From Actinomycetota bacterium (GTDB lineage Bacteria > Actinomycetota > Actinomycetes > S36-B12 > UBA5976), in NCBI GenBank assembly GCA_009918005.1, contig RGDC01000001.1, positions 21,899-85,898 of the forward strand: a DNA stretch of 64,000 bases, given 5' to 3'. Positions 1-64,000 of the stretch are shown piece by piece. Each line of letters starts with the position of its first letter. Positions within the stretch are counted from its first letter, which is position 1. The translations under genes and the position numbers were made by a program. Under the pieces are notes generated by a model, which saw only the letters and a program-made list of their open reading frames with translations, did not search any database and was not told the origin of the DNA.

Positions 1-358
1 GCAGAAGTCGTGCGAGTAACAGGTCTCGAGCCTCCAAAATCGCAATGTCTTCTTCATCTTCTACTTCGCCACCAGGAATTAATCGAGCCGCTTTTAAGTC
101 AAGCAAGGTGGCAGCAATTACTAGAAACTCTGTGGCCTCGTCCAAGGTCCACTCATCACCGCGCGCCTTTATGTAGGCAACAAAATCGTCTGTTACTTGG
201 TGAAGTGATAAAGCAGTTACGTCAAGTCGGTGTTTAGCAATTAAGGAAAGTAATACATCAAAAGGTCCAGAAAATTCCTCGAGTGAAACAACAAATGAGT
301 CTGAGGTTTCTTCCGGCGCAGCGTTCTTAAGATCAGGCTCGGCAGGCGCCGCAAACAT
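1..358 (-). CDS. scpA: Segregation and condensation protein A (ScpA), N-terminal fragment cut by the window edge
   Basis: Absent from the ORF track because it has no stop in the window. The reverse complement from the ATG at 358..356 reads MFAAPAEPDLKNAAPEETSDSFVVSLEEFSGPFDVLLSLIAKHRLDVTALSLHQVTDDF, an ScpA-type N-terminus (F.GP.D.LL.LI.k..ldv). The ATG overlaps the parA-like TAA by 1 nt (TAATG). The xerD-parA-scpA order matches other Actinobacteria. Confidence 0.75.
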   Translation of the reverse strand, partial: MFAAPAEPDLKNAAPEETSDSFVVSLEEFSGPFDVLLSLIAKHRLDVTALSLHQVTDDFVAYIKARGDEWTLDEATEFLVIAATLLDLKAARLIPGGEVEDEEDIAILEARDLLLARLL

Positions 359-1389
359 TACTTAGCAACCGAACCTTGGGCCTCTAGGCGTGATACCAGC
401 TCCCAGGCAAGATTGCGATAGTTCTGAGCACCTGATGAGTTTGGCGCTTGTTCAATAATTGAAACGCCGGCTTTAGTTGTTTCAGGAAACTTTACAGTCC
501 GACTAATTGTTGTATGGAAAACCGAGTCACCAAATGCGTCAAGCACAGCTTGAATCGTTTCTCTAGTGTGCAGAGTTCGAGCATCCACCATGGTTGGCAA
601 AACGCCATCTATGGTTAATCGATTGTTTAGTCGTTCCTGCACCTTGGAAATAGTTTCGCGCAGCATTTCGACACCTCGTAATGCGAAGAATTCACATTCC
701 ATTGGAATAACAACGCCATCAGCAGCGGTAAGCGCATTAACAGTTAGCAACCCAAGCGAAGGTTGGCAATCGATCAAAATGTAGTCGTAAAACGGACGAA
801 CTGATTCAAATGCCCGGTCAAGTGCGTATTCACGCGCAACTTCTCCTGCAAGCCGTAATTCGGCGGCACTCAATTGAATGTTTGCTGGAAGTAGATCGAG
901 TCCATCGACCGAGGTCTTCATCACAACATCAGTTGCCGGAGCGGCTGTTGAATCCATCAACATGTCATACACCGTCCGCTTGCCACCCAAGTCATCTGGA
1001 TTAACACCGAGACCGATTGATAACGATCCCTGTGGATCCATGTCAACCATCAAGACTTTGCGGCCAGCTTCGGCAAGTGCTGCACCTAAGTTGATTGTGG
1101 TTGTTGTTTTTCCAACACCACCCTTTTGGTTGGTCATAGCAATGATGTATGCAGGTCCATGACTGGAAAGTGGCTTTGGTGAATTGAAAGTAGGAAGTGG
1201 CCGACCTGTTAACCCAAGGATCACATCGGGCGTTTTTTCTTCTTCGCTAGCCACGATAGGAGTTACTGACGCTTCATGGTCAATGGGCAAAACTGGAGTT
1301 GATTCGGTTGTTAACGGAACCGAAACTGACATCGTTGTGGCAGCTAATGGATCGCTTAAACTCTGATCCTGAGGAATTGGAACTGTCAT
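358..1389 (-). CDS. ParA/Soj-family partition ATPase with a long low-complexity N-terminal extension
   Basis: Deviant Walker A 'NQKGGVGKTTTTINLGAALAE', and a ParA/MinD-type core through to the C-terminus. The ORF track gives 358..1428. The ATG at 1389 (MTVPIPQDQ...) is preceded by GGAAGGA 5 nt upstream, so I prefer it. Confidence 0.9.
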   Translation of the reverse strand: MTVPIPQDQSLSDPLAATTMSVSVPLTTESTPVLPIDHEASVTPIVASEEEKTPDVILGLTGRPLPTFNSPKPLSSHGPAYIIAMTNQKGGVGKTTTTINLGAALAEAGRKVLMVDMDPQGSLSIGLGVNPDDLGGKRTVYDMLMDSTAAPATDVVMKTSVDGLDLLPANIQLSAAELRLAGEVAREYALDRAFESVRPFYDYILIDCQPSLGLLTVNALTAADGVVIPMECEFFALRGVEMLRETISKVQERLNNRLTIDGVLPTMVDARTLHTRETIQAVLDAFGDSVFHTTISRTVKFPETTKAGVSIIEQAPNSSGAQNYRNLAWELVSRLEAQGSVAK

Positions 1390-1554
1390 AACTATCCTTC
1401 CCAGCACACACGTGACCAACAGAAACATTCCGTCGAGCCAGAATTAATCGTCGCTGAGGAAGTTACGACTACTTTAGATTAAGCCCTTTTCTCAATAAAC
1501 ACTGGGATGCAAGGTGGCATTTGCTCTGGTGTCGCACTCAGATTTGGGCCCAAA

Positions 1555-2514
1555 TTACCGAGTCTGAGCTCTCGGGTGTGCCGTGGCATAAACCTCGCGC
1601 AACTGGTCCACGGTTACCAAAGTATAAATTTGCGTAGTCGTTACCGAGGCATGTCCCAAAAGCTCCTGAACCACACGAACATCGGCGCCATTTTCCAATA
1701 AGTGCGTGGCAAACGAATGCCTCATGGTGTGCGGAGACACCTTGCCGGCTAGGCCAGCCCGCTCAGCAGCGGCCTGAAGAATCGTCCAAGCGCTCTGCCT
1801 AGATAACTTAGATCCTCGGGCATTTAGGAAAAGTGCCGAACTTGCGGTCGACTTTCCCGAAAGTACTGGTCTACTTCGGACTAGGTAACGATCCAAAGCT
1901 CGTAAGGCATGTGAGCCGACTGGCACCAAACGTTCTTTATTTCCCTTTCCTTTTAGACGCAAAATTGGCAGCTGTTTTGACAGCGTTGACACATCATCCA
2001 GACCTAGATCAGTTAACTCTGAAATTCTTGCCCCAGTCCCATAGAGCAGCTCCAGTAGCGCATGGTCGCGCATCATGAGTATCGAAAGGTCTGAGTCACT
2101 ACCCGCACCAACCGCATTGAGTAACTTTTCAATTTCCGCAAAAGTCAAAGCCTTAGGTAGACGTTTAGATATTGCGGGTGGCTTGACTGCTCTCGCGCAA
2201 TCCGATGCCGTAATTCCCTCTTTTGCCAAAAAGGCATGTAGACCTCGCACTGCAATCAAAGTGCGAGCTGCTGAAGATGGTGCCAGTGCAGGATGTTGCT
2301 TACTGCCAAGCCTCAGACTTATTAGAAAGTCTGAAACCTCATTTGCGGAAACTACGGAAAAATCGGTTATTCCCTTACTGACTAAGTACTCCTGATATCG
2401 ACCTAAGTCACGCCGGTAAGCAGCCATCGAATTCTTGGCAAGTCCACGCTCGACTAGAAGATGGTCTAAATATCCACCGATATTTCGCTGGATCTGAGGA
2501 TTGGCTGATGGCAC
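1555..2514 (-). CDS. xerD: Tyrosine recombinase XerD (chromosome dimer resolution)
   Basis: N-terminal core-binding '[23 protein letters not shown]'. C-terminal catalytic region '[37 protein letters not shown]' carries the R-H-R-H-Y residues. Lies next to parA/scpA. Confidence 0.85.
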
Positions 2515-2610
2515 ACTTCGAACTTACCTGACATAACTAAATTTCAGTGCTGTTCCAAGTCAGATCTAATGTCAAATTCTCTGAATGAACTGGATCTGAG
2601 TGAATTGGAA

Positions 2611-3018
2611 TTAAACGATGGAGAAACTGGCTCGGTCTGCGATCATGGCTTCACGTTTAGCGACCTCTGAACTGACACCAGCAAGCAAACTTGAAAGCGG
2701 AGTGTCGAGTGCGGAGCAAACTGCCGCAAGTAACTCGGACGATGCTTCCTTTTGGCCGCGTTCTAGCTCAGACAAATACCCCAGTGAAACCTGCGCATCG
2801 CGAGAGACATCTCTTAGAGTTCGGGACTGTTCGTTGCGGCGCCGGCGCAGCTCTTCCCCAATTACTTGACGCATAAGAATAGTTTTTTTACCGTAAGTAG
2901 CAGCCGATGAATTCGGGTCGGCGATTTTCACAGTGTGCATAAGCGAAACCGGAGATGGAATCATGGCGGATCCAGACTTACCATTAAGTTCTATTTGCTG
3001 ATTCATTTCGCTATCCAT
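2611..3018 (-). CDS. XRE-family helix-turn-helix transcriptional regulator (ClgR-like)
   Basis: Cro/C1-type HTH '[40 protein letters not shown]'. Its position directly downstream of cinA/pgsA matches mycobacterial clgR (Rv2745c). The true start may be an internal Met. Confidence 0.7.
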
Positions 3019-3118
3019 CCATTCATCATATCAATTATCCGTCGGTTACGTCTTGTACTCAATAATGCCCAGAAAACTTGTGAATAAACCTCATAAAAAA
3101 GGGTTAGTAATTTCACAC

Positions 3119-3628
3119 TTAAAGCAGAGTTAGGAAGAGTTCTAGCGCTGCTGCCACAGTTTCTTCACGAATCTGGGCTCTTGCCTGCCTTGGATCATCC
3201 TCTTCCGGAAAAAGGTGCAATTCATCTACTGCTGAGTCAATGACTGTTCCATGTTCATCACGCATAACACAGGCCACAAAAACAGTTCCTGGCAGATGTC
3301 CATCCTGGGATGCGGGTCCGGCCACGCCAGTCACAGCTAAACCAAAGTCTGCATCTAATTTGAGGGCAACTCCGGTTGCCATTTCCAGCGCAACTTGAGC
3401 CTGAACTGCACCACCTTCGGCTAGTAATGATTCCGAGACTTCCAGAAGGCTGGTCTTTAGATCGGTTGCGTAAGCAATCACACCACCACGAAAGATTTGC
3501 GAGGCTCCAGGGACTGAGGTGATTGTCGATCCTAATTGTCCGCCCGTGATTGATTCTGCAGTGGCCACAGTGCGACCCTGCATTGCGAGTACAACAGTTA
3601 CAGCCAACGAGTCAATGTCAGTCGTCAT
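3119..3628 (-). CDS. cinA: CinA C-terminal-domain protein / nicotinamide-nucleotide amidohydrolase (PncC-like)
   Basis: 'TVATAESITGGQLGSTITSVPGASQIFRGGVIAYA' is the CinA/PncC signature. At 169 aa it has no N-terminal MoCF-type domain. Confidence 0.8.
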   Translation of the reverse strand: MTTDIDSLAVTVVLAMQGRTVATAESITGGQLGSTITSVPGASQIFRGGVIAYATDLKTSLLEVSESLLAEGGAVQAQVALEMATGVALKLDADFGLAVTGVAGPASQDGHLPGTVFVACVMRDEHGTVIDSAVDELHLFPEEDDPRQARAQIREETVAAALELFLTLL

Positions 3629-3667
3629 GTTGCCACTCTTTTCGTTGACTTGGTCCGTGAAAAAATA

Positions 3668-4258
3668 TTAGCCATTTTGAGGATGAATCCTTGCCTTCAA
3701 CACGTAGTCAACCCCCGTAGTGATAGTTAGTGCTAAGGCAACACCGAGCGACATTTGTGCAACGGCGTCTATCCAGCCATGTAATGGCAGCAAGAAAGCC
3801 ACAATTGCGACGATCTGACTAACGGTCTTAAGTTTTCCACCCCTACTTGCCGGAATGACACCTTGTTTTATTACCCAGAATCGCAACAACGTGATGGCGA
3901 TTTCTCGGAAGATTATGACTCCAGTAACCCACCAAGCAATCTCACCTTGAATTGAAAGTGCAACGAGTGCCGTTCCAATTAGCGCCTTATCGGCAATTGG
4001 GTCAGCTATTTTTCCGAAGTTGGTCACAAGTCCGTATCTTCTTGCCCATACACCGTCAACCAAGTCAGTAAGTGCGGCTACTAAAAACACGGCAGCACTA
4101 GCCCACTGCGCTGCTTCAGTTTGCTCGATTGCAAGCACTAGGTAGCCAAAGACTGGAACCATAATCAATCTAGCTACGGTCAATAGATTTGGAATGTTTA
4201 AAACTGGAACTTCATTATTGGGGTCACCTAAGTGATCTGGAGTTAGCGGGCTTGTCAC
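3668..4258 (-). CDS. pgsA: CDP-diacylglycerol--glycerol-3-phosphate 3-phosphatidyltransferase
   Basis: Canonical CDP-alcohol motif 'DLVDGVWARRYGLVTNFGKIADPIADK' (Dx2DGx2ARx8Gx3Dx3D) with multiple TM segments. The GTG start at 4258..4256 overlaps the rimO TAG by 1 nt. Confidence 0.85.
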   Translation of the reverse strand: MTSPLTPDHLGDPNNEVPVLNIPNLLTVARLIMVPVFGYLVLAIEQTEAAQWASAAVFLVAALTDLVDGVWARRYGLVTNFGKIADPIADKALIGTALVALSIQGEIAWWVTGVIIFREIAITLLRFWVIKQGVIPASRGGKLKTVSQIVAIVAFLLPLHGWIDAVAQMSLGVALALTITTGVDYVLKARIHPQNG

Positions 4259-5637
4259 TACGAAATCTGCTTTGCAACAATGTCAACGCCTACGGAATCG
4301 ATCACAACTGCTCGCACAATTGATCCCACCGGCAATGTCTTATCCGAAACCACAGTTGTTGAGCCATCAACTTCAGGACCTTGATGCTCACTGCGCCCTT
4401 GATTGCCAGACTCTTCGATCAAAACTGAAACTTCTTGGCCAATTCGACTACGCGCAACGTTTTCGCTAACCCGCAGAGCAACTCTACTGACCGCTTCATG
4501 TCTTTTCTGGATTTCATGTTCAGGAAGGTGACCATCTAATTTAACGGCCGCAGTTCCGTCCTCGTCAGAGTACGCAAACACTCCGACTGCATCTAGTCGG
4601 GCACCCTCGATAAATTCGATTAACTCGGTTACATCGGCTTCCGTTTCGCCTGGGAATCCAACAATCACATTCGTTCGAGCGCCAGCTAGTGGATTGTGGA
4701 TTCGAATCGCACTTAAAAGATCCAAGAAGCTGTCAGTACCGCCAAATCTCTTCATGCGCCTAAGTACTGCGTTACTTGCATGTTGAAATGACAGATCGAA
4801 ATATGGAACGATTCCAGGAGTGTTAGCAATTACGCTTATCAGATCAGGGCGCATTTCGGCAGGTTGTAAGTACGAGACTCTCACCCACTCAATACCTTCG
4901 GGCTGAACAAGCAACGGTAGAAGTTTCTCTAGCAGTCTCAAATCGCCAAGATCTTTGCCGTAGGAAGTTGAATTCTCGCTGACTAAGAGAAGTTCTCGAA
5001 CACCATTTTCACCAAGCCAGGCAGCTTCCTCAAAAATTTCGCCCGGATCACGCGATACGAAGGAACCACGAAAAGCCGGAATTGCACAAAATGTACATCT
5101 GCGATCACAGCCTGATGCAATCTTTAATGGCGCCCATGGCGTAGCTTCTAACCGTTTTCGATAGACATGCGGACCCATACCAGGTGTTGAAACATCGGAC
5201 GTGACCGACTGACGTTCCACTGGCGAAATCGGGAGCAGTTTCCTTCTATCACCTGGCGCGTGGGGCACAATTGATTCGCCAGCCAAAACTTTTCGAAGCG
5301 TTGTACCAATGTTTGCGTAGTCATCAAAACTTAAGATGGCATCGGCCTCTGGCAACTCTGCTGCTAGTTCTTTGCCGTAACGCTGGGCTAGGCAACCAAC
5401 AGCGACAACTTTTCCATTTCCGGCAAGCAACTCACTGGCTTCCAAAATAGTGTCAATGGAGTCTTTCTTAGCCTGTTCAATAAAGCCACATGTGTTTACA
5501 AGAACCAAATCAGTGGCTTCCCCGTCAGCAACTAAATTCCAACCATCGGCCGTCAATCTGCCAGCAAGCTCTTCGGAATCGACATCATTGCGTGAACAGC
5601 CAAGCGAAACGATAGATACCCGGGGATTAGCAGTCAC
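4258..5637 (-). CDS. rimO: Ribosomal protein S12 methylthiotransferase RimO (radical SAM MTTase)
   Basis: MTTase N-domain 'VSIVSLGCSRNDVDSE', radical-SAM cluster 'CDRRCTFCAIP', and a C-terminal TRAM-like segment. The 'LGC.RN' type and the pgsA/ftsK neighbourhood favour RimO over MiaB. Confidence 0.75.
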   Translation of the reverse strand: MTANPRVSIVSLGCSRNDVDSEELAGRLTADGWNLVADGEATDLVLVNTCGFIEQAKKDSIDTILEASELLAGNGKVVAVGCLAQRYGKELAAELPEADAILSFDDYANIGTTLRKVLAGESIVPHAPGDRRKLLPISPVERQSVTSDVSTPGMGPHVYRKRLEATPWAPLKIASGCDRRCTFCAIPAFRGSFVSRDPGEIFEEAAWLGENGVRELLLVSENSTSYGKDLGDLRLLEKLLPLLVQPEGIEWVRVSYLQPAEMRPDLISVIANTPGIVPYFDLSFQHASNAVLRRMKRFGGTDSFLDLLSAIRIHNPLAGARTNVIVGFPGETEADVTELIEFIEGARLDAVGVFAYSDEDGTAAVKLDGHLPEHEIQKRHEAVSRVALRVSENVARSRIGQEVSVLIEESGNQGRSEHQGPEVDGSTTVVSDKTLPVGSIVRAVVIDSVGVDIVAKQIS

Positions 5638-5647
5638 GCTGTGAAGC

Positions 5648-8299
5648 CTACTCGCCGCGGATCAAAGCAATTGTTCCCGCTAGATCTTCAGCAGTTACTA
5701 GTACCTCACGAGCCTTGGATCCTTCAGAAGGTCCCACAATGTTCCGAGATTCCATCAGATCCATCAAGCGCCCAGCTTTAGCAAAACCGATTCGTAACTT
5801 GCGTTGCAACATAGATGTTGAACCGAATTGCGTTGAGACAACTAATTCAACCGCGGCAAGCAAGTCATCTAGATCGTTACCAATGTCGCCATCAACTTCG
5901 CGAGCGGCTGCAACTGGGGCAACGATGTCCTCACGATACTGCGGGGCCATTTGACCCTTAGCGTGAGCCACTACGGCGCGAATTTCGGCCTCAGTAACCC
6001 ATGAACATTGAATGCGAATTGGCTTTGATGTTCCCATCGGGAGGAATAGCCCGTCGCCTTGGCCAACAAGTTTTTCAGCGCCAGGCTGATCCAAAATTAC
6101 TCGACTATCAGCAAGGCTTGATGTCGAAAAAGCCAAACGACTTGGAACGTTCGCCTTAATTAAGCCGGTGACAACATCAACTGATGGTCGCTGAGTTGCT
6201 AGCACCAAGTGAATTCCTGCAGCTCTGGCAAGTTGTGTGATTCGTACTACCGAATCTTCTACGTCTCTCGGCGCGACCATCATTAGGTCAGCTAATTCAT
6301 CTACTACAACAAGCAGATAAGGGTAAGGCCGTAACACGCGCTCAGACCCTGGTGGTGGAGCAACTTTGCCACCACGAACCGCTTTATTGAAGTCATCAAC
6401 ATGTCTAAAACCGTAAGCCGCCAAGTCGTCGTAACGAGCTTCCATTTCTTTCACTACCCAGGTGAGTGCTTCAGCGGCCTTCTTTGGATTTGTGATGATT
6501 GGGCTAATCAAGTGCGGAATACCTTCGTAAGCCGTTAGTTCGACTCGCTTCGGATCAATCAAAATCATGCGTACTTCATCTGGAGTCGATCGCATCAGAA
6601 TCGAAGTAATCAGTGCGTTCATGCAACCTGATTTACCGGCACCGGTAGCGCCTGCCACTAAAAGGTGTGGCATTTTTGCCAGGTTGGCAACCGTGAAACC
6701 ACCTTCGACGTCTTTGCCTAGGCCAACCAGCATTGGGTGTTGATCGCCAGCTGCCTCTTGACTTCGCATCACATCACCAAGGGAAACAACCTCTCGGTCG
6801 GTATTTGGAATTTCGATGCCAATTGCGCTCTTACCTGGAATTGGAGACAAAATTCTTACGTCGGCGCTGGCTACTGCGTACGCGATGTTCTTGCTCAATG
6901 CAGTTACGCGCTCAACTTTGACCTTTGGACCAAGTTCAACCTCATAGCGAGTAACAGTTGGACCACGCTGAAAGCCGGTAACTTTTGCATCAATGTCGAA
7001 TTGCTCAAGAACCTGCGTTAGCGCTTCAATCACAGCGTCGTTAGCTGCCGTGCGAGCCTTTGGTGTTGCGCCAGGCTTAAGCAACGATTCACTCGGTAGC
7101 TTGTAGTTCGAAGCAGAGACAAATTGCAGCTGCTCAGATTTAACTGGCTTCACGTCGAGCATCGATGCTGGTTGCGACGGGGCGACAACGACAGATGGCT
7201 TTGCAATTCCCGTTTCCAGTGATACAGCCTGGGTGTCAATAGAAACAACGGGTGCAAGCACATCTACGGCGATTGTGTTCATTTGAGTAATGTCCTGGAC
7301 CTGAGCGGCAGTCTCGATTACTTCTTCGACTACTTGATTGGTCACAACCGGAGTTGCAAACGGAGTGTCGCCAGCAAGTTGCCCGATAGCCAAAGCTGGA
7401 TCAACTTCGGAAGCTGTCGCACTCTTGCGGCGCAAGCGGCTGAATAAAGTGCGATGTGGTGCAACCGTTAGATCAAGAGCAAGTTGAGCTTGCGCCGCTG
7501 AAATTGCATCGACATTCGGATGTGACATCCCGAATTCATCCGCTGATTCCTCTAGCGTTTTTGAGTGATTGAACTTTGCAGTGATGGCCCGAACTTTTGT
7601 AGGGATCGCATTCACCGGAGTAGCTGTAATAATCAAAATCGAAAAAAACGAGACAACCAATAGGAGTAAAACAGTAACAATCGTTCCTACTGCACTAACG
7701 AATGGTGCAGTTACTGCCCAGCCAACCCAACCAGAGGCGTCTCTCATAGCAGTTGCGCCCGAAGATGGCATTGGATTTCCCCGATTGATGTGAGCAATTC
7801 CCATAACGCTCAACGAAAGCAGCGTCCAACCGATTGTTAGCCGGCCTTTCTTCTGAGATGGCGCATCTGGATGCCGCAATGTTTGGATAGCAATCACAAG
7901 TAGTGCAACTGGTGCAAGAACGTCAAACATCCCAATCGCACCGGTAACCACGCTGGTGACCACACCAGCAATAAATCCAGATGCATCAAACCAAATAACA
8001 GATGCCACGATAATTGCGAACGAGAGGTATACAAGCCCTAATCCATCACGGCGATGTGCTGGATCTAGATCTCTTGCACTTTTTCCAATGCCACGAGCAA
8101 TGGCTCCGACAACATGAGCAATTCCCAACCAAACCGCTGTTACGAACTTACGAAAACCGAGAGCAGCAGAAGTAAGAGCTGACGGCTTAGAACTTTTTCG
8201 TGGCTTAACTGGCGGGCGTCCTGAAGTGGAATTTCTTCCTTGCGGACGGGAGCCAGATGAGGTGCGCGGGCGAGTCTTTGCCGCTGACGGGGAAGCCAT
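5648..8299 (-). CDS. ftsK: DNA translocase FtsK
   Basis: N-terminal TM segments and a long linker. Walker A 'GATGAGKSGCMNALI', Walker B 'LLVVVDELADLM', and a C-terminal gamma winged-helix 'TSMLQRKLRIGFAKAGRLMDLME'. Confidence 0.95.
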   Translation of the reverse strand: MASPSAAKTRPRTSSGSRPQGRNSTSGRPPVKPRKSSKPSALTSAALGFRKFVTAVWLGIAHVVGAIARGIGKSARDLDPAHRRDGLGLVYLSFAIIVASVIWFDASGFIAGVVTSVVTGAIGMFDVLAPVALLVIAIQTLRHPDAPSQKKGRLTIGWTLLSLSVMGIAHINRGNPMPSSGATAMRDASGWVGWAVTAPFVSAVGTIVTVLLLLVVSFFSILIITATPVNAIPTKVRAITAKFNHSKTLEESADEFGMSHPNVDAISAAQAQLALDLTVAPHRTLFSRLRRKSATASEVDPALAIGQLAGDTPFATPVVTNQVVEEVIETAAQVQDITQMNTIAVDVLAPVVSIDTQAVSLETGIAKPSVVVAPSQPASMLDVKPVKSEQLQFVSASNYKLPSESLLKPGATPKARTAANDAVIEALTQVLEQFDIDAKVTGFQRGPTVTRYEVELGPKVKVERVTALSKNIAYAVASADVRILSPIPGKSAIGIEIPNTDREVVSLGDVMRSQEAAGDQHPMLVGLGKDVEGGFTVANLAKMPHLLVAGATGAGKSGCMNALITSILMRSTPDEVRMILIDPKRVELTAYEGIPHLISPIITNPKKAAEALTWVVKEMEARYDDLAAYGFRHVDDFNKAVRGGKVAPPPGSERVLRPYPYLLVVVDELADLMMVAPRDVEDSVVRITQLARAAGIHLVLATQRPSVDVVTGLIKANVPSRLAFSTSSLADSRVILDQPGAEKLVGQGDGLFLPMGTSKPIRIQCSWVTEAEIRAVVAHAKGQMAPQYREDIVAPVAAAREVDGDIGNDLDDLLAAVELVVSTQFGSTSMLQRKLRIGFAKAGRLMDLMESRNIVGPSEGSKAREVLVTAEDLAGTIALIRGE

Positions 8300-8383
8300 A
8301 TAACCAAATATATCCGAATCACTCCAGTAACACCCGTACCAAGAGTTTCGGCGTGTCGGAAACTTATCTCTGTTTTGCTTGAA

Positions 8384-10069
8384 TTAATTAGAAATTATTA
8401 ATGGGACGATCATCGGTCGGCGACGATGCTTCTCGCCCACCCACTTACCAGCAACTCTGCGTACCATTTGTCCAAGTTGATGAGTGTCTGTAACACCTTC
8501 CGCCAGAGCGACTTCAAGTGTGGATTTAATTTTAGGCAGGATTTCTTCAAAGACGCTCTCTTCTTTGCTAAAGCCTCGCGCATGGATTTGAGGTCCAGCG
8601 ATCACCTTTCGATTTTCAAAATCAATCGCCGCCACGATCGACAAGAATCCATCCTCGCCAAGTACGCGACGATCTTTCAGCAAGGATTCCGAAACTTCGC
8701 CCACAGCTGAGCCTTCGACATAGACATATCCACATGGAACAGCACCAACTATATTTGCTTTTCCATTGACTAGGTCAACGACGATGCCATCCCCTGCCAG
8801 CATTACGCGGGACTCTGGGACGCCGGTCTTAATGGCTAAATCAGCATTAGCTCTTAAGTGGCGCCATTCGCCATGAATCGGCATAACATTCTTTGGCTTA
8901 ACAATGTTGTAGCAGTACAAAAGTTCACCAGCTGCAGCATGACCTGAAACATGTACTAGCGCGTTGCCCTTGTGAACAACGTGTGCGCCTAGTCGAGTTA
9001 GATCATTAATAATTCGGTAAACCGCGTTTTCATTGCCAGGAATCAATGACGAGGCAAGTATTACTGTGTCACCAGGTCCAACTGAAATCGCGTGATCTTG
9101 ATTGGCAATGCGTGCGAGCGCTGCCATAGGTTCACCTTGCGAACCAGTGCAAATTAGTACCGCTTGATCGTCTGGCAGATCCGCCATTTCGTCACTGGAG
9201 ATTAGCGCCCCACTCGGAATTGTTAAGTAGCCAAGTTCACTTGCAAGTGCCATGTTTCGAACCATTGATCTTCCAACAAATGCAATTTTGCGATTGTTTC
9301 GGACAGCTACATCAATAATCTGCTGCACTCGATGTACGTGAGATGCAAAAGACGCGACGATAACTCGACCCGAGGCACCACCTATTACTTGTTGCAAAGT
9401 AGGAATTATGTCTTTTTCGCTAGTAACAAAGCCAGGGACTTCAGCGTTTGTTGAGTCGACTAGAAATAGATCTACACCTATATCACCTAGCCGAGCAAAA
9501 GCATTGAGGTCCGTGACTCTGCCATCCAGAGGCAACTGATCCATTTTGAAATCGCCAGTTATCAGGATCGTTCCAGCATCAGTGGTCACTGCAACTGCTA
9601 ACGCGTCAGGTATCGAATGATTGACCGCTATGAATTCAACTGAGAAGTCACCAAACTTTTCAGTCATCCCCTCTTTGACAGCATGGGTGTAAGCAGTTAT
9701 TCGATGTTCTTTTAATTTACTCTCGATAAATGCCAAAGTAAGTTGTGAGCCAACAATCGGAATGTCTTGTTTGTGCCGCAGCAGATATGGGACGGCACCA
9801 ATGTGATCCTCATGCCCATGCGTCAAAATCACAGCGGCCACGTCATCGAGTCGATCTTGGATGTAAGCGAAATCCGGAAGGATTAAATCGACTCCAGGCT
9901 GAGTTTCCTCCGGAAACAAAACTCCGCAGTCAACAATCAAAAGTTTTCCGCGATATTCAAGAACGGTCATGTTACGACCGATGTCGCCAAGTCCACCTAG
10001 TGCAACAACGCGAAAGGCATCATCCGATAACGCCGGTGGAGTTGGCAGCTCAATTTGTGAAAATGTCAC
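8384..10069 (-). CDS. rnj: Ribonuclease J
   Basis: Metallo-beta-lactamase motif 'THGHEDHIG', beta-CASP architecture, 561 aa. Overlaps dapA by 4 nt. Confidence 0.95.
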   Translation of the reverse strand: MTFSQIELPTPPALSDDAFRVVALGGLGDIGRNMTVLEYRGKLLIVDCGVLFPEETQPGVDLILPDFAYIQDRLDDVAAVILTHGHEDHIGAVPYLLRHKQDIPIVGSQLTLAFIESKLKEHRITAYTHAVKEGMTEKFGDFSVEFIAVNHSIPDALAVAVTTDAGTILITGDFKMDQLPLDGRVTDLNAFARLGDIGVDLFLVDSTNAEVPGFVTSEKDIIPTLQQVIGGASGRVIVASFASHVHRVQQIIDVAVRNNRKIAFVGRSMVRNMALASELGYLTIPSGALISSDEMADLPDDQAVLICTGSQGEPMAALARIANQDHAISVGPGDTVILASSLIPGNENAVYRIINDLTRLGAHVVHKGNALVHVSGHAAAGELLYCYNIVKPKNVMPIHGEWRHLRANADLAIKTGVPESRVMLAGDGIVVDLVNGKANIVGAVPCGYVYVEGSAVGEVSESLLKDRRVLGEDGFLSIVAAIDFENRKVIAGPQIHARGFSKEESVFEEILPKIKSTLEVALAEGVTDTHQLGQMVRRVAGKWVGEKHRRRPMIVPLIISN

Positions 10070-10962
10070 AGACTGAAGCCACCCTTAATTAGATCTTCCC
10101 GAAGTACTCGCCTTTGGTCGGCTGTGGCTGGCACCAATGGCAAGCGAAGTGCTCCGCCACCTGTTCTACCAAGTTGGTCAAGTGCGGCTTTCACCATGAT
10201 TGCTCCACCTGCCTTAGTCATGATTCCTTCAGTGATTGGAACTAGCGAACGATTAATTTCACGAGCAGTCTTCACATCGTTGTTTTGCATAGCTTCAACC
10301 ATCAACTTATGGCGATCTGCAACGATGTGTCCAGTAACGCTAACAACACCGACGGCACCAACTGCAAGTAGCGCAAGGTTTAGTGGATCATCACCTGAAT
10401 AGTAAGCAAGATCAGATTGCGCCATAATCTGCGAGGCAGCCCAAAGATCACCCTTGGCATCCTTGTTCGCAATGATTTTCGGGTGCTGAGACAACTGCAA
10501 CATCGTCTCGTTGCTTATAGCCACTCCAGAGCGACCAGGAATGTCATAGATCATCACTGGTAGATCCGTTGAGTCTGCCACGGCAACCATGTGAGCATAG
10601 ATTCCTGCTTGTGGTGGTTTGTTGTAGTAAGGAGTAACTACAAGTAGTCCGTGAGCTCCCGCTTTTTGCGCATCTTTTGCTAACAGAACTGAATGCGCTG
10701 TGTCATTAGATCCAGCGCCGGCGACTACTTTTGCTCGGCCACCAACTGCTTCGATGACTACTTTGAGCAATTCGAGTTTTTCGTGCTCATCTGTGGTTGG
10801 TGATTCACCAGTTGTGCCATTAACAACCAAGCCGTTGTTGCCTAAATCAACCAAATCATTCGCCAGCTTTGCTGCCGCTTCAAAATCAATCTTGGTTCCA
10901 TCCGAAGCAAACGGCGTGACCATTGCCGTCAAAACCGTGCCAAATGCGGATTCAGCTTTCAC
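10066..10962 (-). CDS. dapA: 4-hydroxy-tetrahydrodipicolinate synthase
   Basis: 'VVNGTTGESPTT', 'VTPYYNKP' and the active-site Lys region 'ANKDAKGD'. Conserved thyX-dapA-rnj order. Confidence 0.95.
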   Translation of the reverse strand: MKAESAFGTVLTAMVTPFASDGTKIDFEAAAKLANDLVDLGNNGLVVNGTTGESPTTDEHEKLELLKVVIEAVGGRAKVVAGAGSNDTAHSVLLAKDAQKAGAHGLLVVTPYYNKPPQAGIYAHMVAVADSTDLPVMIYDIPGRSGVAISNETMLQLSQHPKIIANKDAKGDLWAASQIMAQSDLAYYSGDDPLNLALLAVGAVGVVSVTGHIVADRHKLMVEAMQNNDVKTAREINRSLVPITEGIMTKAGGAIMVKAALDQLGRTGGGALRLPLVPATADQRRVLREDLIKGGFSL

Positions 10963-10990
10963 AGTCTCACCTATTCACTTTCGAATTTCA

Positions 10991-11710
10991 CTACGGAGCT
11001 ACTCGACCATTAGCCACGAACGATGCGTGGGTAAGCGGCATGATTCGCTCAAACTCTAATTCATACTTTTCTGCAACCATTTCAATTTCGCGCTGTGGGA
11101 AAGATGGGAAGTGTGAACCTTCTGCTTTACGACGCAAACTCAAGAAATTCATAAGTGCTCGAGCATTCATAGTTACGTACGCAGAACTATAAATTGTGAC
11201 AGGTAAAACAATTCGAGCTACTTCGCGCGCAACTCCCGCTTCAAGCATCGCTTCATAAGACGCATAAGCAACTTCACACGCCTTCTTTGTCTCTGCTGTG
11301 ACAATGTCGAACTGCTCGGGCGTGCCATCAACAAATTCATATGCGCCAGCCTTACCAATCTGAATCAGTTTTCGCTCTTGCCCAGGTGTGTAGAAAATCG
11401 GTTCCAAAACTTTGTAGCGACCGGACTCTTCGTTATAACTAGCCATACGATGGCGGAAATGTTCCCGCCACATAAAGATTGGTGCTTGTACGAAGAAAGT
11501 GAAAACTGAGTGTTCGAATGGGCTGCCGTGACGATCACGCATTAGATAGTTGATTAGCCCCGCGGAGGCTGCCGAATCGGCGTTTACGTCGACCGCCGAC
11601 TGGTCACCTTTAGTTGAGACTCGGGCCGCCCAGAGAACGTCCGCGTCGCCTGCCGAATGCTTTACCAGCTCGACGGTGACGTCACTTCTGAAGGAGATCT
11701 CTTGGCCCAC
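10991..11710 (-). CDS. thyX: FAD-dependent thymidylate synthase ThyX
   Basis: ThyX motif 'RHRMASYNEESGRY' (RHRxxSxxxxSxR). Confidence 0.9.
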   Translation of the reverse strand: MGQEISFRSDVTVELVKHSAGDADVLWAARVSTKGDQSAVDVNADSAASAGLINYLMRDRHGSPFEHSVFTFFVQAPIFMWREHFRHRMASYNEESGRYKVLEPIFYTPGQERKLIQIGKAGAYEFVDGTPEQFDIVTAETKKACEVAYASYEAMLEAGVAREVARIVLPVTIYSSAYVTMNARALMNFLSLRRKAEGSHFPSFPQREIEMVAEKYELEFERIMPLTHASFVANGRVAP

Positions 11711-11740
11711 GAAACTAGACTAGCGGTGTGCCAGTACTAA

Positions 11741-12595
11741 CTAAGCAGTTGGTGCCGTAGATAATTCCGAGGTCTCAAGTGCCGGAGTTGCTGGGGCAAC
11801 CTTGTTTTTGAGTAAGAAGTAAAGCACCGTTACTGAGTAAGACACATATCCGATTACTTGAAGCGTTGTAGTTGTTGGCTTCAAATTAAACAAGCCTGCA
11901 ACCAGAGTTGCTAAAAATGTTCCTTCAACCAACACGCCACTAAGGTCTAGTAGCACGTTGTCCTCACCTGGTAACCAGCCAACTTCTTGGAATTCGTGAA
12001 TACCGTAAGAAAGTACGCCAGCAGCAACAAATACCAACAAAATGCTGGTGATTTTGAAGAACTTGGAAAGGTTGATTGTTGAAGTGGAACGATAAAAGAT
12101 CCAACCAACAACTACAGCCGTTGCAAGTCCGAGTACAAGTCCAACAACTGATGCGAAGCTATTTCCCGTGGCGTGCGCAGCCGCCCAGAAAAAGATGGCA
12201 GTCTCGGCACCTTCTCTTAGCACCGCTACAAATGCCATCGCCGCAACGGCAATTGCGCCACCAGAGACCGCAGCATTGTCGAGCTGATTGCGCAGATCAG
12301 AACTAATCGTTCTTGCGGAGCGCTTCATCCAAAAAATCATCCACGTCACGAATCCAACGGCCACAAAAGAAACAGTTCCGGCAAATATTGGTTCCAGAGT
12401 TTCAGACAGTTCTCCAGAAATGCTTTCCAAGGCAATTGCAATGAGGATGCTGGCTGCAACTGCCGCACCCACTCCGTACCAAACGAACTTGATCAACGGA
12501 TTGCGATTAGTCCGCACCAAATATGTAAGCAGAATGCTCACCACCAGAGCCGCTTCGATACCCTCGCGAAGACCAATCAAGTAATTGCTGAACAT
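11741..12595 (-). CDS. efeU: FTR1/EfeU-family high-affinity iron permease
   Basis: Two REGxE motifs, 'LREGIEAAL' and 'LREGAETAI', within a polytopic membrane protein. Confidence 0.8.
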   Translation of the reverse strand: MFSNYLIGLREGIEAALVVSILLTYLVRTNRNPLIKFVWYGVGAAVAASILIAIALESISGELSETLEPIFAGTVSFVAVGFVTWMIFWMKRSARTISSDLRNQLDNAAVSGGAIAVAAMAFVAVLREGAETAIFFWAAAHATGNSFASVVGLVLGLATAVVVGWIFYRSTSTINLSKFFKITSILLVFVAAGVLSYGIHEFQEVGWLPGEDNVLLDLSGVLVEGTFLATLVAGLFNLKPTTTTLQVIGYVSYSVTVLYFLLKNKVAPATPALETSELSTAPTA

Positions 12596-12629
12596 GTTGC
12601 AATCCGTTTCAGATCTGGATAGTCGCTAT

Positions 12630-12653
12630 TTATGCAACTATCTGGTTACATAA
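12630..12653. promoter_or_regulatory. Imperfect 24-bp palindrome upstream of efeU (candidate operator)
   Basis: TTATGCAACTAT|CTGGTTACATAA has 9 of 12 positions symmetric. It lies 35-58 nt upstream of the efeU ATG (12595). It does not match the IdeR, Fur or Zur consensus as I recall them. Confidence 0.2.
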
Positions 12654-12722
12654 ATCAGCCTACCTGCCACTTTGAATTCATGCAAAAGAAGGGTGGAGTT
12701 CGCTAGGACGAAATGAAAATCC

Positions 12723-13622
12723 CTAAATTGCCGCTTTCCTGGCCGAAACGATCCGTAATCTTTGGACCACTGAGATGCAGACAATTACGACGCTTGCCGC
12801 TATCAAAGTGGCGCCTGTGACAATTTCATTGAGCAAAATAGCCGACCAAAGCAGGGTTAGGAGTGGCTGGATTAATTGAACTTGAGATCCTTTAGCAACA
12901 CCCAGTTCAGCTAGTCCGCGATACCAAGCAAAAAATCCGAAGTACATGGAACCAAAAGCCGTAAAGAGAAATGCTAGGAATGGGATTACGGAAACTTCAT
13001 GGCTACTGCGTCCAAGCCAAAGTGATATCAAGAACCCCGGCATGGTAACGGGCAACATTAAAACCACGCACCAGGAAACAACCTGCCAACCCGGCATGTA
13101 GCGAGAAAGTATGGCACCTTCTGCGTACCCCATTGCTGCGGCTAAAACTGCACCAACCAAGTAGACGTTAGAAGTTAGACTTCCGCCCTCTTGGCCACCA
13201 CGAACTAAGGCGTAAACAACCAATGTCAAAGTGCCAACTAGAGCAGCTAGCCAAAAAGTTTTTGGAACATGTTCGTGCAATCGAAAGACTGCAAAAATTG
13301 CGGTAGCCAGTGGAAGTCCCGCCGTAATTACTGCTGCGTGCGCACTAGTAGTTTCCTGTAATGCGAGCGTGGTTAAAATCGGCCAACCAATCACGATTCC
13401 AGTTGCTGTTACCAAAATGGGTCTAATGTGTATGCGATCTGGGAAACCAACTCGGGAAACCAAAAGAAAGCCAACAGCTAGTAAGCCAGCCAGAGTTGCG
13501 CGACCAAAAGTCAAAGTCCACGGCGAGAATGCTGGCAACGCAAGCTTGACCATCGGCAGCGTGAACGAGAAAATCGTCACTCCCAAAAGGGCATACCCAA
13601 TTCCGCGATAATTGATGGCCAT
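12723..13622 (-). CDS. EamA/DMT-superfamily transporter
   Basis: About 10 hydrophobic segments arranged as two EamA-like halves. No more specific assignment is possible. Confidence 0.7.
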   Translation of the reverse strand: MAINYRGIGYALLGVTIFSFTLPMVKLALPAFSPWTLTFGRATLAGLLAVGFLLVSRVGFPDRIHIRPILVTATGIVIGWPILTTLALQETTSAHAAVITAGLPLATAIFAVFRLHEHVPKTFWLAALVGTLTLVVYALVRGGQEGGSLTSNVYLVGAVLAAAMGYAEGAILSRYMPGWQVVSWCVVLMLPVTMPGFLISLWLGRSSHEVSVIPFLAFLFTAFGSMYFGFFAWYRGLAELGVAKGSQVQLIQPLLTLLWSAILLNEIVTGATLIAASVVIVCISVVQRLRIVSARKAAI

Positions 13623-13656
13623 GAGGATAAGGCTAATGCGATAGGTTTAACGAACT

Positions 13657-14361
13657 ATGAATGCCGTCCTAACTGACTGGAATATTGCGCGGCGCCAAAT
13701 TGTCGGAAATGCTGTCAGCATCGGTTTTGCTGTAGCTATGTATGGCGTTTCGTTTGGGGCGTTAGGAACGACAACTGGACTAACCATCCCCCAGACCATG
13801 GCACTTTCACTTCTAATGTTTACTGGGGCAAGTCAATTCACAATTGTTAGCACTTTGGCTTCAGGTGGAACAGCGTTAACCGCGGTCATCGCATCTTGGT
13901 TGATGGGAACTCGAAATGCCGCATACTCAATGCGAATGACGCCAATCCTTAAAGCTTCTGGAGCCGGTCGCTTAGTCGCAGTTCAGTTAACTATTGATGA
14001 GTCAACAGCCATGGGATTAGCCCAAGATGAAACGGCCTTCGAGGGCCGAGCCTCACGTCTAGCCTTCTGGTCAACTGGGCTTTCGGTCTACCTGCTTTGG
14101 AATCTGGCGACCTTTATCGGCGCAATCAGCGTTTCAGCTATCGGTGATCCAAAATCATTTGGATTAGATGCTGCTATTGCCGCTGGACTATTTGCTTTAG
14201 TTTGGCCACAGATTAAATCTCGAACAGATTTGTCCGTGGCATTTGGTGGCGCATTAATCGCGCTGGCGCTAACTCCGATCGTCCCACCTGGCATTCCAGT
14301 ACTTGCGGCTGCACTGGTGTCTGTCATTGTGGGCTGGGCTACAAGTAGGCGATTGTCGTGA
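13657..14361 (+). CDS. azlC: AzlC-family branched-chain amino acid exporter subunit
   Basis: Polytopic membrane protein with an AzlC-like pattern ('FTGASQF'). It is followed by a small overlapping AzlD-like partner. Confidence 0.75.
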   Translation: MNAVLTDWNIARRQIVGNAVSIGFAVAMYGVSFGALGTTTGLTIPQTMALSLLMFTGASQFTIVSTLASGGTALTAVIASWLMGTRNAAYSMRMTPILKASGAGRLVAVQLTIDESTAMGLAQDETAFEGRASRLAFWSTGLSVYLLWNLATFIGAISVSAIGDPKSFGLDAAIAAGLFALVWPQIKSRTDLSVAFGGALIALALTPIVPPGIPVLAAALVSVIVGWATSRRLS

Positions 14362-14669
14362 TGTGGTTTGCAGTCCTCGCCGGCGCCGCTGGCTGTTATG
14401 CGCTCAAGTTTGTAGGCAGTGTTATTCCAGCGCATATTCTGGAACAGCCGACTGTGAAAAAGATTGTTTTGCTATTGCCAATTTCACTATTGAGCGCATT
14501 GGTGGCGGTTCAGACGTTTGCTACTAGTCAATCATTGGTAGTCGATGCCCGAGTTCCTGCGTTAGCCGCGGCCACTGTGGCACTTAGGTTTAAGACACCA
14601 TTTATTCTTGTTGTCTTAATTGCTGCTGCTACTGCTGCCGCACTTAGGTACTTTGGGTTAGCTGTCTAA
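14358..14669 (+). CDS. azlD: AzlD-family small membrane protein (exporter partner)
   Basis: 103-aa hydrophobic protein. Its GTG start overlaps the azlC TGA (GTGA), the usual azlCD arrangement. Confidence 0.65.
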   Translation: MMWFAVLAGAAGCYALKFVGSVIPAHILEQPTVKKIVLLLPISLLSALVAVQTFATSQSLVVDARVPALAAATVALRFKTPFILVVLIAAATAAALRYFGLAV

Positions 14670-15404
14670 GGCAAGTAGATTTTCTAGTCCGTAAGTAAGA
14701 CCTGGTGTTTGAGCTACTTTGCGAACTGCAATTAAAACACCTGGCATGAATGACTCACGGTCATATGAGTCATGCCGAATGCTCAAGGACTCTCCTGGAC
14801 CACCGAAAACAACTTCTTGGTGAGCAACTAAACCCTGAAGGCGAATACTGTGCACTGGTACGCCGGCAACATTTGCTCCTCTAGCTCCTGGCAGAACATC
14901 CGATGTGGCATCAGGCATTGCTGTCATTCCGGAGCGAGCCTGTGCAATCAGTTCCGCAGTTCGGCGCGCGGTTCCACTTGGTGCATCTGCCTTACGCGGA
15001 TGATGTAGTTCAATGATTTCGACACTTTCAAAATGTGGTGCGGCTTTTGCTGCGAATTGCATCATTAGTACCGCTGCAAGTCCAAAGTTTGGCGCAATCA
15101 CAACATTGGCTTTACTCGCGTCAAATTGCTTCGCAATTTTTGACAATTTCTCAGAGTCAAATCCAGTAGTTCCAACGACTGCGTGAATGTTGTGCTCAGC
15201 CAGAAACCTTAAGTTTGCCTCAACGGAACTTGGTGTGGTGAAGTCAACCACCACTTCTGCACCACTTGAAACTAGTTCAGAAAGGTCGTCATTTAGATCC
15301 AGGGCGGCCACTAATTCACAGTCATTAGTTGCTGTGACTGCAGTGCATACTGCCTGCCCCATACGTCCTTTAGCTCCAAGGACACCTACCTTAATCTTTG
15401 ACAT
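14658..15404 (-). CDS. dapB: 4-hydroxy-tetrahydrodipicolinate reductase
   Basis: N-terminal 'KVGVLGAKGRMG' dinucleotide fold, 'ELHHPRKADAPSGTA' substrate motif, 248 aa. Confidence 0.95.
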   Translation of the reverse strand: MSKIKVGVLGAKGRMGQAVCTAVTATNDCELVAALDLNDDLSELVSSGAEVVVDFTTPSSVEANLRFLAEHNIHAVVGTTGFDSEKLSKIAKQFDASKANVVIAPNFGLAAVLMMQFAAKAAPHFESVEIIELHHPRKADAPSGTARRTAELIAQARSGMTAMPDATSDVLPGARGANVAGVPVHSIRLQGLVAHQEVVFGGPGESLSIRHDSYDRESFMPGVLIAVRKVAQTPGLTYGLENLLALDS

Positions 15405-15407
15405 GTT

Positions 15408-16787
15408 TTACTCCGGTCCAACAACTGCAGTAAGGCGATCCTGCGACCATAGTTGATGCGCAAGTGAATGCACTTCCTCCAAAGTTACAGCGGAAACTCG
15501 ATCGAGAACCTCGGAAACAGATGGCACATAACCATTGTTCATCTCAGATCGGGCAATTCGGCTCATTCTTGAAGAAGTGTCTTCAAGCCCAAGGACCATT
15601 CCCCCACTAACTTGACCTTTAGCTTTGTTCAACTCCGCTTCGGTTATGCCATTGCGGGCGACATCATCAAGCACATTCGTAATAACTTCACGGACCTGGT
15701 CCAAGTTCTTTGGACTGCATCCGGCATAGACCCCAGCCATGCCAGCATCTTGAAACTGCTGACCAAAAGAGTAAACGGTATAAACAAGGCCGCGCTTTTC
15801 ACGTACTTCCTGAAACAGGCGGCTAGACATCCCACCGCCAAGCGCCGCGTTAAACACTGATTGAATGTACCGACGCTCATCAGCACGATCCAGACCTGGA
15901 ACTCCGACTACTAGATTTGCTTGCTCGGTAGCTTTGTCTTGTTTAACGAAGCCACCGGTCTGTAAAACCTTCGTTTTGTTCTTAACGGATACATGTGGAA
16001 CGGTATCGCCATCTAGGGCAAATCCCCCTTTGTTGAAGGCTTTGCGCACCAATTTCACAATCGCTGCATGATCCACATTTCCGGCAACTGCAACGATCAA
16101 ACGGTCTGGGGTGTAGTACTTCTTGTAAAAGCCATTTATTGAACGTCGTGATAGCGATGAAATGTTTTCAACAGTTCCAAGAATCGAACGACCAAGTGGC
16201 GCATCGCCAAACATCGCTTTGGAAAACTGTTCGTGCACCAAATCCGCTGGATCATCATCGCGCATCGCAATCTCTTCGAGCACAACTTGACGCTCTTGAT
16301 CAACATCAACAGATGTGATGGTTGCAGAAGTAATCATATCCACAAGGACATCAATTGCTTGCGGCACGCTCGTGTCAAGAACCCGAGTGTAAAAGCACGT
16401 GGCTTCCTTTGAAGTAAATGCATTCATCTCTCCACCAACGGCATCAATAGTTGATGAGATGTCTAGTGCACTTCGGTTCTTTGTACCCTTGAACAACAGG
16501 TGCTCCAGGTAATGTGCAGAGCCAGTTTGTGAGGCAACTTCATCACGAGATCCGATATTTACCCAAATGCCAATGGCGGCTGAGCGCACTGATGGCATTT
16601 GCTCGGTAATGATTCGAAGTCCGCCAGGTAAAACGGTTCGCTTTACTAAGCCGCCTTGTTCGGCAGTCAGCAACGTGCGAGTGGTCCCTGGGCGTTGTTC
16701 ATGCCCAAGGACCACTGCGGAGTTTCGTGATGTCACGGTTTTAGTCTTCGTCTCCAGCGTCATCTGCGCTTTCATCTGAACCTTCAA
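15408..16787 (-). CDS. M16-family zinc peptidase (PepR/pitrilysin-like)
   Basis: Inverted zinc motif '[11 protein letters not shown]' (HxxEH). Sits downstream of pnp like mycobacterial pepR. The TTG at 16787 overlaps pnp by 47 nt. In-frame ATGs at 16775 and 16763 are alternative starts. Confidence 0.85.
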
Positions 16788-18957
16788 CTACTGGCACAAG
16801 CGAAAGCTTTCCACGTGGATCGATTTCTGCAATCTCAACGTGAACCTTGTCGCCAACCTTAAGAACATCTTCAACATTCTCAACGCGCTTACCACCGGAA
16901 AGTTTACGAAGCTGACTAATGTGTAGCAACCCATCCTTACCTGGTGAAAGCGATACGAAAGCGCCAAAGTTTGTTGTCTTAACAACGGTTCCCATGTAGC
17001 GCTCGCCTACTTCAGGCATTGTTGGGTTAGCAATGGCATTAACCTGGGCGCGAGCAGCATCGGCTGCTTCACCGTTAGTTGCGCCAATGTAAACCGTGCC
17101 GTCATCACCAATGGAAATATCAGCACCAGTTTCTTCTTGAATCTGGTTAATGATCTTGCCCTTTGGTCCGATAACTTCACCAATCTTGTCGATTGGAATC
17201 ATTACCGTGATGATGCGCGGTGCGTACTGCGACATTTCATCTGGTGTATCAATTGCTTCCAGCATTACGTCCAAGATTGCTAGACGAGCCTCGCGAGCCT
17301 GAGTTAAGGCGCCAGCCAAAACTGATGCTGGAATACCATCTAACTTGGTGTCAAGCTGAAGTGCCGTAACAAAGTCCTTAGTACCTGCAACCTTGAAGTC
17401 CATGTCGCCAAATGCATCTTCGGCGCCAAGAATGTCAGTTAGTGCAACGTACTCGGTCTTGCCATCGATTTCATCAGAAATAAGACCCATTGCAATTCCT
17501 GCAACTGGGGCTTGAAGTGGCACACCAGCATTTAGAAGTGAAAGCGTTGACGCACACACCGAACCCATCGAAGTGGAACCATTTGAACCTAATGCTTCCG
17601 AAACCTGACGGATTGCATACGGGAAGTCCTGCTTTGAAGGCAGAACTGGAACAAGTGCACGTTCCGCAAGTGCACCGTGACCGATTTCACGACGCTTTGG
17701 GCTGCCTACACGTCCTGTCTCACCAGTTGAGTAAGGCGGGAAGTTGTAGTTATGCATGTAGTGCTTGCGAGTTACTGGGGACAAAGTATCTAGCTGTTGT
17801 TCCATCTTCATCATGTTCAGGGTTGTAACACCAAGAATCTGAGTCTCACCACGTTCGAACAATGCTGAACCGTGAACGCGAGGGATTACATCTACTTCAG
17901 CACTCAAGGAACGAATGTCGCGGAGTCCACGGCCATCAATACGAATCTTGTCCTTGATGACGCGCTTGCGAACTAGCTTCTTGGTTAGTGAGCGAAGGGC
18001 TGCACTAACTTCTTTTTCGCGACCTTCAAAGTTGCCGGCTACCTTTTCGATAGTTAGTTCCTTTACGCGGTCTAGTTCAGTTTCACGCTCTTGCTTGCCA
18101 GCGATAGTTAATGCCTTAGCTAGATCATCAGAAACTGCGGCTTCAACTGCTGCGAAAACATCAGCTTCGTAATCCAAGAAAACTGGGAACTCTGCGGTTT
18201 CTTTACCAGCAACATCAGCAAGTGCTGACTGGGCGCGGCATAGTTCTGCGATGAATGGCTTTGCAGCTTCTAGTCCTTCAGAAACCACTTCTTCAGATGG
18301 AGCTTTAGCGCCACCCTTAATTAGTGCGATTGTGTTTTCCGTGGCTTCAGCTTCAACCATCATGATTGCAACATCGTTACCTACAACACGACCAGCAACA
18401 ACCATGTCAAAGACTGCATCTTCAAGCTGACTGTGTGTTGGGAATGCAACCCACTGACCATTGATTAGTGCAACGCGAACGCCACCAATCGGTCCGGAGA
18501 ATGGCAAACCTGCAAGCTGTGTCGACATAGATGCAGCGTTGATCGCAATTACGTCATAAAGTACATCGGGATTGAGTGCCATTACGGTAACAACAACCTG
18601 AACTTCATTACGAAGTCCCTTAACGAATGATGGACGCAATGGACGATCAATTAGCCGACAAGTAAGGATGGCATCTTCGGTTGGACGACCTTCGCGACGG
18701 AAGAATGATCCTGGAATCCGGCCTGCTGCGTACATGCGCTCTTCGACATCCACGGTTAGTGGGAAGAAATCGAATTGATCCTTGGGTGACTTTCCGGCTG
18801 TTGTTGCAGATAGCAACATTGTGTCGTCATCCAAGTAAACAACGGCGGTGCCGTTTGCCTGACGTGCTAAACGTCCGGTTTCGAACTTAACTGTGCGCTT
18901 TCCGAATGACCCATTGTCAATCACAGCAACGCTGGTCTGTACTTCGTTACCCTCCAT
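16741..18957 (-). CDS. pnp: Polyribonucleotide nucleotidyltransferase (PNPase)
   Basis: Two RNase PH-like halves, KH '[21 protein letters not shown]' and S1 '[20 protein letters not shown]'. GGGAGG sits 8 nt upstream of the ATG at 18957. Confidence 0.97.
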
Positions 18958-18990
18958 GGGTAACCTCCCTCTTCATAAAGGGATAACACC

Positions 18991-19012
18991 GCACTTCAAA
19001 CGAGTGAAATGC
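18991..19012 (-). promoter_or_regulatory. Hairpin in the pnp 5' leader
   Basis: The minus-strand RNA GCAUUUCA-CUCGUU-UGAAGUGC forms 8 bp including one U-G pair, about 35-55 nt upstream of the pnp ATG. Confidence 0.3.
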
Positions 19013-19149
19013 ATTCAAATCACATGTCGATCTTCGATCGAGAAGCGCGGCTCACTGAGCCGAACTTCACTACCGAGGACCGACCAAACTGCTCGAATGT
19101 GCGTGCTATCCGCGGTTATCGCAATAATGCGAGTCTTGATTTTGTGCTT

Positions 19150-19176
19150 GCTGTGCCGACGAAATATCGGCACAGC
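19150..19176 (-). terminator. Perfect 10-bp hairpin 27 nt downstream of the rpsO stop (candidate rpsO terminator/attenuator, or processing site in the pnp leader)
   Basis: 'gctgtgccga-cgaaata-tcggcacagc'. On the transcript there is no U-tract after the stem, so it is not a classical intrinsic terminator. Confidence 0.4.
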
Positions 19177-19202
19177 TCACTTCCTAAGAAGCGCACGAAA
19201 AG

Positions 19203-19472
19203 TTATCTGCGGATACCGAGTTTTTCGATAATCGCGCGGTATCGATTGATGTCTGTCTTGGTTAAGTAATCAAGTAGACGACGACGTTGACCAACAAGCA
19301 GTAGCAAACCGCGACGGCTATGGTGATCGTGCTTATGAGTTTTTAAGTGTCCAGTTAGATCGTTGATGCGCTGTGTCATCAGTGCGATCTGGACTTCTGG
19401 GCTTCCGGTATCGCCAGGCTTAGTGCCGTGTTCTGCGATGATGGCCTGCTTTACTGCAGATTCCAATGGCAT
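19203..19472 (-). CDS. rpsO: 30S ribosomal protein S15
   Basis: '[57 protein letters not shown]' is S15. The ATG at 19472 is preceded by GAGGAA. The track ORF (to 19523) is 5'-extended. Confidence 0.95.
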
Positions 19473-19608
19473 AGATTTTTCCTCTCGGGCGCGAACAGAT
19501 CCGTAGATCTTTAGATGTGACACGAGATGTGGGGCGCCCGCCCCTCATTCGTCTGTGTTGTAAGGCTAACAGTTAGGGGTGCTTCCAGCGAAATCGTGAG
19601 ATTGAGCC

Positions 19609-20529
19609 CTAATTGAAGTACTTTTCTAGGTCTGACTTTGCCTTAGATACGTCACGATCCATCGCCGCAAGCAGTTCTGGGATTCCGGCAAAGCTTTCCA
19701 TATCCCGAATGTGTGAAACAAAGTCTAGGTCGACAATTTTTCCATAAAGGTCTAGGCCAGTCTGGTCGATTACGTAGGCTTCGACTCTGCGGTTAGTCAC
19801 ATCGTTAAATGTTGGGTTGGTCCCTACGCTGATCGCTGATTTATGTGCCACACCGTCGATCCAGAGTATTCCTGAGTAAACGCCATCTGCCGGAATTAGA
19901 AGTCCTCCTTGGACATCTATGTTTGCAGTTGGATAGCCGATCTCACGTCCTCGGTGATCACCATGAACAACTTCACCAGTGACACGATGTGGGCGCCCGA
20001 GTAAACCATTAGCACCTTCAACGTGGCCCTTCAGAATTGCATTTCGAATTCGCGTTGATGACCAAGCGTTTGCATCACCTACGAGATCTACGATGCGCAC
20101 TTCGAATTCAAACTTCTTTGCCATCTGTTGCAGAGTTTCTACTGTCCCACTTGCACCATGACCAAATCGAAAGTTTCGACCAACAATTACCACTTGGGCA
20201 TTTAAGGCACCAAGCAAAATGTCTTCCACAAACTCATCACTCGACATGTGCGCCATCGCATCGGTGAATTTCAAAGTCTCTACGTGATCAACGCCATTTT
20301 CCATTAGTAGCCCCGCTCGGCGCTCTGGAAGTGTTAGCAAACCCGCAAATGAATCAGGGTGTAAGAATGCCTTAGGTGGCGGATCGAAAGTTGCAGCAGT
20401 CAGAGTTCCGTTGATGCTTGAAGCGATACTTTTTGCGATACCGAGTACCTGTCGATGGCCAGCATGGACTCCGTCAAAAACACCAATGGTGACGACGACC
20501 GGAACTTTAGAACGATTCATTAGTTGCAA
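19609..20529 (-). CDS. ribF: Bifunctional riboflavin kinase / FMN adenylyltransferase
   Basis: 'IGVFDGVHAGH' FAD-synthetase motif and the C-terminal kinase motif 'REIGYPTANI'. Confidence 0.95.
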   Translation of the reverse strand: MQLMNRSKVPVVVTIGVFDGVHAGHRQVLGIAKSIASSINGTLTAATFDPPPKAFLHPDSFAGLLTLPERRAGLLMENGVDHVETLKFTDAMAHMSSDEFVEDILLGALNAQVVIVGRNFRFGHGASGTVETLQQMAKKFEFEVRIVDLVGDANAWSSTRIRNAILKGHVEGANGLLGRPHRVTGEVVHGDHRGREIGYPTANIDVQGGLLIPADGVYSGILWIDGVAHKSAISVGTNPTFNDVTNRRVEAYVIDQTGLDLYGKIVDLDFVSHIRDMESFAGIPELLAAMDRDVSKAKSDLEKYFN

Positions 20530-21394
20530 ACACTACCAATGGATGTAGCACTGAATCGGAATTTTCAAATAATCCAATTGCCTTGCCATCCGATGAAATC
20601 AACCCGACATGGCCGGAAGCTAGATCAACTGGTGCTGCTAATCTAACCCCGTTCACGGCCTTAACTGCCTCAGACTCAGATAGCACAATGTAAGGGAAGC
20701 CAATTTTGATTGCTGTCGCTAAATCCATAATCTCTGGGTTTTGCTGCAAAGACTCAAGCGACAGCATTGAATCGAAAACCCCGGAACGGGTACGCCTTAA
20801 CTCAATTAAATGTCCTCCGACTTCGAGTTGCGCGCCAATATCTCTGGCAAGGGCTCTAATGTAAGTTCCAGCACTGCAAACCACACGAACTCTTACATCG
20901 ACAACTTCTAATTCAGGGATTCGAATAATCGAAACTATTTCCAAATCATTAATCATCACACTTCGCGGCGGAATGCTGATCGCTTCGCCATCTCTTACTC
21001 TTGTGTAAGCACGCTTTCCATCAATCTTGATCGCACTAACAGCACTTGGCTGTTGCATGATTGGACCACGAAAGTCGCGGACTGTTTCAAGAATTTCACT
21101 CTCTGTTATGTGACTGGCTGAAGATTGTGTGACTAGATCCCCTTGGGCGTCATCTGTTGTTGTTGAGATACCCAGTCGAATCGTGCCTAAATATTCTTTA
21201 TCGTGAGCGGTGAAGTAGCCGAGCAATCTGGTTGCTCTACCTATCCCAATGACTAACATTCCAGTTGCCATTGGATCTAACGTGCCAGCATGACCAACTT
21301 TGCGAGTATTAAATAATTTGCGCATCTTGGCTACAACATCGTGCGATGTTGGCCCAGCCGGCTTATCAACCAGCACGATACCTTCTCGGCTCAT
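20507..21394 (-). CDS. truB: tRNA pseudouridine(55) synthase
   Basis: 'LVDKPAGPTSHDVV' and the catalytic Asp motif 'HAGTLDPMATG'. Confidence 0.95.
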   Translation of the reverse strand: MSREGIVLVDKPAGPTSHDVVAKMRKLFNTRKVGHAGTLDPMATGMLVIGIGRATRLLGYFTAHDKEYLGTIRLGISTTTDDAQGDLVTQSSASHITESEILETVRDFRGPIMQQPSAVSAIKIDGKRAYTRVRDGEAISIPPRSVMINDLEIVSIIRIPELEVVDVRVRVVCSAGTYIRALARDIGAQLEVGGHLIELRRTRSGVFDSMLSLESLQQNPEIMDLATAIKIGFPYIVLSESEAVKAVNGVRLAAPVDLASGHVGLISSDGKAIGLFENSDSVLHPLVVFATNESF

Positions 21395-21411
21395 AGCAAA
21401 CTCAACAGCTA

Positions 21412-22407
21412 CTAGCGAATAGTTTTCGCATTTAGTGACTCAATTAAGTTGGATACCGTCTCTTCTAGATTGTTAGTTGAACTATATCCAGACGCATACT
21501 TATGTCCACCGCCACCTAATTCAATTGCAATGGCACCGACATCAACAGAAGTCTTGCTGCGTAGCGAGACTTTCCAATGTCCATCATCCGCTTGCTTTAA
21601 GACCGCAGATACTTCTGCCTCCGCAGTCTTTCGCAGCGCTTCGATAACTCGCTCAACAGCAAGCTCATCAAGTCCAGGTCGTTGTGCGATTGAGACACAG
21701 GTATAGACAAGTCCCTGTCCTGATGCGGCCTCTGGTATTAGAACCGCGCGGTTGACTGCATCTCCCATCATCATTAGTGCGGCCAATGGTTCGTCATCAA
21801 ACAAAAGCCGGGACAGATTTGTGCTGTCAATTCCAGCGTCAAGCAAGCGAGCTGCAGTACGCAGTGTGTGTGAGGTTGTCGATTGGTACTTAAATGATCC
21901 GGTATCAGTTGCTAGTCCAGAATAAATAGCACCTGCAATTTCTTTGGTGATGGGCAATTCCAGGCGATCAATTAGCTCTAGAACTATTTCGGCAGTTGCA
22001 GCTGCCTTTGGATCGACTAGATGAATCGTGCCAAATCCTGTGAATGATGGATGATGATCAATTGCAATTGACACTTCTGCCGTTTCCAAAATTGCCTTTG
22101 AGGTTCCCAGACGTGTGTCCGATGAAACGTCGCAAGAAATAACTAAATCAACGGGAAGCAAATTTTCCGGAGCTTTAATCAGTTCAGTTCCTGGCAGGAA
22201 GCTCAATGAAACTGGTGTTGTAAATCCAGTTTCGCCAACGCTGACTTGAACTTTCTTTCCCATACCCTGCAATGCAAGGCCCAGGCCCAGTGCAGAACCT
22301 AAGGCATCAGCATCGGGTGTGACATGAGCAAGTAGCAAAACACTTGAAGACTCTGCGATTGCTGAAATTGCTTTATCCCACTCGGGAGATGCTGAAAATA
22401 ATGACAC
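21412..22407 (-). CDS. nrnA: DHH-family phosphoesterase (NrnA-like oligoribonuclease / pAp phosphatase)
   Basis: DHH motif 'AIDHHPS', DHHA1 'GGGGHKYASG'. Conserved position between rbfA and truB. Confidence 0.8.
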   Translation of the reverse strand: MSLFSASPEWDKAISAIAESSSVLLLAHVTPDADALGSALGLGLALQGMGKKVQVSVGETGFTTPVSLSFLPGTELIKAPENLLPVDLVISCDVSSDTRLGTSKAILETAEVSIAIDHHPSFTGFGTIHLVDPKAAATAEIVLELIDRLELPITKEIAGAIYSGLATDTGSFKYQSTTSHTLRTAARLLDAGIDSTNLSRLLFDDEPLAALMMMGDAVNRAVLIPEAASGQGLVYTCVSIAQRPGLDELAVERVIEALRKTAEAEVSAVLKQADDGHWKVSLRSKTSVDVGAIAIELGGGGHKYASGYSSTNNLEETVSNLIESLNAKTIR

Positions 22408-22412
22408 GTTAC

Positions 22413-22844
22413 CTACTCAGCAACCGAATCTGATTTCCGATACGGATCAGAATCGCCGGCATAACGTGCCCTTGATGCTTGCTCATGAACAGCCTTATCT
22501 GCAATTGCTGCTTCTTGCAATAAGTCATCAATGACTCGCACATTTTCCGGTAAGGCATCGCGGATGAATTCCACAGTCGGAGTGAACTTAATCCCAGTCC
22601 GTTTACCTATTTCGCTGCGAACCAAACCCTTGCTGGATTCCAGCGCAGCCGCAGAACTCGTTGCTTCTGCTTCCTCGCCAAACACTGTGTAAAAGACTGT
22701 TGCTTCACGTAGGTCCGCAGAGACTCGAACACTTGTTACGGTTACAAATCCAAGACGTGGATCTTTCACTTTTAGTTCTAGGGTTTCTGCAACGATCTCT
22801 TGGAATCTTTCACCCAATTTACGTGCTCTTGCTGCATCTGCCAT
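22413..22844 (-). CDS. rbfA: Ribosome-binding factor A
   Basis: RbfA-type KH fold sequence ('VTVTSVRVSADLREATVFYTV') immediately downstream of infB. Confidence 0.9.
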   Translation of the reverse strand: MADAARARKLGERFQEIVAETLELKVKDPRLGFVTVTSVRVSADLREATVFYTVFGEEAEATSSAAALESSKGLVRSEIGKRTGIKFTPTVEFIRDALPENVRVIDDLLQEAAIADKAVHEQASRARYAGDSDPYRKSDSVAE

Positions 22845-22885
22845 GTTGAGCTCCCTGGATAGATTGACGAAAATAGTGCGCAGAA

Positions 22886-25645
22886 TTAACTGCGCACTAT
22901 TTCACGCATTTCAAATGTTTCGATGATGTCGCCGACCTTGATGTCATTAAATGATCCAAGACCAATACCGCACTCGAAACCTTCACGTACTTCGGTTGCG
23001 TCATCTTTGAATCGTCGTAATGTGTCGATCGAAAGATCAGCCTGGACAACCGCTCCGTCACGGACCAATCTGGCCTTTGCTTTGCGCTTGATTTCACCAT
23101 TGAGAACCATGCAACCTGCAATGTTTCCAAACTTGCTTGAGCGGAATACGTCGCGAACTTCAGCTGAACCAAGTTCTGCCTCTTCGTACTCAGCCTTACG
23201 CATTCCCTTTAGAGCAGATTCGATGTCATCGATTACGCCGTAGATTACGTTGTAGTAACGGATCTCAACATTTTCCCGATCCGCCAAGTCGCGTGACTTA
23301 CCTTCCGGTCGCACGTTGAATCCGATGATCATGGCATCAGAAGCTGCAGCTAACGAAACGTCGTTCTCGGTGATAGCACCAACGCCGCGGTGGATAACGC
23401 GCAAAATAACGTTCTCATCATCAACGTCAATGTTTAGCAAAGCATCTTCAAGCGCTTCAACCGAACCAGAAACGTCACCCTTAATGATGATCTTGAGTTC
23501 AACAACTTCACCCTTCTCGAGTGCCTTGAGCACATCTTCTAGAGTGTGTCGTCCACGTCGCGCTGCCAATTCTGCATTGCGCTCTCGAGCGCCACGAGAT
23601 TGAGCAATCTGACGGGCAATTCGATCTTCAGCAACAACTAAGAAGCTGTCACCTGCGCTTGGCACAGAGGTAAGTCCAAGAACTTGGACAGCCCGAGCCG
23701 GCCCAGCTTCCTTAACTGGTTCCCCGTTTTCATCCATCATTGCGCGGACGCGACCGAATGCGTCGCCAACAACAATTGAATCTCCGGGACGAAGGGTTCC
23801 GCGTTGCACCAAAACAGTGGCAACAGGCCCACGACCCCGGTCAAGATTGGCTTCGATTGCCACACCCTGAGCGTCTTGAATTGGGTTAGCGCGAAGATCT
23901 AGTCCGGCATCTGCAGTTAACAAAATCGAATCAATAAGCTCAATGATGTTTAAGTTGTTCTTTGCGGATACGTCAACGAATATTGTGTCGCCACCATATT
24001 CTTCTGGGACTAATCCGTATTCCGTTAGCTGTCCACGAACCTTAGTAGAGTCAGCACCTTCTTTATCAATTTTGTTTACTGCAACAACGATTGGAACATT
24101 GGCTGCTTGTGCGTGATTCAAAGCTTCAATTGTCTGTGGCTTAACACCGTCATCAGCTGCAACTACCAAAACTGCAATGTCAGTCACCTGCGCACCACGG
24201 GCACGCATGGCGGTAAATGCCTCGTGACCCGGAGTATCAATAAATGTAATTGCGCGTTCGACGCCCTCATGAACATGGTGGATCTGATAAGCACCAATGT
24301 GCTGGGTTATTCCGCCGGCTTCCCGTTCGATGACATTTGTTTGACGAATCGCATCAAGCAATCGAGTCTTACCATGATCAACGTGACCCATAACGGTTAC
24401 AACCGGTGGACGAATTACTAAGTCTTCGGCGTCGCCTTCATCACCAAATTCAAGATCGTAGGACTCTAGAAGTTCGCGATCTTCATCTTCAGGCGAAATG
24501 ATTTGAATTTCGTAATTCAATTCCGCCCCAAGAAGTTGCAAGGTTTCTTCGTTAACAGACTGAGTGGCCGTAACCATCTCGCCCATCTTGAAAAGGATCT
24601 GAACGAGAGAGGCTGGCTCAGCATTAATTTTGTCTGCAAAGTCGCTTAACGACGATCCACGAGCAAGGCGAATTGCATCGCCACGGCCCATAGCTACAGA
24701 TGAACCACCTGTAACGGGAGCCATCATGTTGTCGAACTCTTGACGCTTTGCACGCTTTGACTTACGACCCTTTGAAGGTCGGCCGCCCGATTTACCAAAC
24801 GCACCTGCGGTGTTTCCGCGGCCACCCGTTGAATTCGGGCGACCACCTGGTCTGCCGCCTGGCGCTCCACCCGGAGCTCCACCCGGTGCACCTGCACCTG
24901 CGAAGCCACCACCAGCACCACCTGGACGAGGTCCGCCGAAGCCACCTGGACGATCTCCACCTGGACGAGGTCCGCCGAAGCCACCTGGACGATCTCCACC
25001 TGGACGACCTGCGCCACCAGGTCCACCTGGACGAGGTCCGCCAAAACCACCTGGGCGATCTCCACCTGGGCGATCTCCACCTGGACGTCCTGGACCACCT
25101 GGTCGAGCACCAGCTGGACGAGGTGCACCGGTTACTCCGCCACCTGGACGTGGTCCAGCGCTACCAGATGAGAATGGATTGTTGCCGGCGCGCGGTGGTC
25201 GCGGTGCCGAAGTAAATGGATTGTTTCCTGGGCGCGGTCCACCTGGACGTGGGCCTGGCATTGCGCCAGCAGTTGGACTTACTGGTGCAGCGGGCGCAGT
25301 CGGTGTAGCAGATGCACCTTCAGTTGATGGTGCTGCAGTAGTAACAGATGTTGACTCCACAACGGGTTCTGCAATTTGAGTTGATGCCGGAGCAGTTGGC
25401 TCATCTGAACCTGAGTCAACAGGCGCTGCAACCTTTTTTGCTGGCGCTTTTTTCGCTGGCGCAGGTGCTTTTGCTGCAGCTTCTTTAAGTTCAGGAAACT
25501 TGTCGTGTAGACGACGAATAACAGGAGCTTCGACAGTCGACGATGCCGACTTGACGTACTCACCAACTTCTTCAAGTTTTGAAATGATGTCTTTGCTTTC
25601 GACGCCTAGCGCCTTTGCAAGCTCATACACTCGGACCTTGGACAC
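22886..25645 (-). CDS. infB: Translation initiation factor IF-2
   Basis: G-domain motifs '[14 protein letters not shown]', 'DTPGHEAF', 'NKIDK', plus a long Gly/Pro/Arg-rich N-terminal region. GTG start at 25645, with GGAG 4 nt upstream. Confidence 0.97.
24918..24995. repeat. Perfect 39-nt tandem duplication (2 copies, flanked by degenerate copies) inside the infB low-complexity region
   Basis: 24918..24956 and 24957..24995 are both 'ccacctggacgaggtccgccgaagccacctggacgatct'. On the coding strand each encodes [13 protein letters not shown]. Diverged copies continue to about 25090. Confidence 0.9.
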
Positions 25646-25703
25646 GATTCTCCAGTCTGGTCCGAGGTCTAATTAATAGATCCGAACCGTCTCTTGTTTT
25701 TGC

Positions 25704-25805
25704 GCGCTCATTTCTGAGCACTCTGCTTCTTGGTGCCCATTAGATGAGCACCTTGCCTGTTGGCGTTCATAACTAGAACGCAAGCCTGGCGTTGAACATA
25801 AACAC
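25704..25805 (-). other. Array of four evenly spaced hairpins in the nusA-infB spacer (candidate cis-acting RNA element; function unknown)
   Basis: Read on the minus (mRNA) strand:
- H1, 25805..25789: GUGUU-UAUGUUC-AACGC.
- H2, 25781..25763: GCGUUC-UAGUUAU-GAACGC.
- H3, 25751..25733: GUGCUCAU-CUA-AUGGGCAC.
- H4, 25721..25704: GUGCUCA-GAAA-UGAGCGC.
Period is about 26-30 nt, with purine-rich linkers (CAACAGGCAAG / CAAGAAGCAGAG / GCAAAAACAAGAG). Confidence 0.4.
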
Positions 25806-25909
25806 TCCCGTTTTCAGCGGTAGTTAACGGATACTTGTCTTGAGTCTAGCCGAAATTGCGCAAGCCCAGTATTCACAGGGTTTTTGAAAGTTTCTAGGCA
25901 GATTTTGAG

Positions 25910-26884
25910 CTAAACGTCGGCTGCCATATCTGACTTAATGTCGATTTTTGCCCCAGTCAATCGGGCTGCCAATCTCGCGTTTTGGCCCTCGCGGCCAATA
26001 GCAAGACTCAACTGAAAATCTGGAACTACCACTCGGACAATTCGGTTTTCTTCATCGATCAAAGTCGATGAGATAACTTTCGCAGGTGAAAGTGCATGCT
26101 TAACATACAAAGCTAAGTCGTCGCTGAAATCAACGATATCAATTTTTTCGCCACCAAGTTCGCTCATAACGGCACGCACTCGCCCACCTAAAGGACCGAT
26201 GCAGGCACCTTTTGGATTAACACTTGCAGCTTTTGTTGATACCGCAATCTTGGTCCGGTGTCCGGCTTCGCGGGCAAGCCCTTCAATCACGACTGTGCCA
26301 TCTGCAATTTCTGGAACTTCGAATTTGAATAATTCTTCTACTAACTTGGGGTGGGATCGAGAAAGCGTGATGACCGGTCCCTTGGGTCCCATCTTTACTG
26401 CAACGACGTAACACCTAATTCGAGTTCCGTGTGAGTAATCCTCGCCTGGGACGCTTTCTTCTGGCGGTAGTACTCCCTCGACTTTTCCTAGGTTCACGAA
26501 AATCAACTGACGATCGCTTCCCTGCTGAATTACACCCGAGACAATGTCGCCTTCTTTTGCCTGAAATTCGGCAACGGTTGCGTCATCATCGGCCGCTTTA
26601 AGTCTTTGCGTAATAACGCCACGTGCCAACGAGGCAGCCACTCGTCCAAAGCCTTCGGGGGTAGCTTCGAATTCCCCGATCTTTTCACCTTCGTCATTTA
26701 GTTCGTCAGCGATTACCAATACATGGCCAGTTGCACGATCAAGTTCTACGCGGGCGCTCTCGTGTGCACCTGGAGCATGCAAGTAGGCGACTAGTAGAGC
26801 TTGCTCGATAGCGTCAACAACATAATCCAAGGAGAGTCCGCGTTCTCGCGTCAAACCTTTTAAAGCTGAAACATCAATGTCCAT
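25910..26884 (-). CDS. nusA: Transcription termination/antitermination factor NusA
   Basis: S1 and two KH modules ('GACIGPLGGRVRAVMSELGGEKIDIV', 'SLAIGREGQNARLAARLTGAKIDI'). rimP-nusA-infB order. Confidence 0.95.
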   Translation of the reverse strand: MDIDVSALKGLTRERGLSLDYVVDAIEQALLVAYLHAPGAHESARVELDRATGHVLVIADELNDEGEKIGEFEATPEGFGRVAASLARGVITQRLKAADDDATVAEFQAKEGDIVSGVIQQGSDRQLIFVNLGKVEGVLPPEESVPGEDYSHGTRIRCYVVAVKMGPKGPVITLSRSHPKLVEELFKFEVPEIADGTVVIEGLAREAGHRTKIAVSTKAASVNPKGACIGPLGGRVRAVMSELGGEKIDIVDFSDDLALYVKHALSPAKVISSTLIDEENRIVRVVVPDFQLSLAIGREGQNARLAARLTGAKIDIKSDMAADV

Positions 26885-26895
26885 GGTGTGCTCTC

Positions 26896-27402
26896 TTAAT
26901 CTGACTCAAGATCATGATCGTCAGCTAAATCTGCGGCTTCAGTATCTTCCTTGGGCATCTTCTTGAATTCAATTTCGATGTTTGCACGTGAGATTTCACC
27001 TATGTTCAAAATTCTCGGTTTGCCCTTTATGTCGAGGGTCACATTCGGATCGGTAAATTTAATAATCCGCCCCACTGCATTTACGGCATCGCCAGCTACA
27101 TTCACCAGTCGGCCAACATTTCGTCTCCAGTGAGCTGGCTTTGTCAGCGGCTTCGTGACGCCACGTGTTCCAACTTCAAGTACATAAGGTTCATCCCCCA
27201 TGGCGTCAGAGGTATCTAGGAAATCCGAGATTGCCCGAGACACTGCAGCGACTTCGTCAAGGTTTACCCCCGCATCACCGTCAATTGTGACATCAAGAAT
27301 TTTTTGACCACCGGATCTAGTGATCTCAATGTCATCTAGATCTAAATCAAAGGAACCCACAACAGGCTCCAGTAATAACGAAAGGTCAGAAACTGGAATC
27401 AT
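26896..27402 (-). CDS. rimP: Ribosome maturation factor RimP
   Basis: 168-aa acidic protein immediately upstream of nusA. RimP-like 'LEVGTRGVTKPL' region. Confidence 0.85.
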   Translation of the reverse strand: MIPVSDLSLLLEPVVGSFDLDLDDIEITRSGGQKILDVTIDGDAGVNLDEVAAVSRAISDFLDTSDAMGDEPYVLEVGTRGVTKPLTKPAHWRRNVGRLVNVAGDAVNAVGRIIKFTDPNVTLDIKGKPRILNIGEISRANIEIEFKKMPKEDTEAADLADDHDLESD

Positions 27403-27485
27403 TGTCGTGCCTTTTCAATTTGGTCGAGCAGTTGTCTTTCCATCGTAGCCTGTGGTGGTGGAATTGGAAATAAGATTCAGGATCT

Positions 27486-28256
27486 TTAAATTGTGACTGC
27501 AAGTCTCACTATCAGTGCCACAAGCATGGCTAGAAATACTAGACGAACAAATGAACTTCCACGATCGAGTGCGGTTCTAGCACCTAAATATCCACCAAGC
27601 AGGTTTGCAGGTGCCATCAATGCCGCGACTCCCCAAAGTACATGTCCTCCGGGTATAAAGATGATTAGTGCCGCCAAGTTTGTTGCGACATTTACAAATT
27701 TTGCAACAGCCGAGGCGCCCAAGAAGCTGGTTCCGATAACCGTTACTAATGAAAACAGCAAAAACATTCCAGTACCTGGACCAATTAGCCCATCATAGAA
27801 ACCGATAGCTAAACCAACCAGTGGCGCAAGGAACGGAGAGGCTTCTCTTTTCGATTCAAGTTTTCCGAAGTCAGGTCGTAACAGTGTAAAGAAACCAACT
27901 GCAATCAAAATCACCAAAATTATCGGTTCGAACATCGCCCGTGAAACATTAGTCGCTAGCAATGCACCAAATATCGATCCGATGAATGCCATGCTCATCA
28001 TTGGAAGCAGAAGTTTTGCATTAACTTGAATTTGCTTACGGTAAGTGTTAGCTGCAGTGCTTGTGCCAACTATGGAGACTGCTTTGTTCGTGCCCAGAAT
28101 GCTTGCCAGGGGCACGGAGGGAAACGTCCAAAGTAGAACTGGTAGTTGGATTAATCCACCACCACCGGCTACCGCATCGACAAATCCAGCAAGAAACGCA
28201 GCAACTAGACAAATTGCAACTATCCAGATTGATAACTCGACCAATTGGAATTGCAT
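27486..28256 (-). CDS. TauE/SafE-family anion (sulfite-type) exporter
   Basis: 256-aa polytopic protein with Gly-rich TM helices ('DAVAGGGGLIQLPVL'), typical of TauE/SafE (DUF81). Confidence 0.7.
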   Translation of the reverse strand: MQFQLVELSIWIVAICLVAAFLAGFVDAVAGGGGLIQLPVLLWTFPSVPLASILGTNKAVSIVGTSTAANTYRKQIQVNAKLLLPMMSMAFIGSIFGALLATNVSRAMFEPIILVILIAVGFFTLLRPDFGKLESKREASPFLAPLVGLAIGFYDGLIGPGTGMFLLFSLVTVIGTSFLGASAVAKFVNVATNLAALIIFIPGGHVLWGVAALMAPANLLGGYLGARTALDRGSSFVRLVFLAMLVALIVRLAVTI

Positions 28257-28258
28257 CC

Positions 28259-28978
28259 CTACTGAGCACTCCAGCCGATTACCACGTTAATGACTTCACC
28301 TAGGCGTTGAACTGTGGCATCTGGCGTGATTCCCAAATCAGATGATTGTGAAGCTGGAATGTTTGAATGTGGAATCCAAATTCCTTTCATCCCAATCGAT
28401 TGTGCGCCGTGAATGTCATCAAATAATCGATCCCCGACAAATACTGCTTCTTGTGGTTCCACGTCTAAGTTGTAAAGCACATCGGCAAAAACAGATTTAT
28501 GTGGCTTTCCGGTAGCCGTTTCACTGGTGAACAGAAGGTAATCAAACAAGTGCAGGACACCATCGCGCTCTAATACTGCTTCATGATGTCTACGTGGCCA
28601 CATTGTGTTTGATAGAACTGCTGTTTTGATTCCTCGACCACGAAGTTCCTCAAGAAGTTCAATAGCTTCTGGGTCCGTATAGGTATGGGGATCCCAGCCA
28701 CTTAAGTACGTGTCTAATGCTTGGAAGTGCCGTGGGTCAGAAGTATCAACGCCAGCCTCGTGAAACAACTCATCGAGTACTCCAGTTCCAATTTCACCAT
28801 TTGTTTCAAATTGTCGAGACCAACGAGCTTGTTCTCCATGATTTAGGGTTTCCGCTAGTTGCTGGGCATTTGTAGGATCGTAAACGTTTGCGTAACCCAA
28901 CCAAAGCTCGTGAAGATCGACATTATGCCAAGGGGTGAGCGTGCCACCCCAATCGAAAACCACAGCGTTAATTGCCAT
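28259..28978 (-). CDS. HAD-superfamily hydrolase
   Basis: Motif I 'VVFDWGGTLT' has the Asp+2 position as Gly, resembling dehalogenase/phosphonatase-type HADs. Motif IV is 'VFVGDRLFDDIHGA'. Confidence 0.7.
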   Translation of the reverse strand: MAINAVVFDWGGTLTPWHNVDLHELWLGYANVYDPTNAQQLAETLNHGEQARWSRQFETNGEIGTGVLDELFHEAGVDTSDPRHFQALDTYLSGWDPHTYTDPEAIELLEELRGRGIKTAVLSNTMWPRRHHEAVLERDGVLHLFDYLLFTSETATGKPHKSVFADVLYNLDVEPQEAVFVGDRLFDDIHGAQSIGMKGIWIPHSNIPASQSSDLGITPDATVQRLGEVINVVIGWSAQ

Positions 28979-28983
28979 GGTGA

Positions 28984-30753
28984 TTACTTCTTGGTCACTA
29001 ACGACACAACCTCGGTAACAAAATCCACAACTGGCACCAGGATTTGATCTCCCGATTTGCGATCGCGTAGTTCAATCACGCCATCTGCAAGGCCTTTGCC
29101 AACAACAGCAATTGTTGGGATTCCCAACAATTCCGAGTCGTTGAATTTAACGCCAGGCGAAACACCTCGTCGGTCGTCAAACAAGACTCTCACTCCGCTT
29201 GCCTCTAATTCTTCACTGATCTTTAGGGCTACTTCAAACGGTTCGTCATCTCTACCGGTAGCAATGATATGAATGTCGGCTGGCGAAACTTCGCGTGGCC
29301 AGATTAGGCCTTTTTCATCATGTGACTGCTCTGCAATGGTCGCTACCGCACGTGACACGCCTATTCCATATGAACCCATCGTCACGGTGACAAGTTCACC
29401 GTTTTCGTCGAGCACCTTTAGGTCTAATGCCTCAGCATATTTGCGACCTAATTGGAATATGTGACCAATTTCAATGCCACGAGCGATCATTACTTCGCTT
29501 TCGCAGTTTGAACAGCCATCTCCTTGGCGAACCTCTGCCGCTTCAATGACGCCATCCCACGAAAAATCTCTACCGGCAACTAAGTCGTAGACATGGTTTC
29601 CTCGCTTATTTGCGCCAGTGATCCAACGTGAACCATTAACAACTCTCGGATCTACTAAGTATTGGATTCCTGACTTTGATTTCAATCCGAGAACTTCTGG
29701 CCCAATGTATCCCTTGACTAGTGCTGGATGTTTTTTGAAATCCTCTTCTTCAAATGCTTCAATTGAAATCGGGTGGAGAGCCGCTTCAACTCGCTTTAAA
29801 TCAACTTCGCGATCACCTGGTAAACCGATTATTAATGGGGTGCGATTGCCAGCCAGATCAACTTGCATTACAACGACATTCTTTAGAGTGTCGCCTGCGT
29901 GCCAATCACGATCAGATCTGCGCAACTCCGGTCTGGAATTCGACACCTCTACTAACGAGGCAATTGTTGGAGTATCTGGCGTATCTTCAACGTGCGCGGC
30001 TGGAATTCCACTCGGATCCATTTCAGCTGGCACCCGCGTGACGATAGCCTCCACATTTGCCGCTAGTCCACAACTTGGGCACTTTACATAGGTATCTTCG
30101 CCACTTTCACAGGTTGCCAAAAACTCTTCACTCTTTGAGCCACCCATGGCACCAGACATTGCTGAAACAATTTCGTAATTCATGCCCAGACGATCAAATG
30201 TTTTGATGTACGAATCACGATGTCGCTGGTAGGAGACATCTAGTCCTGCATCATTTATGTCGAAGGAGTATGAGTCCTTCATAACAAATTCCCGAGCTCT
30301 CAAAATTCCAGCACGTGGTCTAGCCTCATCACGGTACTTAATCTGAATGTGATAAATGCAGAGTGGAAGATCTTTATATGACGAGTACTCGCCCTTAACC
30401 ATGAGTGTGAACATTTCTTCATGAGTCGGTCCTAAAAGGTAGTCCGCTTTTTTTCGGTCCTGCAACCTGAACAAATTGTCACCATATTCATTCCATCGAC
30501 CAGTTTTTTCATAAGGCTCGCGCGGCAGCAAAGCTGGGAAGTGAACTTCTTGGAATCCTGCACTATCCATTTCTTCACGAACTATGCGTTCGACATTTCG
30601 ATAAACCAAATATCCAAGTGGGAGCCAAGACCAAATGCCTGGGCCAACTCGACGAACATATCCGCCGCGCACCAAGAGGCGGTGGCTAGGTACTTCGGCA
30701 TCCGCTGGATCCTCGCGCAATGTCCGCAAGAACAGGGTTGACATCCGTAGCAC
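28984..30753 (-). CDS. proS: Proline--tRNA ligase (bacterial type with INS editing domain)
   Basis: 589 aa with class II core motifs ('FRLQDRK', '[11 protein letters not shown]', '[10 protein letters not shown]') and a large insertion domain. Confidence 0.95.
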
Positions 30754-30863
30754 TAGCGCTCCTAAGGTCTAAATGAATAGTGACTCAATCGTACAGAAGA
30801 ACCCTGTTTTATCTGATTAGCCTTGGTACTGGCTAGAGCCACGTCAAATAAGGTCACAACAAA

Positions 30864-31703
30864 CTAAAAAAGTATGGTTGCAAAAGTATCGACGTGTTCA
30901 AATCCAACACTTCGATATGTATTCAAGGCAACCTCGTTGAAATCGTTGACATACAACGAAACAACTGGGGCTGTGTCAGCCAAAATTAGTTTCACTACTG
31001 CAGCCATGGCAGGTACTGAAATTCCCTGGCCACGAAATTCTGGCTTAACCCAAACTCCTTGGATTTGTGCGACCCCGGCACCAACAGTTCCAACTTCCGC
31101 CTTGAATATAAGTTCGGATCCTACATATTTCACAAAAGAACGGCGCGCTGAAACCAATTCAGAAATTCGATTTCGATAGGCGCTTGCACCTCCGTTAGCT
31201 GTTGGGCTAATTCCAACCTCTTCAGTGAACATAGCTATGCAAGCTGGAAGCAAGTCATCCAAATCTGCCAAGTTTGAGTATCTAACCTCGTGGTCAATCG
31301 CTTTGCTTGAGTTAGTCCGGATCGCCATAACAGGCTGGCTAGCTCGAATTTCTCTGGCAGATCCCCAGTGATCCGAAACTTTGTTCCAAAGGTCCAGGAC
31401 TTCCTCAGCTGGGCCGACAATCGATGAACTGCGTCTACCCGCTCGATTAAGTGCTGTTGCAAACTCTTGACGAGCAATTAGTGAGGTGTTCACAGGAACA
31501 ATGTTTGCTCCCGTCATTAAAAGTGACTTGAGTTTTCCGTCATCAAAGTAACCAAGTAGATCTGGATAGCTTGGCCGAAATCTACTTTGCTTAGTTTGCT
31601 CGATACGTGCCGCAAGGAAACAATGACGAACTGGATCTTGCTCAATCAAAGTTTTAACTTGATCTATTGAATGCACATCAAGTGCACGAATTTCGTGTGC
31701 CAT
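30864..31703 (-). CDS. GNAT-family acetyltransferase (Rv2867c-like)
   Basis: C-terminal GNAT core ('VWVKPEFRGQGIS'). Lies directly downstream of ispG as in mycobacteria. Confidence 0.6.
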   Translation of the reverse strand: MAHEIRALDVHSIDQVKTLIEQDPVRHCFLAARIEQTKQSRFRPSYPDLLGYFDDGKLKSLLMTGANIVPVNTSLIARQEFATALNRAGRRSSSIVGPAEEVLDLWNKVSDHWGSAREIRASQPVMAIRTNSSKAIDHEVRYSNLADLDDLLPACIAMFTEEVGISPTANGGASAYRNRISELVSARRSFVKYVGSELIFKAEVGTVGAGVAQIQGVWVKPEFRGQGISVPAMAAVVKLILADTAPVVSLYVNDFNEVALNTYRSVGFEHVDTFATILF

Positions 31704-31714
31704 GCCAAATGTGG

Positions 31715-32893
31715 TTACGAAACAGAAACTATTGGTGCGCCTTCAGAATCCATACTCGCGGCTAGTTTCATCGCTTCTTCAATGAGTGTTTCCACAATTT
31801 GAGCTTCGGGCACGGTCTTAATTACTTCGCCCTTAACAAAAATCTGGCCTTTACCATTTCCGCTTGCGACACCGAGATCAGCTTCCCTGGCTTCACCTGG
31901 GCCATTGACTACACATCCCATAACGGCCACGCGTAGCGGTACTTCAAGTCCCTCCAAACCTGCCGTCACTTGCTCCGCCAAGGTGTAAACGTCAACTTGT
32001 GCGCGACCACAGGAAGGACAACTGACAATCTCTAGGCCACGCTGCTTTAAGTTGAGGGATTCTAAAATTTGATTTGCAACTTTAACTTCTTCAACTGGTG
32101 GCGCTGAAAGTGAAACTCGAATCGTGTCACCAATTCCATCGCCTAGAAGCGAACCGAAAGCAACGGCAGATTTGATGGTTCCTTGGAACAGTGGACCGGC
32201 CTCAGTAACTCCAAGGTGAAGTGGGTAATCCGATTGTGCTGCGAGTAAGCGATAGGCCTGCACCATAACAACTGGGTCATGATGCTTTACCGAAATTTTG
32301 ATGTCACCAAATCCATGTTCTTCGAATAGCGAAGCCTCCCAAAGTGCTGATTCAACTAAAGCCTCTGGGGTTGCTTTGCCGTACTTTTCTAGTAACCGTT
32401 TATCGAGCGATCCGGCATTAACTCCAATGCGAATCGGAATCCCAGCATCTCCTGCTGCCTTAGCGATTTCTTTAACTTTGTCGTCGAACTGTTTTATGTT
32501 GCCTGGATTAACTCGAACCCCAGCTACACCTGCATCGATGGCAGCAAAAACGTACTTTGGTTGAAAATGAATATCTGCAATTACTGGAATACTTGATTTC
32601 TTTGCGATCTGTGGCAACGCATCCGCATCATCTTGACTCGGCACAGCAACGCGGACAATTTGGCAGCCCGATGCAGTCAATTCCGCAATCTGCTGCAGCG
32701 TACTGTTCACATCTGCAGTAAGAGTTGTTGCCATTGACTGGATGCTGATTGGAGCATCGCCGCCAACCAAAATTGGATGGGTCGCATGCCGAAGGGTTAT
32801 CTGACGACTTTTTCGCCGTGGTGCCAAAACGGGAGGCGGTAGCGCTGGTAGGCCAAGATCAATCGTCATGTCTCTATTATCCGCCACTTTCAT
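31715..32893 (-). CDS. ispG: 4-hydroxy-3-methylbut-2-en-1-yl diphosphate synthase (flavodoxin)
   Basis: GcpE family with Fe-S Cys motifs '[14 protein letters not shown]' and '[12 protein letters not shown]'. Confidence 0.95.
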
Positions 32894-32931
32894 TACATTT
32901 GCCTGACCAGGGTTAAACCTGATTTCTTTTG

Positions 32932-34242
32932 CTAGAAAGTCATCGGCTTAATAAAGTCAGCAAGAATGACGATTGCGGACATCGCGAGCAAAACTATGGA
33001 CATTGCGTATGCCACCGGCAGCATTTTCGCAGTATCGACTGGGCCTGGAAGTGGCTTGCGACGAATTCGAGCAATTTGCCTACGTGCACCTTCATAAAGT
33101 GCCCCAGCGATATGGCCGCCATCCAATGGCAGTACGGGAACCATGTTAAATACGAATAAAAACAGGTTTACCGATGCCAATAACGTAATGAGGTCACCAG
33201 CCTTATAGATGGCTGGAATTGCCTCACTGCTAGTTATCTGCCCGCTGATGCGCCCGATCCCAACCACGCTTACTGGACCTTCAGGATCTCTCGGGGCATC
33301 AGTAAATAACTCGCTAGCAAGGGCGAAAACTCTTGCCGGGAAATCAAGTAAAGCACCGACGCTTGTCGCAGTGATGGACACCATGAAGCCCGGAACCTCA
33401 GAAATTGGTGCCTGAACCAATTCGAAACTTGGCGATACTCCCAAGAAACCGCGGCTGGAGAATTCTCCTGTTGCTTCACCAGACTTGCTAAAAACTGGTG
33501 TCTCAATAGCGGCGACTTCGACAGATTTAGTTTTAGTTTCGCCAGTCTTAGTTAAGAATGTAACTTCAGCAACCTTCCCAGCTTTATCGCCAAGTGCAGC
33601 TCCGAGATCATCCCAAGTTGTGATTTCTTGCCCATTGACGGCCAATAATTTGTCCCCGGGAGCCAGGTTTATTTCAGCGGCTGGTGTGGTTACTCCCCCT
33701 TCACACTTTCCACTTGTAGATGCAATTCCATTTGGATTGGCGCTAGTCGGAACACAGGCCACAACTTCTCTGACTGTTGTTGTGACTTCCGGACGACCAA
33801 TTCCACTCAGTGAGATCGTGAACAAAATTGTCGCAATTACCAAGTTCATGAAAGGTCCACCAAACATGACAGTCAATTTCTTTGGAACGCTCAATCGATA
33901 AAACGTACGCGGTTCGTCTTCGGGTGCAATTTCCGAAAGTACTTCCTCTCGGGCGGACTCAATCATTAGGCCCATTCGACCTAGGTGCTCGCGATCTTGA
34001 ACTCCTTTTGGATTGGGTGGAAACATTCCGATCATGCGAATGTATCCACCAAGCGGAATTGCTTTGATTCCATATTCAGTTTCACCTTTTTTGCGAGACC
34101 AAATTGTTGGACCAAAGCCCACCATGTACTGCGGAACTTTGACCCCAAATTTCTTTGCCGGTGTCATGTGACCTAACTCGTGCAACGCAATCGATGCAAG
34201 TAAGCCAAATGCAAAAATCAATATTCCTAACAGGCTCAACAT
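32932..34242 (-). CDS. M50 site-2 protease (RseP/Rip1-like) with PDZ domain
   Basis: 'HELGHM' HExxH in TM1, a central PDZ-like region, and '[12 protein letters not shown]' (NxxPxxxLDG). dxr-rip1-ispG order. Confidence 0.85.
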
Positions 34243-34251
34243 GTGGTTTTC

Positions 34252-35454
34252 CTATTTCTTGGAATCAAGTAATTCACGACCATAATGTTGTGCCCAATCT
34301 GCAGCCCTTAAAACTTCCTCTATTGTCAGGTCGTGGTCTGACACAAAATTAGTCTTTAAGTGAACGTGAAGTACTTCCGAAACAAAATCAACTATTTCCA
34401 AGAATGGCAGCTCACCTGCAAGGAAGGCTGCTACCGCAATTTCATTTGCGCCGTTTAGTACTGCAGGGGCTGTACCCGCCTGAGTTCCAGCAAACTTTGC
34501 AAGTTCAACCGCAGTGAAAACTTCACTGTCTAGTGGTTCAAAGGTCCAAGTGGTGGCTTGATTCCAATCACATCCAGCTGCCAAACCCGGAATCCGATTT
34601 GGCCATCCCAAACTGAGCGCGATAGGAAGTCTCATGTCCGGCGGACTTGCTTGGGCGATCGTTGATCCGTCAATGAATTCAACCATTGAATGGATGACGG
34701 ATTGTGGATGAACTACGACGTCTATGTTTTCGAAGGCGATATCGAACAACAGGTGAGCTTCAATAACTTCCAAACCTTTATTCATCATGGTGGCGGAATT
34801 TATGGTCACGACTGGACCCATATTCCAAGTTGGATGATTTAAAGCTTGCTCAGGTGTGACATTCTCTAGTTGCTCACGCTTCATCGATCTAAACGGACCA
34901 CCGCTTGCAGTTAATACCAAGCGTTTAACTTCACTTGCCTGACCTGACCTTAAACATTGTGCAATTGCAGAGTGCTCACTATCAACAGGAATAATTTGTC
35001 CTGGCTTAGCAAGTTTGGTAACTGCTCTGCCGCCTATGACTAATGACTCTTTATTCGCAAGAGCTAGTACTGAACCAGCAGACAGCGCAGCAACTGTTGG
35101 AAGTAACCCCACGGCTCCAGTTATTCCGTTGACAACCACATCTGCAGAGATGGCAGCGAGTTCAGCTGCTGCTTGGGGGCCAATTAACATTTTTGGAAGT
35201 GTGAAATTGCCCTCTGCGTACCCAGCTATTTTTGCCTGAGCGTAGATCGCTAACTGCACATCTTGAGCTGCAGTGGCACTGGCGATTGCTAAATACTCGA
35301 CATTGAATTCCAATGCTTGCTCCGCAAGCAAACTTGGATTACTTCCCCCAGCCGAAATTCCAAGTACCTTAAAATCTGAACTGCTTTGTCTTATTACATC
35401 TAAGGTTTGAGTTCCAATACTTCCAGTGGAACCCAAAACAATTACTGAACGCAT
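34252..35454 (-). CDS. dxr: 1-deoxy-D-xylulose-5-phosphate reductoisomerase
   Basis: 'VLGSTGSIGTQTLDV', 'LANKESLV', 'VDSEHSAI'. Confidence 0.95.
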   Translation of the reverse strand: MRSVIVLGSTGSIGTQTLDVIRQSSSDFKVLGISAGGSNPSLLAEQALEFNVEYLAIASATAAQDVQLAIYAQAKIAGYAEGNFTLPKMLIGPQAAAELAAISADVVVNGITGAVGLLPTVAALSAGSVLALANKESLVIGGRAVTKLAKPGQIIPVDSEHSAIAQCLRSGQASEVKRLVLTASGGPFRSMKREQLENVTPEQALNHPTWNMGPVVTINSATMMNKGLEVIEAHLLFDIAFENIDVVVHPQSVIHSMVEFIDGSTIAQASPPDMRLPIALSLGWPNRIPGLAAGCDWNQATTWTFEPLDSEVFTAVELAKFAGTQAGTAPAVLNGANEIAVAAFLAGELPFLEIVDFVSEVLHVHLKTNFVSDHDLTIEEVLRAADWAQHYGRELLDSKK

Positions 35455-35494
35455 AATTGATTCACGCTCGGTTAACTGAAATTCTTAGCATCAA

Positions 35495-36958
35495 CTAAAG
35501 CGCGAGATCACTAAGGACCAAAATGCGCTCATGCGTGAGATCGCGCATGGCATGCAGTAATCCTTCTTTTCCTACGCCAGATGCTTTAACTCCACCGTAC
35601 GGCATTTGATCTGACCGGAATGTTGGAACGTCACCAATTATGACGCCGCCAACTTCAAGTTCGGAATGCGCCAAGAATGCAGTTTGCAAATTGTGAGTGA
35701 ATACACCTGCCTGCAAACCAAACGGTGAGTCATTAACAATGTCGAAGCCTTCTTGGGTAGAGGAGATCGAATTCACTAGCATTACTGGCCCAAATACTTC
35801 ATTGCAGGAAACCTTGGCGTCAACCGGAACGTTGGCCAGCACAGTTGGCTCATAGTAGGAACCGTTGCGCTTGCCGCCGGTTAGTACCTTTGCTCCCGCT
35901 GCTACTGCTTCGTTAACCCATTCCTCAACTCGGATGGCTGCTGCTTCATTGATCATTGGACCAACAACAGTTTTTTCATCACGTGGATCACCATTCGGAA
36001 GCGAAGACACTGCACTAACAATTCGGTTCGTCATTTCTTCAAAGATCGAATTGTGGATTAGCACTCGTTGAACGGAGATACATGATTGACCAGCTTGATA
36101 GTTTGCAAAGGTAGCAATGCGCGAAGCCGCCCACGTCATGTCCTTTTCGCTATTCCAGTCTTCAAGAACAACCGCTGCTGCATTCCCACCAAGTTCCAGC
36201 GTGATGTGCTTACTTGGAACTGCCTTTTGGATTTCAAAACCAACTTTGTCTGAACCTGTGAACGAAACCACTGGTAAGCGCACATCTGCAACCAAAGCTG
36301 GTGCTGCTTCGTTACCCACCGGAAGTACTGACCAGGATCCAGCTGGCAAGTCCGTCTCAGCGAGAATCTCACCAAGAACCAATGCACTCAACGGCGTACT
36401 TGGGGCTGGCTTAACGACGATTGGTGCTCCTACGGCAATTGCTGGCGCAACTTTATGTGCGACCAAATTCATCGGGAAGTTAAACGGCGAAATTCCCAGC
36501 ACTGGACCATGTGGGAATCGACGAATGATCGCCATTCGTCCGGCAGTTGCAACTTCGGTGTCAAGCCTTTGTAGTTCGCCCGAAAATCTGCGCACTTCTT
36601 CGGCAGCCCAACGGAAAACTAATCCAGCTCTGCCGGCCTCGGCGCGTGCCCACATCAGCGGCTTGCCGTTCTCGTCCAAAATCAACTGAGCAATCTCTTC
36701 TGCTCGCTCTGTTAACCGCTTCGATACATGCATCAGCGCGTCAGCCCGCTGTGCTGCGGTGGTACGACGAGCTGCATGGCGAGATTCCCAGGCGGCAGCA
36801 ACAGCTTCCTCAACCTGCGCAGGATTAGGTACGTAGTACTGCCCAACGATTTTTCCATCACCAGGGTGAATTACGTCCGCGATTACATCGCTAGTGGCAG
36901 GCTTTCCGGCGATCCAAAATGGGTAAATAGCGCTCATATCCTCATAGGTTACGCCCAT
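35495..36958 (-). CDS. NAD(P)-dependent aldehyde dehydrogenase (succinate-semialdehyde dehydrogenase-like)
   Basis: Catalytic Glu 'LELGGNAA' and Cys 'GQSCISVQR'. Divergent from gabT. The track start is a TTG at 37012. The ATG at 36958 (MGVTYEDMSAIYPFWIAGK) gives a typical ALDH N-terminus. Substrate specificity is inferred only from the gabT neighbour. Confidence 0.8.
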   Translation of the reverse strand: MGVTYEDMSAIYPFWIAGKPATSDVIADVIHPGDGKIVGQYYVPNPAQVEEAVAAAWESRHAARRTTAAQRADALMHVSKRLTERAEEIAQLILDENGKPLMWARAEAGRAGLVFRWAAEEVRRFSGELQRLDTEVATAGRMAIIRRFPHGPVLGISPFNFPMNLVAHKVAPAIAVGAPIVVKPAPSTPLSALVLGEILAETDLPAGSWSVLPVGNEAAPALVADVRLPVVSFTGSDKVGFEIQKAVPSKHITLELGGNAAAVVLEDWNSEKDMTWAASRIATFANYQAGQSCISVQRVLIHNSIFEEMTNRIVSAVSSLPNGDPRDEKTVVGPMINEAAAIRVEEWVNEAVAAGAKVLTGGKRNGSYYEPTVLANVPVDAKVSCNEVFGPVMLVNSISSTQEGFDIVNDSPFGLQAGVFTHNLQTAFLAHSELEVGGVIIGDVPTFRSDQMPYGGVKASGVGKEGLLHAMRDLTHERILVLSDLAL

Positions 36959-37048
36959 ATCCGTTCTGCCACTAACTGTGGGTCTGGTCAGATTTGGATT
37001 TCTAAGGGCCAACTTGTAGGAACGCCTATCGGGTCTAACATTGTTTCT

Positions 37049-38401
37049 ATGACTGCTACAAATATCTCAGCCCCAGTAAATGGCATCGCCCAAGAGCGAA
37101 ATCTAGTTACATCCCTACCAGGACCAAAATCCTTGGCTATGCAAGCTCGTCGCACTAGTGCGGTTAGCGGCGGCGTAGGTGTAGCTCTTCCTATCTATAT
37201 AGATCGTGCCGCTGGTGGCATCGTTGTAGATATCGATGGTAACTCACTGATTGACATGGGTTCCGGTATCGCGGTCACTGGCGTTGGTAATGCTGCTGAA
37301 GATGTAGTAACCCGCGTACAGGAGCAGGTAGCAAAGTTTACGCACACTTGCTTTACAGTCACACACTACGAAGGTTATGTAGAAGTTTGTGAAGCATTAA
37401 ATCGTTTAACACCTGGCGATCACGAAAAGCGTTCTGCACTTTTCAACTCAGGAGCCGAAGCAGTAGAAAACGCAGTCAAAGTTGCCCGCTCCTACACAAA
37501 GCGTCAAATGGTTGTGGTTTTTGAACATGGATACCACGGTCGAACTAACTTAACCATGAGCATGACAGCCAAAAATATTCCATACAAGCAAGGCTTTGGT
37601 CCGTTTGCCCCAGAAATTTATCGGATGCCAATGTCGAACCCATCTCATGATGGATTAACTGGCGTGGAAGCTGCTGCCCATGCAATTAGCAAAATGAATA
37701 AGGAACTTGGGGCTGGCAACATTGCGGCAATTGTGATTGAACCAATCCAAGGTGAAGGCGGTTTCGTGGTTCCTGCCACTGGCTTCCTTCCTGAACTTGT
37801 TAAGTTCTCAAAGGACAATGGCATCGTATTTGTTGCCGACGAAGTTCAGACTGGCTTCTGCCGTACCGGACAGTGGTTCGCTTCTGAACATGAAGGCATC
37901 GTGCCAGACATGATCATCACTGCTAAAGGTATTGCTGGTGGACTTCCGCTAGCCGCTATTACTGGTCGCGCCGAAATTATGGACTCAGTCGAAGCTGGTG
38001 GCTTAGGTGGAACTTATGCCGGCAATCCGATTGCTTGTGCGGCGGCTCTTGGTTCTATTGCCGTCATGGAACGTGAAGATTTAAATGCAAAGGCCCAGCG
38101 CATCGAAGAGATCATGAAGCCTAGATTGCAAAAAATTGCGGAAGACACAGGAGTGATCTGCGACGTCCGTGGTCGAGGCGCAATGATTGCGGTGGAGATT
38201 GTCAAGAAGGGTTCAATGGAACCAGATCCTGATATGACGAACAAGGTTGCCAAAGCCTGTCATGCAAATGGCGTTCTAGTCCTGACTGCTGGTACTTACG
38301 GAAACGTACTTCGCTTCCTACCACCAATGGTTATGCCAGAGCACTTGCTTGAAGATGCGCTCACCATTATTGAGCAGCAATTCAAAGAAGCTACCGCCTA
38401 G
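37049..38401 (+). CDS. gabT: 4-aminobutyrate--2-oxoglutarate aminotransferase (class III PLP aminotransferase)
   Basis: From the ATG at 37049, 'MTATNISAPVNGIAQERNLVTSLPGPKS...GVGVALPIYIDRAAGGIVVDIDGN' parallels GabT N-termini. Also 'ADEVQTGFCRTG' and the PLP-Lys region 'IITAKGIAGG'. The 36728 start in the track overlaps the ALDH gene and is rejected. Confidence 0.85.
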   Translation: MTATNISAPVNGIAQERNLVTSLPGPKSLAMQARRTSAVSGGVGVALPIYIDRAAGGIVVDIDGNSLIDMGSGIAVTGVGNAAEDVVTRVQEQVAKFTHTCFTVTHYEGYVEVCEALNRLTPGDHEKRSALFNSGAEAVENAVKVARSYTKRQMVVVFEHGYHGRTNLTMSMTAKNIPYKQGFGPFAPEIYRMPMSNPSHDGLTGVEAAAHAISKMNKELGAGNIAAIVIEPIQGEGGFVVPATGFLPELVKFSKDNGIVFVADEVQTGFCRTGQWFASEHEGIVPDMIITAKGIAGGLPLAAITGRAEIMDSVEAGGLGGTYAGNPIACAAALGSIAVMEREDLNAKAQRIEEIMKPRLQKIAEDTGVICDVRGRGAMIAVEIVKKGSMEPDPDMTNKVAKACHANGVLVLTAGTYGNVLRFLPPMVMPEHLLEDALTIIEQQFKEATA

Positions 38402-38428
38402 GCAACTTCGGCTTAGGTTAATTCGTAC

Positions 38429-38941
38429 ATGACTCAGCAAACTGAGCATGCCTCAGTAAAGCGAGTTCGCACTGCACTCGAGACTCATGGAGTCGAAACC
38501 GAGATCAGACACCTTGCTGATACGGCGAGGACTGCAATTGACGCCGCCAATGTTCTCGATGTAGAAGTTGGACAAATTGCCTCGTCGATCGTTTTCAAAA
38601 TCGACACTGAACATGGCGAACGGCCACTGTTGGTAGTTACGTCCGGCAGACATCGCGTTGATACTGAATTGGTCGCATCTGCTCTGGAAGTTCCTAAGCT
38701 AGGTCGCGCCGATGCTGACTTCGTTCGATTGTGGAGTGGATTTGCAATCGGTGGTGTCTCCCCTGTCGGATGGATACACGAAGGTAGAGTATTCCAACCA
38801 CAAACAATTGTTGACCTTGCGCTAAAGGACTACGAAGTTGTGTGGGGTGCTTGTGGGCATACCCATGTAGTTTGCCGCCTTGACTATGAATCGTTACTCA
38901 AGATCACTGGTGGAACCGCACTCGTCGTCGCAGCAGACTAA
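38429..38941 (+). CDS. YbaK/ProX/EbsC-type aminoacyl-tRNA editing (deacylase) domain protein
   Basis: 170 aa with 'GFAIGGVSPVGW' and the overall YbaK-like pattern. Confidence 0.7.
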   Translation: MTQQTEHASVKRVRTALETHGVETEIRHLADTARTAIDAANVLDVEVGQIASSIVFKIDTEHGERPLLVVTSGRHRVDTELVASALEVPKLGRADADFVRLWSGFAIGGVSPVGWIHEGRVFQPQTIVDLALKDYEVVWGACGHTHVVCRLDYESLLKITGGTALVVAAD

Positions 38942-38951
38942 AGTCTTAACT

Positions 38952-39662
38952 GTGTTTGTCCGCCTAGATATAACGAGAGTGCGAACTCGTCATGTTCTAA
39001 TTGCCTTGACGTTAATGGCGCGCCAAAGGCTTGCAATGCGCAAACTTCCCGGACTTACTTTCTACAAATTAATGGGTACCGGTTCGGGCAAGACCTTCAC
39101 AGTTCGAGACGCTGACATTCATCACTGGTGTGTTTTGTCAGTCTGGAAAACACATGAGGAATCACTGGAGTACTTAACAAGTAAGCCTGCTAGGCAGTGG
39201 GTAAAGATTGCTGCCGCGCAAGCACACATCGAACTAGAACCGCTATCCGCCAAAGGCACCTGGGCAAAGCAAGCACCATTTGGAAACCCGGTTCCTGAAA
39301 AATGGGATGGACTTACCGCTGCCCTAACCCGAGCTTCAATCAAACCTCGATGGTGGCGGGAATTCTGGCGCAGCGTGCCACCAGTTTCAACAGATTTGAA
39401 TTCAACTGCCGGATTAATTACCAGTTTGGGTATTGGTGAAGCGCCAATCGGGTTGCAAGGAACATTTAGTATCTGGGAATCAAATGAAAGCATTACCGCA
39501 TTTTCAAGTAAGCAAAAACCTCATGCGGCCGTGATAGCACGTACTCATGAAACCGGATGGTATTCCGAAGAACTGTTTGCCAGATTTAAAGTCACCAAAC
39601 TTTCTGGAAGCTTTGCTGGGCTCGATTTTTCTACCTTGGAAAAGCGAAGTTCAAATGACTGA
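38952..39662 (+). CDS. CrtA-like (spheroidene monooxygenase family) carotenoid oxygenase
   Basis: 'VFVRLDI...LPGLTFYKLMGTGSGKTFT..HHWCVLSVW' and the C-terminal 'HETGWYSEELFARFKV' match my recollection of CrtA-family proteins. First gene of the overlapping tailoring operon. Start is uncertain: GTG 38952 is chosen because it lies 10 nt after the ybaK stop, while in-frame TTG 38880, ATG 38886 and GTG 38910 would overlap ybaK. Confidence 0.5.
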   Translation: MFVRLDITRVRTRHVLIALTLMARQRLAMRKLPGLTFYKLMGTGSGKTFTVRDADIHHWCVLSVWKTHEESLEYLTSKPARQWVKIAAAQAHIELEPLSAKGTWAKQAPFGNPVPEKWDGLTAALTRASIKPRWWREFWRSVPPVSTDLNSTAGLITSLGIGEAPIGLQGTFSIWESNESITAFSSKQKPHAAVIARTHETGWYSEELFARFKVTKLSGSFAGLDFSTLEKRSSND

Positions 39663-40437
39663 AGTTGAACATTCTAAAAATCAGCTCCTACTAGTTTCGA
39701 TAGTTGCAGCCGGCATTACCGTACTGGCTCAAATTGCGTGGGCGCTCACTTCGGATGGCCTGCGCGATGCCACAACCATCATTGGGGTTTTAGCCTTTGC
39801 TACAGCTTCGGGTTTTCATGCCTACGCGGCCTTTGGTCGCGAATTTCTAGTCAAGTTCCTATTCATCGCGCTGCTACTGACGTTTGGCATCGAAGTGCTT
39901 GGAGTTACCACGGGCTTACCGTTTGGTACCTATGAATACGATCCAGAGCGCCTTGGGTTATCAGTGCTTGGAGTTCCGCTGTTGATTCCATTCGCGTGGT
40001 TCATGATGCTTTATCCTTCGTGGCTGATTTCGCGAGATCTGGTTAAGTCTAGATTTCTCGCGATACCTGCGTCTGCACTGCTGATGTCGACTTGGGATCT
40101 GTATCTGGATCCGCAAATGGTAAACGAAGGGTATTGGACTTGGTTTAACGATGGACATGCAACTAAAGACATCCCGTTAACTAATTTCTTTGGCTGGTTC
40201 GTTTCCACAGCCACAATTTTCATTCTACTTTCGCTTTTCTTGAAACCAACTCAATCGGAAGTTTCCAACAAAACTCCTTATGCGCTTGTGTATTGGGTTT
40301 GGTTAGGAAGCTTCTTGGTCAACATAGTTCCGGTTTCACCATTCTTTAATCAGCCAACGGTCGCGATTACTGGATTTGTTGGTATGGGCATCGTGCTAAT
40401 CCCCTGGTCTTGGATGCTATGGCAACGACGTTATTAA
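39655..40437 (+). CDS. cruF: Carotenoid biosynthesis membrane protein, CruF-like (carotenoid 1',2'-hydratase family, PF04240-type)
   Basis: 'GLPFGTYEYD', 'STWDLYLDPQMVNEGYWTW' and 'IPLTNFFGWF' within a polytopic protein. The ATG at 39655 overlaps the upstream TGA (39660..39662). The track start at 39547 would overlap the upstream gene by 116 nt. Confidence 0.6.
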   Translation: MTEVEHSKNQLLLVSIVAAGITVLAQIAWALTSDGLRDATTIIGVLAFATASGFHAYAAFGREFLVKFLFIALLLTFGIEVLGVTTGLPFGTYEYDPERLGLSVLGVPLLIPFAWFMMLYPSWLISRDLVKSRFLAIPASALLMSTWDLYLDPQMVNEGYWTWFNDGHATKDIPLTNFFGWFVSTATIFILLSLFLKPTQSEVSNKTPYALVYWVWLGSFLVNIVPVSPFFNQPTVAITGFVGMGIVLIPWSWMLWQRRY

Positions 40438-41513
40438 CAATTTCAGTAGCGCTTTCGTTGCTACTTTCGCTCAACTTATTTTTCAATTATTTTTTCTTGA
40501 TTAGACCTGAACCGAGTCAGGTAACTGAGAGAGTCGCGATTCTGATTCCAGCACGAAATGAAGAGAATTCAATATCTTTTGCGGTCCAAAGTGCCTTGAA
40601 CCAAGAGTTGCTAACTGATTTTGAAGTTATTGTTTTAGACGATGCCTCAACAGATGCCACATCTGAAAAGTTGCTGGCCTTTTACGACTCGAGATTGAAA
40701 GTCATAACTGGTGCTCCGGAATTACCACAAGGGTGGCTTGGTAAAGCTTGGGCTTGTCATCGACTTTCGGAAAGTGTTGATGTTGATTTCTTGGTATTTA
40801 TTGACAGTGACGTGACTCTGGCGCCTAACGCAGTAGCTAGTGCGATTACTGCGCTCAAGAAATATCAGTTACATCTTGTCAGTCCATATCCTCGACAAAT
40901 TGCTCCCACGTTGTTGGCAAGAATTGTCCAGCCGTTATTGCAATGGTCTTGGCTTGCCACCGTCCCACTTCGAGCAACTCGGTCATCACGAAGAGAAAGT
41001 CTGGCTGTCGCTAATGGCCAATTTTTAGTTTGTCGAAAAGATTCTTACTTAATCAGTGGCGGACACCAAGCCATTAAGGGTGAAATACTTGACGACATCG
41101 AATTGCTGAGGTCTTTCTATCGAAGCGGATTCTCTGGATGCGTAATTGATGGATCCCAGATTGCAACCTGCAAAATGTATGAAACCAATCAAGCCTTGAT
41201 CTCCGGTTACTCAAAGAGTCTCTGGAATGCTTTTGGTGGCGCGATTGGCTCTTTGGGAGTAACCGGATTTTTCTTGTTTGTCTATGTTTACCCACTTACT
41301 GGATTTTTCACAGGGCACGAATTGTTAGCCGCTTTAAGTCTGCTTCTTGGAACTATCGGCCGACTGATTTCTGCAAGTGCTACGAAAAGTAAGTTGATTC
41401 CTGATGCTTTGCTGCATCCCTTGTCTGTTTTAGCATTTACGTTTCTCAATGTTGTTTCATGGTGGCGACACCTAGCGGGAACGAACACTTGGAAATCAAG
41501 GGACCTAAAGTAG
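40419..41513 (+). CDS. Family-2 glycosyltransferase (carotenoid glycosyltransferase candidate, CruC/CrtQ-like)
   Basis: GT2 motifs 'VAILIPARNEENSI' and 'EVIVLDDASTDAT', 'FIDSDV', with C-terminal TM segments. The ATG at 40419 (or TTG at 40410) overlaps the cruF-like 3' end. Confidence 0.7.
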   Translation: MATTLLTISVALSLLLSLNLFFNYFFLIRPEPSQVTERVAILIPARNEENSISFAVQSALNQELLTDFEVIVLDDASTDATSEKLLAFYDSRLKVITGAPELPQGWLGKAWACHRLSESVDVDFLVFIDSDVTLAPNAVASAITALKKYQLHLVSPYPRQIAPTLLARIVQPLLQWSWLATVPLRATRSSRRESLAVANGQFLVCRKDSYLISGGHQAIKGEILDDIELLRSFYRSGFSGCVIDGSQIATCKMYETNQALISGYSKSLWNAFGGAIGSLGVTGFFLFVYVYPLTGFFTGHELLAALSLLLGTIGRLISASATKSKLIPDALLHPLSVLAFTFLNVVSWWRHLAGTNTWKSRDLK

Positions 41514-41517
41514 GGCT

Positions 41518-43014
41518 GTGGCAAAAATAGTTGTTATCGGTGCCGGCATGGGTGGAATGGCTTGCGCCGCCAGGCTTGCGAGCAAGGGCCATGAAGTTCA
41601 AGTTTTAGAACATAACAAAACGTGGGGCGGCAAGCTTGGTTATGCCGAGCACGGTGGACATAAATTTGATACCGGACCAAGTCTGCTAACGTTGCCCGCG
41701 GTTTATCGTGATTTGTTTCTCAAGACCGGCGCAGCACTTGAAGACTCGATCGAAATCGTTGACTTGGATACCGCGTTTCGATATCAGTTTGCTGATGGCA
41801 CAGTGTTGAAAATGCCTGGAACTGGAATTGGAAAATGTGCCCAAGCAATCGGCGACACATTGGGTGGTAATAGCGCTGATCAATGGCGACAATTCATGCG
41901 TCGGGCCGCTGACATGTGGGCGGTGACGAGGAAGCCATTTTTGGAGTCTGAGCTTCACGGTCTAAAGAGTTTGCTTGCATTGACTTGGCGAGTTAATGAC
42001 ATTCGGACAATCGCACCAACCAAAACCCTTCGTGACTTGGCAAACCACTATCTAACAGACCCTCGGCTGATTACCCTGGTGGACCGTTATGCGACCTACA
42101 CCGGATCTGACCCGCGACAAGCGCCAGCAGCTCTAGCGACTGTCCCCTACGTGGAACAAATGTTTGGTGCATATCATGTGGCCGGTGGACTACGAGAACT
42201 TGGTCGAGCACTTTATGAACGGGCAACTTCTATCGGTGTAACTTTTGAGTTTGATTGCACGGTTACCAACATTGCCACCGAACCAAGAGTTTCTGGGGTA
42301 ACGCTGGACGATGGGCGCTTCATTTCTGCCGACATTGTTGTGGCGAATTCTGATGCTTCTAATGTTTACCAATATCTGCTTAGTCCAGCTGCGCAACTGA
42401 CCGCAAAGTCAGCTAGGAAATCACTTGCCAAAGCAACTCCATCACTTTCAGGATTCGTTATTTTGCGAGCCATGTCGGGCAAAACCCCCGACCTTGAGCA
42501 CCACAACGTATTTTTTCCAGAAAATTACGATGACGAGTTCAACTCAATTTTTGGAATCAATAAAAAGATTTCTCCGGTTGCCGAACCTACGATTTACATC
42601 TGCTCGCCTAACGATCCCAAGATGACGCCAAGAGGTGACGAGTCTTGGTTTATGTTGATTAATGCACCTCGTCATGATCCAAATGATGGCGTTGATTGGT
42701 CGAACCTAGAGCTTAAGAATTCCTATACTGAGCAGATTTTGTCAGTGCTTTCAAAACGAGGATTCGAAAGCAGAGATCGAGTTACTTGGCAGGACACCAT
42801 TACGCCAGCTGATCTTGAGAAAAATACTTTGGCTCCAGGCGGCTCAATTTATGGCACATCAAGTAATGGAATGCGGTCAGCATTCTTAAGGCCAGAAAAT
42901 GTAACAAAGATTCCGAATCTATATCTCGTTGGAGGATCTTCCCACCCCGGTGGTGGTTTACCGCTAGTGGGCATGTCGGCTGAGATAGTTGCAAGCCGAA
43001 TTGGTAGGGCTTGA
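41518..43014 (+). CDS. CrtI-family FAD-dependent carotenoid desaturase/ketolase (CrtD/CrtO-like paralogue)
   Basis: 'KIVVIGAGMGGMACAARLASKGHEVQVLEHNKTWGGK' dinucleotide fold and the C-terminal 'LVGGSSHPGGGLPLVGMSAEIVASRI' CrtI-family signature. This is the second CrtI-family gene in the locus. GTG start 4 nt after the GT2 stop. Confidence 0.75.
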   Translation: MAKIVVIGAGMGGMACAARLASKGHEVQVLEHNKTWGGKLGYAEHGGHKFDTGPSLLTLPAVYRDLFLKTGAALEDSIEIVDLDTAFRYQFADGTVLKMPGTGIGKCAQAIGDTLGGNSADQWRQFMRRAADMWAVTRKPFLESELHGLKSLLALTWRVNDIRTIAPTKTLRDLANHYLTDPRLITLVDRYATYTGSDPRQAPAALATVPYVEQMFGAYHVAGGLRELGRALYERATSIGVTFEFDCTVTNIATEPRVSGVTLDDGRFISADIVVANSDASNVYQYLLSPAAQLTAKSARKSLAKATPSLSGFVILRAMSGKTPDLEHHNVFFPENYDDEFNSIFGINKKISPVAEPTIYICSPNDPKMTPRGDESWFMLINAPRHDPNDGVDWSNLELKNSYTEQILSVLSKRGFESRDRVTWQDTITPADLEKNTLAPGGSIYGTSSNGMRSAFLRPENVTKIPNLYLVGGSSHPGGGLPLVGMSAEIVASRIGRA

Positions 43015-43019
43015 AACTT

Positions 43020-43661
43020 TTACGCCTTTAAATTTTTCCGAAACGCTCGCATCAGCATTGCAAAACTTATCGCGCCTAACGCCAACCACGCTTGAGATGC
43101 AACTATTGCCAGCTGAGAGGTTTGTTCTGGCAACACGCCACAGGCAAATAAGAACATTGTTCCGATGGCAATTCGAGTTGGTTTTTCTGCTGGCGTGATT
43201 ACACCAACTTCGCGAAACCCTAAGCCACTAGCTTTAGCCCTCATGTATTCATGAATCAGAGCAATAGTGAAAGCAAGTACCGCGATTTCAATTGGTGCTC
43301 CTAAAACAATTAACAGTAAACCAATTCCGGTATCGATTAATCGATCAACAATGCCATCTAAAAACGCGCCCCAAGAACTTGTTTTTGAAGTTCTAACCGC
43401 CACAATTCCATCGAAACTATCCACCAATCCAACAGCAAACACAATGATGCTTGCTAAGAAATAGTTTCGATTTGTAGACTCTGCAAAATAAATCGCTACC
43501 AACATAAGTAACGGCCCAAAGGCGGTAATGACATTGGGGTTAAGCCGAGTTAATGGCGTTGAAAGTGTAAATGACATTCGTAGCCACACTAAAACTAGGC
43601 CCGTTGGACGCTTTGTGCCATGAATCTGCGCCCAGCTAACGAGGTATTCGTCAAACGTCAT
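43020..43661 (-). CDS. CDP-alcohol phosphatidyltransferase family protein (substrate unknown)
   Basis: 'DSFDGIVAVRTSKTSSWGAFLDGIVDRLID' keeps the Dx2DG...Gx3Dx3D spacing but reads A-V-R where the canonical motif is A-R. About 6 TM segments. Divergent from crtE. Confidence 0.7.
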   Translation of the reverse strand: MTFDEYLVSWAQIHGTKRPTGLVLVWLRMSFTLSTPLTRLNPNVITAFGPLLMLVAIYFAESTNRNYFLASIIVFAVGLVDSFDGIVAVRTSKTSSWGAFLDGIVDRLIDTGIGLLLIVLGAPIEIAVLAFTIALIHEYMRAKASGLGFREVGVITPAEKPTRIAIGTMFLFACGVLPEQTSQLAIVASQAWLALGAISFAMLMRAFRKNLKA

Positions 43662-43733
43662 GTCCCTATTGTTCTACCCTTGTCCTACCCGACCAAAAGT
43701 GCAATAAATCCGCCCAGCCAATAGCCTGAACTA

Positions 43734-44801
43734 GTGGAAATTCATCCGTTAGATGCAAACGGGCTTCGAGAGCGCATCCAACTCAGTCTTAATAACTTTG
43801 TTTCTGATCACAAAGCCATGATGGTGAATGTTTCCCCTGATACCTTGCCGCTGGTTGAGTCACTTGAAGGTTTGCTTGTAGGTGGCAAAAGATTGCGCCC
43901 AGCTTTTGCTTACTGGGGATTTCTAGCAGCTGGTGGTCAGGATTCTGATGAGATTATTCGAGCGTGTGCAAGCTTAGAATTTCTACAAGCATGCGCCTTA
44001 ATTCATGACGACGTTATGGATGCAAGTGATACCCGCAGGGGAAACCCTTCGATCCACAAGCAATTTGAAACTAGGCACATGTCTAACCAATGGAGTGGGT
44101 CAGCAAAGCTTTTTGGCGAAGGAGCTGCGATTCTAGTTGGTGACTTAGCTTTGTCTTGGGCTGATGAGATGCTTCTGACAAGTGGGTTAACAACCGACGA
44201 ACTGATTCGAGCCAAAGCAATTTACGACATAATGCGTACGGAATTGATGAGTGGGCAATATCTTGATCTTTTAGAACAAGTGCGAGGTGACATCACCCTG
44301 GCGCGCGCCGAGACCGTTATTCGCTTCAAGAGTGCCAAGTACACGATAGAACGACCACTTCACATGGGCGCAGCAATTGCTGGGGCGTCGCCAGAATTAA
44401 CCCAGGTGTTGTCCCAATACGGCTTGGCGTTAGGTGAAGCATTCCAACTCCGCGATGACCTACTTGGAGTTTTTGGAGATAGTTCAGTCACTGGAAAACC
44501 TGCAGGTGATGATTTGCGTGAAGGTAAGCAGACGATGCTCATTGCATTTGCTAATGTAAACGCTGCAACTACCGAAAAGAAGCACCTTTTCGAAAAATTA
44601 GGGAACTTGTCGCTAACAAGTGATGAGATTTCTGAGCTTCAAAGGATCTTGATAAGTTGCGGGGCGCAAGAATTCGTAGAGAATCGAATCACGAGCTATT
44701 TAGAAGCGGCTTTAACATCACTGAATGCCCTTTCAGGAGAAACTGATGCTAAAGCGGCCTTGATTGAACTTGCAATTCTCGCTACCAACCGATCGGCATA
44801 A
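43734..44801 (+). CDS. crtE: Polyprenyl (geranylgeranyl) diphosphate synthase
   Basis: First Asp-rich motif 'LIHDDVMDASDTRRG' and second 'FQLRDDLLGVFGD'. GTG start. Lies immediately upstream of crtI. Positional equivalent of mycobacterial idsA2. Confidence 0.85.
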   Translation: MEIHPLDANGLRERIQLSLNNFVSDHKAMMVNVSPDTLPLVESLEGLLVGGKRLRPAFAYWGFLAAGGQDSDEIIRACASLEFLQACALIHDDVMDASDTRRGNPSIHKQFETRHMSNQWSGSAKLFGEGAAILVGDLALSWADEMLLTSGLTTDELIRAKAIYDIMRTELMSGQYLDLLEQVRGDITLARAETVIRFKSAKYTIERPLHMGAAIAGASPELTQVLSQYGLALGEAFQLRDDLLGVFGDSSVTGKPAGDDLREGKQTMLIAFANVNAATTEKKHLFEKLGNLSLTSDEISELQRILISCGAQEFVENRITSYLEAALTSLNALSGETDAKAALIELAILATNRSA

Positions 44802-44803
44802 CT

Positions 44804-46336
44804 ATGAGTAACTTTTCAAGATGGATTCCAGGTTCACCAAGGACCGTTTCTGGAAAGACTAATGACGTAGTTATTGTCGGTGCAGGCTTAGCCGGGTTAT
44901 CAGCTGCCATGCGATTGGCAGGCGCTGGGCGAAATGTCACGGTCTTAGAACGCGAAAGTATTCCAGGGGGACGAGCTGGGCGAATCAGCGATCGTGGTTT
45001 TGAATTTGATACTGGGCCAACGGTTTTGACGATGCCAGACTTGATTGCTGATGCTTTTGATTGCCTTGGTGAGAACATGAATGACTGGCTGACTTTAGAG
45101 CCAGTTGCTCCCCTTTATCGGGCGTTTTATCAAGATGGCAGCGTGTTAGACGTACATTCTGACACCACTGGAATGGCTGCCGAAATTGAAAAAGTTGTTG
45201 GCGCTAGCGAAGCGGATGGGTACTTAAAGTACGTTGATTTTGTTACCGATCTCTATAAATATGAAATGAAGAACTTTATCGATCGCAACATTGACTCCCC
45301 TCTCGACTTATTGTCGATGGACTTAGTCCGTTTGATTAAACTCGGTGGCTTTCGAAAGTTGGCACCAAAAGTTGGTCAATATCTCAAAGATGATCGAACT
45401 CAAAGAGTATTTTCATTTCAATCTATGTATGCCGGCCTGTCACCGTATGACGCATTGGCAATTTACGCCGTAATTGCGTACATGGATTCGGTCGCTGGGG
45501 TATTTGCGCCAAAAGGTGGCATGCATGCTTTACCGGTTGCCATGGCTAAGGCGGCTGAAAAGCATGGCGTCACTTTTAAGTACGACACCGAAGTGACTAA
45601 AGTTCGAATGAATGGCAATCGAGCCGTAGGAGTCGAAACCAGCACTGGTGAGTTTTACGCCGCTGACGTAGTGGTCCTTAATCCTGATCTGCCTGTTGCC
45701 TATCGTGACTTGCTTGGGAAAGAGCCATGGAGTGTAAAACGACTTACCTACTCACCATCTTGCTACCTGTTACTCGCTGGATCTACTGCTAAGTATGACC
45801 ACATCGCACATCACAATATTCATTTTGGTCACAGCTGGGCCGGCGTATTCGAGGAGCTCATCAATAAAAAACAATTGATGTCAGACCCAAGTGTGCTCGT
45901 TACAAACCCTACATATAGTGATCCTGGTTTAGCACCCGATGGAAAACAGGTTTACTACGTTCTGTTTCCGACCCCAAATCTTGATGCAGATATCGACTGG
46001 AAGAAACAAGCTCCGGCTTACCGAGATCACGCGATTGAAACTTTGCAGGCTCGTGGCTATACCGGATTTGGTGATGCAATCGAAGTTGAACACATCACAA
46101 CTCCGCAGGACTGGTCGAATCGTGGCATGGAGCGGGGAGCACCGTTTGCTGCGGCACATTCATTCTTACAAACTGGACCATTCCGTCCCGGAAACATGTT
46201 TGGCGAGAACGTAGTTTTCACCGGATCAGGTACTCAACCTGGCGTCGGTGTTCCAATGGTCCTAGTTTCTGGCAGATTGGCTGCGGAACGTATTACCGGT
46301 CCAGACAAGTCTTATGTATCGCGCGCTCGACGTTAA
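44804..46336 (+). CDS. crtI: Phytoene desaturase (lycopene-forming, CrtI)
   Basis: 'VVIVGAGLAGLSAAMRLAGAGRNVTVLE' and 'FTGSGTQPGVGVPMVLVSGRLAAERI'. 2-nt gap after crtE. Confidence 0.85.
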   Translation: MSNFSRWIPGSPRTVSGKTNDVVIVGAGLAGLSAAMRLAGAGRNVTVLERESIPGGRAGRISDRGFEFDTGPTVLTMPDLIADAFDCLGENMNDWLTLEPVAPLYRAFYQDGSVLDVHSDTTGMAAEIEKVVGASEADGYLKYVDFVTDLYKYEMKNFIDRNIDSPLDLLSMDLVRLIKLGGFRKLAPKVGQYLKDDRTQRVFSFQSMYAGLSPYDALAIYAVIAYMDSVAGVFAPKGGMHALPVAMAKAAEKHGVTFKYDTEVTKVRMNGNRAVGVETSTGEFYAADVVVLNPDLPVAYRDLLGKEPWSVKRLTYSPSCYLLLAGSTAKYDHIAHHNIHFGHSWAGVFEELINKKQLMSDPSVLVTNPTYSDPGLAPDGKQVYYVLFPTPNLDADIDWKKQAPAYRDHAIETLQARGYTGFGDAIEVEHITTPQDWSNRGMERGAPFAAAHSFLQTGPFRPGNMFGENVVFTGSGTQPGVGVPMVLVSGRLAAERITGPDKSYVSRARR

Positions 46337-46354
46337 GGGGCGTATTCTGAAGTA

Positions 46355-47890
46355 ATGCCAAGCCGCCGGATAACCGCAGATCCCGGTTGGTTTGGGCTTT
46401 ATGCTCTGCCAGGTTTTCTCGGGTCGAGTTTTATAGCCGTTGGTGCACTCGGAGTTGGTTGGTTTCCGCTGTCTGCTGACATATTGCAGTGGAAGATTAT
46501 TGACTTTGTTCAGACTGAAACTATTGGGCTAGCACTCACCCGTTCATTTGTAGTTGTCGGCGCTGCACTATTGCTGCAGGCCTGGCTAGTAGTTGGTATC
46601 GATGCACTACATGGGAAAATTCTGCGGATAGAAACAATTTATCTTTCACTTGTAGCTTGGCTGCTACCGCTACTTGCAGCACCGCCACTGTTTAGTCGAG
46701 ATGTTTATTCCTATTTCATGCAAGGACGAATGCAGCTTGCTGGCTACAATCCATATGAATCTGGTGTTTCTGTAATACCTGGATGGTTTCAAAGTGGTGT
46801 TGATCCACTGTGGGGCGATGCACCAACACCTTATGGGCCGGTATTTCTCTTGGTTGAAAAAGGAGTGGCAGCAATCAGCCAAGACTCATCACTTCATGCT
46901 TCCTACTTATTCCGACTAATTTCAATCATCGGCGTGGTCTTCATCTGCCTAAGCATTCCTTACCTTGCTAAAGCTCACGGCGTAAATCCAATCTCAGCCG
47001 CGTGGATTGGCGTCATGAATCCGCTGGTCCTTATGCACTTTGTGGCAGGATCTCACAACGATGCACTAATGGTTGGCTTGGTGTGCCTTGCCATGATGAT
47101 CGCATTACGTGGGCACTTTGTTGTAGGTGTAATTTTTGCAACAATGGCACTTGGCATAAAGCCAGTTGCCATTGTTTTGTTGCCATTTTTGGCCCTCATG
47201 GCAGCAGGAAGTGGAGCCAGCTTCAAGCGTCGTGCGAAGTACGGCGCAATCGCAGGGCTTATCGCTATCTCTACCCTTTTCATAACCTCTGCGTTAGTGG
47301 GTACTGGACCATTTGGCTGGATTGGCTCATTATCAACTCCTGGCACAGTCAAGAGTTGGCTATCCCCTACTACAGCAATCGGAATGCTGTTTGGTGGGGT
47401 GCTCCGGCTATTAGGATTTGGAAACTTAATCGACACTTCTGTCGGCATAACTCGCTTAATCGGAACCATACTTTTGGCGATCGTCCTAGTTATGTTGATA
47501 CTTCGCCCCGCGGGTAGAAGTGCAACGCGTGGAGTGGCGCTATCCTTTGTTGCCCTCGTGGTCCTTGGACCGGTGGTGCAACCTTGGTATCTACTCTGGT
47601 CTATCCCACTGCTAGCAGTGACTGGACTCAGTCATAACCAAATTCGAATTATGGTTTTGGCGATTGCCGCATTTACGATTCATGGAATTGCAAATTCAAG
47701 TGCAACCGCCGATACCTTTCTTGAGCTAAGTGATGGCATCGCAATGGTGTTAGCCGGTCTAACACTTGGGTTAGCTATGCTCGCGTCAACGACTGAGCGT
47801 TCGTTGATTTTGGGTGACAATACTGAGCAAGATATGTTGCCGACAACTCCGACCGAAATCGAATCGGCGCGCGATCGGGAATTGGTCTAA
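46355..47890 (+). CDS. GT-C-type polyprenol-phosphate-mannose-dependent mannosyltransferase (MptA/MptB-like)
   Basis: 511-aa polytopic protein. Its first loop, 'FSRDVYSYFMQGRMQLAGYNPY...DPLWGDAPTPYGPVF', resembles the MptA/MptB family. It sits next to the polyprenyl synthase as mptA (Rv2174) sits next to idsA2 (Rv2173). Confidence 0.55.
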   Translation: MPSRRITADPGWFGLYALPGFLGSSFIAVGALGVGWFPLSADILQWKIIDFVQTETIGLALTRSFVVVGAALLLQAWLVVGIDALHGKILRIETIYLSLVAWLLPLLAAPPLFSRDVYSYFMQGRMQLAGYNPYESGVSVIPGWFQSGVDPLWGDAPTPYGPVFLLVEKGVAAISQDSSLHASYLFRLISIIGVVFICLSIPYLAKAHGVNPISAAWIGVMNPLVLMHFVAGSHNDALMVGLVCLAMMIALRGHFVVGVIFATMALGIKPVAIVLLPFLALMAAGSGASFKRRAKYGAIAGLIAISTLFITSALVGTGPFGWIGSLSTPGTVKSWLSPTTAIGMLFGGVLRLLGFGNLIDTSVGITRLIGTILLAIVLVMLILRPAGRSATRGVALSFVALVVLGPVVQPWYLLWSIPLLAVTGLSHNQIRIMVLAIAAFTIHGIANSSATADTFLELSDGIAMVLAGLTLGLAMLASTTERSLILGDNTEQDMLPTTPTEIESARDRELV

Positions 47891-47898
47891 CTTATTTG

Positions 47899-48342
47899 CT
47901 AACCCTGAGAAAGTTCAGAAATCCCTGGGAATGATCCTGCAGAGTCGCAAACAACTACAACCGCAGTGATACCTTGGCACGCAAAGTCCAAGGAATCAGC
48001 AATATCTTGAGCGTCCTGTGGCGTAGCTTTTGTTAAATCTTGCCAGCCAGACCAGGCAATACAAAAACTTCCCAATGAATCACCCGCGGGGAAAATTATC
48101 TCAACTAGATCCACCAAGTTGCGCCCAATTAAATGCGGATTGTCCGTCTGATTGGCAACAAAGTCTACGAAGTCCTGCAGTGATTTAACGTCGGACGTAT
48201 CCAGCCACAGCCCATTCCAACCCGCCAGATTGGTTTCGCCCTTAAATCCAGATTCAGTGAAGTTAACTTTCCAGCGCATAACGCCATTTAATCTATTTGC
48301 CTTCAACATTGCCGCAAGTAGACCTGGGTTTGGAGCAGCCAC
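47899..48342 (-). CDS. Barstar-like (ribonuclease inhibitor family) protein
   Basis: The C-terminal ~90 aa align by eye to barstar. 'SDVKSLQDFVDFVANQTDNPHLIGRNLVDLVEII...IAWSGWQDL...GITAVVVV' compares with barstar '[31 protein letters not shown]...LEWRQFEQ...GCDITIIL'. Confidence 0.45.
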   Translation of the reverse strand: MAAPNPGLLAAMLKANRLNGVMRWKVNFTESGFKGETNLAGWNGLWLDTSDVKSLQDFVDFVANQTDNPHLIGRNLVDLVEIIFPAGDSLGSFCIAWSGWQDLTKATPQDAQDIADSLDFACQGITAVVVVCDSAGSFPGISELSQG

Positions 48343-48456
48343 TTAATTCCTAACCAACACTTCACACAACTTGTGCTGTAGCAACCCTACGCGCCACGAG
48401 TGAATTTCTCGAATTCTGGACAAACCTAAGGGTTGGTGATTCACTTCCCCAACTAA

Positions 48457-49392
48457 TTGCATAAAGTTACCAATGTGTCCAACCGAGATCTTGATGCAGC
48501 TGAAATCTTTGACCCAAGGCTGCGTGCATCCTATGAATTATGTAGGCAACTAAATGCAGAACATGGCAAAACCTATTACCTAGCAACGCTTCTGCTCCCG
48601 CCTGCAAAACGTCCCTATGTGCATGCACTCTACGGCTTCGCAAGATACGCAGATGAAATTGTCGATGATTTAGCTTCGACATTAACTGAGTCTGAAAAAG
48701 CAGAACAACTCAGGATTTGGGGTGATGACTTTCTAGCTAAATTTGACTCTGGCCAAACGAATGATCCGGTATGTATCGCTGTCTTGGACACTGTCAGACG
48801 CTGGAACATTCCCCGTGAACACTTCGAGGCATTTCTGCATTCAATGACAATGGATCTAACTGTTACTGAATATGCGACCTACGAAGATCTCTATGAATAT
48901 GTTTACGGATCTGCAGCGGTCATTGGTCTTCAAATGGTTCCAATTTTGGAACCGACCAGCCAAGATGCATATAAGTACGCCACGGAACTTGGAGTCGCAT
49001 TTCAACTTGCAAACTTCATAAGAGATGTTGGCGAGGATCTCGAGCGCGGCAGGGTATATCTTCCACTTAATGAACTCGAACAATTTGGAGTTAGAAAAGC
49101 AGATCTTGAAGCCCGAATTGCTACGCCAAAAGTGAAGGCGGCTTTGAAGTTTCAGGTTGCCAGAGTTAGGAAACTTGAAGAATCTTCTCGAACTGGAATA
49201 TCGATGCTTGGCAAACCATCCCAACCTTGCATCGAAACTGCGCGAATTCTTTATTGCGGGATTGTCGATGCAGTGGAAGACATTGACTATGAAGTATTTA
49301 CTAAACGAGCCACAGTTTCACTTGCTCGCAGGTTAAAGGTTGCTGTCCCGGCATACTTGCAAGCCAGAAAACTTTGGAAACTAACTACTTAG
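48457..49392 (+). CDS. crtB: 15-cis-phytoene synthase
   Basis: 'SYELCRQLNAEHGKTYYLATLLLP', 'ALYGFARYADEIVDD' and 'FQLANFIRDVGEDLERGRVYLP' are squalene/phytoene synthase motifs. The start is either TTG 48457 or GTG 48475. Confidence 0.9.
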   Translation: MHKVTNVSNRDLDAAEIFDPRLRASYELCRQLNAEHGKTYYLATLLLPPAKRPYVHALYGFARYADEIVDDLASTLTESEKAEQLRIWGDDFLAKFDSGQTNDPVCIAVLDTVRRWNIPREHFEAFLHSMTMDLTVTEYATYEDLYEYVYGSAAVIGLQMVPILEPTSQDAYKYATELGVAFQLANFIRDVGEDLERGRVYLPLNELEQFGVRKADLEARIATPKVKAALKFQVARVRKLEESSRTGISMLGKPSQPCIETARILYCGIVDAVEDIDYEVFTKRATVSLARRLKVAVPAYLQARKLWKLTT

Positions 49393-49783
49393 ATCCAAGA
49401 AATCTTTTGACACTTTGCCGTGGTGGGCCCGACATTGGCTCACGTTGCACGCCGATCCTGCCAAGCCAAACCCAAATGGTCAAAGTCAGTACCACTAGAC
49501 AGAAGCCAAAAAGCAAGTCTTCAATTGGGGCAAATACCAAGCGCCCGTCTCCGATAAATGCTGGCGATGAATCTGACGGAGTACTAGAACCAATAATTGC
49601 GTTTCCGTTATATTCAACAATTCCAAATCCGGTCAAGATTCCATTTGTAACTAGTTGAAAGAAGATAACGATCGAGTAAGAAGTCCAAAACACCCTTCTA
49701 AGTAAAATTTTGGTTTTAAATACATATAAATCCAAAGCAACTACGGAAAGCACTCCGAAAACTGTCAACTGGGTATAAGTCAA
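49385..49783 (-). CDS. crtYd: Lycopene cyclase domain protein, second subunit of a heterodimeric cyclase
   Basis: 132-aa three-TM protein with 'FAPIEDLLFGF' (PxE[E/D] lycopene-cyclase-domain motif). 4-nt overlap with the upstream subunit. Confidence 0.7.
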   Translation of the reverse strand: MTYTQLTVFGVLSVVALDLYVFKTKILLRRVFWTSYSIVIFFQLVTNGILTGFGIVEYNGNAIIGSSTPSDSSPAFIGDGRLVFAPIEDLLFGFCLVVLTLTIWVWLGRIGVQREPMSGPPRQSVKRFLGSK

Positions 49784-50124
49784 TTTTTTCCCTCATCCCC
49801 AGCTTGCCAATTTCGAGCACTTCGGACCGCCTCAAAGGACAAAATCGAGCAGATCGGAATCACAATAAAAAACAATATTTCATCTAATGGGATGTTTGCG
49901 AAAGTTGTTATACCGGTGACGTAACGCGAATCAAACTTCCAGTGCCCTTGTGCAATCGCATATGCGTCCCATATTGAAAACGCCAAAGCTACTGGTAAGA
50001 CAGTAAGAAAAAGACGGATAGTTCGACGGTACACCTTAGTTCGCAAAAAATATTCAAGCCAGGCAGTTCCAATAAGGCAGGCCAGAAGAACGCCTACATA
50101 CGCGAACTTAGACATAGAACTCAC
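49780..50124 (-). CDS. crtYc: Lycopene cyclase domain protein, first subunit of a heterodimeric cyclase
   Basis: 114-aa three-TM protein with 'NIPLDEILFFIVIP'. Paired with the adjacent subunit as in actinobacterial crtYc/crtYd. Confidence 0.7.
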   Translation of the reverse strand: MSSMSKFAYVGVLLACLIGTAWLEYFLRTKVYRRTIRLFLTVLPVALAFSIWDAYAIAQGHWKFDSRYVTGITTFANIPLDEILFFIVIPICSILSFEAVRSARNWQAGDEGKN

Positions 50125-50211
50125 TTTCGATTAGATCTCAATCTACCTTGTCGTATCTCAGACTGTCGTGGCGTAGAGTCGAGTTTTTATGTCGGCATCT
50201 AGAATGAAGCA

Positions 50212-51903
50212 GTGAGTGATTCGCTGAACCTTGACCCATTCCTTGGGAAAGTTTTGGAAAGTCGCTACCGCGTTGATGAACTAATTGCCCGTGGTGGCAT
50301 GGCTACTGTATATCGCGGAACGGATCTTCGCCTAGGTCGAACTGTCGCACTGAAGGTTCTTGGTGGCGTACTAGTAAACGATCCTGATTTCGTAGAGCGC
50401 TTCACCCAAGAAGCCCGAGCTACGGCGGCGCTCACGCATCCGAATGTAGTTGCCGTTCATGATCAAGGCATAAGTTCTGGTTTTCCATTTCTTGTGATGG
50501 AATTTGTGCAAGGTCGAACCATTCGCGAAATCATGGCGCAGTCTGGACCATTTACAAGTGCGCATGCGCTGGAAATCATTAGTTCAGTGCTAGCCGGCCT
50601 CACTTCCGCTCATGAAGCTGGATTCGTCCATCGAGACATAAAGCCTGAGAATGTATTAATAACCGACAATGGTCACATTAAGGTGACTGATTTTGGATTA
50701 GCTCGAGTTATTAGCGATACCCCAGTCAGTGATTCCACTGGCGCAATTCTGCTTGGAACTATGGCCTACCTTTCTCCAGAACAAGTGCAGCAGCTTGCAG
50801 TAGATCAGAGATCAGACGTCTATTCATGTGGCATTTTGCTTTACGAAATGGTCACCGGATTAGTTCCATTTACTGGTACATCTCCACTTGATGTTGCTTA
50901 CCAGCACGTCAACAGTAATGTTGCACCGCCAAGTACCGTTCAACCCGATGTGCCCCCTGCAGTTGATCATCTGGTGCTTGCCGCCACAAGAAAAACGGTA
51001 TCCGAGCGCATTCAGAGCGCTAACGAATTCCGTGACGCGGCCATTAGAGCACTCTCCGCAGTACCCCGGGCTGAAGCTTTAACCACTGCGCTTTCACTGA
51101 AAACAACATTGGCGATTCCGGCACCTGTCAGCACTACGCATCAGGCAAGTGGGCCTACTCAAGTTCATCAAAATGGACCAAATACGAGTCCCATCCAAAA
51201 CAAAGGTTCTGATTTCCAAAAGCCAGCACGAAGAAAATTTGCTCCAATGCTTTTGCTGGTCGCGTTACTAATTGCCGGTGGCGCTTGGTATCAATTCGTT
51301 GGTAATTCAGTTGCGGTACCGTCAGTCAGTGCGCTGACAGTGGATCAAGCGGCTGCAATCGTAACTCCCCTAGGACTCGACTTTGAAGTAATTAAGGAGT
51401 ATTCCGAAGACGTTCCAATCGGAACCATTATTCGAACTGAACCTAGTAGCGGACAGAAAGCTCGCAAAGGATCTTCTGTAAATATATTCGTATCAATGGG
51501 AAAAGAGAGATACCTAATCCCTTCTGACTTAGCTGGCAAAGATCCAAGTGAGGCAATTTCTGCCCTGGAGGCATTAACTTTGGTAGTTTCTGGAACTAAT
51601 GAGATTTTCGATGAAACAATCCCGATTGGAAAAGTTGTTGGAACTGAACCAATTGCTGGCACCTCAGTTGCGCAACGAACCCCAGTCACGCTCTTGGTTT
51701 CCAAGGGTCCAACTCTTATTGAAGTTCCCAATGTAGTTGGAATGGATGTCGCGACAGCAACTGCGACTCTGCAGACTGCAGGGTTTCAAGTAACGGCTGT
51801 CAATAAGTTGCCTGTTGCAATCTTGAACAAGGTTTACTCACAGAATCCTGCAGCTGGAACGATGTCGCCAAAAGACTCAGTTATTACGCTTGAAATTGTT
51901 TAA
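50212..51903 (+). CDS. Ser/Thr protein kinase with a transmembrane helix and three extracellular PASTA repeats (PknL/PknB-like)
   Basis: Hanks motifs 'GGMATVYRG', 'VALKVL', 'HRDIKPENVLI', 'DFGLAR'. TM helix 'FAPMLLLVALLIAGGAWYQF'. Three ~65-aa PASTA-like repeats start at 'VPSVSALTV', 'IPSDLAGKD' and 'VPNVVGMDV'. Confidence 0.9.
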   Translation: MSDSLNLDPFLGKVLESRYRVDELIARGGMATVYRGTDLRLGRTVALKVLGGVLVNDPDFVERFTQEARATAALTHPNVVAVHDQGISSGFPFLVMEFVQGRTIREIMAQSGPFTSAHALEIISSVLAGLTSAHEAGFVHRDIKPENVLITDNGHIKVTDFGLARVISDTPVSDSTGAILLGTMAYLSPEQVQQLAVDQRSDVYSCGILLYEMVTGLVPFTGTSPLDVAYQHVNSNVAPPSTVQPDVPPAVDHLVLAATRKTVSERIQSANEFRDAAIRALSAVPRAEALTTALSLKTTLAIPAPVSTTHQASGPTQVHQNGPNTSPIQNKGSDFQKPARRKFAPMLLLVALLIAGGAWYQFVGNSVAVPSVSALTVDQAAAIVTPLGLDFEVIKEYSEDVPIGTIIRTEPSSGQKARKGSSVNIFVSMGKERYLIPSDLAGKDPSEAISALEALTLVVSGTNEIFDETIPIGKVVGTEPIAGTSVAQRTPVTLLVSKGPTLIEVPNVVGMDVATATATLQTAGFQVTAVNKLPVAILNKVYSQNPAAGTMSPKDSVITLEIV

Positions 51904-51909
51904 CTAAAA

Positions 51910-53238
51910 CTATTTTCTATCGCGCAGCATATCGGCTACTTGGAATGCAAGATCTAGGCTCTGAATTCTGTTAAGTCTAGGGTCGCAGGCAGTTTCGTAT
52001 CTAAATGGCAAATCTGTTTCACTGACTCCACCGATTCCACCCAAGCATTCCGTGACATCATCGCCCGTAAGTTCAATGTGAATTCCGCCAGGATGAGTTC
52101 CTATTGCCTTATGCACTTCGAAGAACCCACGAACTTCGTCAATAACATCATCAAGTAAGCGTGTCTTGTGTCCAGATGCAGCTTCTTTGGTATTGCCGTG
52201 CATCGGATCGCATACCCACAAAACTGGTTGATCAGTTTTTTGAACCGCAGCAACCAACCTTGGCAGCACTTCCCTAATGTGGATTGCGCCCATTCGAGTT
52301 ATGAACATGAGTCGGCCAGCACTTTTTTCTGGATTCAGCTTCTCAAGAAGTCCCAAGATATCCGCTTCAGTTGTCTTTGGACCGATCTTTACGCCAATTG
52401 GATTCATAATTTTAGAAACAAAGTCAATGTGCGCACCAGCAAGATCGCGGGTTCGTTCACCTACCCAAACAAAGTGCCCAGATACGTCGTACAGATTGCC
52501 AGTTCTGGAATCTACCCGCGTTAATGGTTTTTCATAATCAAGCAATAAGGCTTCGTGGCTTGCATAGAAATCGGCCCGCTTAAATTCCTCAGGGTCTGCG
52601 CCACATGCAGTCATGAAGGAAAGAGCGCGATCGATTTCTTCGGCCATTTCTTCATAACGCTTTCCAGGAGTTGACTCACTAACAAAGTCTTGGTTCCACG
52701 AATGCACCTGGCGAAGGTCAGCATATCCGCCTTGCGTAAAGGCACGAACTAAATTTAGGGTCGCTGCGCTCGCATGGTAAGTCTGAACCAATCGCATTGG
52801 ATCTGGTTGCCTAGATTCAGGTGTGAACTCTAATCCGTTAACTGCATCACCACGGTACGACGGCAAACTAACGCCATCGATAGTTTCGCTTGATGAACTT
52901 CTTGGTTTGCCATACTGGCCCGCAATGCGTCCAATCTTTACCACTGGCATAGATGCGCCGTAAGTTAAGACAATCGCCATCTGAAGCACGGTCTTTAATC
53001 TGGCTCGGATGGAGTCTGCAGTATTTGCAACAAAAGTTTCCGCGCAATCGCCACCCATTAGTACAAAAGCATCGCCATTGGTTGCAGCTGAAAGTCTGGA
53101 CTTGAGTTCATCGCATTCACCGGCAAAAACAAGCGGCGGAAGTCCTGCCAAAATTTGTTGGGCTTGTGCCAAACCTTCAGCCGATGGCCATTCAGGTTGC
53201 TGGGCAGCTGGCAAATCGGGCCAAGAAACATTACTCAC
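51910..53238 (-). CDS. aroG: Class II 3-deoxy-7-phosphoheptulonate (DAHP) synthase
   Basis: 'AAQQPEWPS...GDAFVLMGGDCAETF' parallels M. tuberculosis AroG. 442 aa. GTG start. Confidence 0.9.
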   Translation of the reverse strand: MSNVSWPDLPAAQQPEWPSAEGLAQAQQILAGLPPLVFAGECDELKSRLSAATNGDAFVLMGGDCAETFVANTADSIRARLKTVLQMAIVLTYGASMPVVKIGRIAGQYGKPRSSSSETIDGVSLPSYRGDAVNGLEFTPESRQPDPMRLVQTYHASAATLNLVRAFTQGGYADLRQVHSWNQDFVSESTPGKRYEEMAEEIDRALSFMTACGADPEEFKRADFYASHEALLLDYEKPLTRVDSRTGNLYDVSGHFVWVGERTRDLAGAHIDFVSKIMNPIGVKIGPKTTEADILGLLEKLNPEKSAGRLMFITRMGAIHIREVLPRLVAAVQKTDQPVLWVCDPMHGNTKEAASGHKTRLLDDVIDEVRGFFEVHKAIGTHPGGIHIELTGDDVTECLGGIGGVSETDLPFRYETACDPRLNRIQSLDLAFQVADMLRDRK

Positions 53239-53321
53239 ATCCCCTAGATTAGTGGCGTTTCTCGCGGTTCACTAAATCTGCAAATCCCATTGAGAAACTA
53301 AGCCCCGACTAGAATTGGATC

Positions 53322-54542
53322 ATGCCAATCAAAAAAGTCGCACTCCTAACCGCAGGCGGCCTTGCACCTTGTTTATCTTCTGCGGTTGGTGCGTTGATTG
53401 AGGAGTACTCCAGAGTTGCGCCTGAGATAGAGATAATTGCCTATCGCAACGGTTACCGAGGTCTATTACTTGGCGACTCATTCACTATTACGCCAGAAAT
53501 TCGTAATAAAGCCCATCTTTTGCATGCCTTTGGTGGCAGCCCAATTGGAAATTCACGAGTCAAACTAACTAACGTGGAAGATTGCGTCAACCGCGGCTTA
53601 GTAGCTCCAGGTCAAGACCCACAGCAAGTGGCAGCTGATCGATTGATTGCAGATGGTGTTGACGTCTTGCACACAATTGGTGGCGATGATACGAATACTG
53701 CTGCGGCAGATCTCGCCACTTTTCTTGCAAAGAACAACTATGGCCTCGGTGTCGTTGGATTGCCGAAGACTATTGATAATGATGTCTACCCAATTGCTCA
53801 ATCGCTTGGGGCATGGACTGCTGCGGATGAAGGTGCGCATCATTTCAGCAACATAGTTTCAGAACATAGCTCCAACCCAAAGATGCTGATAGTCCATGAA
53901 GTCATGGGTCGTCATTGCGGATGGCTTACTGCAGCAACTGCTATCGCCTATCGCAAATTACTCGATGACATGCAATGGCTTCCAGAGCTAGGAGTCACTC
54001 GCCAAAATCGAGAAGTTCACGCGGTATACGTTCCCGAAATAGAAATTGATTTAGCTGCGGAAGCCAAGCGCCTGAGTTCGGTAATGACGTACGTTGGAAA
54101 TGTAAACATTTTTCTTTCTGAAGGTGCCGGAGTTGATTCAATAGTTGCTCAAATGACAACGCGTGGAGAAGACATTCCATTAGATCCCTTTGGTCATGTA
54201 AAGATTGACAAGATTAATCCTGGTGCTTGGTTTGCGGATCAGTTCGCTCCCATGATTGGAGCAGAAAAAGTTCTGGTGCAGAAGAGCGGCTATTACGCTC
54301 GCTCGGCGCCTGCCAACTTGCAAGACCTAGCCTTAATTAAGGAATGTGCAGCTGTTGCAGTGAGCTCTGCGCTTAATGGAATCAGTGGACTTGTTGGTCA
54401 AGATGAAGATCAATCTAATGTGATCCGAGCTTGTGAATTCGACCGAGTGGCTGGGGCGAAACCATTTAATACTGAGCAGCAATGGTTCAACGATTTACTC
54501 AGTGATATTAAGCAGCCAAAAGGAACGTTACTGAGTCACTGA
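53322..54542 (+). CDS. pfp: 6-phosphofructokinase, predicted pyrophosphate-dependent
   Basis: PFK-A fold with 'LLTAGGLAPCLS', 'HTIGGDDTN' (Asp where ATP-PFKs have GGDG) and 'GLPKTIDND' (Lys at the second specificity position). Confidence 0.75.
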   Translation: MPIKKVALLTAGGLAPCLSSAVGALIEEYSRVAPEIEIIAYRNGYRGLLLGDSFTITPEIRNKAHLLHAFGGSPIGNSRVKLTNVEDCVNRGLVAPGQDPQQVAADRLIADGVDVLHTIGGDDTNTAAADLATFLAKNNYGLGVVGLPKTIDNDVYPIAQSLGAWTAADEGAHHFSNIVSEHSSNPKMLIVHEVMGRHCGWLTAATAIAYRKLLDDMQWLPELGVTRQNREVHAVYVPEIEIDLAAEAKRLSSVMTYVGNVNIFLSEGAGVDSIVAQMTTRGEDIPLDPFGHVKIDKINPGAWFADQFAPMIGAEKVLVQKSGYYARSAPANLQDLALIKECAAVAVSSALNGISGLVGQDEDQSNVIRACEFDRVAGAKPFNTEQQWFNDLLSDIKQPKGTLLSH

Positions 54543-54568
54543 CCGTCGGGAGATTTGACTACGGCTGA

Positions 54569-55297
54569 CTAACTGGCTGGCTTAGATCTTGAAGCGTACT
54601 TGTCTACATATTCTTGGCCGGACAAGTCCATAATTCGATACATAATTTCATCGGTTAATGAGCGCAATACGAAGCGATCGTCTTCCATGCCGTAATAGCG
54701 AGAGAAGTCAAGAGGCTCCCCGATTCGGATACCAACTTCAACTCCAAAGTTAGGTCGGGACCTTCCGATCGGCTGAACCATTTCAGTATTGATCATTGCA
54801 ACAGGTATGACGGAGACTCTTGCTTCGAGTGCCATCCGGGCAACTCCGGTTTTACCGCGATACAACCGGCCATCCGAAGAGCGAGTTCCTTCTGGATAAA
54901 TACCCAACAGATGCCCTTCTCCTAGCAAGCGAACCCCAGTGCTAATGGCTGCGGTACCAGCATTGCCGCCAGTTCGATCAACTGGAACTTGGCCAGCGCC
55001 TCGGAAAAATGCCGCGGTCGCTTTACCCCTAATGCCCGGGGCTTCGAAGTATTCACTCTTGGCCATGAATGTAATTTTTCTTGGCACTGCAATCGGCAGA
55101 AAAATCGAATCTGAGAATGACAAGTGATTGCTTGCCAGAATTGCCGGACCTGTTTCAGGGATGTTTTCTAGGCCCTCGACCCAAGGGTGGAACGCAACTT
55201 CAACTGCCGGACCAATGGCAACCTTCTTGAGAAACTTATAAAAGCTATCGCGTTCAGACACAAGTCTTACGGTAGCCAACGTCGGCACTATCAGCAA
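54569..55297 (-). CDS. plsC: 1-acyl-sn-glycerol-3-phosphate acyltransferase family protein
   Basis: Acyltransferase HX4D motif 'SNHLSFSDS' and 'IYPEGTRS'. Positional equivalent of Rv2182c. Confidence 0.8.
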   Translation of the reverse strand: MLIVPTLATVRLVSERDSFYKFLKKVAIGPAVEVAFHPWVEGLENIPETGPAILASNHLSFSDSIFLPIAVPRKITFMAKSEYFEAPGIRGKATAAFFRGAGQVPVDRTGGNAGTAAISTGVRLLGEGHLLGIYPEGTRSSDGRLYRGKTGVARMALEARVSVIPVAMINTEMVQPIGRSRPNFGVEVGIRIGEPLDFSRYYGMEDDRFVLRSLTDEIMYRIMDLSGQEYVDKYASRSKPAS

Positions 55298-55395
55298 TTA
55301 TTGGCCAATAAATCTAGTACTTTTACTGGTTCCACAACCCGATTTCGCCTTCCTGGGTTACTCTCTCTTAAGGCTTTTTATTGAGAGGTGCGAAA

Positions 55396-57192
55396 ATGCG
55401 TGAATTATCTGTAGTAGCAAATATTCCACCTATTTCGAGTGGAAACATAACTGATCAAATCGAAGACCTATTTGTCCGAAATCCGAACTTTCCTTCAGTG
55501 GCCATTCAATCAGATGACGAATGGCGCACAATTACTGCTGCGCAATTTAGAGCCCAAGTTCGTGGTGTTGCCAAAGGACTAATCGCAGAGGGTTTAACGG
55601 CCGGTGACCGAGTCGCAATCCTGTCAAGGACCCGGTATGAGTGGACACTTGCAGATTACGCGATTTGGTACGCAGGGTGTGTGACTGTTCCAATTTACGA
55701 AACTTCATCACCTGAACAAGTTGAATGGATTATTTCGGATTCAAATGCAGTTGCTACTTTCTTTGAAGCTCAACGAACCACGCACGCATTTACACCGATT
55801 GCTGCCAAGGTTCCACACATGACGCGCTCCTACATTTTTGGCGACAACGTGTTAGAGGAATTGACTCAAAAAGGTGAAAGCGTTTCTGATGCTGAACTAG
55901 ATGCCCGTCGCACCGCTGCTGGACCCACCGATCCAGCAACTTTGATTTACACGTCAGGTACAACTGGTAGACCAAAAGGCTGCATAATTACGCATGGAAA
56001 CTTAATGACTGAAGTTGATACTTTAGTGAAGGCAGTTCCCGAGGTATTCGATGTGCCAGAAGCTTCAACTTTAATATTCTTGCCACTCGCTCACGTTTTT
56101 GGACGTTTGATTCAGGTCGCAATGTTACGTGGCGAGGTGACAATTGGTCACTGCCCAAATCCAGCTGCATTACTTAAAGATTTAAGTTCATTTAAGCCAA
56201 CGTTTTTGTTGGCCGTGCCTCGGGTATTTGAAAAAGTATTTAATGGATCAGCTGCTAAGGCACATGAAGCTAGCCCAGTTAAAGGCAAAATCTTTGATCG
56301 TGCCGCTGCAACTGCAATTGCATATAGTGAGGCCCTTGACCATGGGCACGTATCAAGAGCGCTATCAGTCAAGCATGGCATCTTTGACAAATTGGTTTAC
56401 TCAAAACTGCGCCATGCCATGGGGGGCCGAGTAACCCATGCAATCTCCGGTGGAGCTGCACTTGGATCGCGCTTGGGCCATTTTTACCGCGGGATCGGAC
56501 TCGTGATTCTTGAAGGTTATGGATTAACAGAAACAACAGCCGGTAGCACTCTTAACTTGCCATCCGCACTAAAGATAGGTTCCGTTGGTCGCCCACTGCC
56601 CGGAACCGGAACCAGGATTGAAGCCGATGGCGAAGTTTTGCTAAAGGGGCCACATGTATTTGCTGGTTATTGGAACAACGATGCAGCGACGACTGAGGCC
56701 ATGACAACAGATGGTTGGTTTAGAACTGGCGATATTGGCGAACTTGATGGCGATGGCTACTTGCGAATTACCGGACGCAAAAAAGAGCTAATCGTAACTG
56801 CAGGCGGTAAGAACGTTGCACCGGCAGTTCTTGAGGACCGCTTACGGGCAAACCCAATTATTAGCCAGTGTGTGGTCGTAGGCGACAATAAGCCGTATAT
56901 CGGAGCCTTGATCACGCTAGATCAAGATGCACTTCCACAGATTTTGGCAGCTAACAATATCGAACTAGTTGACATGTCTGAGCTGCTGGAAAACGCAGAT
57001 GTCCGCGCGCTGGTTCAAAAAGCAGTTAATGCTGCAAATGAAGCGGTATCAAATTCGGAAGCGATCAAGAAGTTTGTGATCTTGCCCGAGGACTTAACTA
57101 TCGATAATGGTTACCTGACTCCAAAGATGAGTATCCGCAGGCATTTGATTGTGCAGGATTTTGCTGCTGACATCAATAGTCTTTACTCCTAA
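55396..57192 (+). CDS. fadD: Long-chain-fatty-acid--CoA ligase (FadD15-like AMP-binding enzyme)
   Basis: 'IYTSGTTGRPKG', 'GYGLTET', 'TGDIGELDGDGYLRITGRKKE'. The ATG at 55396 is preceded by GAGAGGTG. The track start is a TTG at 55381. Confidence 0.85.
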   Translation: MRELSVVANIPPISSGNITDQIEDLFVRNPNFPSVAIQSDDEWRTITAAQFRAQVRGVAKGLIAEGLTAGDRVAILSRTRYEWTLADYAIWYAGCVTVPIYETSSPEQVEWIISDSNAVATFFEAQRTTHAFTPIAAKVPHMTRSYIFGDNVLEELTQKGESVSDAELDARRTAAGPTDPATLIYTSGTTGRPKGCIITHGNLMTEVDTLVKAVPEVFDVPEASTLIFLPLAHVFGRLIQVAMLRGEVTIGHCPNPAALLKDLSSFKPTFLLAVPRVFEKVFNGSAAKAHEASPVKGKIFDRAAATAIAYSEALDHGHVSRALSVKHGIFDKLVYSKLRHAMGGRVTHAISGGAALGSRLGHFYRGIGLVILEGYGLTETTAGSTLNLPSALKIGSVGRPLPGTGTRIEADGEVLLKGPHVFAGYWNNDAATTEAMTTDGWFRTGDIGELDGDGYLRITGRKKELIVTAGGKNVAPAVLEDRLRANPIISQCVVVGDNKPYIGALITLDQDALPQILAANNIELVDMSELLENADVRALVQKAVNAANEAVSNSEAIKKFVILPEDLTIDNGYLTPKMSIRRHLIVQDFAADINSLYS

Positions 57193-57225
57193 CAAACCCA
57201 TAACTCAAACCGAGATCGGATTGCT

Positions 57226-58404
57226 ATGCGAGTAATACCCCTTTCTTTAGGTTGGCTGTCAACAAGAGTTTGGGTTTTACTTTCTGGCTTTAGTGTTATT
57301 TATTACCCGAAGTCTGAATTTCTTTTCAGCGATGTTCACTTGTACGACTGGTGGGCTGGAAATCTTGCCGATGCGCACTTCCCGATCAATGATCCAATGT
57401 GGCAGTACCCACCACTAGCGGCAGTCGTATTTCTTGCCGGATATTTAATTGCTGGCAATACCGTGGGATTTGTTTATCTTGCCCTCATTGCCGATCTAGC
57501 AATTTTTGTGCTTCTACTTAAGCGTGGCCGTGAACTCAGTAATTCTCAGCCGGTATTCATATGGATGATCGCTCCTCTCGTCATCGGACCGATCTTGCTG
57601 GGTCGATTTGATGTTTTCGTAACTCTGGCTGCAGTAGTTGCCCTACTTTCCATCGGCCAGGCTCGTAAATTTGGAATTGCAATTGCGATTGGAACCTTGC
57701 TGAAAGTTTGGCCATTGTTGTTGTTGTTGGCAACTCCAAAAGGATTTGCTTTGAAGGTATTGGCATGGTTTACCGCTACCTTCGCAATGGGCAGTTTGTT
57801 ATTGAGTTTTTGGTGGAAAGACAGTTTTTCATTCATTGGTGGTCAACGTTCACGAGGTTTACAGATTGAATCTATTGGAGCGCTTCCTTACCAGCTCTGG
57901 AATGCTGGACCTAGTCAAGTGTCCTCGGCATTCCAATTCGGCGCGATCGAAGTTGTAGCTTCTGGAACTTCCCTGGTGTCGCTATTTGTCACGCTGGTAG
58001 GAGTAGTTCTACTTGGCATCCTTTTTTACTGGCGAATGTTTGGAAAACTAGGTTCAGCAAATCCGGCAGACATTGCATTGCTAGCAGTTTTGATTTCTCT
58101 AGTTACAAGTCGAGTGCTATCGCCGCAATACATGGTTTGGATATTTGGTTTACTCGCTATGAGTGCCTTTTCTCCACAGCAAAACTTTAAACGAATCTCA
58201 GTGTTAATTTTTGTTAGTGGAGGTATCGGGCAGATTATTTACCCTTGGTGGTACCTAAGTTTTCAGCAAGGAGGGGTCCTGGCAGTCACCGCGCAGGCAA
58301 TCCGAATTCTAACTTTGTTGTGGGCCACTGGCATTGCATGGAAAAACATGAAAGAACTTAGTCAGAAAAATCTTGACCCGATAGCAGGCCATCGAGCTTC
58401 TTAA
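57226..58404 (+). CDS. DUF2029/GT87-type polytopic glycosyl(mannosyl)transferase (Rv2181-like)
   Basis: Polytopic protein with an N-terminal loop 'DVHLYDWWAGNL...WQYPPLAAVVF'. Synteny with plsC/fadD15/pimB as for Rv2181. Confidence 0.55.
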   Translation: MRVIPLSLGWLSTRVWVLLSGFSVIYYPKSEFLFSDVHLYDWWAGNLADAHFPINDPMWQYPPLAAVVFLAGYLIAGNTVGFVYLALIADLAIFVLLLKRGRELSNSQPVFIWMIAPLVIGPILLGRFDVFVTLAAVVALLSIGQARKFGIAIAIGTLLKVWPLLLLLATPKGFALKVLAWFTATFAMGSLLLSFWWKDSFSFIGGQRSRGLQIESIGALPYQLWNAGPSQVSSAFQFGAIEVVASGTSLVSLFVTLVGVVLLGILFYWRMFGKLGSANPADIALLAVLISLVTSRVLSPQYMVWIFGLLAMSAFSPQQNFKRISVLIFVSGGIGQIIYPWWYLSFQQGGVLAVTAQAIRILTLLWATGIAWKNMKELSQKNLDPIAGHRAS

Positions 58405-59512
58405 AGTTTTGCTCCCAAGTCCACTCCTTGGTGACCCAGGCGCGACCCGCATTGCCCATGGCCTTAGCAGTCTCTGGGTTCGTCAAAAGGTAAGCAATCC
58501 GTTTGGCGATCTCATGAGTATCTTGGCCATCTACCAAGTAGCCGGTTTCACCATCAATAACAGCGTCAATCGCACCACCGGAGTCTCCGACAACAACCGG
58601 TAAGCCTGTGGCCGATCCTTCGAGAAAAACTATCCCAAGTCCTTCTACATCCCAACCACCTAGTCGAGTTCGACACGGCATTGCGAAGATATCGCCTGCT
58701 GCATACCACTTTGACAACTCGCTTTGCCCGACTTTCCCAGTGAAGTGAATATATTCTTCGAGTCCCGATTTTGAAACGAGACGCTCTAAGTCTTTTTTAT
58801 ATGGCCCGCCACCAACGATGATGAGGCTTGCACCTGGCGCAGTTTTTTGAATCTCAGGCAAGGCGTCAATTAATTTATCCTGGCCTTTGCGCGGCATGAG
58901 TCGAGAAACGCAAACAATAACGGGGCGTTCCAGCCAGCCTAAATTTGCACGCAGCTGATTACCTTCAGCTAATTTTGCCGGTGAGAATTCTGAAACATCA
59001 ACGCCAGGAACAATTCGACGCATTCTTGCGGCTGCATCCGGGCTCAATGCTTTTTCAATTTTTTTATGAGTGTACTCACTGATGTAAGTCAGGTAATCAG
59101 TGTCATTTCCAATCTTGCGCAGTGCTTGCCTGGTTCCTGGAGTCATTGCCCAACCAGTTTCGTGACCTTGTGTCATTCCAACAATATTTTTGACACCGAG
59201 TTTGCGAAGTGGTGAGGCTAACAGGCCGAGTGGTGCAGCTGCCCCAAATAAAACTCGCGATATGTTTTCGGAGACTACAATTTCGCGCGCCATGGCAAAT
59301 GTAGATTTTGAAGGTAATAGTGTTTTAGTATCCGCTCGAATTACCTTAAATTTTTGAGCGGCATCAAATTCGGCAGCACCCTCCCAATTTGAAGTAAGTA
59401 CTGTTACGGATTCGGGGTCAAACCTTCGAACGATTTCATATCCAAAAGTTTGAATCCCACCCGGGCGCGGCGGAAAATCATTAGTGATAACCAGAGTACG
59501 ACCCATAGTCAC
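58358..59512 (-). CDS. GT4-family glycosyltransferase (PimB'-like mannosyltransferase)
   Basis: N-terminal 'LVITNDFPPRPGGIQ' and the C-terminal EX7E region 'EGLGIVFLEGSATGLPVV'. Positional equivalent of Rv2188c. Confidence 0.75.
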   Translation of the reverse strand: MTMGRTLVITNDFPPRPGGIQTFGYEIVRRFDPESVTVLTSNWEGAAEFDAAQKFKVIRADTKTLLPSKSTFAMAREIVVSENISRVLFGAAAPLGLLASPLRKLGVKNIVGMTQGHETGWAMTPGTRQALRKIGNDTDYLTYISEYTHKKIEKALSPDAAARMRRIVPGVDVSEFSPAKLAEGNQLRANLGWLERPVIVCVSRLMPRKGQDKLIDALPEIQKTAPGASLIIVGGGPYKKDLERLVSKSGLEEYIHFTGKVGQSELSKWYAAGDIFAMPCRTRLGGWDVEGLGIVFLEGSATGLPVVVGDSGGAIDAVIDGETGYLVDGQDTHEIAKRIAYLLTNPETAKAMGNAGRAWVTKEWTWEQNFKKLDGLLSGQDFSD

Positions 59513-59547
59513 ATCTTGCCGTATCCACTTGCGCTATGGAAAACCCA

Positions 59548-59751
59548 TCACTGCGCAATGGCGGCTGAAGGATCAGGCTTTGAATCTCCCCTGATTAATC
59601 TCAGAGGTGCCACTAATCCTGCGTTAGCTAGGACATCTAGAACATCCTTGTGCGATTCGAGTGAATCTGGCATCGGACCAAGTAGTGCAGTAACAACGCA
59701 ATCTGAACAAGCGATATCTCGCATTACGCAACTAGAGCAATCAATCAACAT
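59548..59751 (-). CDS. Small (67 aa) hypothetical protein with an N-terminal CxxC-x5-CxxC cluster
   Basis: ATG at 59751 preceded by AAGGAG with a 6-nt spacer. N-terminus 'MLIDCSSCVMRDIACSDCVV'. Lies 35 nt upstream of the GT4 gene on the same strand. Confidence 0.55.
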   Translation of the reverse strand: MLIDCSSCVMRDIACSDCVVTALLGPMPDSLESHKDVLDVLANAGLVAPLRLIRGDSKPDPSAAIAQ

Positions 59752-59878
59752 ACGTAACTCCTTTTGACTCTTTCAGTGCCTTACTAAGTAAGACAATATG
59801 AGACCCGACTGACAGTTTTGTGACTGAAATTGAATCGCTCTCGCATGAAATTCAACAAAAGCTGATCCAGCCTCCGAA

Positions 59879-61630
59879 TTGTCGGTGTTTGCAAGTAAAG
59901 TGCCCATTATGAGTCAGGTTCCGAATGTGCTACCAATCGCGGAACCGGCTATTTCGGCTCTCACCATTGCAGATATTGGGCAGCCTTTGTCGCAAACCAC
60001 TTTTGTAGTTGTTGATCTAGAAACTGCAGGTGGCAAACCGGTGGATGCTGGAATTACTGAAATTGGCGCCGTCAAAGTGCGTGGTGGTGAGGTTGTCGGT
60101 GAGTTTCGAACGTTCTGTGCTCCGGGGGTTCCTATCCCGGCATTCATTTCCGTGTTGACTGGAATAACGGACCATCATGTGGCTGACGCGCCAAGTGTTG
60201 CGACTGCAGTTCGCGAATTCTTGGCGTTTGCAGGTTTCGATTCCGGTGACAATCCAGTTTTGGTTGCGCATAACTCACCGTTTGATGTGGGATTTTTGAA
60301 AGCCGCCTGCATCAAGTTTGATATCAATTGGCCAAAGCCTCCAGTACTAGACACTGTGGTCTTAGCTCGAAAAATTCTTCGTAAAGATGAAGTAAGGAAT
60401 CGTAAACTTGCAACTTTAGCGAATTACTTTCGTGCCCCAGTAAGTCCTACTCACCGCGCACTAGACGATGCTCGGGCGACCGTATCGGTCCTACATGGCT
60501 TAATCGAACGTGTTGGAAATTTAGGCGTCCACGATCTGGAAGGACTCCAGACTTTCAATGGTCCAGCTACTGAAAAACGAAGGCGCAAGCGTTACTTAGC
60601 TGATGGTCTACCAGAGCTACCAGGCGTTTACATCTTTTACGATGGGAACAATCGTCCACTGTATGTCGGAACTTCAACAAGTATTCGAAAACGTGTCATG
60701 TCATATTTTACTGCAGCAGAAACCAGGCCTCGGATGACTTCGATGGTGGAACTTGCGCAACGAGTTGACGCCCATGTCTGTGCAACGTCACTTGAGGCAG
60801 CAATTAGAGAATTGCGAATGATTAATGAGTTGCGTCCGACGTACAACTTCCGATCTAGGAATCCAGAAAAAACAACTTGGGTCACAATGACCGATGAAAG
60901 ATTTCCAAGACTTTCACTTTCCCGGCAATCAACGCTTCCAGACTCCCAGCGAGTTGCAATTGGTCCATTTACAAATGGCAGCAGCGCCGAATTAGCTATG
61001 CACGCAATTTACCAAGTCACAGATCTGCGCCAATGCAAAGAACGCATCACAAGTAAAACTTCGATTTCGCCCTGCGTACTTTATGAAATGAAACGATGTA
61101 TCGCACCTTGTTTGACTGGTGGTGAAACCGTTGGCTATGAGAACATAGTTTCTGATGTCAATTACATCCTTAAGGGAGATTCCTCATCAGCCTCAAGCAA
61201 ACTAATGGGAAGAATCCAAGATTTGGTAAGCGATGAAAAGTTTGAAGATGCAGCTGTAATTCGGGATCGAATGCACGCCCTCGAAGACGGAGTACATCGA
61301 TCCAGCAGGCTACGACAGATCACGTCTATCCCGTTGGTAATCGCAGCCGAACTAAATGCCTTGGGTGGTTGGGACATTCATGCGATTTCGCACGGCCGAT
61401 TTGCCGCCGGAATTGTGGCTCCACCAGGTGAGGACCCTAAGCCCTTCGTCTTGAAGCTAAAGAGCATGATCCCAAGCGATATTGGCTTACCTACATTGGT
61501 TTCTGAAATTGAATTAGTTCTTAAGTGGCTGGGAAATGGTGTCACTCGCCTGGTTGAGATAAGTGATGGGCACACTTGGCTGCATCCCATTCATGCGAAG
61601 GTTCGAGCAAATGAATTAATTAGCAGCTAA
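59879..61630 (+). CDS. DEDDh 3'-5' exonuclease (DnaQ-like) fused to a GIY-YIG nuclease domain (Rv2191-like)
   Basis: Exo I 'FVVVDLETAGG', Exo II 'LVAHNSPFDVGFL', Exo III 'HRALDDARAT', then GIY-YIG 'PGVYIFYDGNNRPLYVGTSTSIRKRV'. The start is TTG 59879 or ATG 59909. Confidence 0.8.
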   Translation: MSVFASKVPIMSQVPNVLPIAEPAISALTIADIGQPLSQTTFVVVDLETAGGKPVDAGITEIGAVKVRGGEVVGEFRTFCAPGVPIPAFISVLTGITDHHVADAPSVATAVREFLAFAGFDSGDNPVLVAHNSPFDVGFLKAACIKFDINWPKPPVLDTVVLARKILRKDEVRNRKLATLANYFRAPVSPTHRALDDARATVSVLHGLIERVGNLGVHDLEGLQTFNGPATEKRRRKRYLADGLPELPGVYIFYDGNNRPLYVGTSTSIRKRVMSYFTAAETRPRMTSMVELAQRVDAHVCATSLEAAIRELRMINELRPTYNFRSRNPEKTTWVTMTDERFPRLSLSRQSTLPDSQRVAIGPFTNGSSAELAMHAIYQVTDLRQCKERITSKTSISPCVLYEMKRCIAPCLTGGETVGYENIVSDVNYILKGDSSSASSKLMGRIQDLVSDEKFEDAAVIRDRMHALEDGVHRSSRLRQITSIPLVIAAELNALGGWDIHAISHGRFAAGIVAPPGEDPKPFVLKLKSMIPSDIGLPTLVSEIELVLKWLGNGVTRLVEISDGHTWLHPIHAKVRANELISS

Positions 61631-62704
61631 AGCGAACCGCTGACTGATCGAAACCCAAACATCTAGCAGCGATTTTGCGGCGCCAGTATCAAGCGAGCCA
61701 TACGCAACTGGAAGGGCTCGCGCAATGCGCGCAACTGTTGAATCTGTGGTTTCGCCGAAACGCTTGGCTCCTTTTGCCGCATCATAGGCAACCATTGTCG
61801 CTGCCGCGTTCAAGGCAACTACATCTCGAATAGCAGAGAAATTCCCATCAGATCTACCCGCAATAATTTCTCTTACAACTTGCGCATTGAACTGCGCATC
61901 CCCACCTCTTAGTTGATCCAGCGTTGCAGGCGTTAAACCCAAATCACTTGGTGTCAAGATCGACTCTCTTAAGGTGCCGGAGGTAACATCCCAAATTTGT
62001 GTTGGAGCCGATGTAGACAACTCATCTAAGCCATCTGTGCTTCTTACAACGATTGATTTGAATCCGCGATCTAACTGAACTTGGGCTAAAACTGGCGCTA
62101 AGCGAATATCTGCGCAACCGAGCAGTGCAGCTTCAGGTTGACCAGGATTAGATAGCGGTCCCAATACGTTAAAGACCGTTGGAACTCCCAATTCTTTTCG
62201 GACATTAGCAGCGAACTTCATGGCTGGATGATGCGATGGCGCGAAGCAAAATGCGATCCCGGCTTCCGCCACACAGGATGAAAGCAAGCTGGTCGGCATA
62301 TTGATTGCAACTCCGAGCGCCTCGAGCACATCTGCAGTGCCAGCCTTGGAAGAAATAGCTCGATTGCCATGCTTTAGCACTGGGATCCCCGCCCCGGCAA
62401 CAGTTAGCGCAGCCATGGTCGAGATATTTACAGTGTGAGCACCGTCGCCACCCGTTCCAACAACGTCAACTGCAACACGATCTAAGTTAACTTCGATTGC
62501 GTTGGTCAGCATCGCTTTAACCATGCCACTGACTTCCTTTGGAGTTTCACCTTTTACTCGAAGGCCAATTACCAATCCAGCCAATTGTGCGTCAGAAGCC
62601 GTACCCGACATCATTTCGTTCATAGCCCAAAATGACTGATCAAAAGTTAAGTCGCTGCCAGAAACTAAAGTTCCGAGGACTTCTTTCCAGCTTTCAGCGG
62701 TCAT
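61616..62704 (-). CDS. trpD: Anthranilate phosphoribosyltransferase
   Basis: 'VDVVGTGGDGAHTVNISTMAA' and 'VLKHGNRAISSKAGTADVLEALG'. Confidence 0.95.
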   Translation of the reverse strand: MTAESWKEVLGTLVSGSDLTFDQSFWAMNEMMSGTASDAQLAGLVIGLRVKGETPKEVSGMVKAMLTNAIEVNLDRVAVDVVGTGGDGAHTVNISTMAALTVAGAGIPVLKHGNRAISSKAGTADVLEALGVAINMPTSLLSSCVAEAGIAFCFAPSHHPAMKFAANVRKELGVPTVFNVLGPLSNPGQPEAALLGCADIRLAPVLAQVQLDRGFKSIVVRSTDGLDELSTSAPTQIWDVTSGTLRESILTPSDLGLTPATLDQLRGGDAQFNAQVVREIIAGRSDGNFSAIRDVVALNAAATMVAYDAAKGAKRFGETTDSTVARIARALPVAYGSLDTGAAKSLLDVWVSISQRFALAAN

Positions 62705-62720
62705 ATTGCGTGTTACTTCC

Positions 62721-63131
62721 CTATTGGGAAATTGAATTTCGAGTCTTGAGTAAATCTAGACAGGCAGTAACTACAGCCCGTGGGTCGATTGGATGACCAA
62801 CGACTGCGTCGGCACGCGACCAGGTAGCCAACCATCGATCATCTACTCGGCCAACCAAGACCAGAATCGGAGGGCAGTTGAAAATTTCATCTTTAAGTTG
62901 GCGACACAGTCCCATGCCACCGGAGGGCGTGGCTTCACCATCCAGAATCAGTAGATCAAATGGCTTGGAATCAACAGCTGCAATAACAGCTGGCTGAGTT
63001 GCGCACTCGAGAATCTCAATCTCACCAAAATCCAAGGATGGGCGTCGCCCAAGACTCACTTTGATGCTGGAGCGAACGGAAGAATCATCGCTATAGACAA
63101 GCACTTTGAGAGTAGGGACACTGTTAGGCAC
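62721..63131 (-). CDS. Stand-alone receiver-like (CheY-fold) protein lacking two conserved signalling residues
   Basis: 'KVLVYSDDSS' acidic pair and the 'DLLILDGEA' phospho-acceptor Asp are present. The beta4 Thr/Ser position reads 'LVLVGR' and the beta5 Lys-Pro reads 'GHPIDP'. No output domain. Confidence 0.55.
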   Translation of the reverse strand: MPNSVPTLKVLVYSDDSSVRSSIKVSLGRRPSLDFGEIEILECATQPAVIAAVDSKPFDLLILDGEATPSGGMGLCRQLKDEIFNCPPILVLVGRVDDRWLATWSRADAVVGHPIDPRAVVTACLDLLKTRNSISQ

Positions 63132-63283
63132 TCCAAAAGAGTATCTGACCTGAACGCCAGATTGGAACTTGGGTTTAGACGCCGGTTTCGTCAGGTTGTG
63201 GGCGCTAAATGCAATAGGTCACATCAGCCCTATTTTGGGTAGCCTGAAGGGATTTTCCCCTAGATCATGGGTAAACTTTAGGG

Positions 63284-63880
63284 GTGAGTACAGCTTCAGC
63301 CATCAGAGTCCCAAGCCAAGCCGAACGACCAAATATGGTGTCTATTGGCACCATAGTTTGGCTATCGAGTGAATTGATGTTCTTCGCGGCACTCTTTGCG
63401 ATGTATTTCACTCTGCGCTCAGTAAACCCAGAACTTTGGGCTGAAGAAGTTAAGTTACTCAACATTCCGTTCTCCTCGGTCAACACCACGGTTTTAGTGC
63501 TTTCCTCAGTCACCTGTCAGTTAGGCGTATTCGCTGCAGAACGCGGTGACGTAAAGGGTCTGAGAAAGTGGTTCTTAATCACGTTTCTTATGGGGTTCTA
63601 CTTCGTTGCGGGTCAGGTTTACGAATACTCGGTTTTGGTCCACGAAGGCTTAACGCTTTCCTCAAGCGCTTATGGTTCTGCGTTTTACTTGACGACGGGC
63701 TTCCACGGACTACACGTGACGGGTGGCTTAATTGCTTTCTTATTCGTCCTAGCTCGTACTTATGCAACTAAGCAGTACTCCCACAAACAAGCAACAACCG
63801 CCATTGTCGTTTCTTACTACTGGCATTTTGTCGACGTAGTTTGGATTGCGCTATTTGCGACAATTTATTTAATCAAGTAG
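63284..63880 (+). CDS. ctaE: Cytochrome c oxidase subunit III
   Basis: '[17 protein letters not shown]', '[11 protein letters not shown]', '[11 protein letters not shown]'. GTG start. Confidence 0.9.
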
Positions 63881-63920
63881 TCAAACAAAAAAGTAATTAG
63901 TGAAGTAGATAAGGAATTCT

Positions 63921-64000
63921 GTGGCTCTCAGTAAAAGACACCCGGCAGCTTTGTTTGCAGTTCTAGCCGTGGCGCTTGGTACCACAGGTGCGGCTTACGC
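63921..64000 (+). CDS. qcrC: Probable cytochrome bc1 complex cytochrome c subunit (QcrC), N-terminal fragment
   Basis: GTG at 63921 preceded by AAGGAA. It encodes the signal-like 'VALSKRHPAALFAVLAVALGTTGAAY'. The assignment rests on the conserved ctaE-qcrC order only. Confidence 0.4.
   Translation, partial: MALSKRHPAALFAVLAVALGTTGAAY

Follow-up and report, generated by a model that had tools for sequence, protein, structure and literature searches.

A frame-conserved chain of mini-ORFs and two possible alternative helices before and at the start of infB in actinomycetes: a possible ribosome-operated switch beside a lost ylxR

What does an actinobacterial genome hold between nusA and infB when no gene is found there? 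In the window (the whole 64,000-nt stretch of DNA that was analysed) the two genes are separated by 264 nt, and the claim from the sequence alone that this is the largest non-coding gap was borne out, as no other part of the window free of ORFs of at least 80 aa is as long and the runner-up has 133 nt. The gap holds no long ORF either, as had been claimed: there are stops in all three sense frames and the longest ATG-initiated peptide has 20 aa. The sequence-only reading had proposed an array of four hairpins acting as an RNA structure and had left open a decayed ylxR. The two genes are flanked by rimP and rbfA (Pfam, minus strand). By alignment with relatives, the spacer (25646-25909) is bipartite, with 25909-25822 left over from the nusA-ylxR intergenic region and about 25821 to 25646 forming the leader of infB.

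22886-25645, minus strand: infB (Pfam), GTG start codon at 25643..25645
25649..25653, minus strand: infB Shine-Dalgarno GGAGA; AGGAGA is conserved in the class alignment
25822..25909, minus strand: nusA-ylxR intergenic remnant (MAFFT alignment of 20 genus spacers), no YlxR signal
25910..26884, minus strand: nusA, 324 aa, the upstream gene (Pfam NusA_N, S1, KH_5)

The ylxR gene was absent from 22 and present in 11 of the 33 genomes of the genus. In the relatives that keep ylxR the infB leader sits between ylxR and infB, and the leader was conserved at all 33 genus loci. In the MAFFT alignment of the 20 genus spacers, the hairpin region aligned to the ylxR-infB intergenic region of eight ylxR-carrying genomes, and the place from which ylxR has been deleted in this sub-lineage lies upstream of the hairpins, at about 25842 to about 25826. 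The reading as a decayed ylxR pseudogene, in which the hairpins and the peptide fragment 'RQGAHL' would be remnants of YlxR coding sequence, draws on the nusA-ylxR-infB order, found in the 11 genomes above and in sampled other families of the order, and on the similar size of ylxR and the gap. For 25646-25821 it is refuted by the homology of the hairpin region to sequence that follows the ylxR stop in relatives, and on the same grounds this part was rejected as a homologue of ylxR by position. The search with PF04296 that had been suggested returned nothing at E<=10 from the entire genome (an assembly 84% complete, 1.52 Mb), and a family YlxR profile run against the six-frame translated spacers scored no better than 3 bits (E about 1.3), which is the level of the antisense frames; intact ylxR genes score E 1e-28 to 1e-37 with the same profile. 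The 'RQGAHL' fragment is located inside mini-ORF 2 (see below), and the ylxR-like size is a coincidence, given that in ylxR-less sister genomes the spacer measures 237 to 381 nt. We consider a pseudogene origin very improbable. The leader was retained despite the loss of ylxR in the 22 genus genomes and in 4/4 closed 1.4-1.5-Mb genomes of another family, so ylxR has been lost repeatedly and the leader kept. In streamlined freshwater actinobacteria, a gap of the size of ylxR that seems 'empty' should thus be recorded as a regulatory leader with a deletion scar and not as a pseudogene.

An AUG had been noted at every loop/3'-arm junction of the hairpins, and this was found to be the case. Their interpretation as loop features of a non-coding RNA did not hold, since, as judged from the comparison of genomes, they read as the starts of three linked mini-ORFs whose frame is conserved (S1 and H5 are listed further below).

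25773..25799, minus strand: mini-ORF 1, MFNARLAF and stop, 8 codons, in all genus leaders inspected
25708..25770, minus strand: mini-ORF 2, MNANRQGAHLMGTKKQSAQK and stop, 20 codons; 9, 10, 20, 29 or 30 codons in relatives, always in frame
25673..25711, minus strand: mini-ORF 3, MSAQKQETVRIY and stop, 12 codons, passing through S1 with its stop in the loop of H5

A Shine-Dalgarno sequence, GGGAG, lies 5 nt 5' of the ATG of mini-ORF 1, the stop of mini-ORF 1 is 2 nt upstream of the AUG of mini-ORF 2, and mini-ORFs 2 and 3 share an AUGA in which stop and start overlap. Each of these junctions is placed in a hairpin loop in this genus. Stops and starts that overlap or lie a few nt apart in a conserved frame relation are the arrangement of termination-reinitiation coupling, and the mini-ORFs are probably translated in this organism. 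Chains of at least three head-to-tail ATG mini-ORFs before infB were found in 42 of the 45 genomes of the family (0.62 expected from shuffles) and in 97/107 genomes of the class outside this family (about 0.5 expected from shuffles); the 10 genomes with fewer than three include 4 mycobacterial-type leaders in which the chain is broken by a gap. No such chain was seen in 21 genomes from other classes of the phylum, which were inspected by eye and not with the chain counter. For the leader of the window taken alone, 17 of 2000 shuffles also reach three mini-ORFs, and under a lenient rule 404 places on both strands of its own 1.5-Mb genome carry chains of at least three. This indicated that a chain in a single genome is weak evidence and that the weight rests on conservation.

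The junctions between mini-ORFs were ATGA in 261/309 cases, and the spacing of successive ATGA sequences (8, 11, 14, 17, 29 or 59 nt) was 2 mod 3, which keeps the frame, in 244/272 cases and in 75 of 94 distinct family-spacing combinations. Mini-ORF 2 remains in frame across the genus despite indels of 3, 30 and 60 nt. The last stop codon was TAA 72, TAG 49 and TGA 25 times, with more than one kind in 17 of 38 families, and among the 98 class genomes that carry ylxR there are 34 in which a mini-ORF ATG overlaps the stop of ylxR. The peptides were not conserved and no conserved peptide motif emerged in the class comparison; codon-position entropy gave a wobble pattern at codon 2 only (AGC/AGT). 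A search of five large genomes for the triple-ATGA pattern returned six matches, five of them at infB.

The hairpins lie over this chain as follows.

25805..25820, minus strand: H0 (CCG..CGG), a small hairpin that overlaps GGGAG, the Shine-Dalgarno for mini-ORF 1
25763..25781, minus strand: H2 (GCGUUC/GAACGC), with the mini-ORF 1 stop and the mini-ORF 2 AUG in or at the loop
25732..25752, minus strand: H3, a 30-nt in-frame insertion in mini-ORF 2, specific to this sub-lineage
25704..25721, minus strand: H4 (GUGCUCA-GAAA-UGAGCGC), containing the ATGA junction of mini-ORFs 2 and 3
25688-25659, minus strand: H5, downstream of H4, with arms S1 and S2

Among the four hairpins first described, H2, H3 and H4 are favoured on the mRNA strand, with folding energies of -7.4 (sense) vs -6.8 (antisense), -11.9 vs -8.0 and -9.5 vs -6.2 kcal/mol, respectively, and H3 showed compensatory changes in three sister genomes (G045, G049 and G001). 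The remaining one, H1 (GUGUU/AACGC), could not be upheld: it folds at -1.1 kcal/mol only, and in relatives 69% of its cells were paired, a value reached by 57/500 shuffles, with slid controls at up to 53%. The reported U-G pairs in three stems are present, one each in H1, H3 and H4, and successive hairpin starts, for which a period of 26-30 nt had been given, are separated by 24, 30 and 30 nt. H4 and H5 together were paired in 99.7% of cells in 29 distinct genus sequences vs 22-39% with a slid partner, and in the genus alignment H0 and H2 together were paired in 95.8% vs 15-46% with a slid partner, five rows of that alignment being aligned to a paralogous hairpin. The fold of the whole spacer was not significantly better than that of shuffles (sense z -1.85, 10/200 as good; antisense z -1.41). 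RNAalifold applied to 46 class leaders predicted H5 alone and no structure over the mini-ORF cascade, and H2-H4 are therefore family-level features. H0 with its GGGAG, H5 and the frame logic that joins the AUGs had escaped the sequence-only reading.

A generic dispersed intergenic repeat, such as REP- or MITE-like hairpins, would account for the likeness of the hairpin units and for the 30-nt hairpin modules inserted in some sister genomes. A blastn-short search of the 1.52-Mb assembly (84% complete) nevertheless returned only the spacer itself and 13-17-nt chance matches at E >=0.3, and the matches of a hairpin regex were the three local copies and five sites unrelated to them. With the spacer occurring once in the assembly and no scattered family found, this explanation is left with hardly any probability.

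Next to infB, one arm of H5 has two possible partners.

25682..25688, minus strand: S1, the 5' arm of H5, GGUUCGG, pairing with S2
25659..25667, minus strand: S2, the 3' arm of H5, CCUCGGACC, with S1 or S3 as partner
25630..25637, minus strand: S3, GGUCCGAG in infB codons 3-6 (K-V-R-V), complementary to S2

Both helices covaried among 138 distinct class sequences. For S1:S2, 86.6% of cells were paired and 13% unpaired, against 22-65% paired in slid controls, with 69 double-sided changes; for S2:S3, 92.3% were paired and 8% unpaired, against 5-56% paired in slid controls, with 49 double-sided changes. For each helix 0 of 500 shuffles, which ignore phylogeny, came up to this. The base on the 5' side of CGGACC changes together with position three of Arg codon 5 in infB, a synonymous site, the pair being CG 78, UA 14, GC 12, UG 8, AU 3 and GU 1 times and unpaired 22 times. 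The Val codon within S3 was GTC 106, GTT 9, GTG 0 and GTA 0 times (n=115), and the next Val codon was GTC 56, GTG 23, GTA 21 and GTT 15 times (n=115), so that S3 shows constraint at a synonymous site. Given that S3 is constrained by coding and that S1 resembles S3, part of the complementarity of S2 could be inherited and not selected. The mean predicted energies were -16.5 kcal/mol for S2:S3 and -14.2 kcal/mol for S1:S2, and in the window the S2:S3 fold also covers part of the infB Shine-Dalgarno. Computed unpaired probabilities of about 0.5 for the infB Shine-Dalgarno, its start and the mini-ORF AUGs were unremarkable. The last mini-ORF stop was 0-6 nt 5' of S1 in 100/132 sequences; in this family the last mini-ORF extends across S1, and its stop is 5 nt short of S2. 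From the last stop to the infB start there are about 35-40 nt, with the hairpin between. Two exclusive helices with a shared arm, one of them over the initiation region, and a leader ORF whose end puts a ribosome over one arm are the layout of translational attenuation, and S1:S2 and S2:S3 are likely to alternate.

These observations led us to favour, by a modest degree of confidence, a ribosome-operated switch on infB translation made of the mini-ORF relay and S1, S2 and S3. It builds on the homology and frame conservation of the leader, its uniqueness in the genome and the covariation of both helices. Ribosomes would read the leader as a relay of three mini-ORFs starting from the GGGAG at mini-ORF 1, and the last mini-ORF would end at or in the S1:S2 hairpin, of which S2 can alternatively pair with S3. 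The position of the ribosome on the last mini-ORF would select the helix and therefore the openness of the infB start site, and the switch would in this way tune the synthesis of IF2. With the stop position found in most of the class, a ribosome terminating near S1 would leave S2 free for masking infB. With that of this family, a ribosome that has passed through S1 and halted 5 nt before S2 would rather unmask infB. Because the geometry of the family differs from that of the rest of the class, one regulatory sign cannot fit all.

The same data can be read with less regulation, as a plain translational-coupling relay in which ribosomes are handed from ylxR or the GGGAG site to infB, or the leader is shielded from Rho or RNases; H5 would then stabilise or space, and the complementarity of S2 to infB codons 3-6 would have no regulatory role. 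ATGA is indeed the classic coupling junction, its prevalence and the overlap of the ylxR stop with a mini-ORF ATG are as given above, and PMC4833913 describes short leader genes as generally enriched near actinobacterial starts and interprets them as reinitiation. However, a last stop 35-40 nt from the infB start with an intervening hairpin is far for direct reinitiation, infB has a strong Shine-Dalgarno of its own, and coupling alone leaves the covariation of S2 with a synonymous infB site unexplained. We regard such a relay as unlikely, if still credible. Further removed is a purely structural RNA serving in processing, stability or as a protein-binding array, with an untranslated leader and incidental AUGs and stops. 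It finds support in the pairing of H2, H3 and H4, which is kept in the genus through one-sided G-U and some compensatory changes, and in the lack of conservation of the mini-ORF peptides, but it does not explain why the ATGA spacing keeps the frame, why three stop codons interchange at one place, why the first AUG has a preceding Shine-Dalgarno and why indels are multiples of three. Outside the family, moreover, the ORF chain is conserved and the cascade hairpins are not, and an Rfam family match is absent. We consider this reading quite improbable. Of the original proposal, an RNA element on the nusA-infB transcript stands, being on the mRNA strand, conserved in relatives, unique in the genome and placed for control of infB translation; its description as a non-coding RNA or protein-binding array does not.

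The Rfam 15 search of 25300-26300 at E<=10 gave 4 noise matches only (E 5.8-6.7), and at the gathering score the loci of 10 relatives gave 0 matches. One further feature lies upstream of the leader.

25843..25851, minus strand: GGCTAGACT, the local form of a conserved T/A-TTGGGCTAGACT motif, a possible internal promoter by sequence

A GGGCTAGACT-like regex matched 24/33 genus spacers, with and without ylxR alike, and the near-variants GGGCTAGAGT and GGACTAAACT were seen by eye in 4 more. The TTGGGCTAGACT motif resembles an extended -10 promoter element, consensus TGnGnTAnnnT, and may be an internal promoter. A promoter scan of 25500-26100, which does not model actinobacterial promoters, found one sigma-70-like site within the 3' end of nusA, and the same interval contained 0 terminator-like sites (GC-rich hairpin plus U tract). 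Among 23 public runs listed, 17 were RNA libraries from freshwater and similar samples, and four were compared as assembled contigs, which are uninformative on starts, ends, strand, level and translation. The contigs came mostly from relatives (in library X1, 10/11 pieces were 90-95% alike). One contig each in X3 and X4 runs across the infB start and through the leader as far as about 25835-25838, beyond which it carries on into a relative's upstream sequence; 25844-26081 was uncovered by the relatives' RNA contigs.

The cascade could further be a sensor of initiation capacity through which IF2 controls its own synthesis, a speculative extension to which we give a low probability. Fresh IF2-dependent (re)initiation would be required at every ATGA junction, so that the fraction of ribosomes arriving at the last stop beside S1 would rise steeply, as about the third power of IF2 activity, and these ribosomes would decide between S2:S1 (infB start open) and S2:S3 (masked). 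If this is true, bacteria would have an equivalent of the reinitiation logic known from GCN4, and the circuit would be the first described for autoregulation of IF2, found across the actinomycete class and kept even after streamlining removed ylxR. IF2 is also reportedly (Karimi and co-workers, 1998) a stimulator of drop-off of short peptidyl-tRNAs; as a sensing step this was ranked below reinitiation, since the class-typical geometry would give positive feedback.

Autoregulation of IF3 is textbook knowledge, and to our knowledge no IF2 equivalent is known. How the level of IF2 is set in bacteria is poorly understood, and a class-conserved infB leader, in which mini-ORFs adjoin a hairpin mimicking the first codons of infB, offers a concrete, mutable target in easily handled actinomycetes. 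A literature search, which left subscription journals largely outside, returned no paper describing an infB mini-ORF cascade or switch; the layout, common to most actinomycetes examined, has apparently never been described before.

Several known systems are comparable. The nusA-infB operon is autoregulated by NusA through a transcription attenuator upstream of rimP (the rimP-leader family of Rfam), which is likewise a cis element tuning expression of this operon, but the element described here stands directly before infB, in an interval lacking terminator-like sites. In the translational-attenuation leaders of erm and cat genes (ermC type), a short leader ORF is combined with exclusive helices, one over the ribosome-binding region, and the position of the ribosome on the leader ORF chooses the fold. 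Compared by description, the infB leader has the same elements, namely an upstream short ORF, exclusive helices and, as proposed here, a ribosome-selected fold. It differs in having three chained mini-ORFs instead of one and no conserved stalling peptide, in masking infB codons 3-6 (and part of the Shine-Dalgarno in this genus), and in its target, a core translation factor, as well as in the conservation of its layout throughout the class. The uORF cascade of yeast GCN4 and the autoregulation of infC (IF3) through its AUU start have in common with the infB leader that (re)initiation events on a leader serve the cell as a gauge of translation-factor or initiation capacity, which for IF2 is our hypothesis; there is no homology and the machinery is different.

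The actinobacterial leader genes of PMC4833913 share the ATGA stop/start overlap and the position of short leader genes near the structural gene. In that paper there is one leader gene per structural gene with a distance peak at 10-11 bp, and IF2 or infB is unmentioned; the infB leader is, unlike these, a serial chain ending about 35-40 nt before the gene, beside the switch hairpin. Supplementary File 1A of PMC9094748 (Smith et al. 2022) contains, among RNAs beginning with AUG in M. tuberculosis, the entry 'ATGAGCACACCGTGA MSTP' plus stop at 3147962-3147948 (minus strand), an uncommented candidate leaderless sORF and one of hundreds; in the main text infB, Rv2839c and Rv2840c are absent, and the entry is tied neither to control of infB nor to a conserved cascade. 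MSTP follows directly on ylxR, whose stop it overlaps in ATGA, and lies about 75 nt 5' of the infB start (3147873); it is the mini-ORF with which the mycobacterial form of the infB leader begins. Its 5'-AUG RNA end in M. tuberculosis is an indirect hint of initiation on a mini-ORF in a relative.

The spacer between nusA and infB (25646-25909) is 264 nt long and is the longest run in the window without an ORF of at least 80 aa, the runner-up by this rule being 133 nt. The sequence-only reading had described it as the largest non-coding gap, with stops in every sense frame and a longest ATG-initiated peptide of about 20 aa, and both descriptions were borne out, the peptide measuring 20 aa. No Rfam family matched the spacer and a terminator scan found no terminator-like sites in it. 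It occurs as a single copy in its own assembly (1.52 Mb, 84% complete), which speaks against a generic dispersed repeat. The RNA libraries containing the stretch were mostly labelled freshwater or lake. The features of the locus are as follows, H5 being the last hairpin before infB and S1, S2 and S3 its two arms and the complement of S2 within infB.

26896-27402, minus strand, rimP (Pfam)
25910-26884, minus strand, nusA (Pfam)
25851-25843, minus strand, 12-nt motif (T/A)TTGGGCTAGACT, 35-60 nt beyond the nusA stop (genus loci e.g. L039, L032, L052)
25799-25773, minus strand, mini-ORF 1, MFNARLAF with TAG stop, GGGAG 5 nt before its ATG
25770-25708, minus strand, mini-ORF 2, 20 codons with TGA stop, ATG 2 nt after the TAG of mini-ORF 1
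25711-25673, minus strand, mini-ORF 3, 12 codons, ATG overlapping the TGA of mini-ORF 2
25688-25682, minus strand, S1, GGUUCGG, 5' arm of H5
25667-25659, minus strand, S2, CCUCGGACC, 3' arm of H5
3' of S2, minus strand, infB Shine-Dalgarno AGACUGGAGA, then the GUG start
25637-25630, minus strand, S3, GGUCCGAG, infB codons 3-6, seen when the fold extends into the first infB codons
22886-25645, minus strand, infB with GTG start (Pfam)
minus strand, rbfA (Pfam)

The AUGs in the hairpin loops, taken earlier as features of a non-coding RNA, are probably instead the start codons of chained mini-ORFs. By itself the window chain was modestly unusual (17 of 2000 shuffles reached three members) and a lenient chain rule yielded 404 chains across the organism's own genome. 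The chain was also unbroken in sister genomes that have different hairpin modules (30 nt each), a 3-nt indel or insertions of 24 or 30 nt in mini-ORF 1; mini-ORF 2 had 9, 10, 20, 29 or 30 codons across the genus, and the peptide sequences were free to change.

One fixed rule counted as a chain any head-to-tail series of ATG ORFs no longer than 35 codons, offset by -4, -1 or 0 to +6 nt and no more than 200 nt from infB. At least three members were present in 42/45 genomes of the family (dinucleotide shuffles, 0.62) and in 97/107 class genomes outside it, drawn from about 40 families (shuffles, 0.5). Four of the 10 exceptions were leaders of the mycobacterial type, where a short gap broke the rule. 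The usual form in the class is GGAAGCGGGTCGAGA..GCG-ATGAGCGCTCG-ATGAGCACSCAGCG-ATGAGYAC....TAR, encoding MSAR / MSTQR / MST...., and in five large genomes the triple-ATGA pattern had six matches, five of them at infB. In 34 of the 98 class genomes with ylxR the first ATGA was the ylxR stop itself. No chain was seen on inspection by eye, without the chain counter, in 21 genomes from other classes of the phylum, where ylxR adjoins infB. The leader is common to the actinomycete class, and the version in the window has been elaborated in its own lineage by additional hairpins and longer mini-ORFs.

The distance from ATGA to ATGA preserved the frame in 244/272 cases (spacings of 8, 11, 14, 17, 29 and 59 nt) and in 75/94 distinct combinations of family and spacing. 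The final stop, at one place, was TAA in 72, TAG in 49 and TGA in 25 sequences, with more than one kind in 17/38 families, and a wobble pattern was present at codon 2 only (AGC 157, AGT 61). Conservation of frame, start and stop without conservation of the peptide argues that ribosome passage, not a peptide product, would be what matters.

The four local hairpins (H1-H4) had been proposed as strand-specific structures. Folding of the entire spacer was not exceptional (z -1.85 sense, -1.41 antisense). H2, H3 and H4 proved solid and better on the mRNA strand than on the opposite strand (-7.4 vs -6.8, -11.9 vs -8.0 and -9.5 vs -6.2 kcal/mol, respectively), but H1 did not stand, with an energy of only -1.1 kcal/mol and 69% of cells paired in relatives, a value equalled by 57/500 shuffles. 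Mini-ORF junctions lie in or at the loops of H2 and H4, and H3 is a sub-lineage-specific 30-nt in-frame insertion within mini-ORF 2, whose compensatory stem changes swap residues (e.g. GGUGCUCAU/AUGGGCACC vs GAUGCUCA/UGAGCAUC).

When the first infB codons were included in the fold, S2 shifted from S1 to S3 and an inner helix captured part of the Shine-Dalgarno sequence. Both pairings were examined in 138 distinct sequences of the class, aligned without filtering. S1:S2 was paired in 86.6% of cells vs 22-65% when slid, with 69 two-sided-change cells spread over all 7 pairs, S2:S3 was paired in 92.3% vs 5-56% when slid, with 49 such cells, and 0/500 shuffles matched the result for either helix; the shuffles ignore phylogeny, so that the figures are descriptive and not probabilities. 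The predicted mean stability was -14.2 kcal/mol for S1:S2 and -16.5 kcal/mol for S2:S3, the latter being stronger in 101/138 sequences. The base 5' of CGGACC and the synonymous third base of infB Arg codon 5 formed C-G in 78, U-A in 14, G-C in 12, U-G in 8, A-U in 3 and G-U in 1 sequence and were unpaired in 22. The Val codon within S3 was GTC 106, GTT 9, GTG 0 and GTA 0 times, and the Val two codons further on was GTC 56, GTT 15, GTG 23 and GTA 21 times (n = 115 for both). RNA pairing thus appears to influence which codons are used at the first six positions of infB (25628-25645), a gene whose start was GTG in nearly all genomes examined.

It had also been suggested that the spacer might be a decayed ylxR. 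The nusA-infB locus was retrieved from 33 of the 41 genus genomes in the collection; ylxR was intact in 11 (spacers of 464-495 nt) and absent in 22 (237, 264-268, 339-341 and 361-381 nt). In a multiple alignment, window positions 25646 to about 25821, i.e. the leader with its hairpins, matched the region 3' of the ylxR stop in relatives that have the gene. The YlxR profile PF04296 found no match at E<=10 in the organism's own genome (84%-complete assembly) and nothing above cut-off in whole-genome searches of 12 of the 22 ylxR-less genomes, one of them 98% complete in 8 contigs. A profile made from the YlxR proteins of the family, which assigned E values of 1e-28 to 1e-37 to intact genes and showed ylxR to be present in two sister-genus genomes, gave E >=1.3 for all 22 ylxR-less spacers, level with antisense frames. 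The hairpins as remains of ylxR were therefore rejected. PF04296 likewise found nothing above cut-off in four closed genomes (1.4-1.5 Mb) from a different family (G165/L094, G135/L105, G150/L135, G180/L096) or in G059 of a sister genus (L080), and all five retain the mini-ORF leader before infB. Loss of ylxR is repeated in small-genome actinobacteria. Within the genus, the leader and upstream remnant of ylxR-less G056 (L051) are closer to those of ylxR-containing G010 and G002 (L015, L016) than to those of the G000 group, which suggests at least two independent deletions.

The (T/A)TTGGGCTAGACT motif was found by regular expression in 24/33 genus spacers irrespective of ylxR, with near-variants by eye in four more. 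Extended -10 elements of actinobacterial promoters have the consensus TGnGnTAnnnT; the motif fits it and looks like a putative internal promoter for a ylxR-infB transcript. Another family without ylxR (L094, L096, L105) has similar sequences, CGCTAGACT and CGATAGACT, some 160 nt 5' of infB. In many families of the class a conserved block, GGAAGCRGGTCGAGA, occurs 5-10 nt before the first mini-ORF ATG, often in the 3' end of ylxR (L085, L095, L148); it may be a signal that resembles a Shine-Dalgarno sequence or is related to a promoter.

Among M. tuberculosis RNAs with a mapped 5' end AUG, Smith et al. 2022 (PMC9094748) list 'ATGAGCACACCGTGA, MSTP*' at 3147962-3147948(-), an ORF that has an ATGA overlap with the ylxR stop upstream of infB (start 3147873); infB is not mentioned in the main text. 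The tabulated WhiB7 ChIP-seq peaks of M. abscessus (PMC10727445) include one 'upstream of MAB_3131c infB', which hints at an additional stress-responsive promoter in the mycobacterial ylxR-infB interval. Leaderless translation is enhanced by IF1 and IF2, according to a review (PMC9031893). Reinitiation at leader genes was proposed for Actinobacteria generally by Korolev et al. 2016 (PMC4833913), with IF2/infB unnamed in the portion available, and infB has 0 occurrences in the available part of the D'Halluin preprint on translated uORFs. A literature search whose coverage mostly excluded subscription journals found no description of an infB mini-ORF cascade or switch.

The final mini-ORF stop lies 0-6 nt 5' of S1 in 100/132 sequences. 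With this class geometry, a ribosome terminating at the last stop would occlude S1, so that S2 could pair with S3; in its absence S1 could hold S2, with the infB start open. In the family of the window organism the last mini-ORF reads through S1 and has its stop 5 nt short of S2, within the loop of H5, where a ribosome would instead tend to prevent S2 from pairing with S3. Since the two stop positions imply opposite effects, we propose a switch without a fixed sign, and on balance we lean towards the leader being a ribosome-operated switch on infB initiation. That the cascade senses initiation capacity itself, with IF2 autoregulated through serial reinitiation, seems to us rather unlikely. The earlier observation was largely correct, and its view of an RNA structure for infB control was right in spirit but missed the presumably translated mini-ORF relay and the two-partner hairpin. 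We place the infB leader with uORF- and attenuation-type control, a known kind.

What the first reader, a model, noticed from the sequence alone, without database searches (positions are those of the whole stretch)
38952..43014. Translationally coupled carotenoid-tailoring operon (CrtA-like, CruF-like, GT2, second CrtI-family enzyme) predicting a glycosylated, oxygenated monocyclic xanthophyll that could serve as a rhodopsin antenna
Seen in the sequence:
- Four same-strand ORFs are joined by overlaps or tiny gaps, so they form one translational unit directly after gabT-ybaK.
- The ATG at 39655 overlaps the TGA at 39660..39662.
- The ATG at 40419 lies 19 nt inside the preceding ORF.
- The GTG at 41518 is 4 nt after the TAG at 41511..41513.
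- ORF1 has N- and C-terminal hallmarks I associate with spheroidene monooxygenase CrtA ('LPGLTFYKLMGTGSGKTFT', 'GWYSEELFARFKV').
- ORF2 has the CruF/PF04240-type pattern ('GLPFGTYEY', 'WDLYLDPQMV..GYWTW', 'PLTNFFGWF').
- ORF3 is a GT2.
- ORF4 is a second CrtI-family flavoenzyme.

Established knowledge:
- CruF enzymes are carotenoid 1',2'-hydratases.
- CrtD-type CrtI paralogues are 3',4'-desaturases.
- CruC/CrtX-type glycosyltransferases decorate the resulting hydroxyl.
- CrtA-type enzymes add C-2 oxo or hydroxy groups.
- This enzyme set builds myxol-, deinoxanthin- and salinixanthin-type pigments.
- Salinixanthin is the light-harvesting antenna of xanthorhodopsin.

Inference: together with crtE/I/B and crtYcYd nearby, the organism should make such a glycoside. 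In a compact mid-GC actinobacterial genome, the kind that often carries actinorhodopsin, this is a candidate native antenna-pigment pathway. To my knowledge that pathway has not been genetically defined for Actinobacteria. No rhodopsin or blh gene lies in this window.
Basis: partly seen in the sequence, partly recalled or inferred. Interest (0 to 1): 0.6.

Follow-up and report, generated by a model that had tools for sequence, protein, structure and literature searches.

The report
Known freshwater-actinobacterial carotenoid-tailoring operon
This is the four-gene carotenoid-modifying operon (crtA-like, cruF, glycosyltransferase, crtD-like) of the abundant freshwater Nanopelagicales (acI) Actinobacteria; the operon and the rhodopsin-antenna idea were both published in 2018, so the gene calls are right but the finding is not new.

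Summary
Four same-strand ORFs (38952-39662, 39655-40437, 40419-41513, 41518-43014) are joined by an 8-nt overlap, a 19-nt overlap and a 4-nt gap.

- ORF1 is a CrtA-family monooxygenase.
- ORF2 is CruF (PF04240).
- ORF3 is a membrane GT2, closest to CruG and HpnB.
- ORF4 is a CrtI paralogue that scores best on CrtD models, not CrtO.

crtE, crtI, crtB and crtYcYd lie next door. The whole layout recurs in about 20 freshwater 'Ca. Nanopelagicales' MAG loci.

The tight spacing says little by itself. The window is 94.5% coding, with a median same-strand gap of 16 nt.

The novelty claim fails. Dwulit-Smith et al. 2018 (bioRxiv 10.1101/367102; AEM) described this crtA-cruF-cruG-crtD operon upstream of crtE-crtI-crtB in all acI clades. 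They showed co-transcription in lake metatranscriptomes, predicted a gamma-carotene-derived glycoside ('actinoxanthin') and proposed it as an actinorhodopsin antenna or photoprotectant.

The likely product is a deoxymyxol (plectaniaxanthin)-type glycoside. The antenna role is untested and somewhat disfavoured: the window has no ring ketolase or hydroxylase, and known antennas need a 4-keto or 3-hydroxy ring. Interest is low.

The parts
38952..39662 (+). ORF1, CrtA-family (CrtA-OH-like) carotenoid psi-end C-2 oxygenase, 236 aa, soluble
   Evidence: NCBIfam NF045923 spheroidene monooxygenase: E 3.3e-49, 167 bits (equivalog cutoff 300), profile positions 15-225 of 226. No Pfam hit. No PDB sequence hit. 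AF2 model: mean pLDDT 59, N-terminal half about 80. Foldseek places that half with ABM (dimeric alpha+beta barrel) monooxygenases, TM about 0.7-0.78 normalised to the target. GTG start is conserved in 19 loci. No hydrophobic segments.
39655..40437 (+). ORF2, CruF-family carotenoid 1',2'-hydratase, 260 aa, polytopic membrane protein
   Evidence: PF04240: E 1.6e-37, 129.9 bits (cutoff 25). TIGR03460 CruF 107 bits (cutoff 154.7). NF045693 gamma-carotene 1'-hydroxylase CruF 70 bits. About 6-7 hydrophobic segments. Overlaps ORF1 by 8 nt.
40419..41513 (+). ORF3, membrane-anchored family-2 glycosyltransferase (CruG/HpnB-like), 364 aa
   Evidence: PF00535: 68.6 bits (cutoff 23.3). Best NCBIfam hits are CruG NF045692 at 98.5 bits (cutoff 600) and HpnB at 97.1 bits. 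DSD/DVD motifs at residues 121-131; N-terminal and C-terminal hydrophobic segments. Overlaps cruF by 19 nt and ends 4 nt before crtD. Conserved position in about 17 loci.
41518..43014 (+). ORF4, CrtI-family flavoenzyme, CrtD-like (1-hydroxycarotenoid 3,4-desaturase), 498 aa
   Evidence: Bit scores: CrtD NF045637 355, crtI_fam TIGR02734 328.5 (cutoff 238), CrtD NF042421 298, CrtO NF045689 48. 27% identical to the window's CrtI, E 2e-58. GAGMGG FAD motif and C-terminal CrtI-type signature NLYLVGGSSHPGGGLPLVGMS.
43734..44801 (+). Polyprenyl (GGPP) synthase, crtE/idsA; supplies the backbone
   Evidence: PF00348, 175.8 bits. Followed 2 nt later by crtI.
44804..46336 (+). Phytoene desaturase CrtI
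   Evidence: TIGR02734, 503 bits. 96-97% identical in the closest loci, 79-91% in the more distant ones.
48457..49392 (+). Phytoene synthase CrtB
   Evidence: NF045686 CrtB 204 bits; squalene/phytoene synthase family.
49385..50124 (-). Two heterodimeric lycopene cyclase subunits (crtYc/crtYd), convergent with crtB
   Evidence: TIGR03462 lycopene cyclase domain, 36.9 and 65.6 bits. PF18916 on the identical gene in L026.
38429..38941 (+). ProX/YbaK-like free-standing aminoacyl-tRNA editing domain, 10 nt upstream of crtA. Probably co-transcribed; pathway role doubtful.
   Evidence: PF04073, 65 bits. Best PDB hit is TTHA1699 putative trans-editing enzyme, E 1.7e-14. Adjacent to crtA in 19 loci but absent in L020, where gabT directly precedes crtA.

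Best explanation
The region is the carotenoid-tailoring operon of freshwater Nanopelagicales (acI-type) Actinobacteria, already described as acI-crtA, -cruF, -cruG, -crtD.

Proposed mechanism. The neighbouring crtE-crtI and crtB genes make lycopene. CrtYcYd closes one ring to give gamma-carotene. The four enzymes then tailor the open (psi) end:
1. The membrane protein CruF adds water across C-1',2' to give a 1'-OH.
2. The CrtD-like flavoenzyme inserts the 3',4' double bond.
3. The CrtA-like ABM-fold oxygenase oxygenates C-2', most likely as a hydroxyl as in flavobacterial CrtA-OH.
4. The membrane GT2 attaches a sugar to the 1'- or 2'-hydroxyl.

The expected product is a deoxymyxol (plectaniaxanthin)-type glycoside with an unmodified beta-ring. 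In this lineage there is no evidence for acylation.

Its most likely role is as a membrane-embedded photoprotective or membrane-stabilising pigment. A rhodopsin-antenna role is possible but unproven.

Shown here: the ORFs, their family homology, conserved synteny and junctions, and purifying selection.
Shown by others: co-transcription in acI, and the enzyme activities of homologues.
Inferred: substrate, reaction order, sugar position, the function of the GT2, and the physiological role.
For: - Family assignments: CrtA model E 3e-49; PF04240 130 bits; GT2 PF00535 plus CruG/HpnB; CrtD models 355 and 298 bits against CrtO 48.
- ABM fold for the N-terminal half of ORF1.
- FAD motif, CrtI signature, DxD motifs and transmembrane segments.
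- Backbone genes crtE, crtI, crtB and crtYcYd lie within 7 kb.
- Identical gene order and junctions in about 20 'Ca. Nanopelagicales'/Actinomycetota freshwater MAG loci, and partly in the cultured Sporichthyales member Longivirga aurantiaca.
- dN much lower than dS.
- Literature. 10.1101/367102 describes the same operon, its position upstream of crtE-crtI-crtB, crtYcYd convergent with crtB, metatranscriptome reads spanning the intergenic regions, and the predicted gamma-carotene-derived glycoside. PMC11855829 shows that CruF, CrtD and CrtA-OH convert gamma-carotene via 1'-hydroxy-gamma-carotene and 1'-hydroxytorulene to deoxymyxol in E. coli.
Against: - No enzyme of this operon, from this or any acI genome, has been assayed in the literature I could read.
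- All four proteins fall below NCBIfam equivalog cutoffs (167/300, 107/154.7, 98/600, 355/580), so exact activities may differ.
- The GT2 is as close to hopanoid HpnB as to CruG.
- The C-terminal half of the CrtA-like model has low confidence.
- The 2018 description includes an acyltransferase upstream of crtA 'most often'. Here the upstream gene is a ProX/YbaK-like protein, so the match to the published operon is not exact.
- I could not see that paper's figures to compare clade by clade.
- Ring-modifying genes could lie elsewhere in the genome.
Confidence: 0.78

Rival explanations
1. Functional rival. The glycoside's main role is as a light-harvesting antenna bound to actinorhodopsin, transferring energy to retinal as salinixanthin does in xanthorhodopsin.
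For: - acI actinorhodopsins carry the helix-5 glycine that opens the carotenoid site, and the authors raise this possibility (10.1101/367102).
- All cultured Nanopelagicales encode one actinorhodopsin (PMC12817590).
- The actinorhodopsin of Ca. Aquiluna IMCC13023, a different actinobacterial lineage, could be reconstituted with native carotenoids (PMC8113403).
Against: - No ring ketolase or hydroxylase is in the cluster or the window, and ORF4 is not CrtO-like (48 bits).
- Known antennas need a 4-keto or 3-hydroxy ring. Unsubstituted beta-carotene does not bind Kin4B8 (PMC12308411).
- The glycine is necessary but not sufficient.
- No rhodopsin is linked to the operon here.
- The 2018 preprint reports that acI-C genomes keep the operon although they lack blh. 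The 2025 culture study likewise finds Nanopelagicus missing only blh.
Confidence: 0.15
2. Product rival. The enzymes act mainly on lycopene at both ends, giving an acyclic oscillol-type (1,1',2,2'-tetrahydroxy-3,4,3',4'-tetradehydro) diglycoside rather than a monocyclic pigment.
For: - Homologous CruF hydrates lycopene to mono- and dihydroxylycopene when the cyclase is absent (PMC11855829).
- The cyclase genes form a separate, oppositely oriented unit, so flux partitioning is open.
Against: - With cyclase and CruF together, 1'-hydroxy-gamma-carotene was the main product in E. coli.
- The lineage needs the cyclase for beta-carotene and retinal.
- The published prediction starts from gamma-carotene.
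Confidence: 0.15
3. Enzyme rival. ORF1 acts as a C-2 ketolase like purple-bacterial CrtA, and/or ORF4 is a ring 4-ketolase, giving a keto-carotenoid closer to salinixanthin.
For: - The best NCBIfam model for ORF1 is built on Rhodobacter-type spheroidene monooxygenase.
- The 2018 authors noted that acI-CrtD might be a CrtO.
Against: - ORF1 reaches only 167 of 300 bits on the ketolase equivalog model.
- CrtA homologues next to cruF and crtD in flavobacteria are 2'-hydroxylases.
- ORF4 scores 355 and 298 bits on the CrtD models, against 48 bits (cutoff 1000) on CrtO.
Confidence: 0.1
4. Context rival. The GT2 is not a carotenoid enzyme. It serves envelope glycolipid synthesis together with the interleaved PIP-synthase-like and MptB-like genes, and the pigment is an unglycosylated diol.
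For: - A CDP-alcohol phosphatidyltransferase (43020-43661, minus strand) and an MptA/B-family GT-C (46355-47890) are embedded in the cluster and conserved.
- The GT2 scores as well on HpnB as on CruG.
Against: - The GT2 overlaps cruF by 16-19 nt and ends 4 nt before crtD in every locus, including Longivirga, where the other spacings have loosened.
- CruG-type carotenoid glycosyltransferases are GT2 enzymes. This rests on my own knowledge; the acI assignment as CruG is.
Confidence: 0.05

Closest known systems
acI (Nanopelagicales) complex-carotenoid operon acI-crtA, -cruF, -cruG, -crtD ('actinoxanthin' pathway), Dwulit-Smith et al. 2018 (bioRxiv 10.1101/367102; AEM 84:e01678-18)
   Same: - Same four gene families in the same order.
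- Same position upstream of crtE-crtI-crtB.
- crtYcYd convergent with crtB.
- Same host order (nearest genomes are 'Ca. Nanopelagicales' MAGs).
- Same predicted gamma-carotene-derived glycoside and the same antenna-or-photoprotection hypothesis.
   Different: - The paper's operon 'most often' begins with an acyltransferase. Here the upstream gene is a ProX/YbaK-like editing domain and no acyltransferase is adjacent.
- Here an MptB-like gene and a barstar-like gene separate crtI from crtB, and a single gene separates crtD from crtE. The IMG gene numbers quoted for SAG AAA278-O22 imply a contiguous crtE-I-B and two genes between crtD and crtE.
Flavobacterial myxol cluster (Flavobacterium P99-3; Nonlabens spongiae): crtY, cruF, crtD, crtA-OH, crtZ
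   Same: CruF, CrtD and a CrtA homologue act together on the psi-end of gamma-carotene. This is shown experimentally to give deoxymyxol (PMC11855829).
   Different: - The flavobacterial cluster has crtZ (3-hydroxylation, giving myxol) and no glycosyltransferase.
- The window has a GT2 and no crtZ.
- The hosts are from different phyla, and sequence relatedness is only at family level.
Cyanobacterial myxol glycoside pathway (CruF + CruG, Synechococcus PCC 7002)
   Same: A CruF hydratase paired with a GT2 glycosyltransferase acting on the 2'-OH. ORF3's best NCBIfam hit is CruG.
   Different: - ORF3 reaches only 98 of 600 bits on the CruG equivalog model.
- Cyanobacteria add a ring 3-OH, and they lack a CrtA homologue in this role (the latter is from my own knowledge).
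Salinixanthin pathway of Salinibacter ruber, the xanthorhodopsin antenna
   Same: A monocyclic, 3',4'-didehydro, 1',2'-oxygenated glycoside scaffold, in a host with a xanthorhodopsin-family pump.
   Different: Salinixanthin carries a 4-keto ring and an acylated glucoside. No CrtO/CrtW ketolase and no cluster-linked acyltransferase is present here.

Membership tests
CrtA / CrtA-OH carotenoid psi-end C-2 oxygenase family (NCBIfam NF045923) | Full-length sequence homology to the family profile | tested here: met
   E 3.3e-49; residues 13-223 align to profile positions 15-225 of 226.
CrtA / CrtA-OH carotenoid psi-end C-2 oxygenase family (NCBIfam NF045923) | Score above the equivalog cutoff, meaning the same function as Rhodobacter spheroidene monooxygenase (2-ketolase) | tested here: not met
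   167.3 bits against a cutoff of 300. It is a homologue, not an equivalog. The hydroxylase/ketolase choice is undecided.
CrtA / CrtA-OH carotenoid psi-end C-2 oxygenase family (NCBIfam NF045923) | Oxygenation of C-2 of a 1-hydroxy psi-end group | not testable with these tools
   Needs heterologous expression. The activity of flavobacterial homologues is shown in PMC11855829.
CruF carotenoid 1,2-hydratase (Pfam PF04240) | Match above the Pfam gathering score, in a polytopic membrane protein | tested here: met
   129.9 bits against 25. About 6-7 hydrophobic segments.
CruF carotenoid 1,2-hydratase (Pfam PF04240) | Equivalog-level match to a characterised CruF (TIGR03460, NF045693, NF041333) | tested here: not met
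   107 of 154.7, 70 of 400 and 56 of 300 bits.
CruG-type carotenoid 2'-O-glycosyltransferase (GT2) | GT2 catalytic domain with acidic DxD-type motifs | tested here: met
   PF00535, 68.6 bits against 23.3. DVD and DSD at residues 121-131.
CruG-type carotenoid 2'-O-glycosyltransferase (GT2) | Equivalog-level match to CruG | tested here: not met
   98.5 bits against a cutoff of 600. The score equals that for hopanoid HpnB, 97.1 bits. The assignment rests on gene context.
CrtD 1-hydroxycarotenoid 3,4-desaturase (CrtI family) | Membership of the CrtI family: FAD fold plus C-terminal signature | tested here: met
   TIGR02734, 328.5 bits against 238.1. GAGMGG motif and NLYLVGGSSHPGGGLPLVGMS signature.
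CrtD 1-hydroxycarotenoid 3,4-desaturase (CrtI family) | Closer to CrtD than to CrtI or CrtO | tested here: met
   ORF4 scores: CrtD 355 and 298, crtI_fam 328, CrtO 48. The window's true CrtI scores: crtI_fam 503, CrtD 259. The two paralogues are 27% identical. No tree with labelled references could be built. The equivalog cutoff of 580 is not reached.
acI/Nanopelagicales complex-carotenoid operon (Dwulit-Smith 2018) | Gene content and order crtA-cruF-GT2(cruG)-crtD, upstream of crtE-crtI-crtB, with crtYcYd convergent with crtB | tested here: met
   compared with the text of 10.1101/367102.
acI/Nanopelagicales complex-carotenoid operon (Dwulit-Smith 2018) | Host lineage is freshwater acI/Nanopelagicales | tested here: met
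   The nearest genome loci (59-90% CrtA identity) are nearly all freshwater 'Ca. Nanopelagicales' or Actinomycetota MAGs. GC of 48% and coding density of 94.5% fit the order. The clade (acI-A, B, C or other) is not resolved.
acI/Nanopelagicales complex-carotenoid operon (Dwulit-Smith 2018) | Acyltransferase gene at the head of the operon ('most often') | tested here: not met
   The upstream gene is a ProX/YbaK-like editing domain. The only acyltransferase nearby is PlsC-type, at 54569-55297 on the minus strand, 11.5 kb away.
Salinixanthin-type antenna pathway | Ring 4-ketolase (CrtO/CrtW) and glycoside acyltransferase (CruD) | tested here: not met
   None found among the window's 57 genes, nearly all searched against Pfam and the rest against NCBIfam. 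The rest of the genome is not visible.

The most novel reading that the evidence does not exclude
The operon's product, a glycoside with an unsubstituted beta-ring, nevertheless binds Nanopelagicales actinorhodopsin and transfers energy to retinal. That would define a third mode of antenna recognition, needing neither a 4-keto nor a 3-hydroxy ring, in the most abundant freshwater bacterioplankton.
Probability: 0.1. Interest if true: 0.7.

Novelty: already known. Interest (0 to 1): 0.2.

Why it matters
Nanopelagicales can make up a very large share of lake bacterioplankton, and all cultured members carry an actinorhodopsin. The structure and role of their tailored carotenoid therefore bear on freshwater light-energy budgets.

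That question has been open and explicitly posed since 2018. This window adds another genome with the same operon, in a layout lacking the proposed acyltransferase. It does not add a new system.

Two points here may be useful:
- The enzyme set predicts no ring substituent. By current binding rules this argues against an antenna role and for photoprotection.
- Longivirga aurantiaca, a cultured relative, carries the same four genes. Axenic Nanopelagicales strains also now exist. The pigment can therefore be tested directly.

Tried and rejected
- Promoter and terminator consensus scans over 36400-50300 were uninformative: 4 promoter-like sites against 17.8 expected, and 16 terminator-like sites against 15.3.
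- The look-up of encoding contigs found no record for the 100%-identical CrtA-like protein P0001. Using CrtI, it found only a 41-kb NCBI MAG contig (GCA_009918685.1) and a 3.6-kb Logan contig, with the same layout and no extra context.
- A PDB sequence search with ORF1 found nothing, even at E of 10.
- The AF2 model of ORF1 from a shallow alignment (17 sequences, at least 77% identical) has mean pLDDT 59. Only the N-terminal half is usable, so the C-terminal domain fold stays unassigned.
- dN/dS ratios are only rough, because dS is saturated in every comparison.
- ORFs filling the gaps of the Longivirga aurantiaca cluster are DUF2199, mycothiol S-transferase and SIMPL. There are no additional carotenoid genes there.
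- The published AEM version (PMC6275354) and the preprint's supplements are not held. I could not see Fig. 2 or identify the authors' 'acyltransferase' gene, so I could not decide whether it corresponds to the ybaK-like gene.
- I considered YbaK/ProX as a pathway enzyme and rejected it as unlikely. It resembles a Thermus trans-editing factor and is missing in L020, where gabT abuts crtA.
- I could not build a labelled CrtI-superfamily tree because no reference sequences were available. I used comparative scores on curated NCBIfam models instead.
- I could not resolve which Nanopelagicales clade the window belongs to.

Full report
**1. The observation.**
The six-frame ORF list and the raw sequence confirm the four same-strand ORFs and the stated junctions.
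- ORF1 runs from GTG 38952 to TGA 39660-39662.
- ORF2 starts at ATG 39655 inside the string ATGACTGA, an 8-nt overlap, and ends at TAA 40435-40437.
- ORF3 starts at ATG 40419, a 19-nt overlap (TTG 40410 is an alternative start), and ends at TAG 41511-41513.
- ORF4 starts at GTG 41518, after a 4-nt gap, and ends at 43014.

A class-III aminotransferase (gabT-like) and a YbaK-type editing-domain protein lie directly upstream.

**2. Is it more than chance?**
The spacing by itself is not. The window is 94.5% coding. Its 39 same-strand gene pairs have a median gap of 16 nt, and 17 of them are at most 10 nt apart, whatever their function. This is typical of the streamlined Nanopelagicales (PMC12817590).

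What is non-random is the content and its conservation. Four consecutive genes of carotenoid families recur in the same order, with the same start codons and junction geometry, in about 20 related loci:
- crtA has a GTG start 10 nt after ybaK in 19 loci.
- cruF and GT2 overlap by 16-19 nt.
- GT2 and crtD are separated by 4 nt.

dN is far below the saturated dS: dN is 0.07, 0.14, 0.18 and 0.09 for the four genes against L004.

**3. What the genes are.**
- **ORF1** has no Pfam family. It matches the NCBIfam spheroidene-monooxygenase (CrtA) model end to end (E 3.3e-49, 167 bits) but below the equivalog cutoff of 300. It has no sequence relative in the PDB. An AlphaFold model is confident only in its N-terminal half. 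That half superposes on ABM / dimeric alpha+beta-barrel monooxygenases such as 2omo, 4hl9, SnoaB and MhuD. This agrees with the JGI label 'heme-degrading monooxygenase HmoA' on close homologues.
- **ORF2** is a clear PF04240/CruF member (130 bits against 25) with about 6-7 hydrophobic segments.
- **ORF3** is a membrane-anchored GT2. Its best curated hits are CruG (98 bits) and hopanoid HpnB (97 bits), both far below cutoff.
- **ORF4** passes the CrtI-family cutoff and scores highest on the CrtD models (355 and 298 bits). It scores only 48 bits on CrtO.
- **The true CrtI** at 44804-46336 shows the opposite profile: crtI_fam 503 bits, CrtD 259 bits. The two paralogues are 27% identical.

So ORF1 and ORF2 do hit CrtA and CruF profiles, and ORF4 does not group with non-carotenoid oxidases.

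**4. Surroundings.**
Downstream of ORF4 lie, in order:
- a PIP-synthase-like CDP-alcohol phosphatidyltransferase on the minus strand;
- crtE;
- crtI, 2 nt after crtE;
- an MptA/B-family GT-C, 18 nt after crtI;
- a barstar-like gene on the minus strand;
- crtB;
- the two lycopene-cyclase subunits, convergent with crtB.

All 57 genes in the window were screened. All but three were searched against Pfam; the barstar-like ORF, 57226-58404 and 58358-59512 were searched against NCBIfam. No rhodopsin, blh, crtZ, crtW, crtO or cluster-linked acyltransferase is present.

**5. Where it comes from.**
A scan of one genome per species with ORF1 returned 25 loci. Nearly all are freshwater MAGs titled 'Candidatus Nanopelagicales bacterium' or Actinomycetota, with 59-90% CrtA identity. 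The scan also returned the cultured Sporichthyales species Longivirga aurantiaca at 51% identity. Thousands of near-identical proteins occur in freshwater metagenomes. GC of about 48% fits the order.

**6. Comparison with what is known.**
Dwulit-Smith et al. 2018 (bioRxiv 10.1101/367102, published in AEM) describe the following:
- its position upstream of crtE-crtI-crtB, with crtYcYd often convergent with crtB;
- Lake Mendota metatranscriptome reads spanning the intergenic regions;
- a predicted product: a gamma-carotene-derived, desaturated, dihydroxylated, glycosylated and possibly acylated carotenoid ('actinoxanthin');
- two proposed roles: an antenna on actinorhodopsin (which has the helix-5 glycine) or photoprotection;
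- the possibility that acI-CrtD is a ketolase.

It remains true that I found no biochemical validation. Searches for actinoxanthin, cruG/cruF with Actinobacteria, and Planktophila with carotenoid turned up none.

Differences from the published description:
- No acyltransferase lies upstream. A ProX/YbaK-like editing domain sits there instead; its best PDB hit is Thermus TTHA1699. It is absent in L020.
- MptB-like and barstar-like genes separate crtI from crtB.

**7. Mechanism.**
In Nonlabens spongiae, CruF, CrtD and CrtA-OH were shown in E. coli to convert gamma-carotene stepwise to 1'-hydroxy-gamma-carotene, 1'-hydroxytorulene and deoxymyxol (PMC11855829). By homology and context, the window's enzymes should do the same, and the GT2 should glycosylate the 1'- or 2'-hydroxyl. 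The result would be a deoxymyxol (plectaniaxanthin)-type glycoside.

Alternatives:
- acyclic oscillol-type products, if lycopene is used at both ends;
- a 2'-keto product, if ORF1 acts like purple-bacterial CrtA;
- a 4-keto ring from ORF4, which its weak CrtO score makes unlikely.

**8. The antenna idea.**
Known antenna carotenoids carry a 4-keto ring (salinixanthin, echinenone) or a 3-hydroxy ring (zeaxanthin, lutein). Beta-carotene does not bind the xanthorhodopsin Kin4B8 (PMC12308411). The enzyme set here leaves the beta-ring unsubstituted, and the operon is kept in lineages that lack blh.

Actinorhodopsin from a different actinobacterial lineage does associate with native carotenoids (PMC8113403). 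The idea is therefore not excluded, but on present rules it is the less likely role. I put it at about 0.1-0.15.

**9. Verdict.**
- The gene-level interpretation is supported.
- The salinixanthin-like and antenna framing is speculative and partly contradicted.
- The novelty claim is not supported.

This is an ordinary, already-described operon of a well-studied lineage. Interest is low.

Noticed in passing
window 43020-43661 (-) and 46355-47890 (+): A PIP-synthase-like CDP-alcohol phosphatidyltransferase sits between crtD and crtE. An MptA/MptB-family GT-C mannosyltransferase starts 18 nt after crtI; it matches TIGR03459, whose short name is still 'crt_membr'. Both are conserved at these positions in about 15 related loci. 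Carotenoid genes are thus interleaved with phosphatidylinositol/lipomannan-type envelope genes.
   Followed up: partly
window 38429-38941 (+): A free-standing ProX/YbaK-like aminoacyl-tRNA editing domain ends 10 nt before crtA in 19 loci and stays near crtA even in Longivirga. Its best PDB hit is Thermus TTHA1699 (E 1.7e-14). It is absent in L020. The ProRS at 28984-30753 already has its own editing domain. It may or may not be the gene that the 2018 paper calls 'acyltransferase'.
   Followed up: partly
window 47899-48342 (-): A barstar-like (PF01337) 147-aa ORF lies between the MptB-like gene and crtB. No barnase-type ribonuclease is present anywhere in the window. The ORF is conserved (34-73% identity) in related loci.
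   Followed up: no
window 57226-58404 (+): A 392-aa polytopic membrane protein has no Pfam or NCBIfam hit. It lies next to a GT4 glycosyltransferase (58358-59512, minus strand), with which its 3' end overlaps by 47 nt. It may be an undescribed GT-C-like enzyme.
   Followed up: no
window 31715-35454 (-): The MEP-pathway genes ispG (31715-32893) and dxr (34252-35454), flanking rseP, lie 3.5-7 kb upstream of the carotenoid genes on the opposite strand. Isoprenoid precursor and carotenoid genes are therefore loosely clustered.
   Followed up: no
window 49385-49392: crtB (+) and the adjacent lycopene-cyclase subunit gene (-) overlap convergently by 8 nt at their 3' ends. crtD and the CDP-OH transferase gene are convergent with only 5 nt between their stop codons. 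This leaves no room for intergenic terminators.
   Followed up: no
L021 10001-14724 (Longivirga aurantiaca CGMCC 4.7317): A cultured Sporichthyales species, whose epithet means orange, carries crtA-like, cruF, GT2 and crtD in the same order (42-58% identity). Its intergenic gaps are wider and contain no extra carotenoid genes. It is a tractable organism for identifying the pigment.
   Followed up: partly
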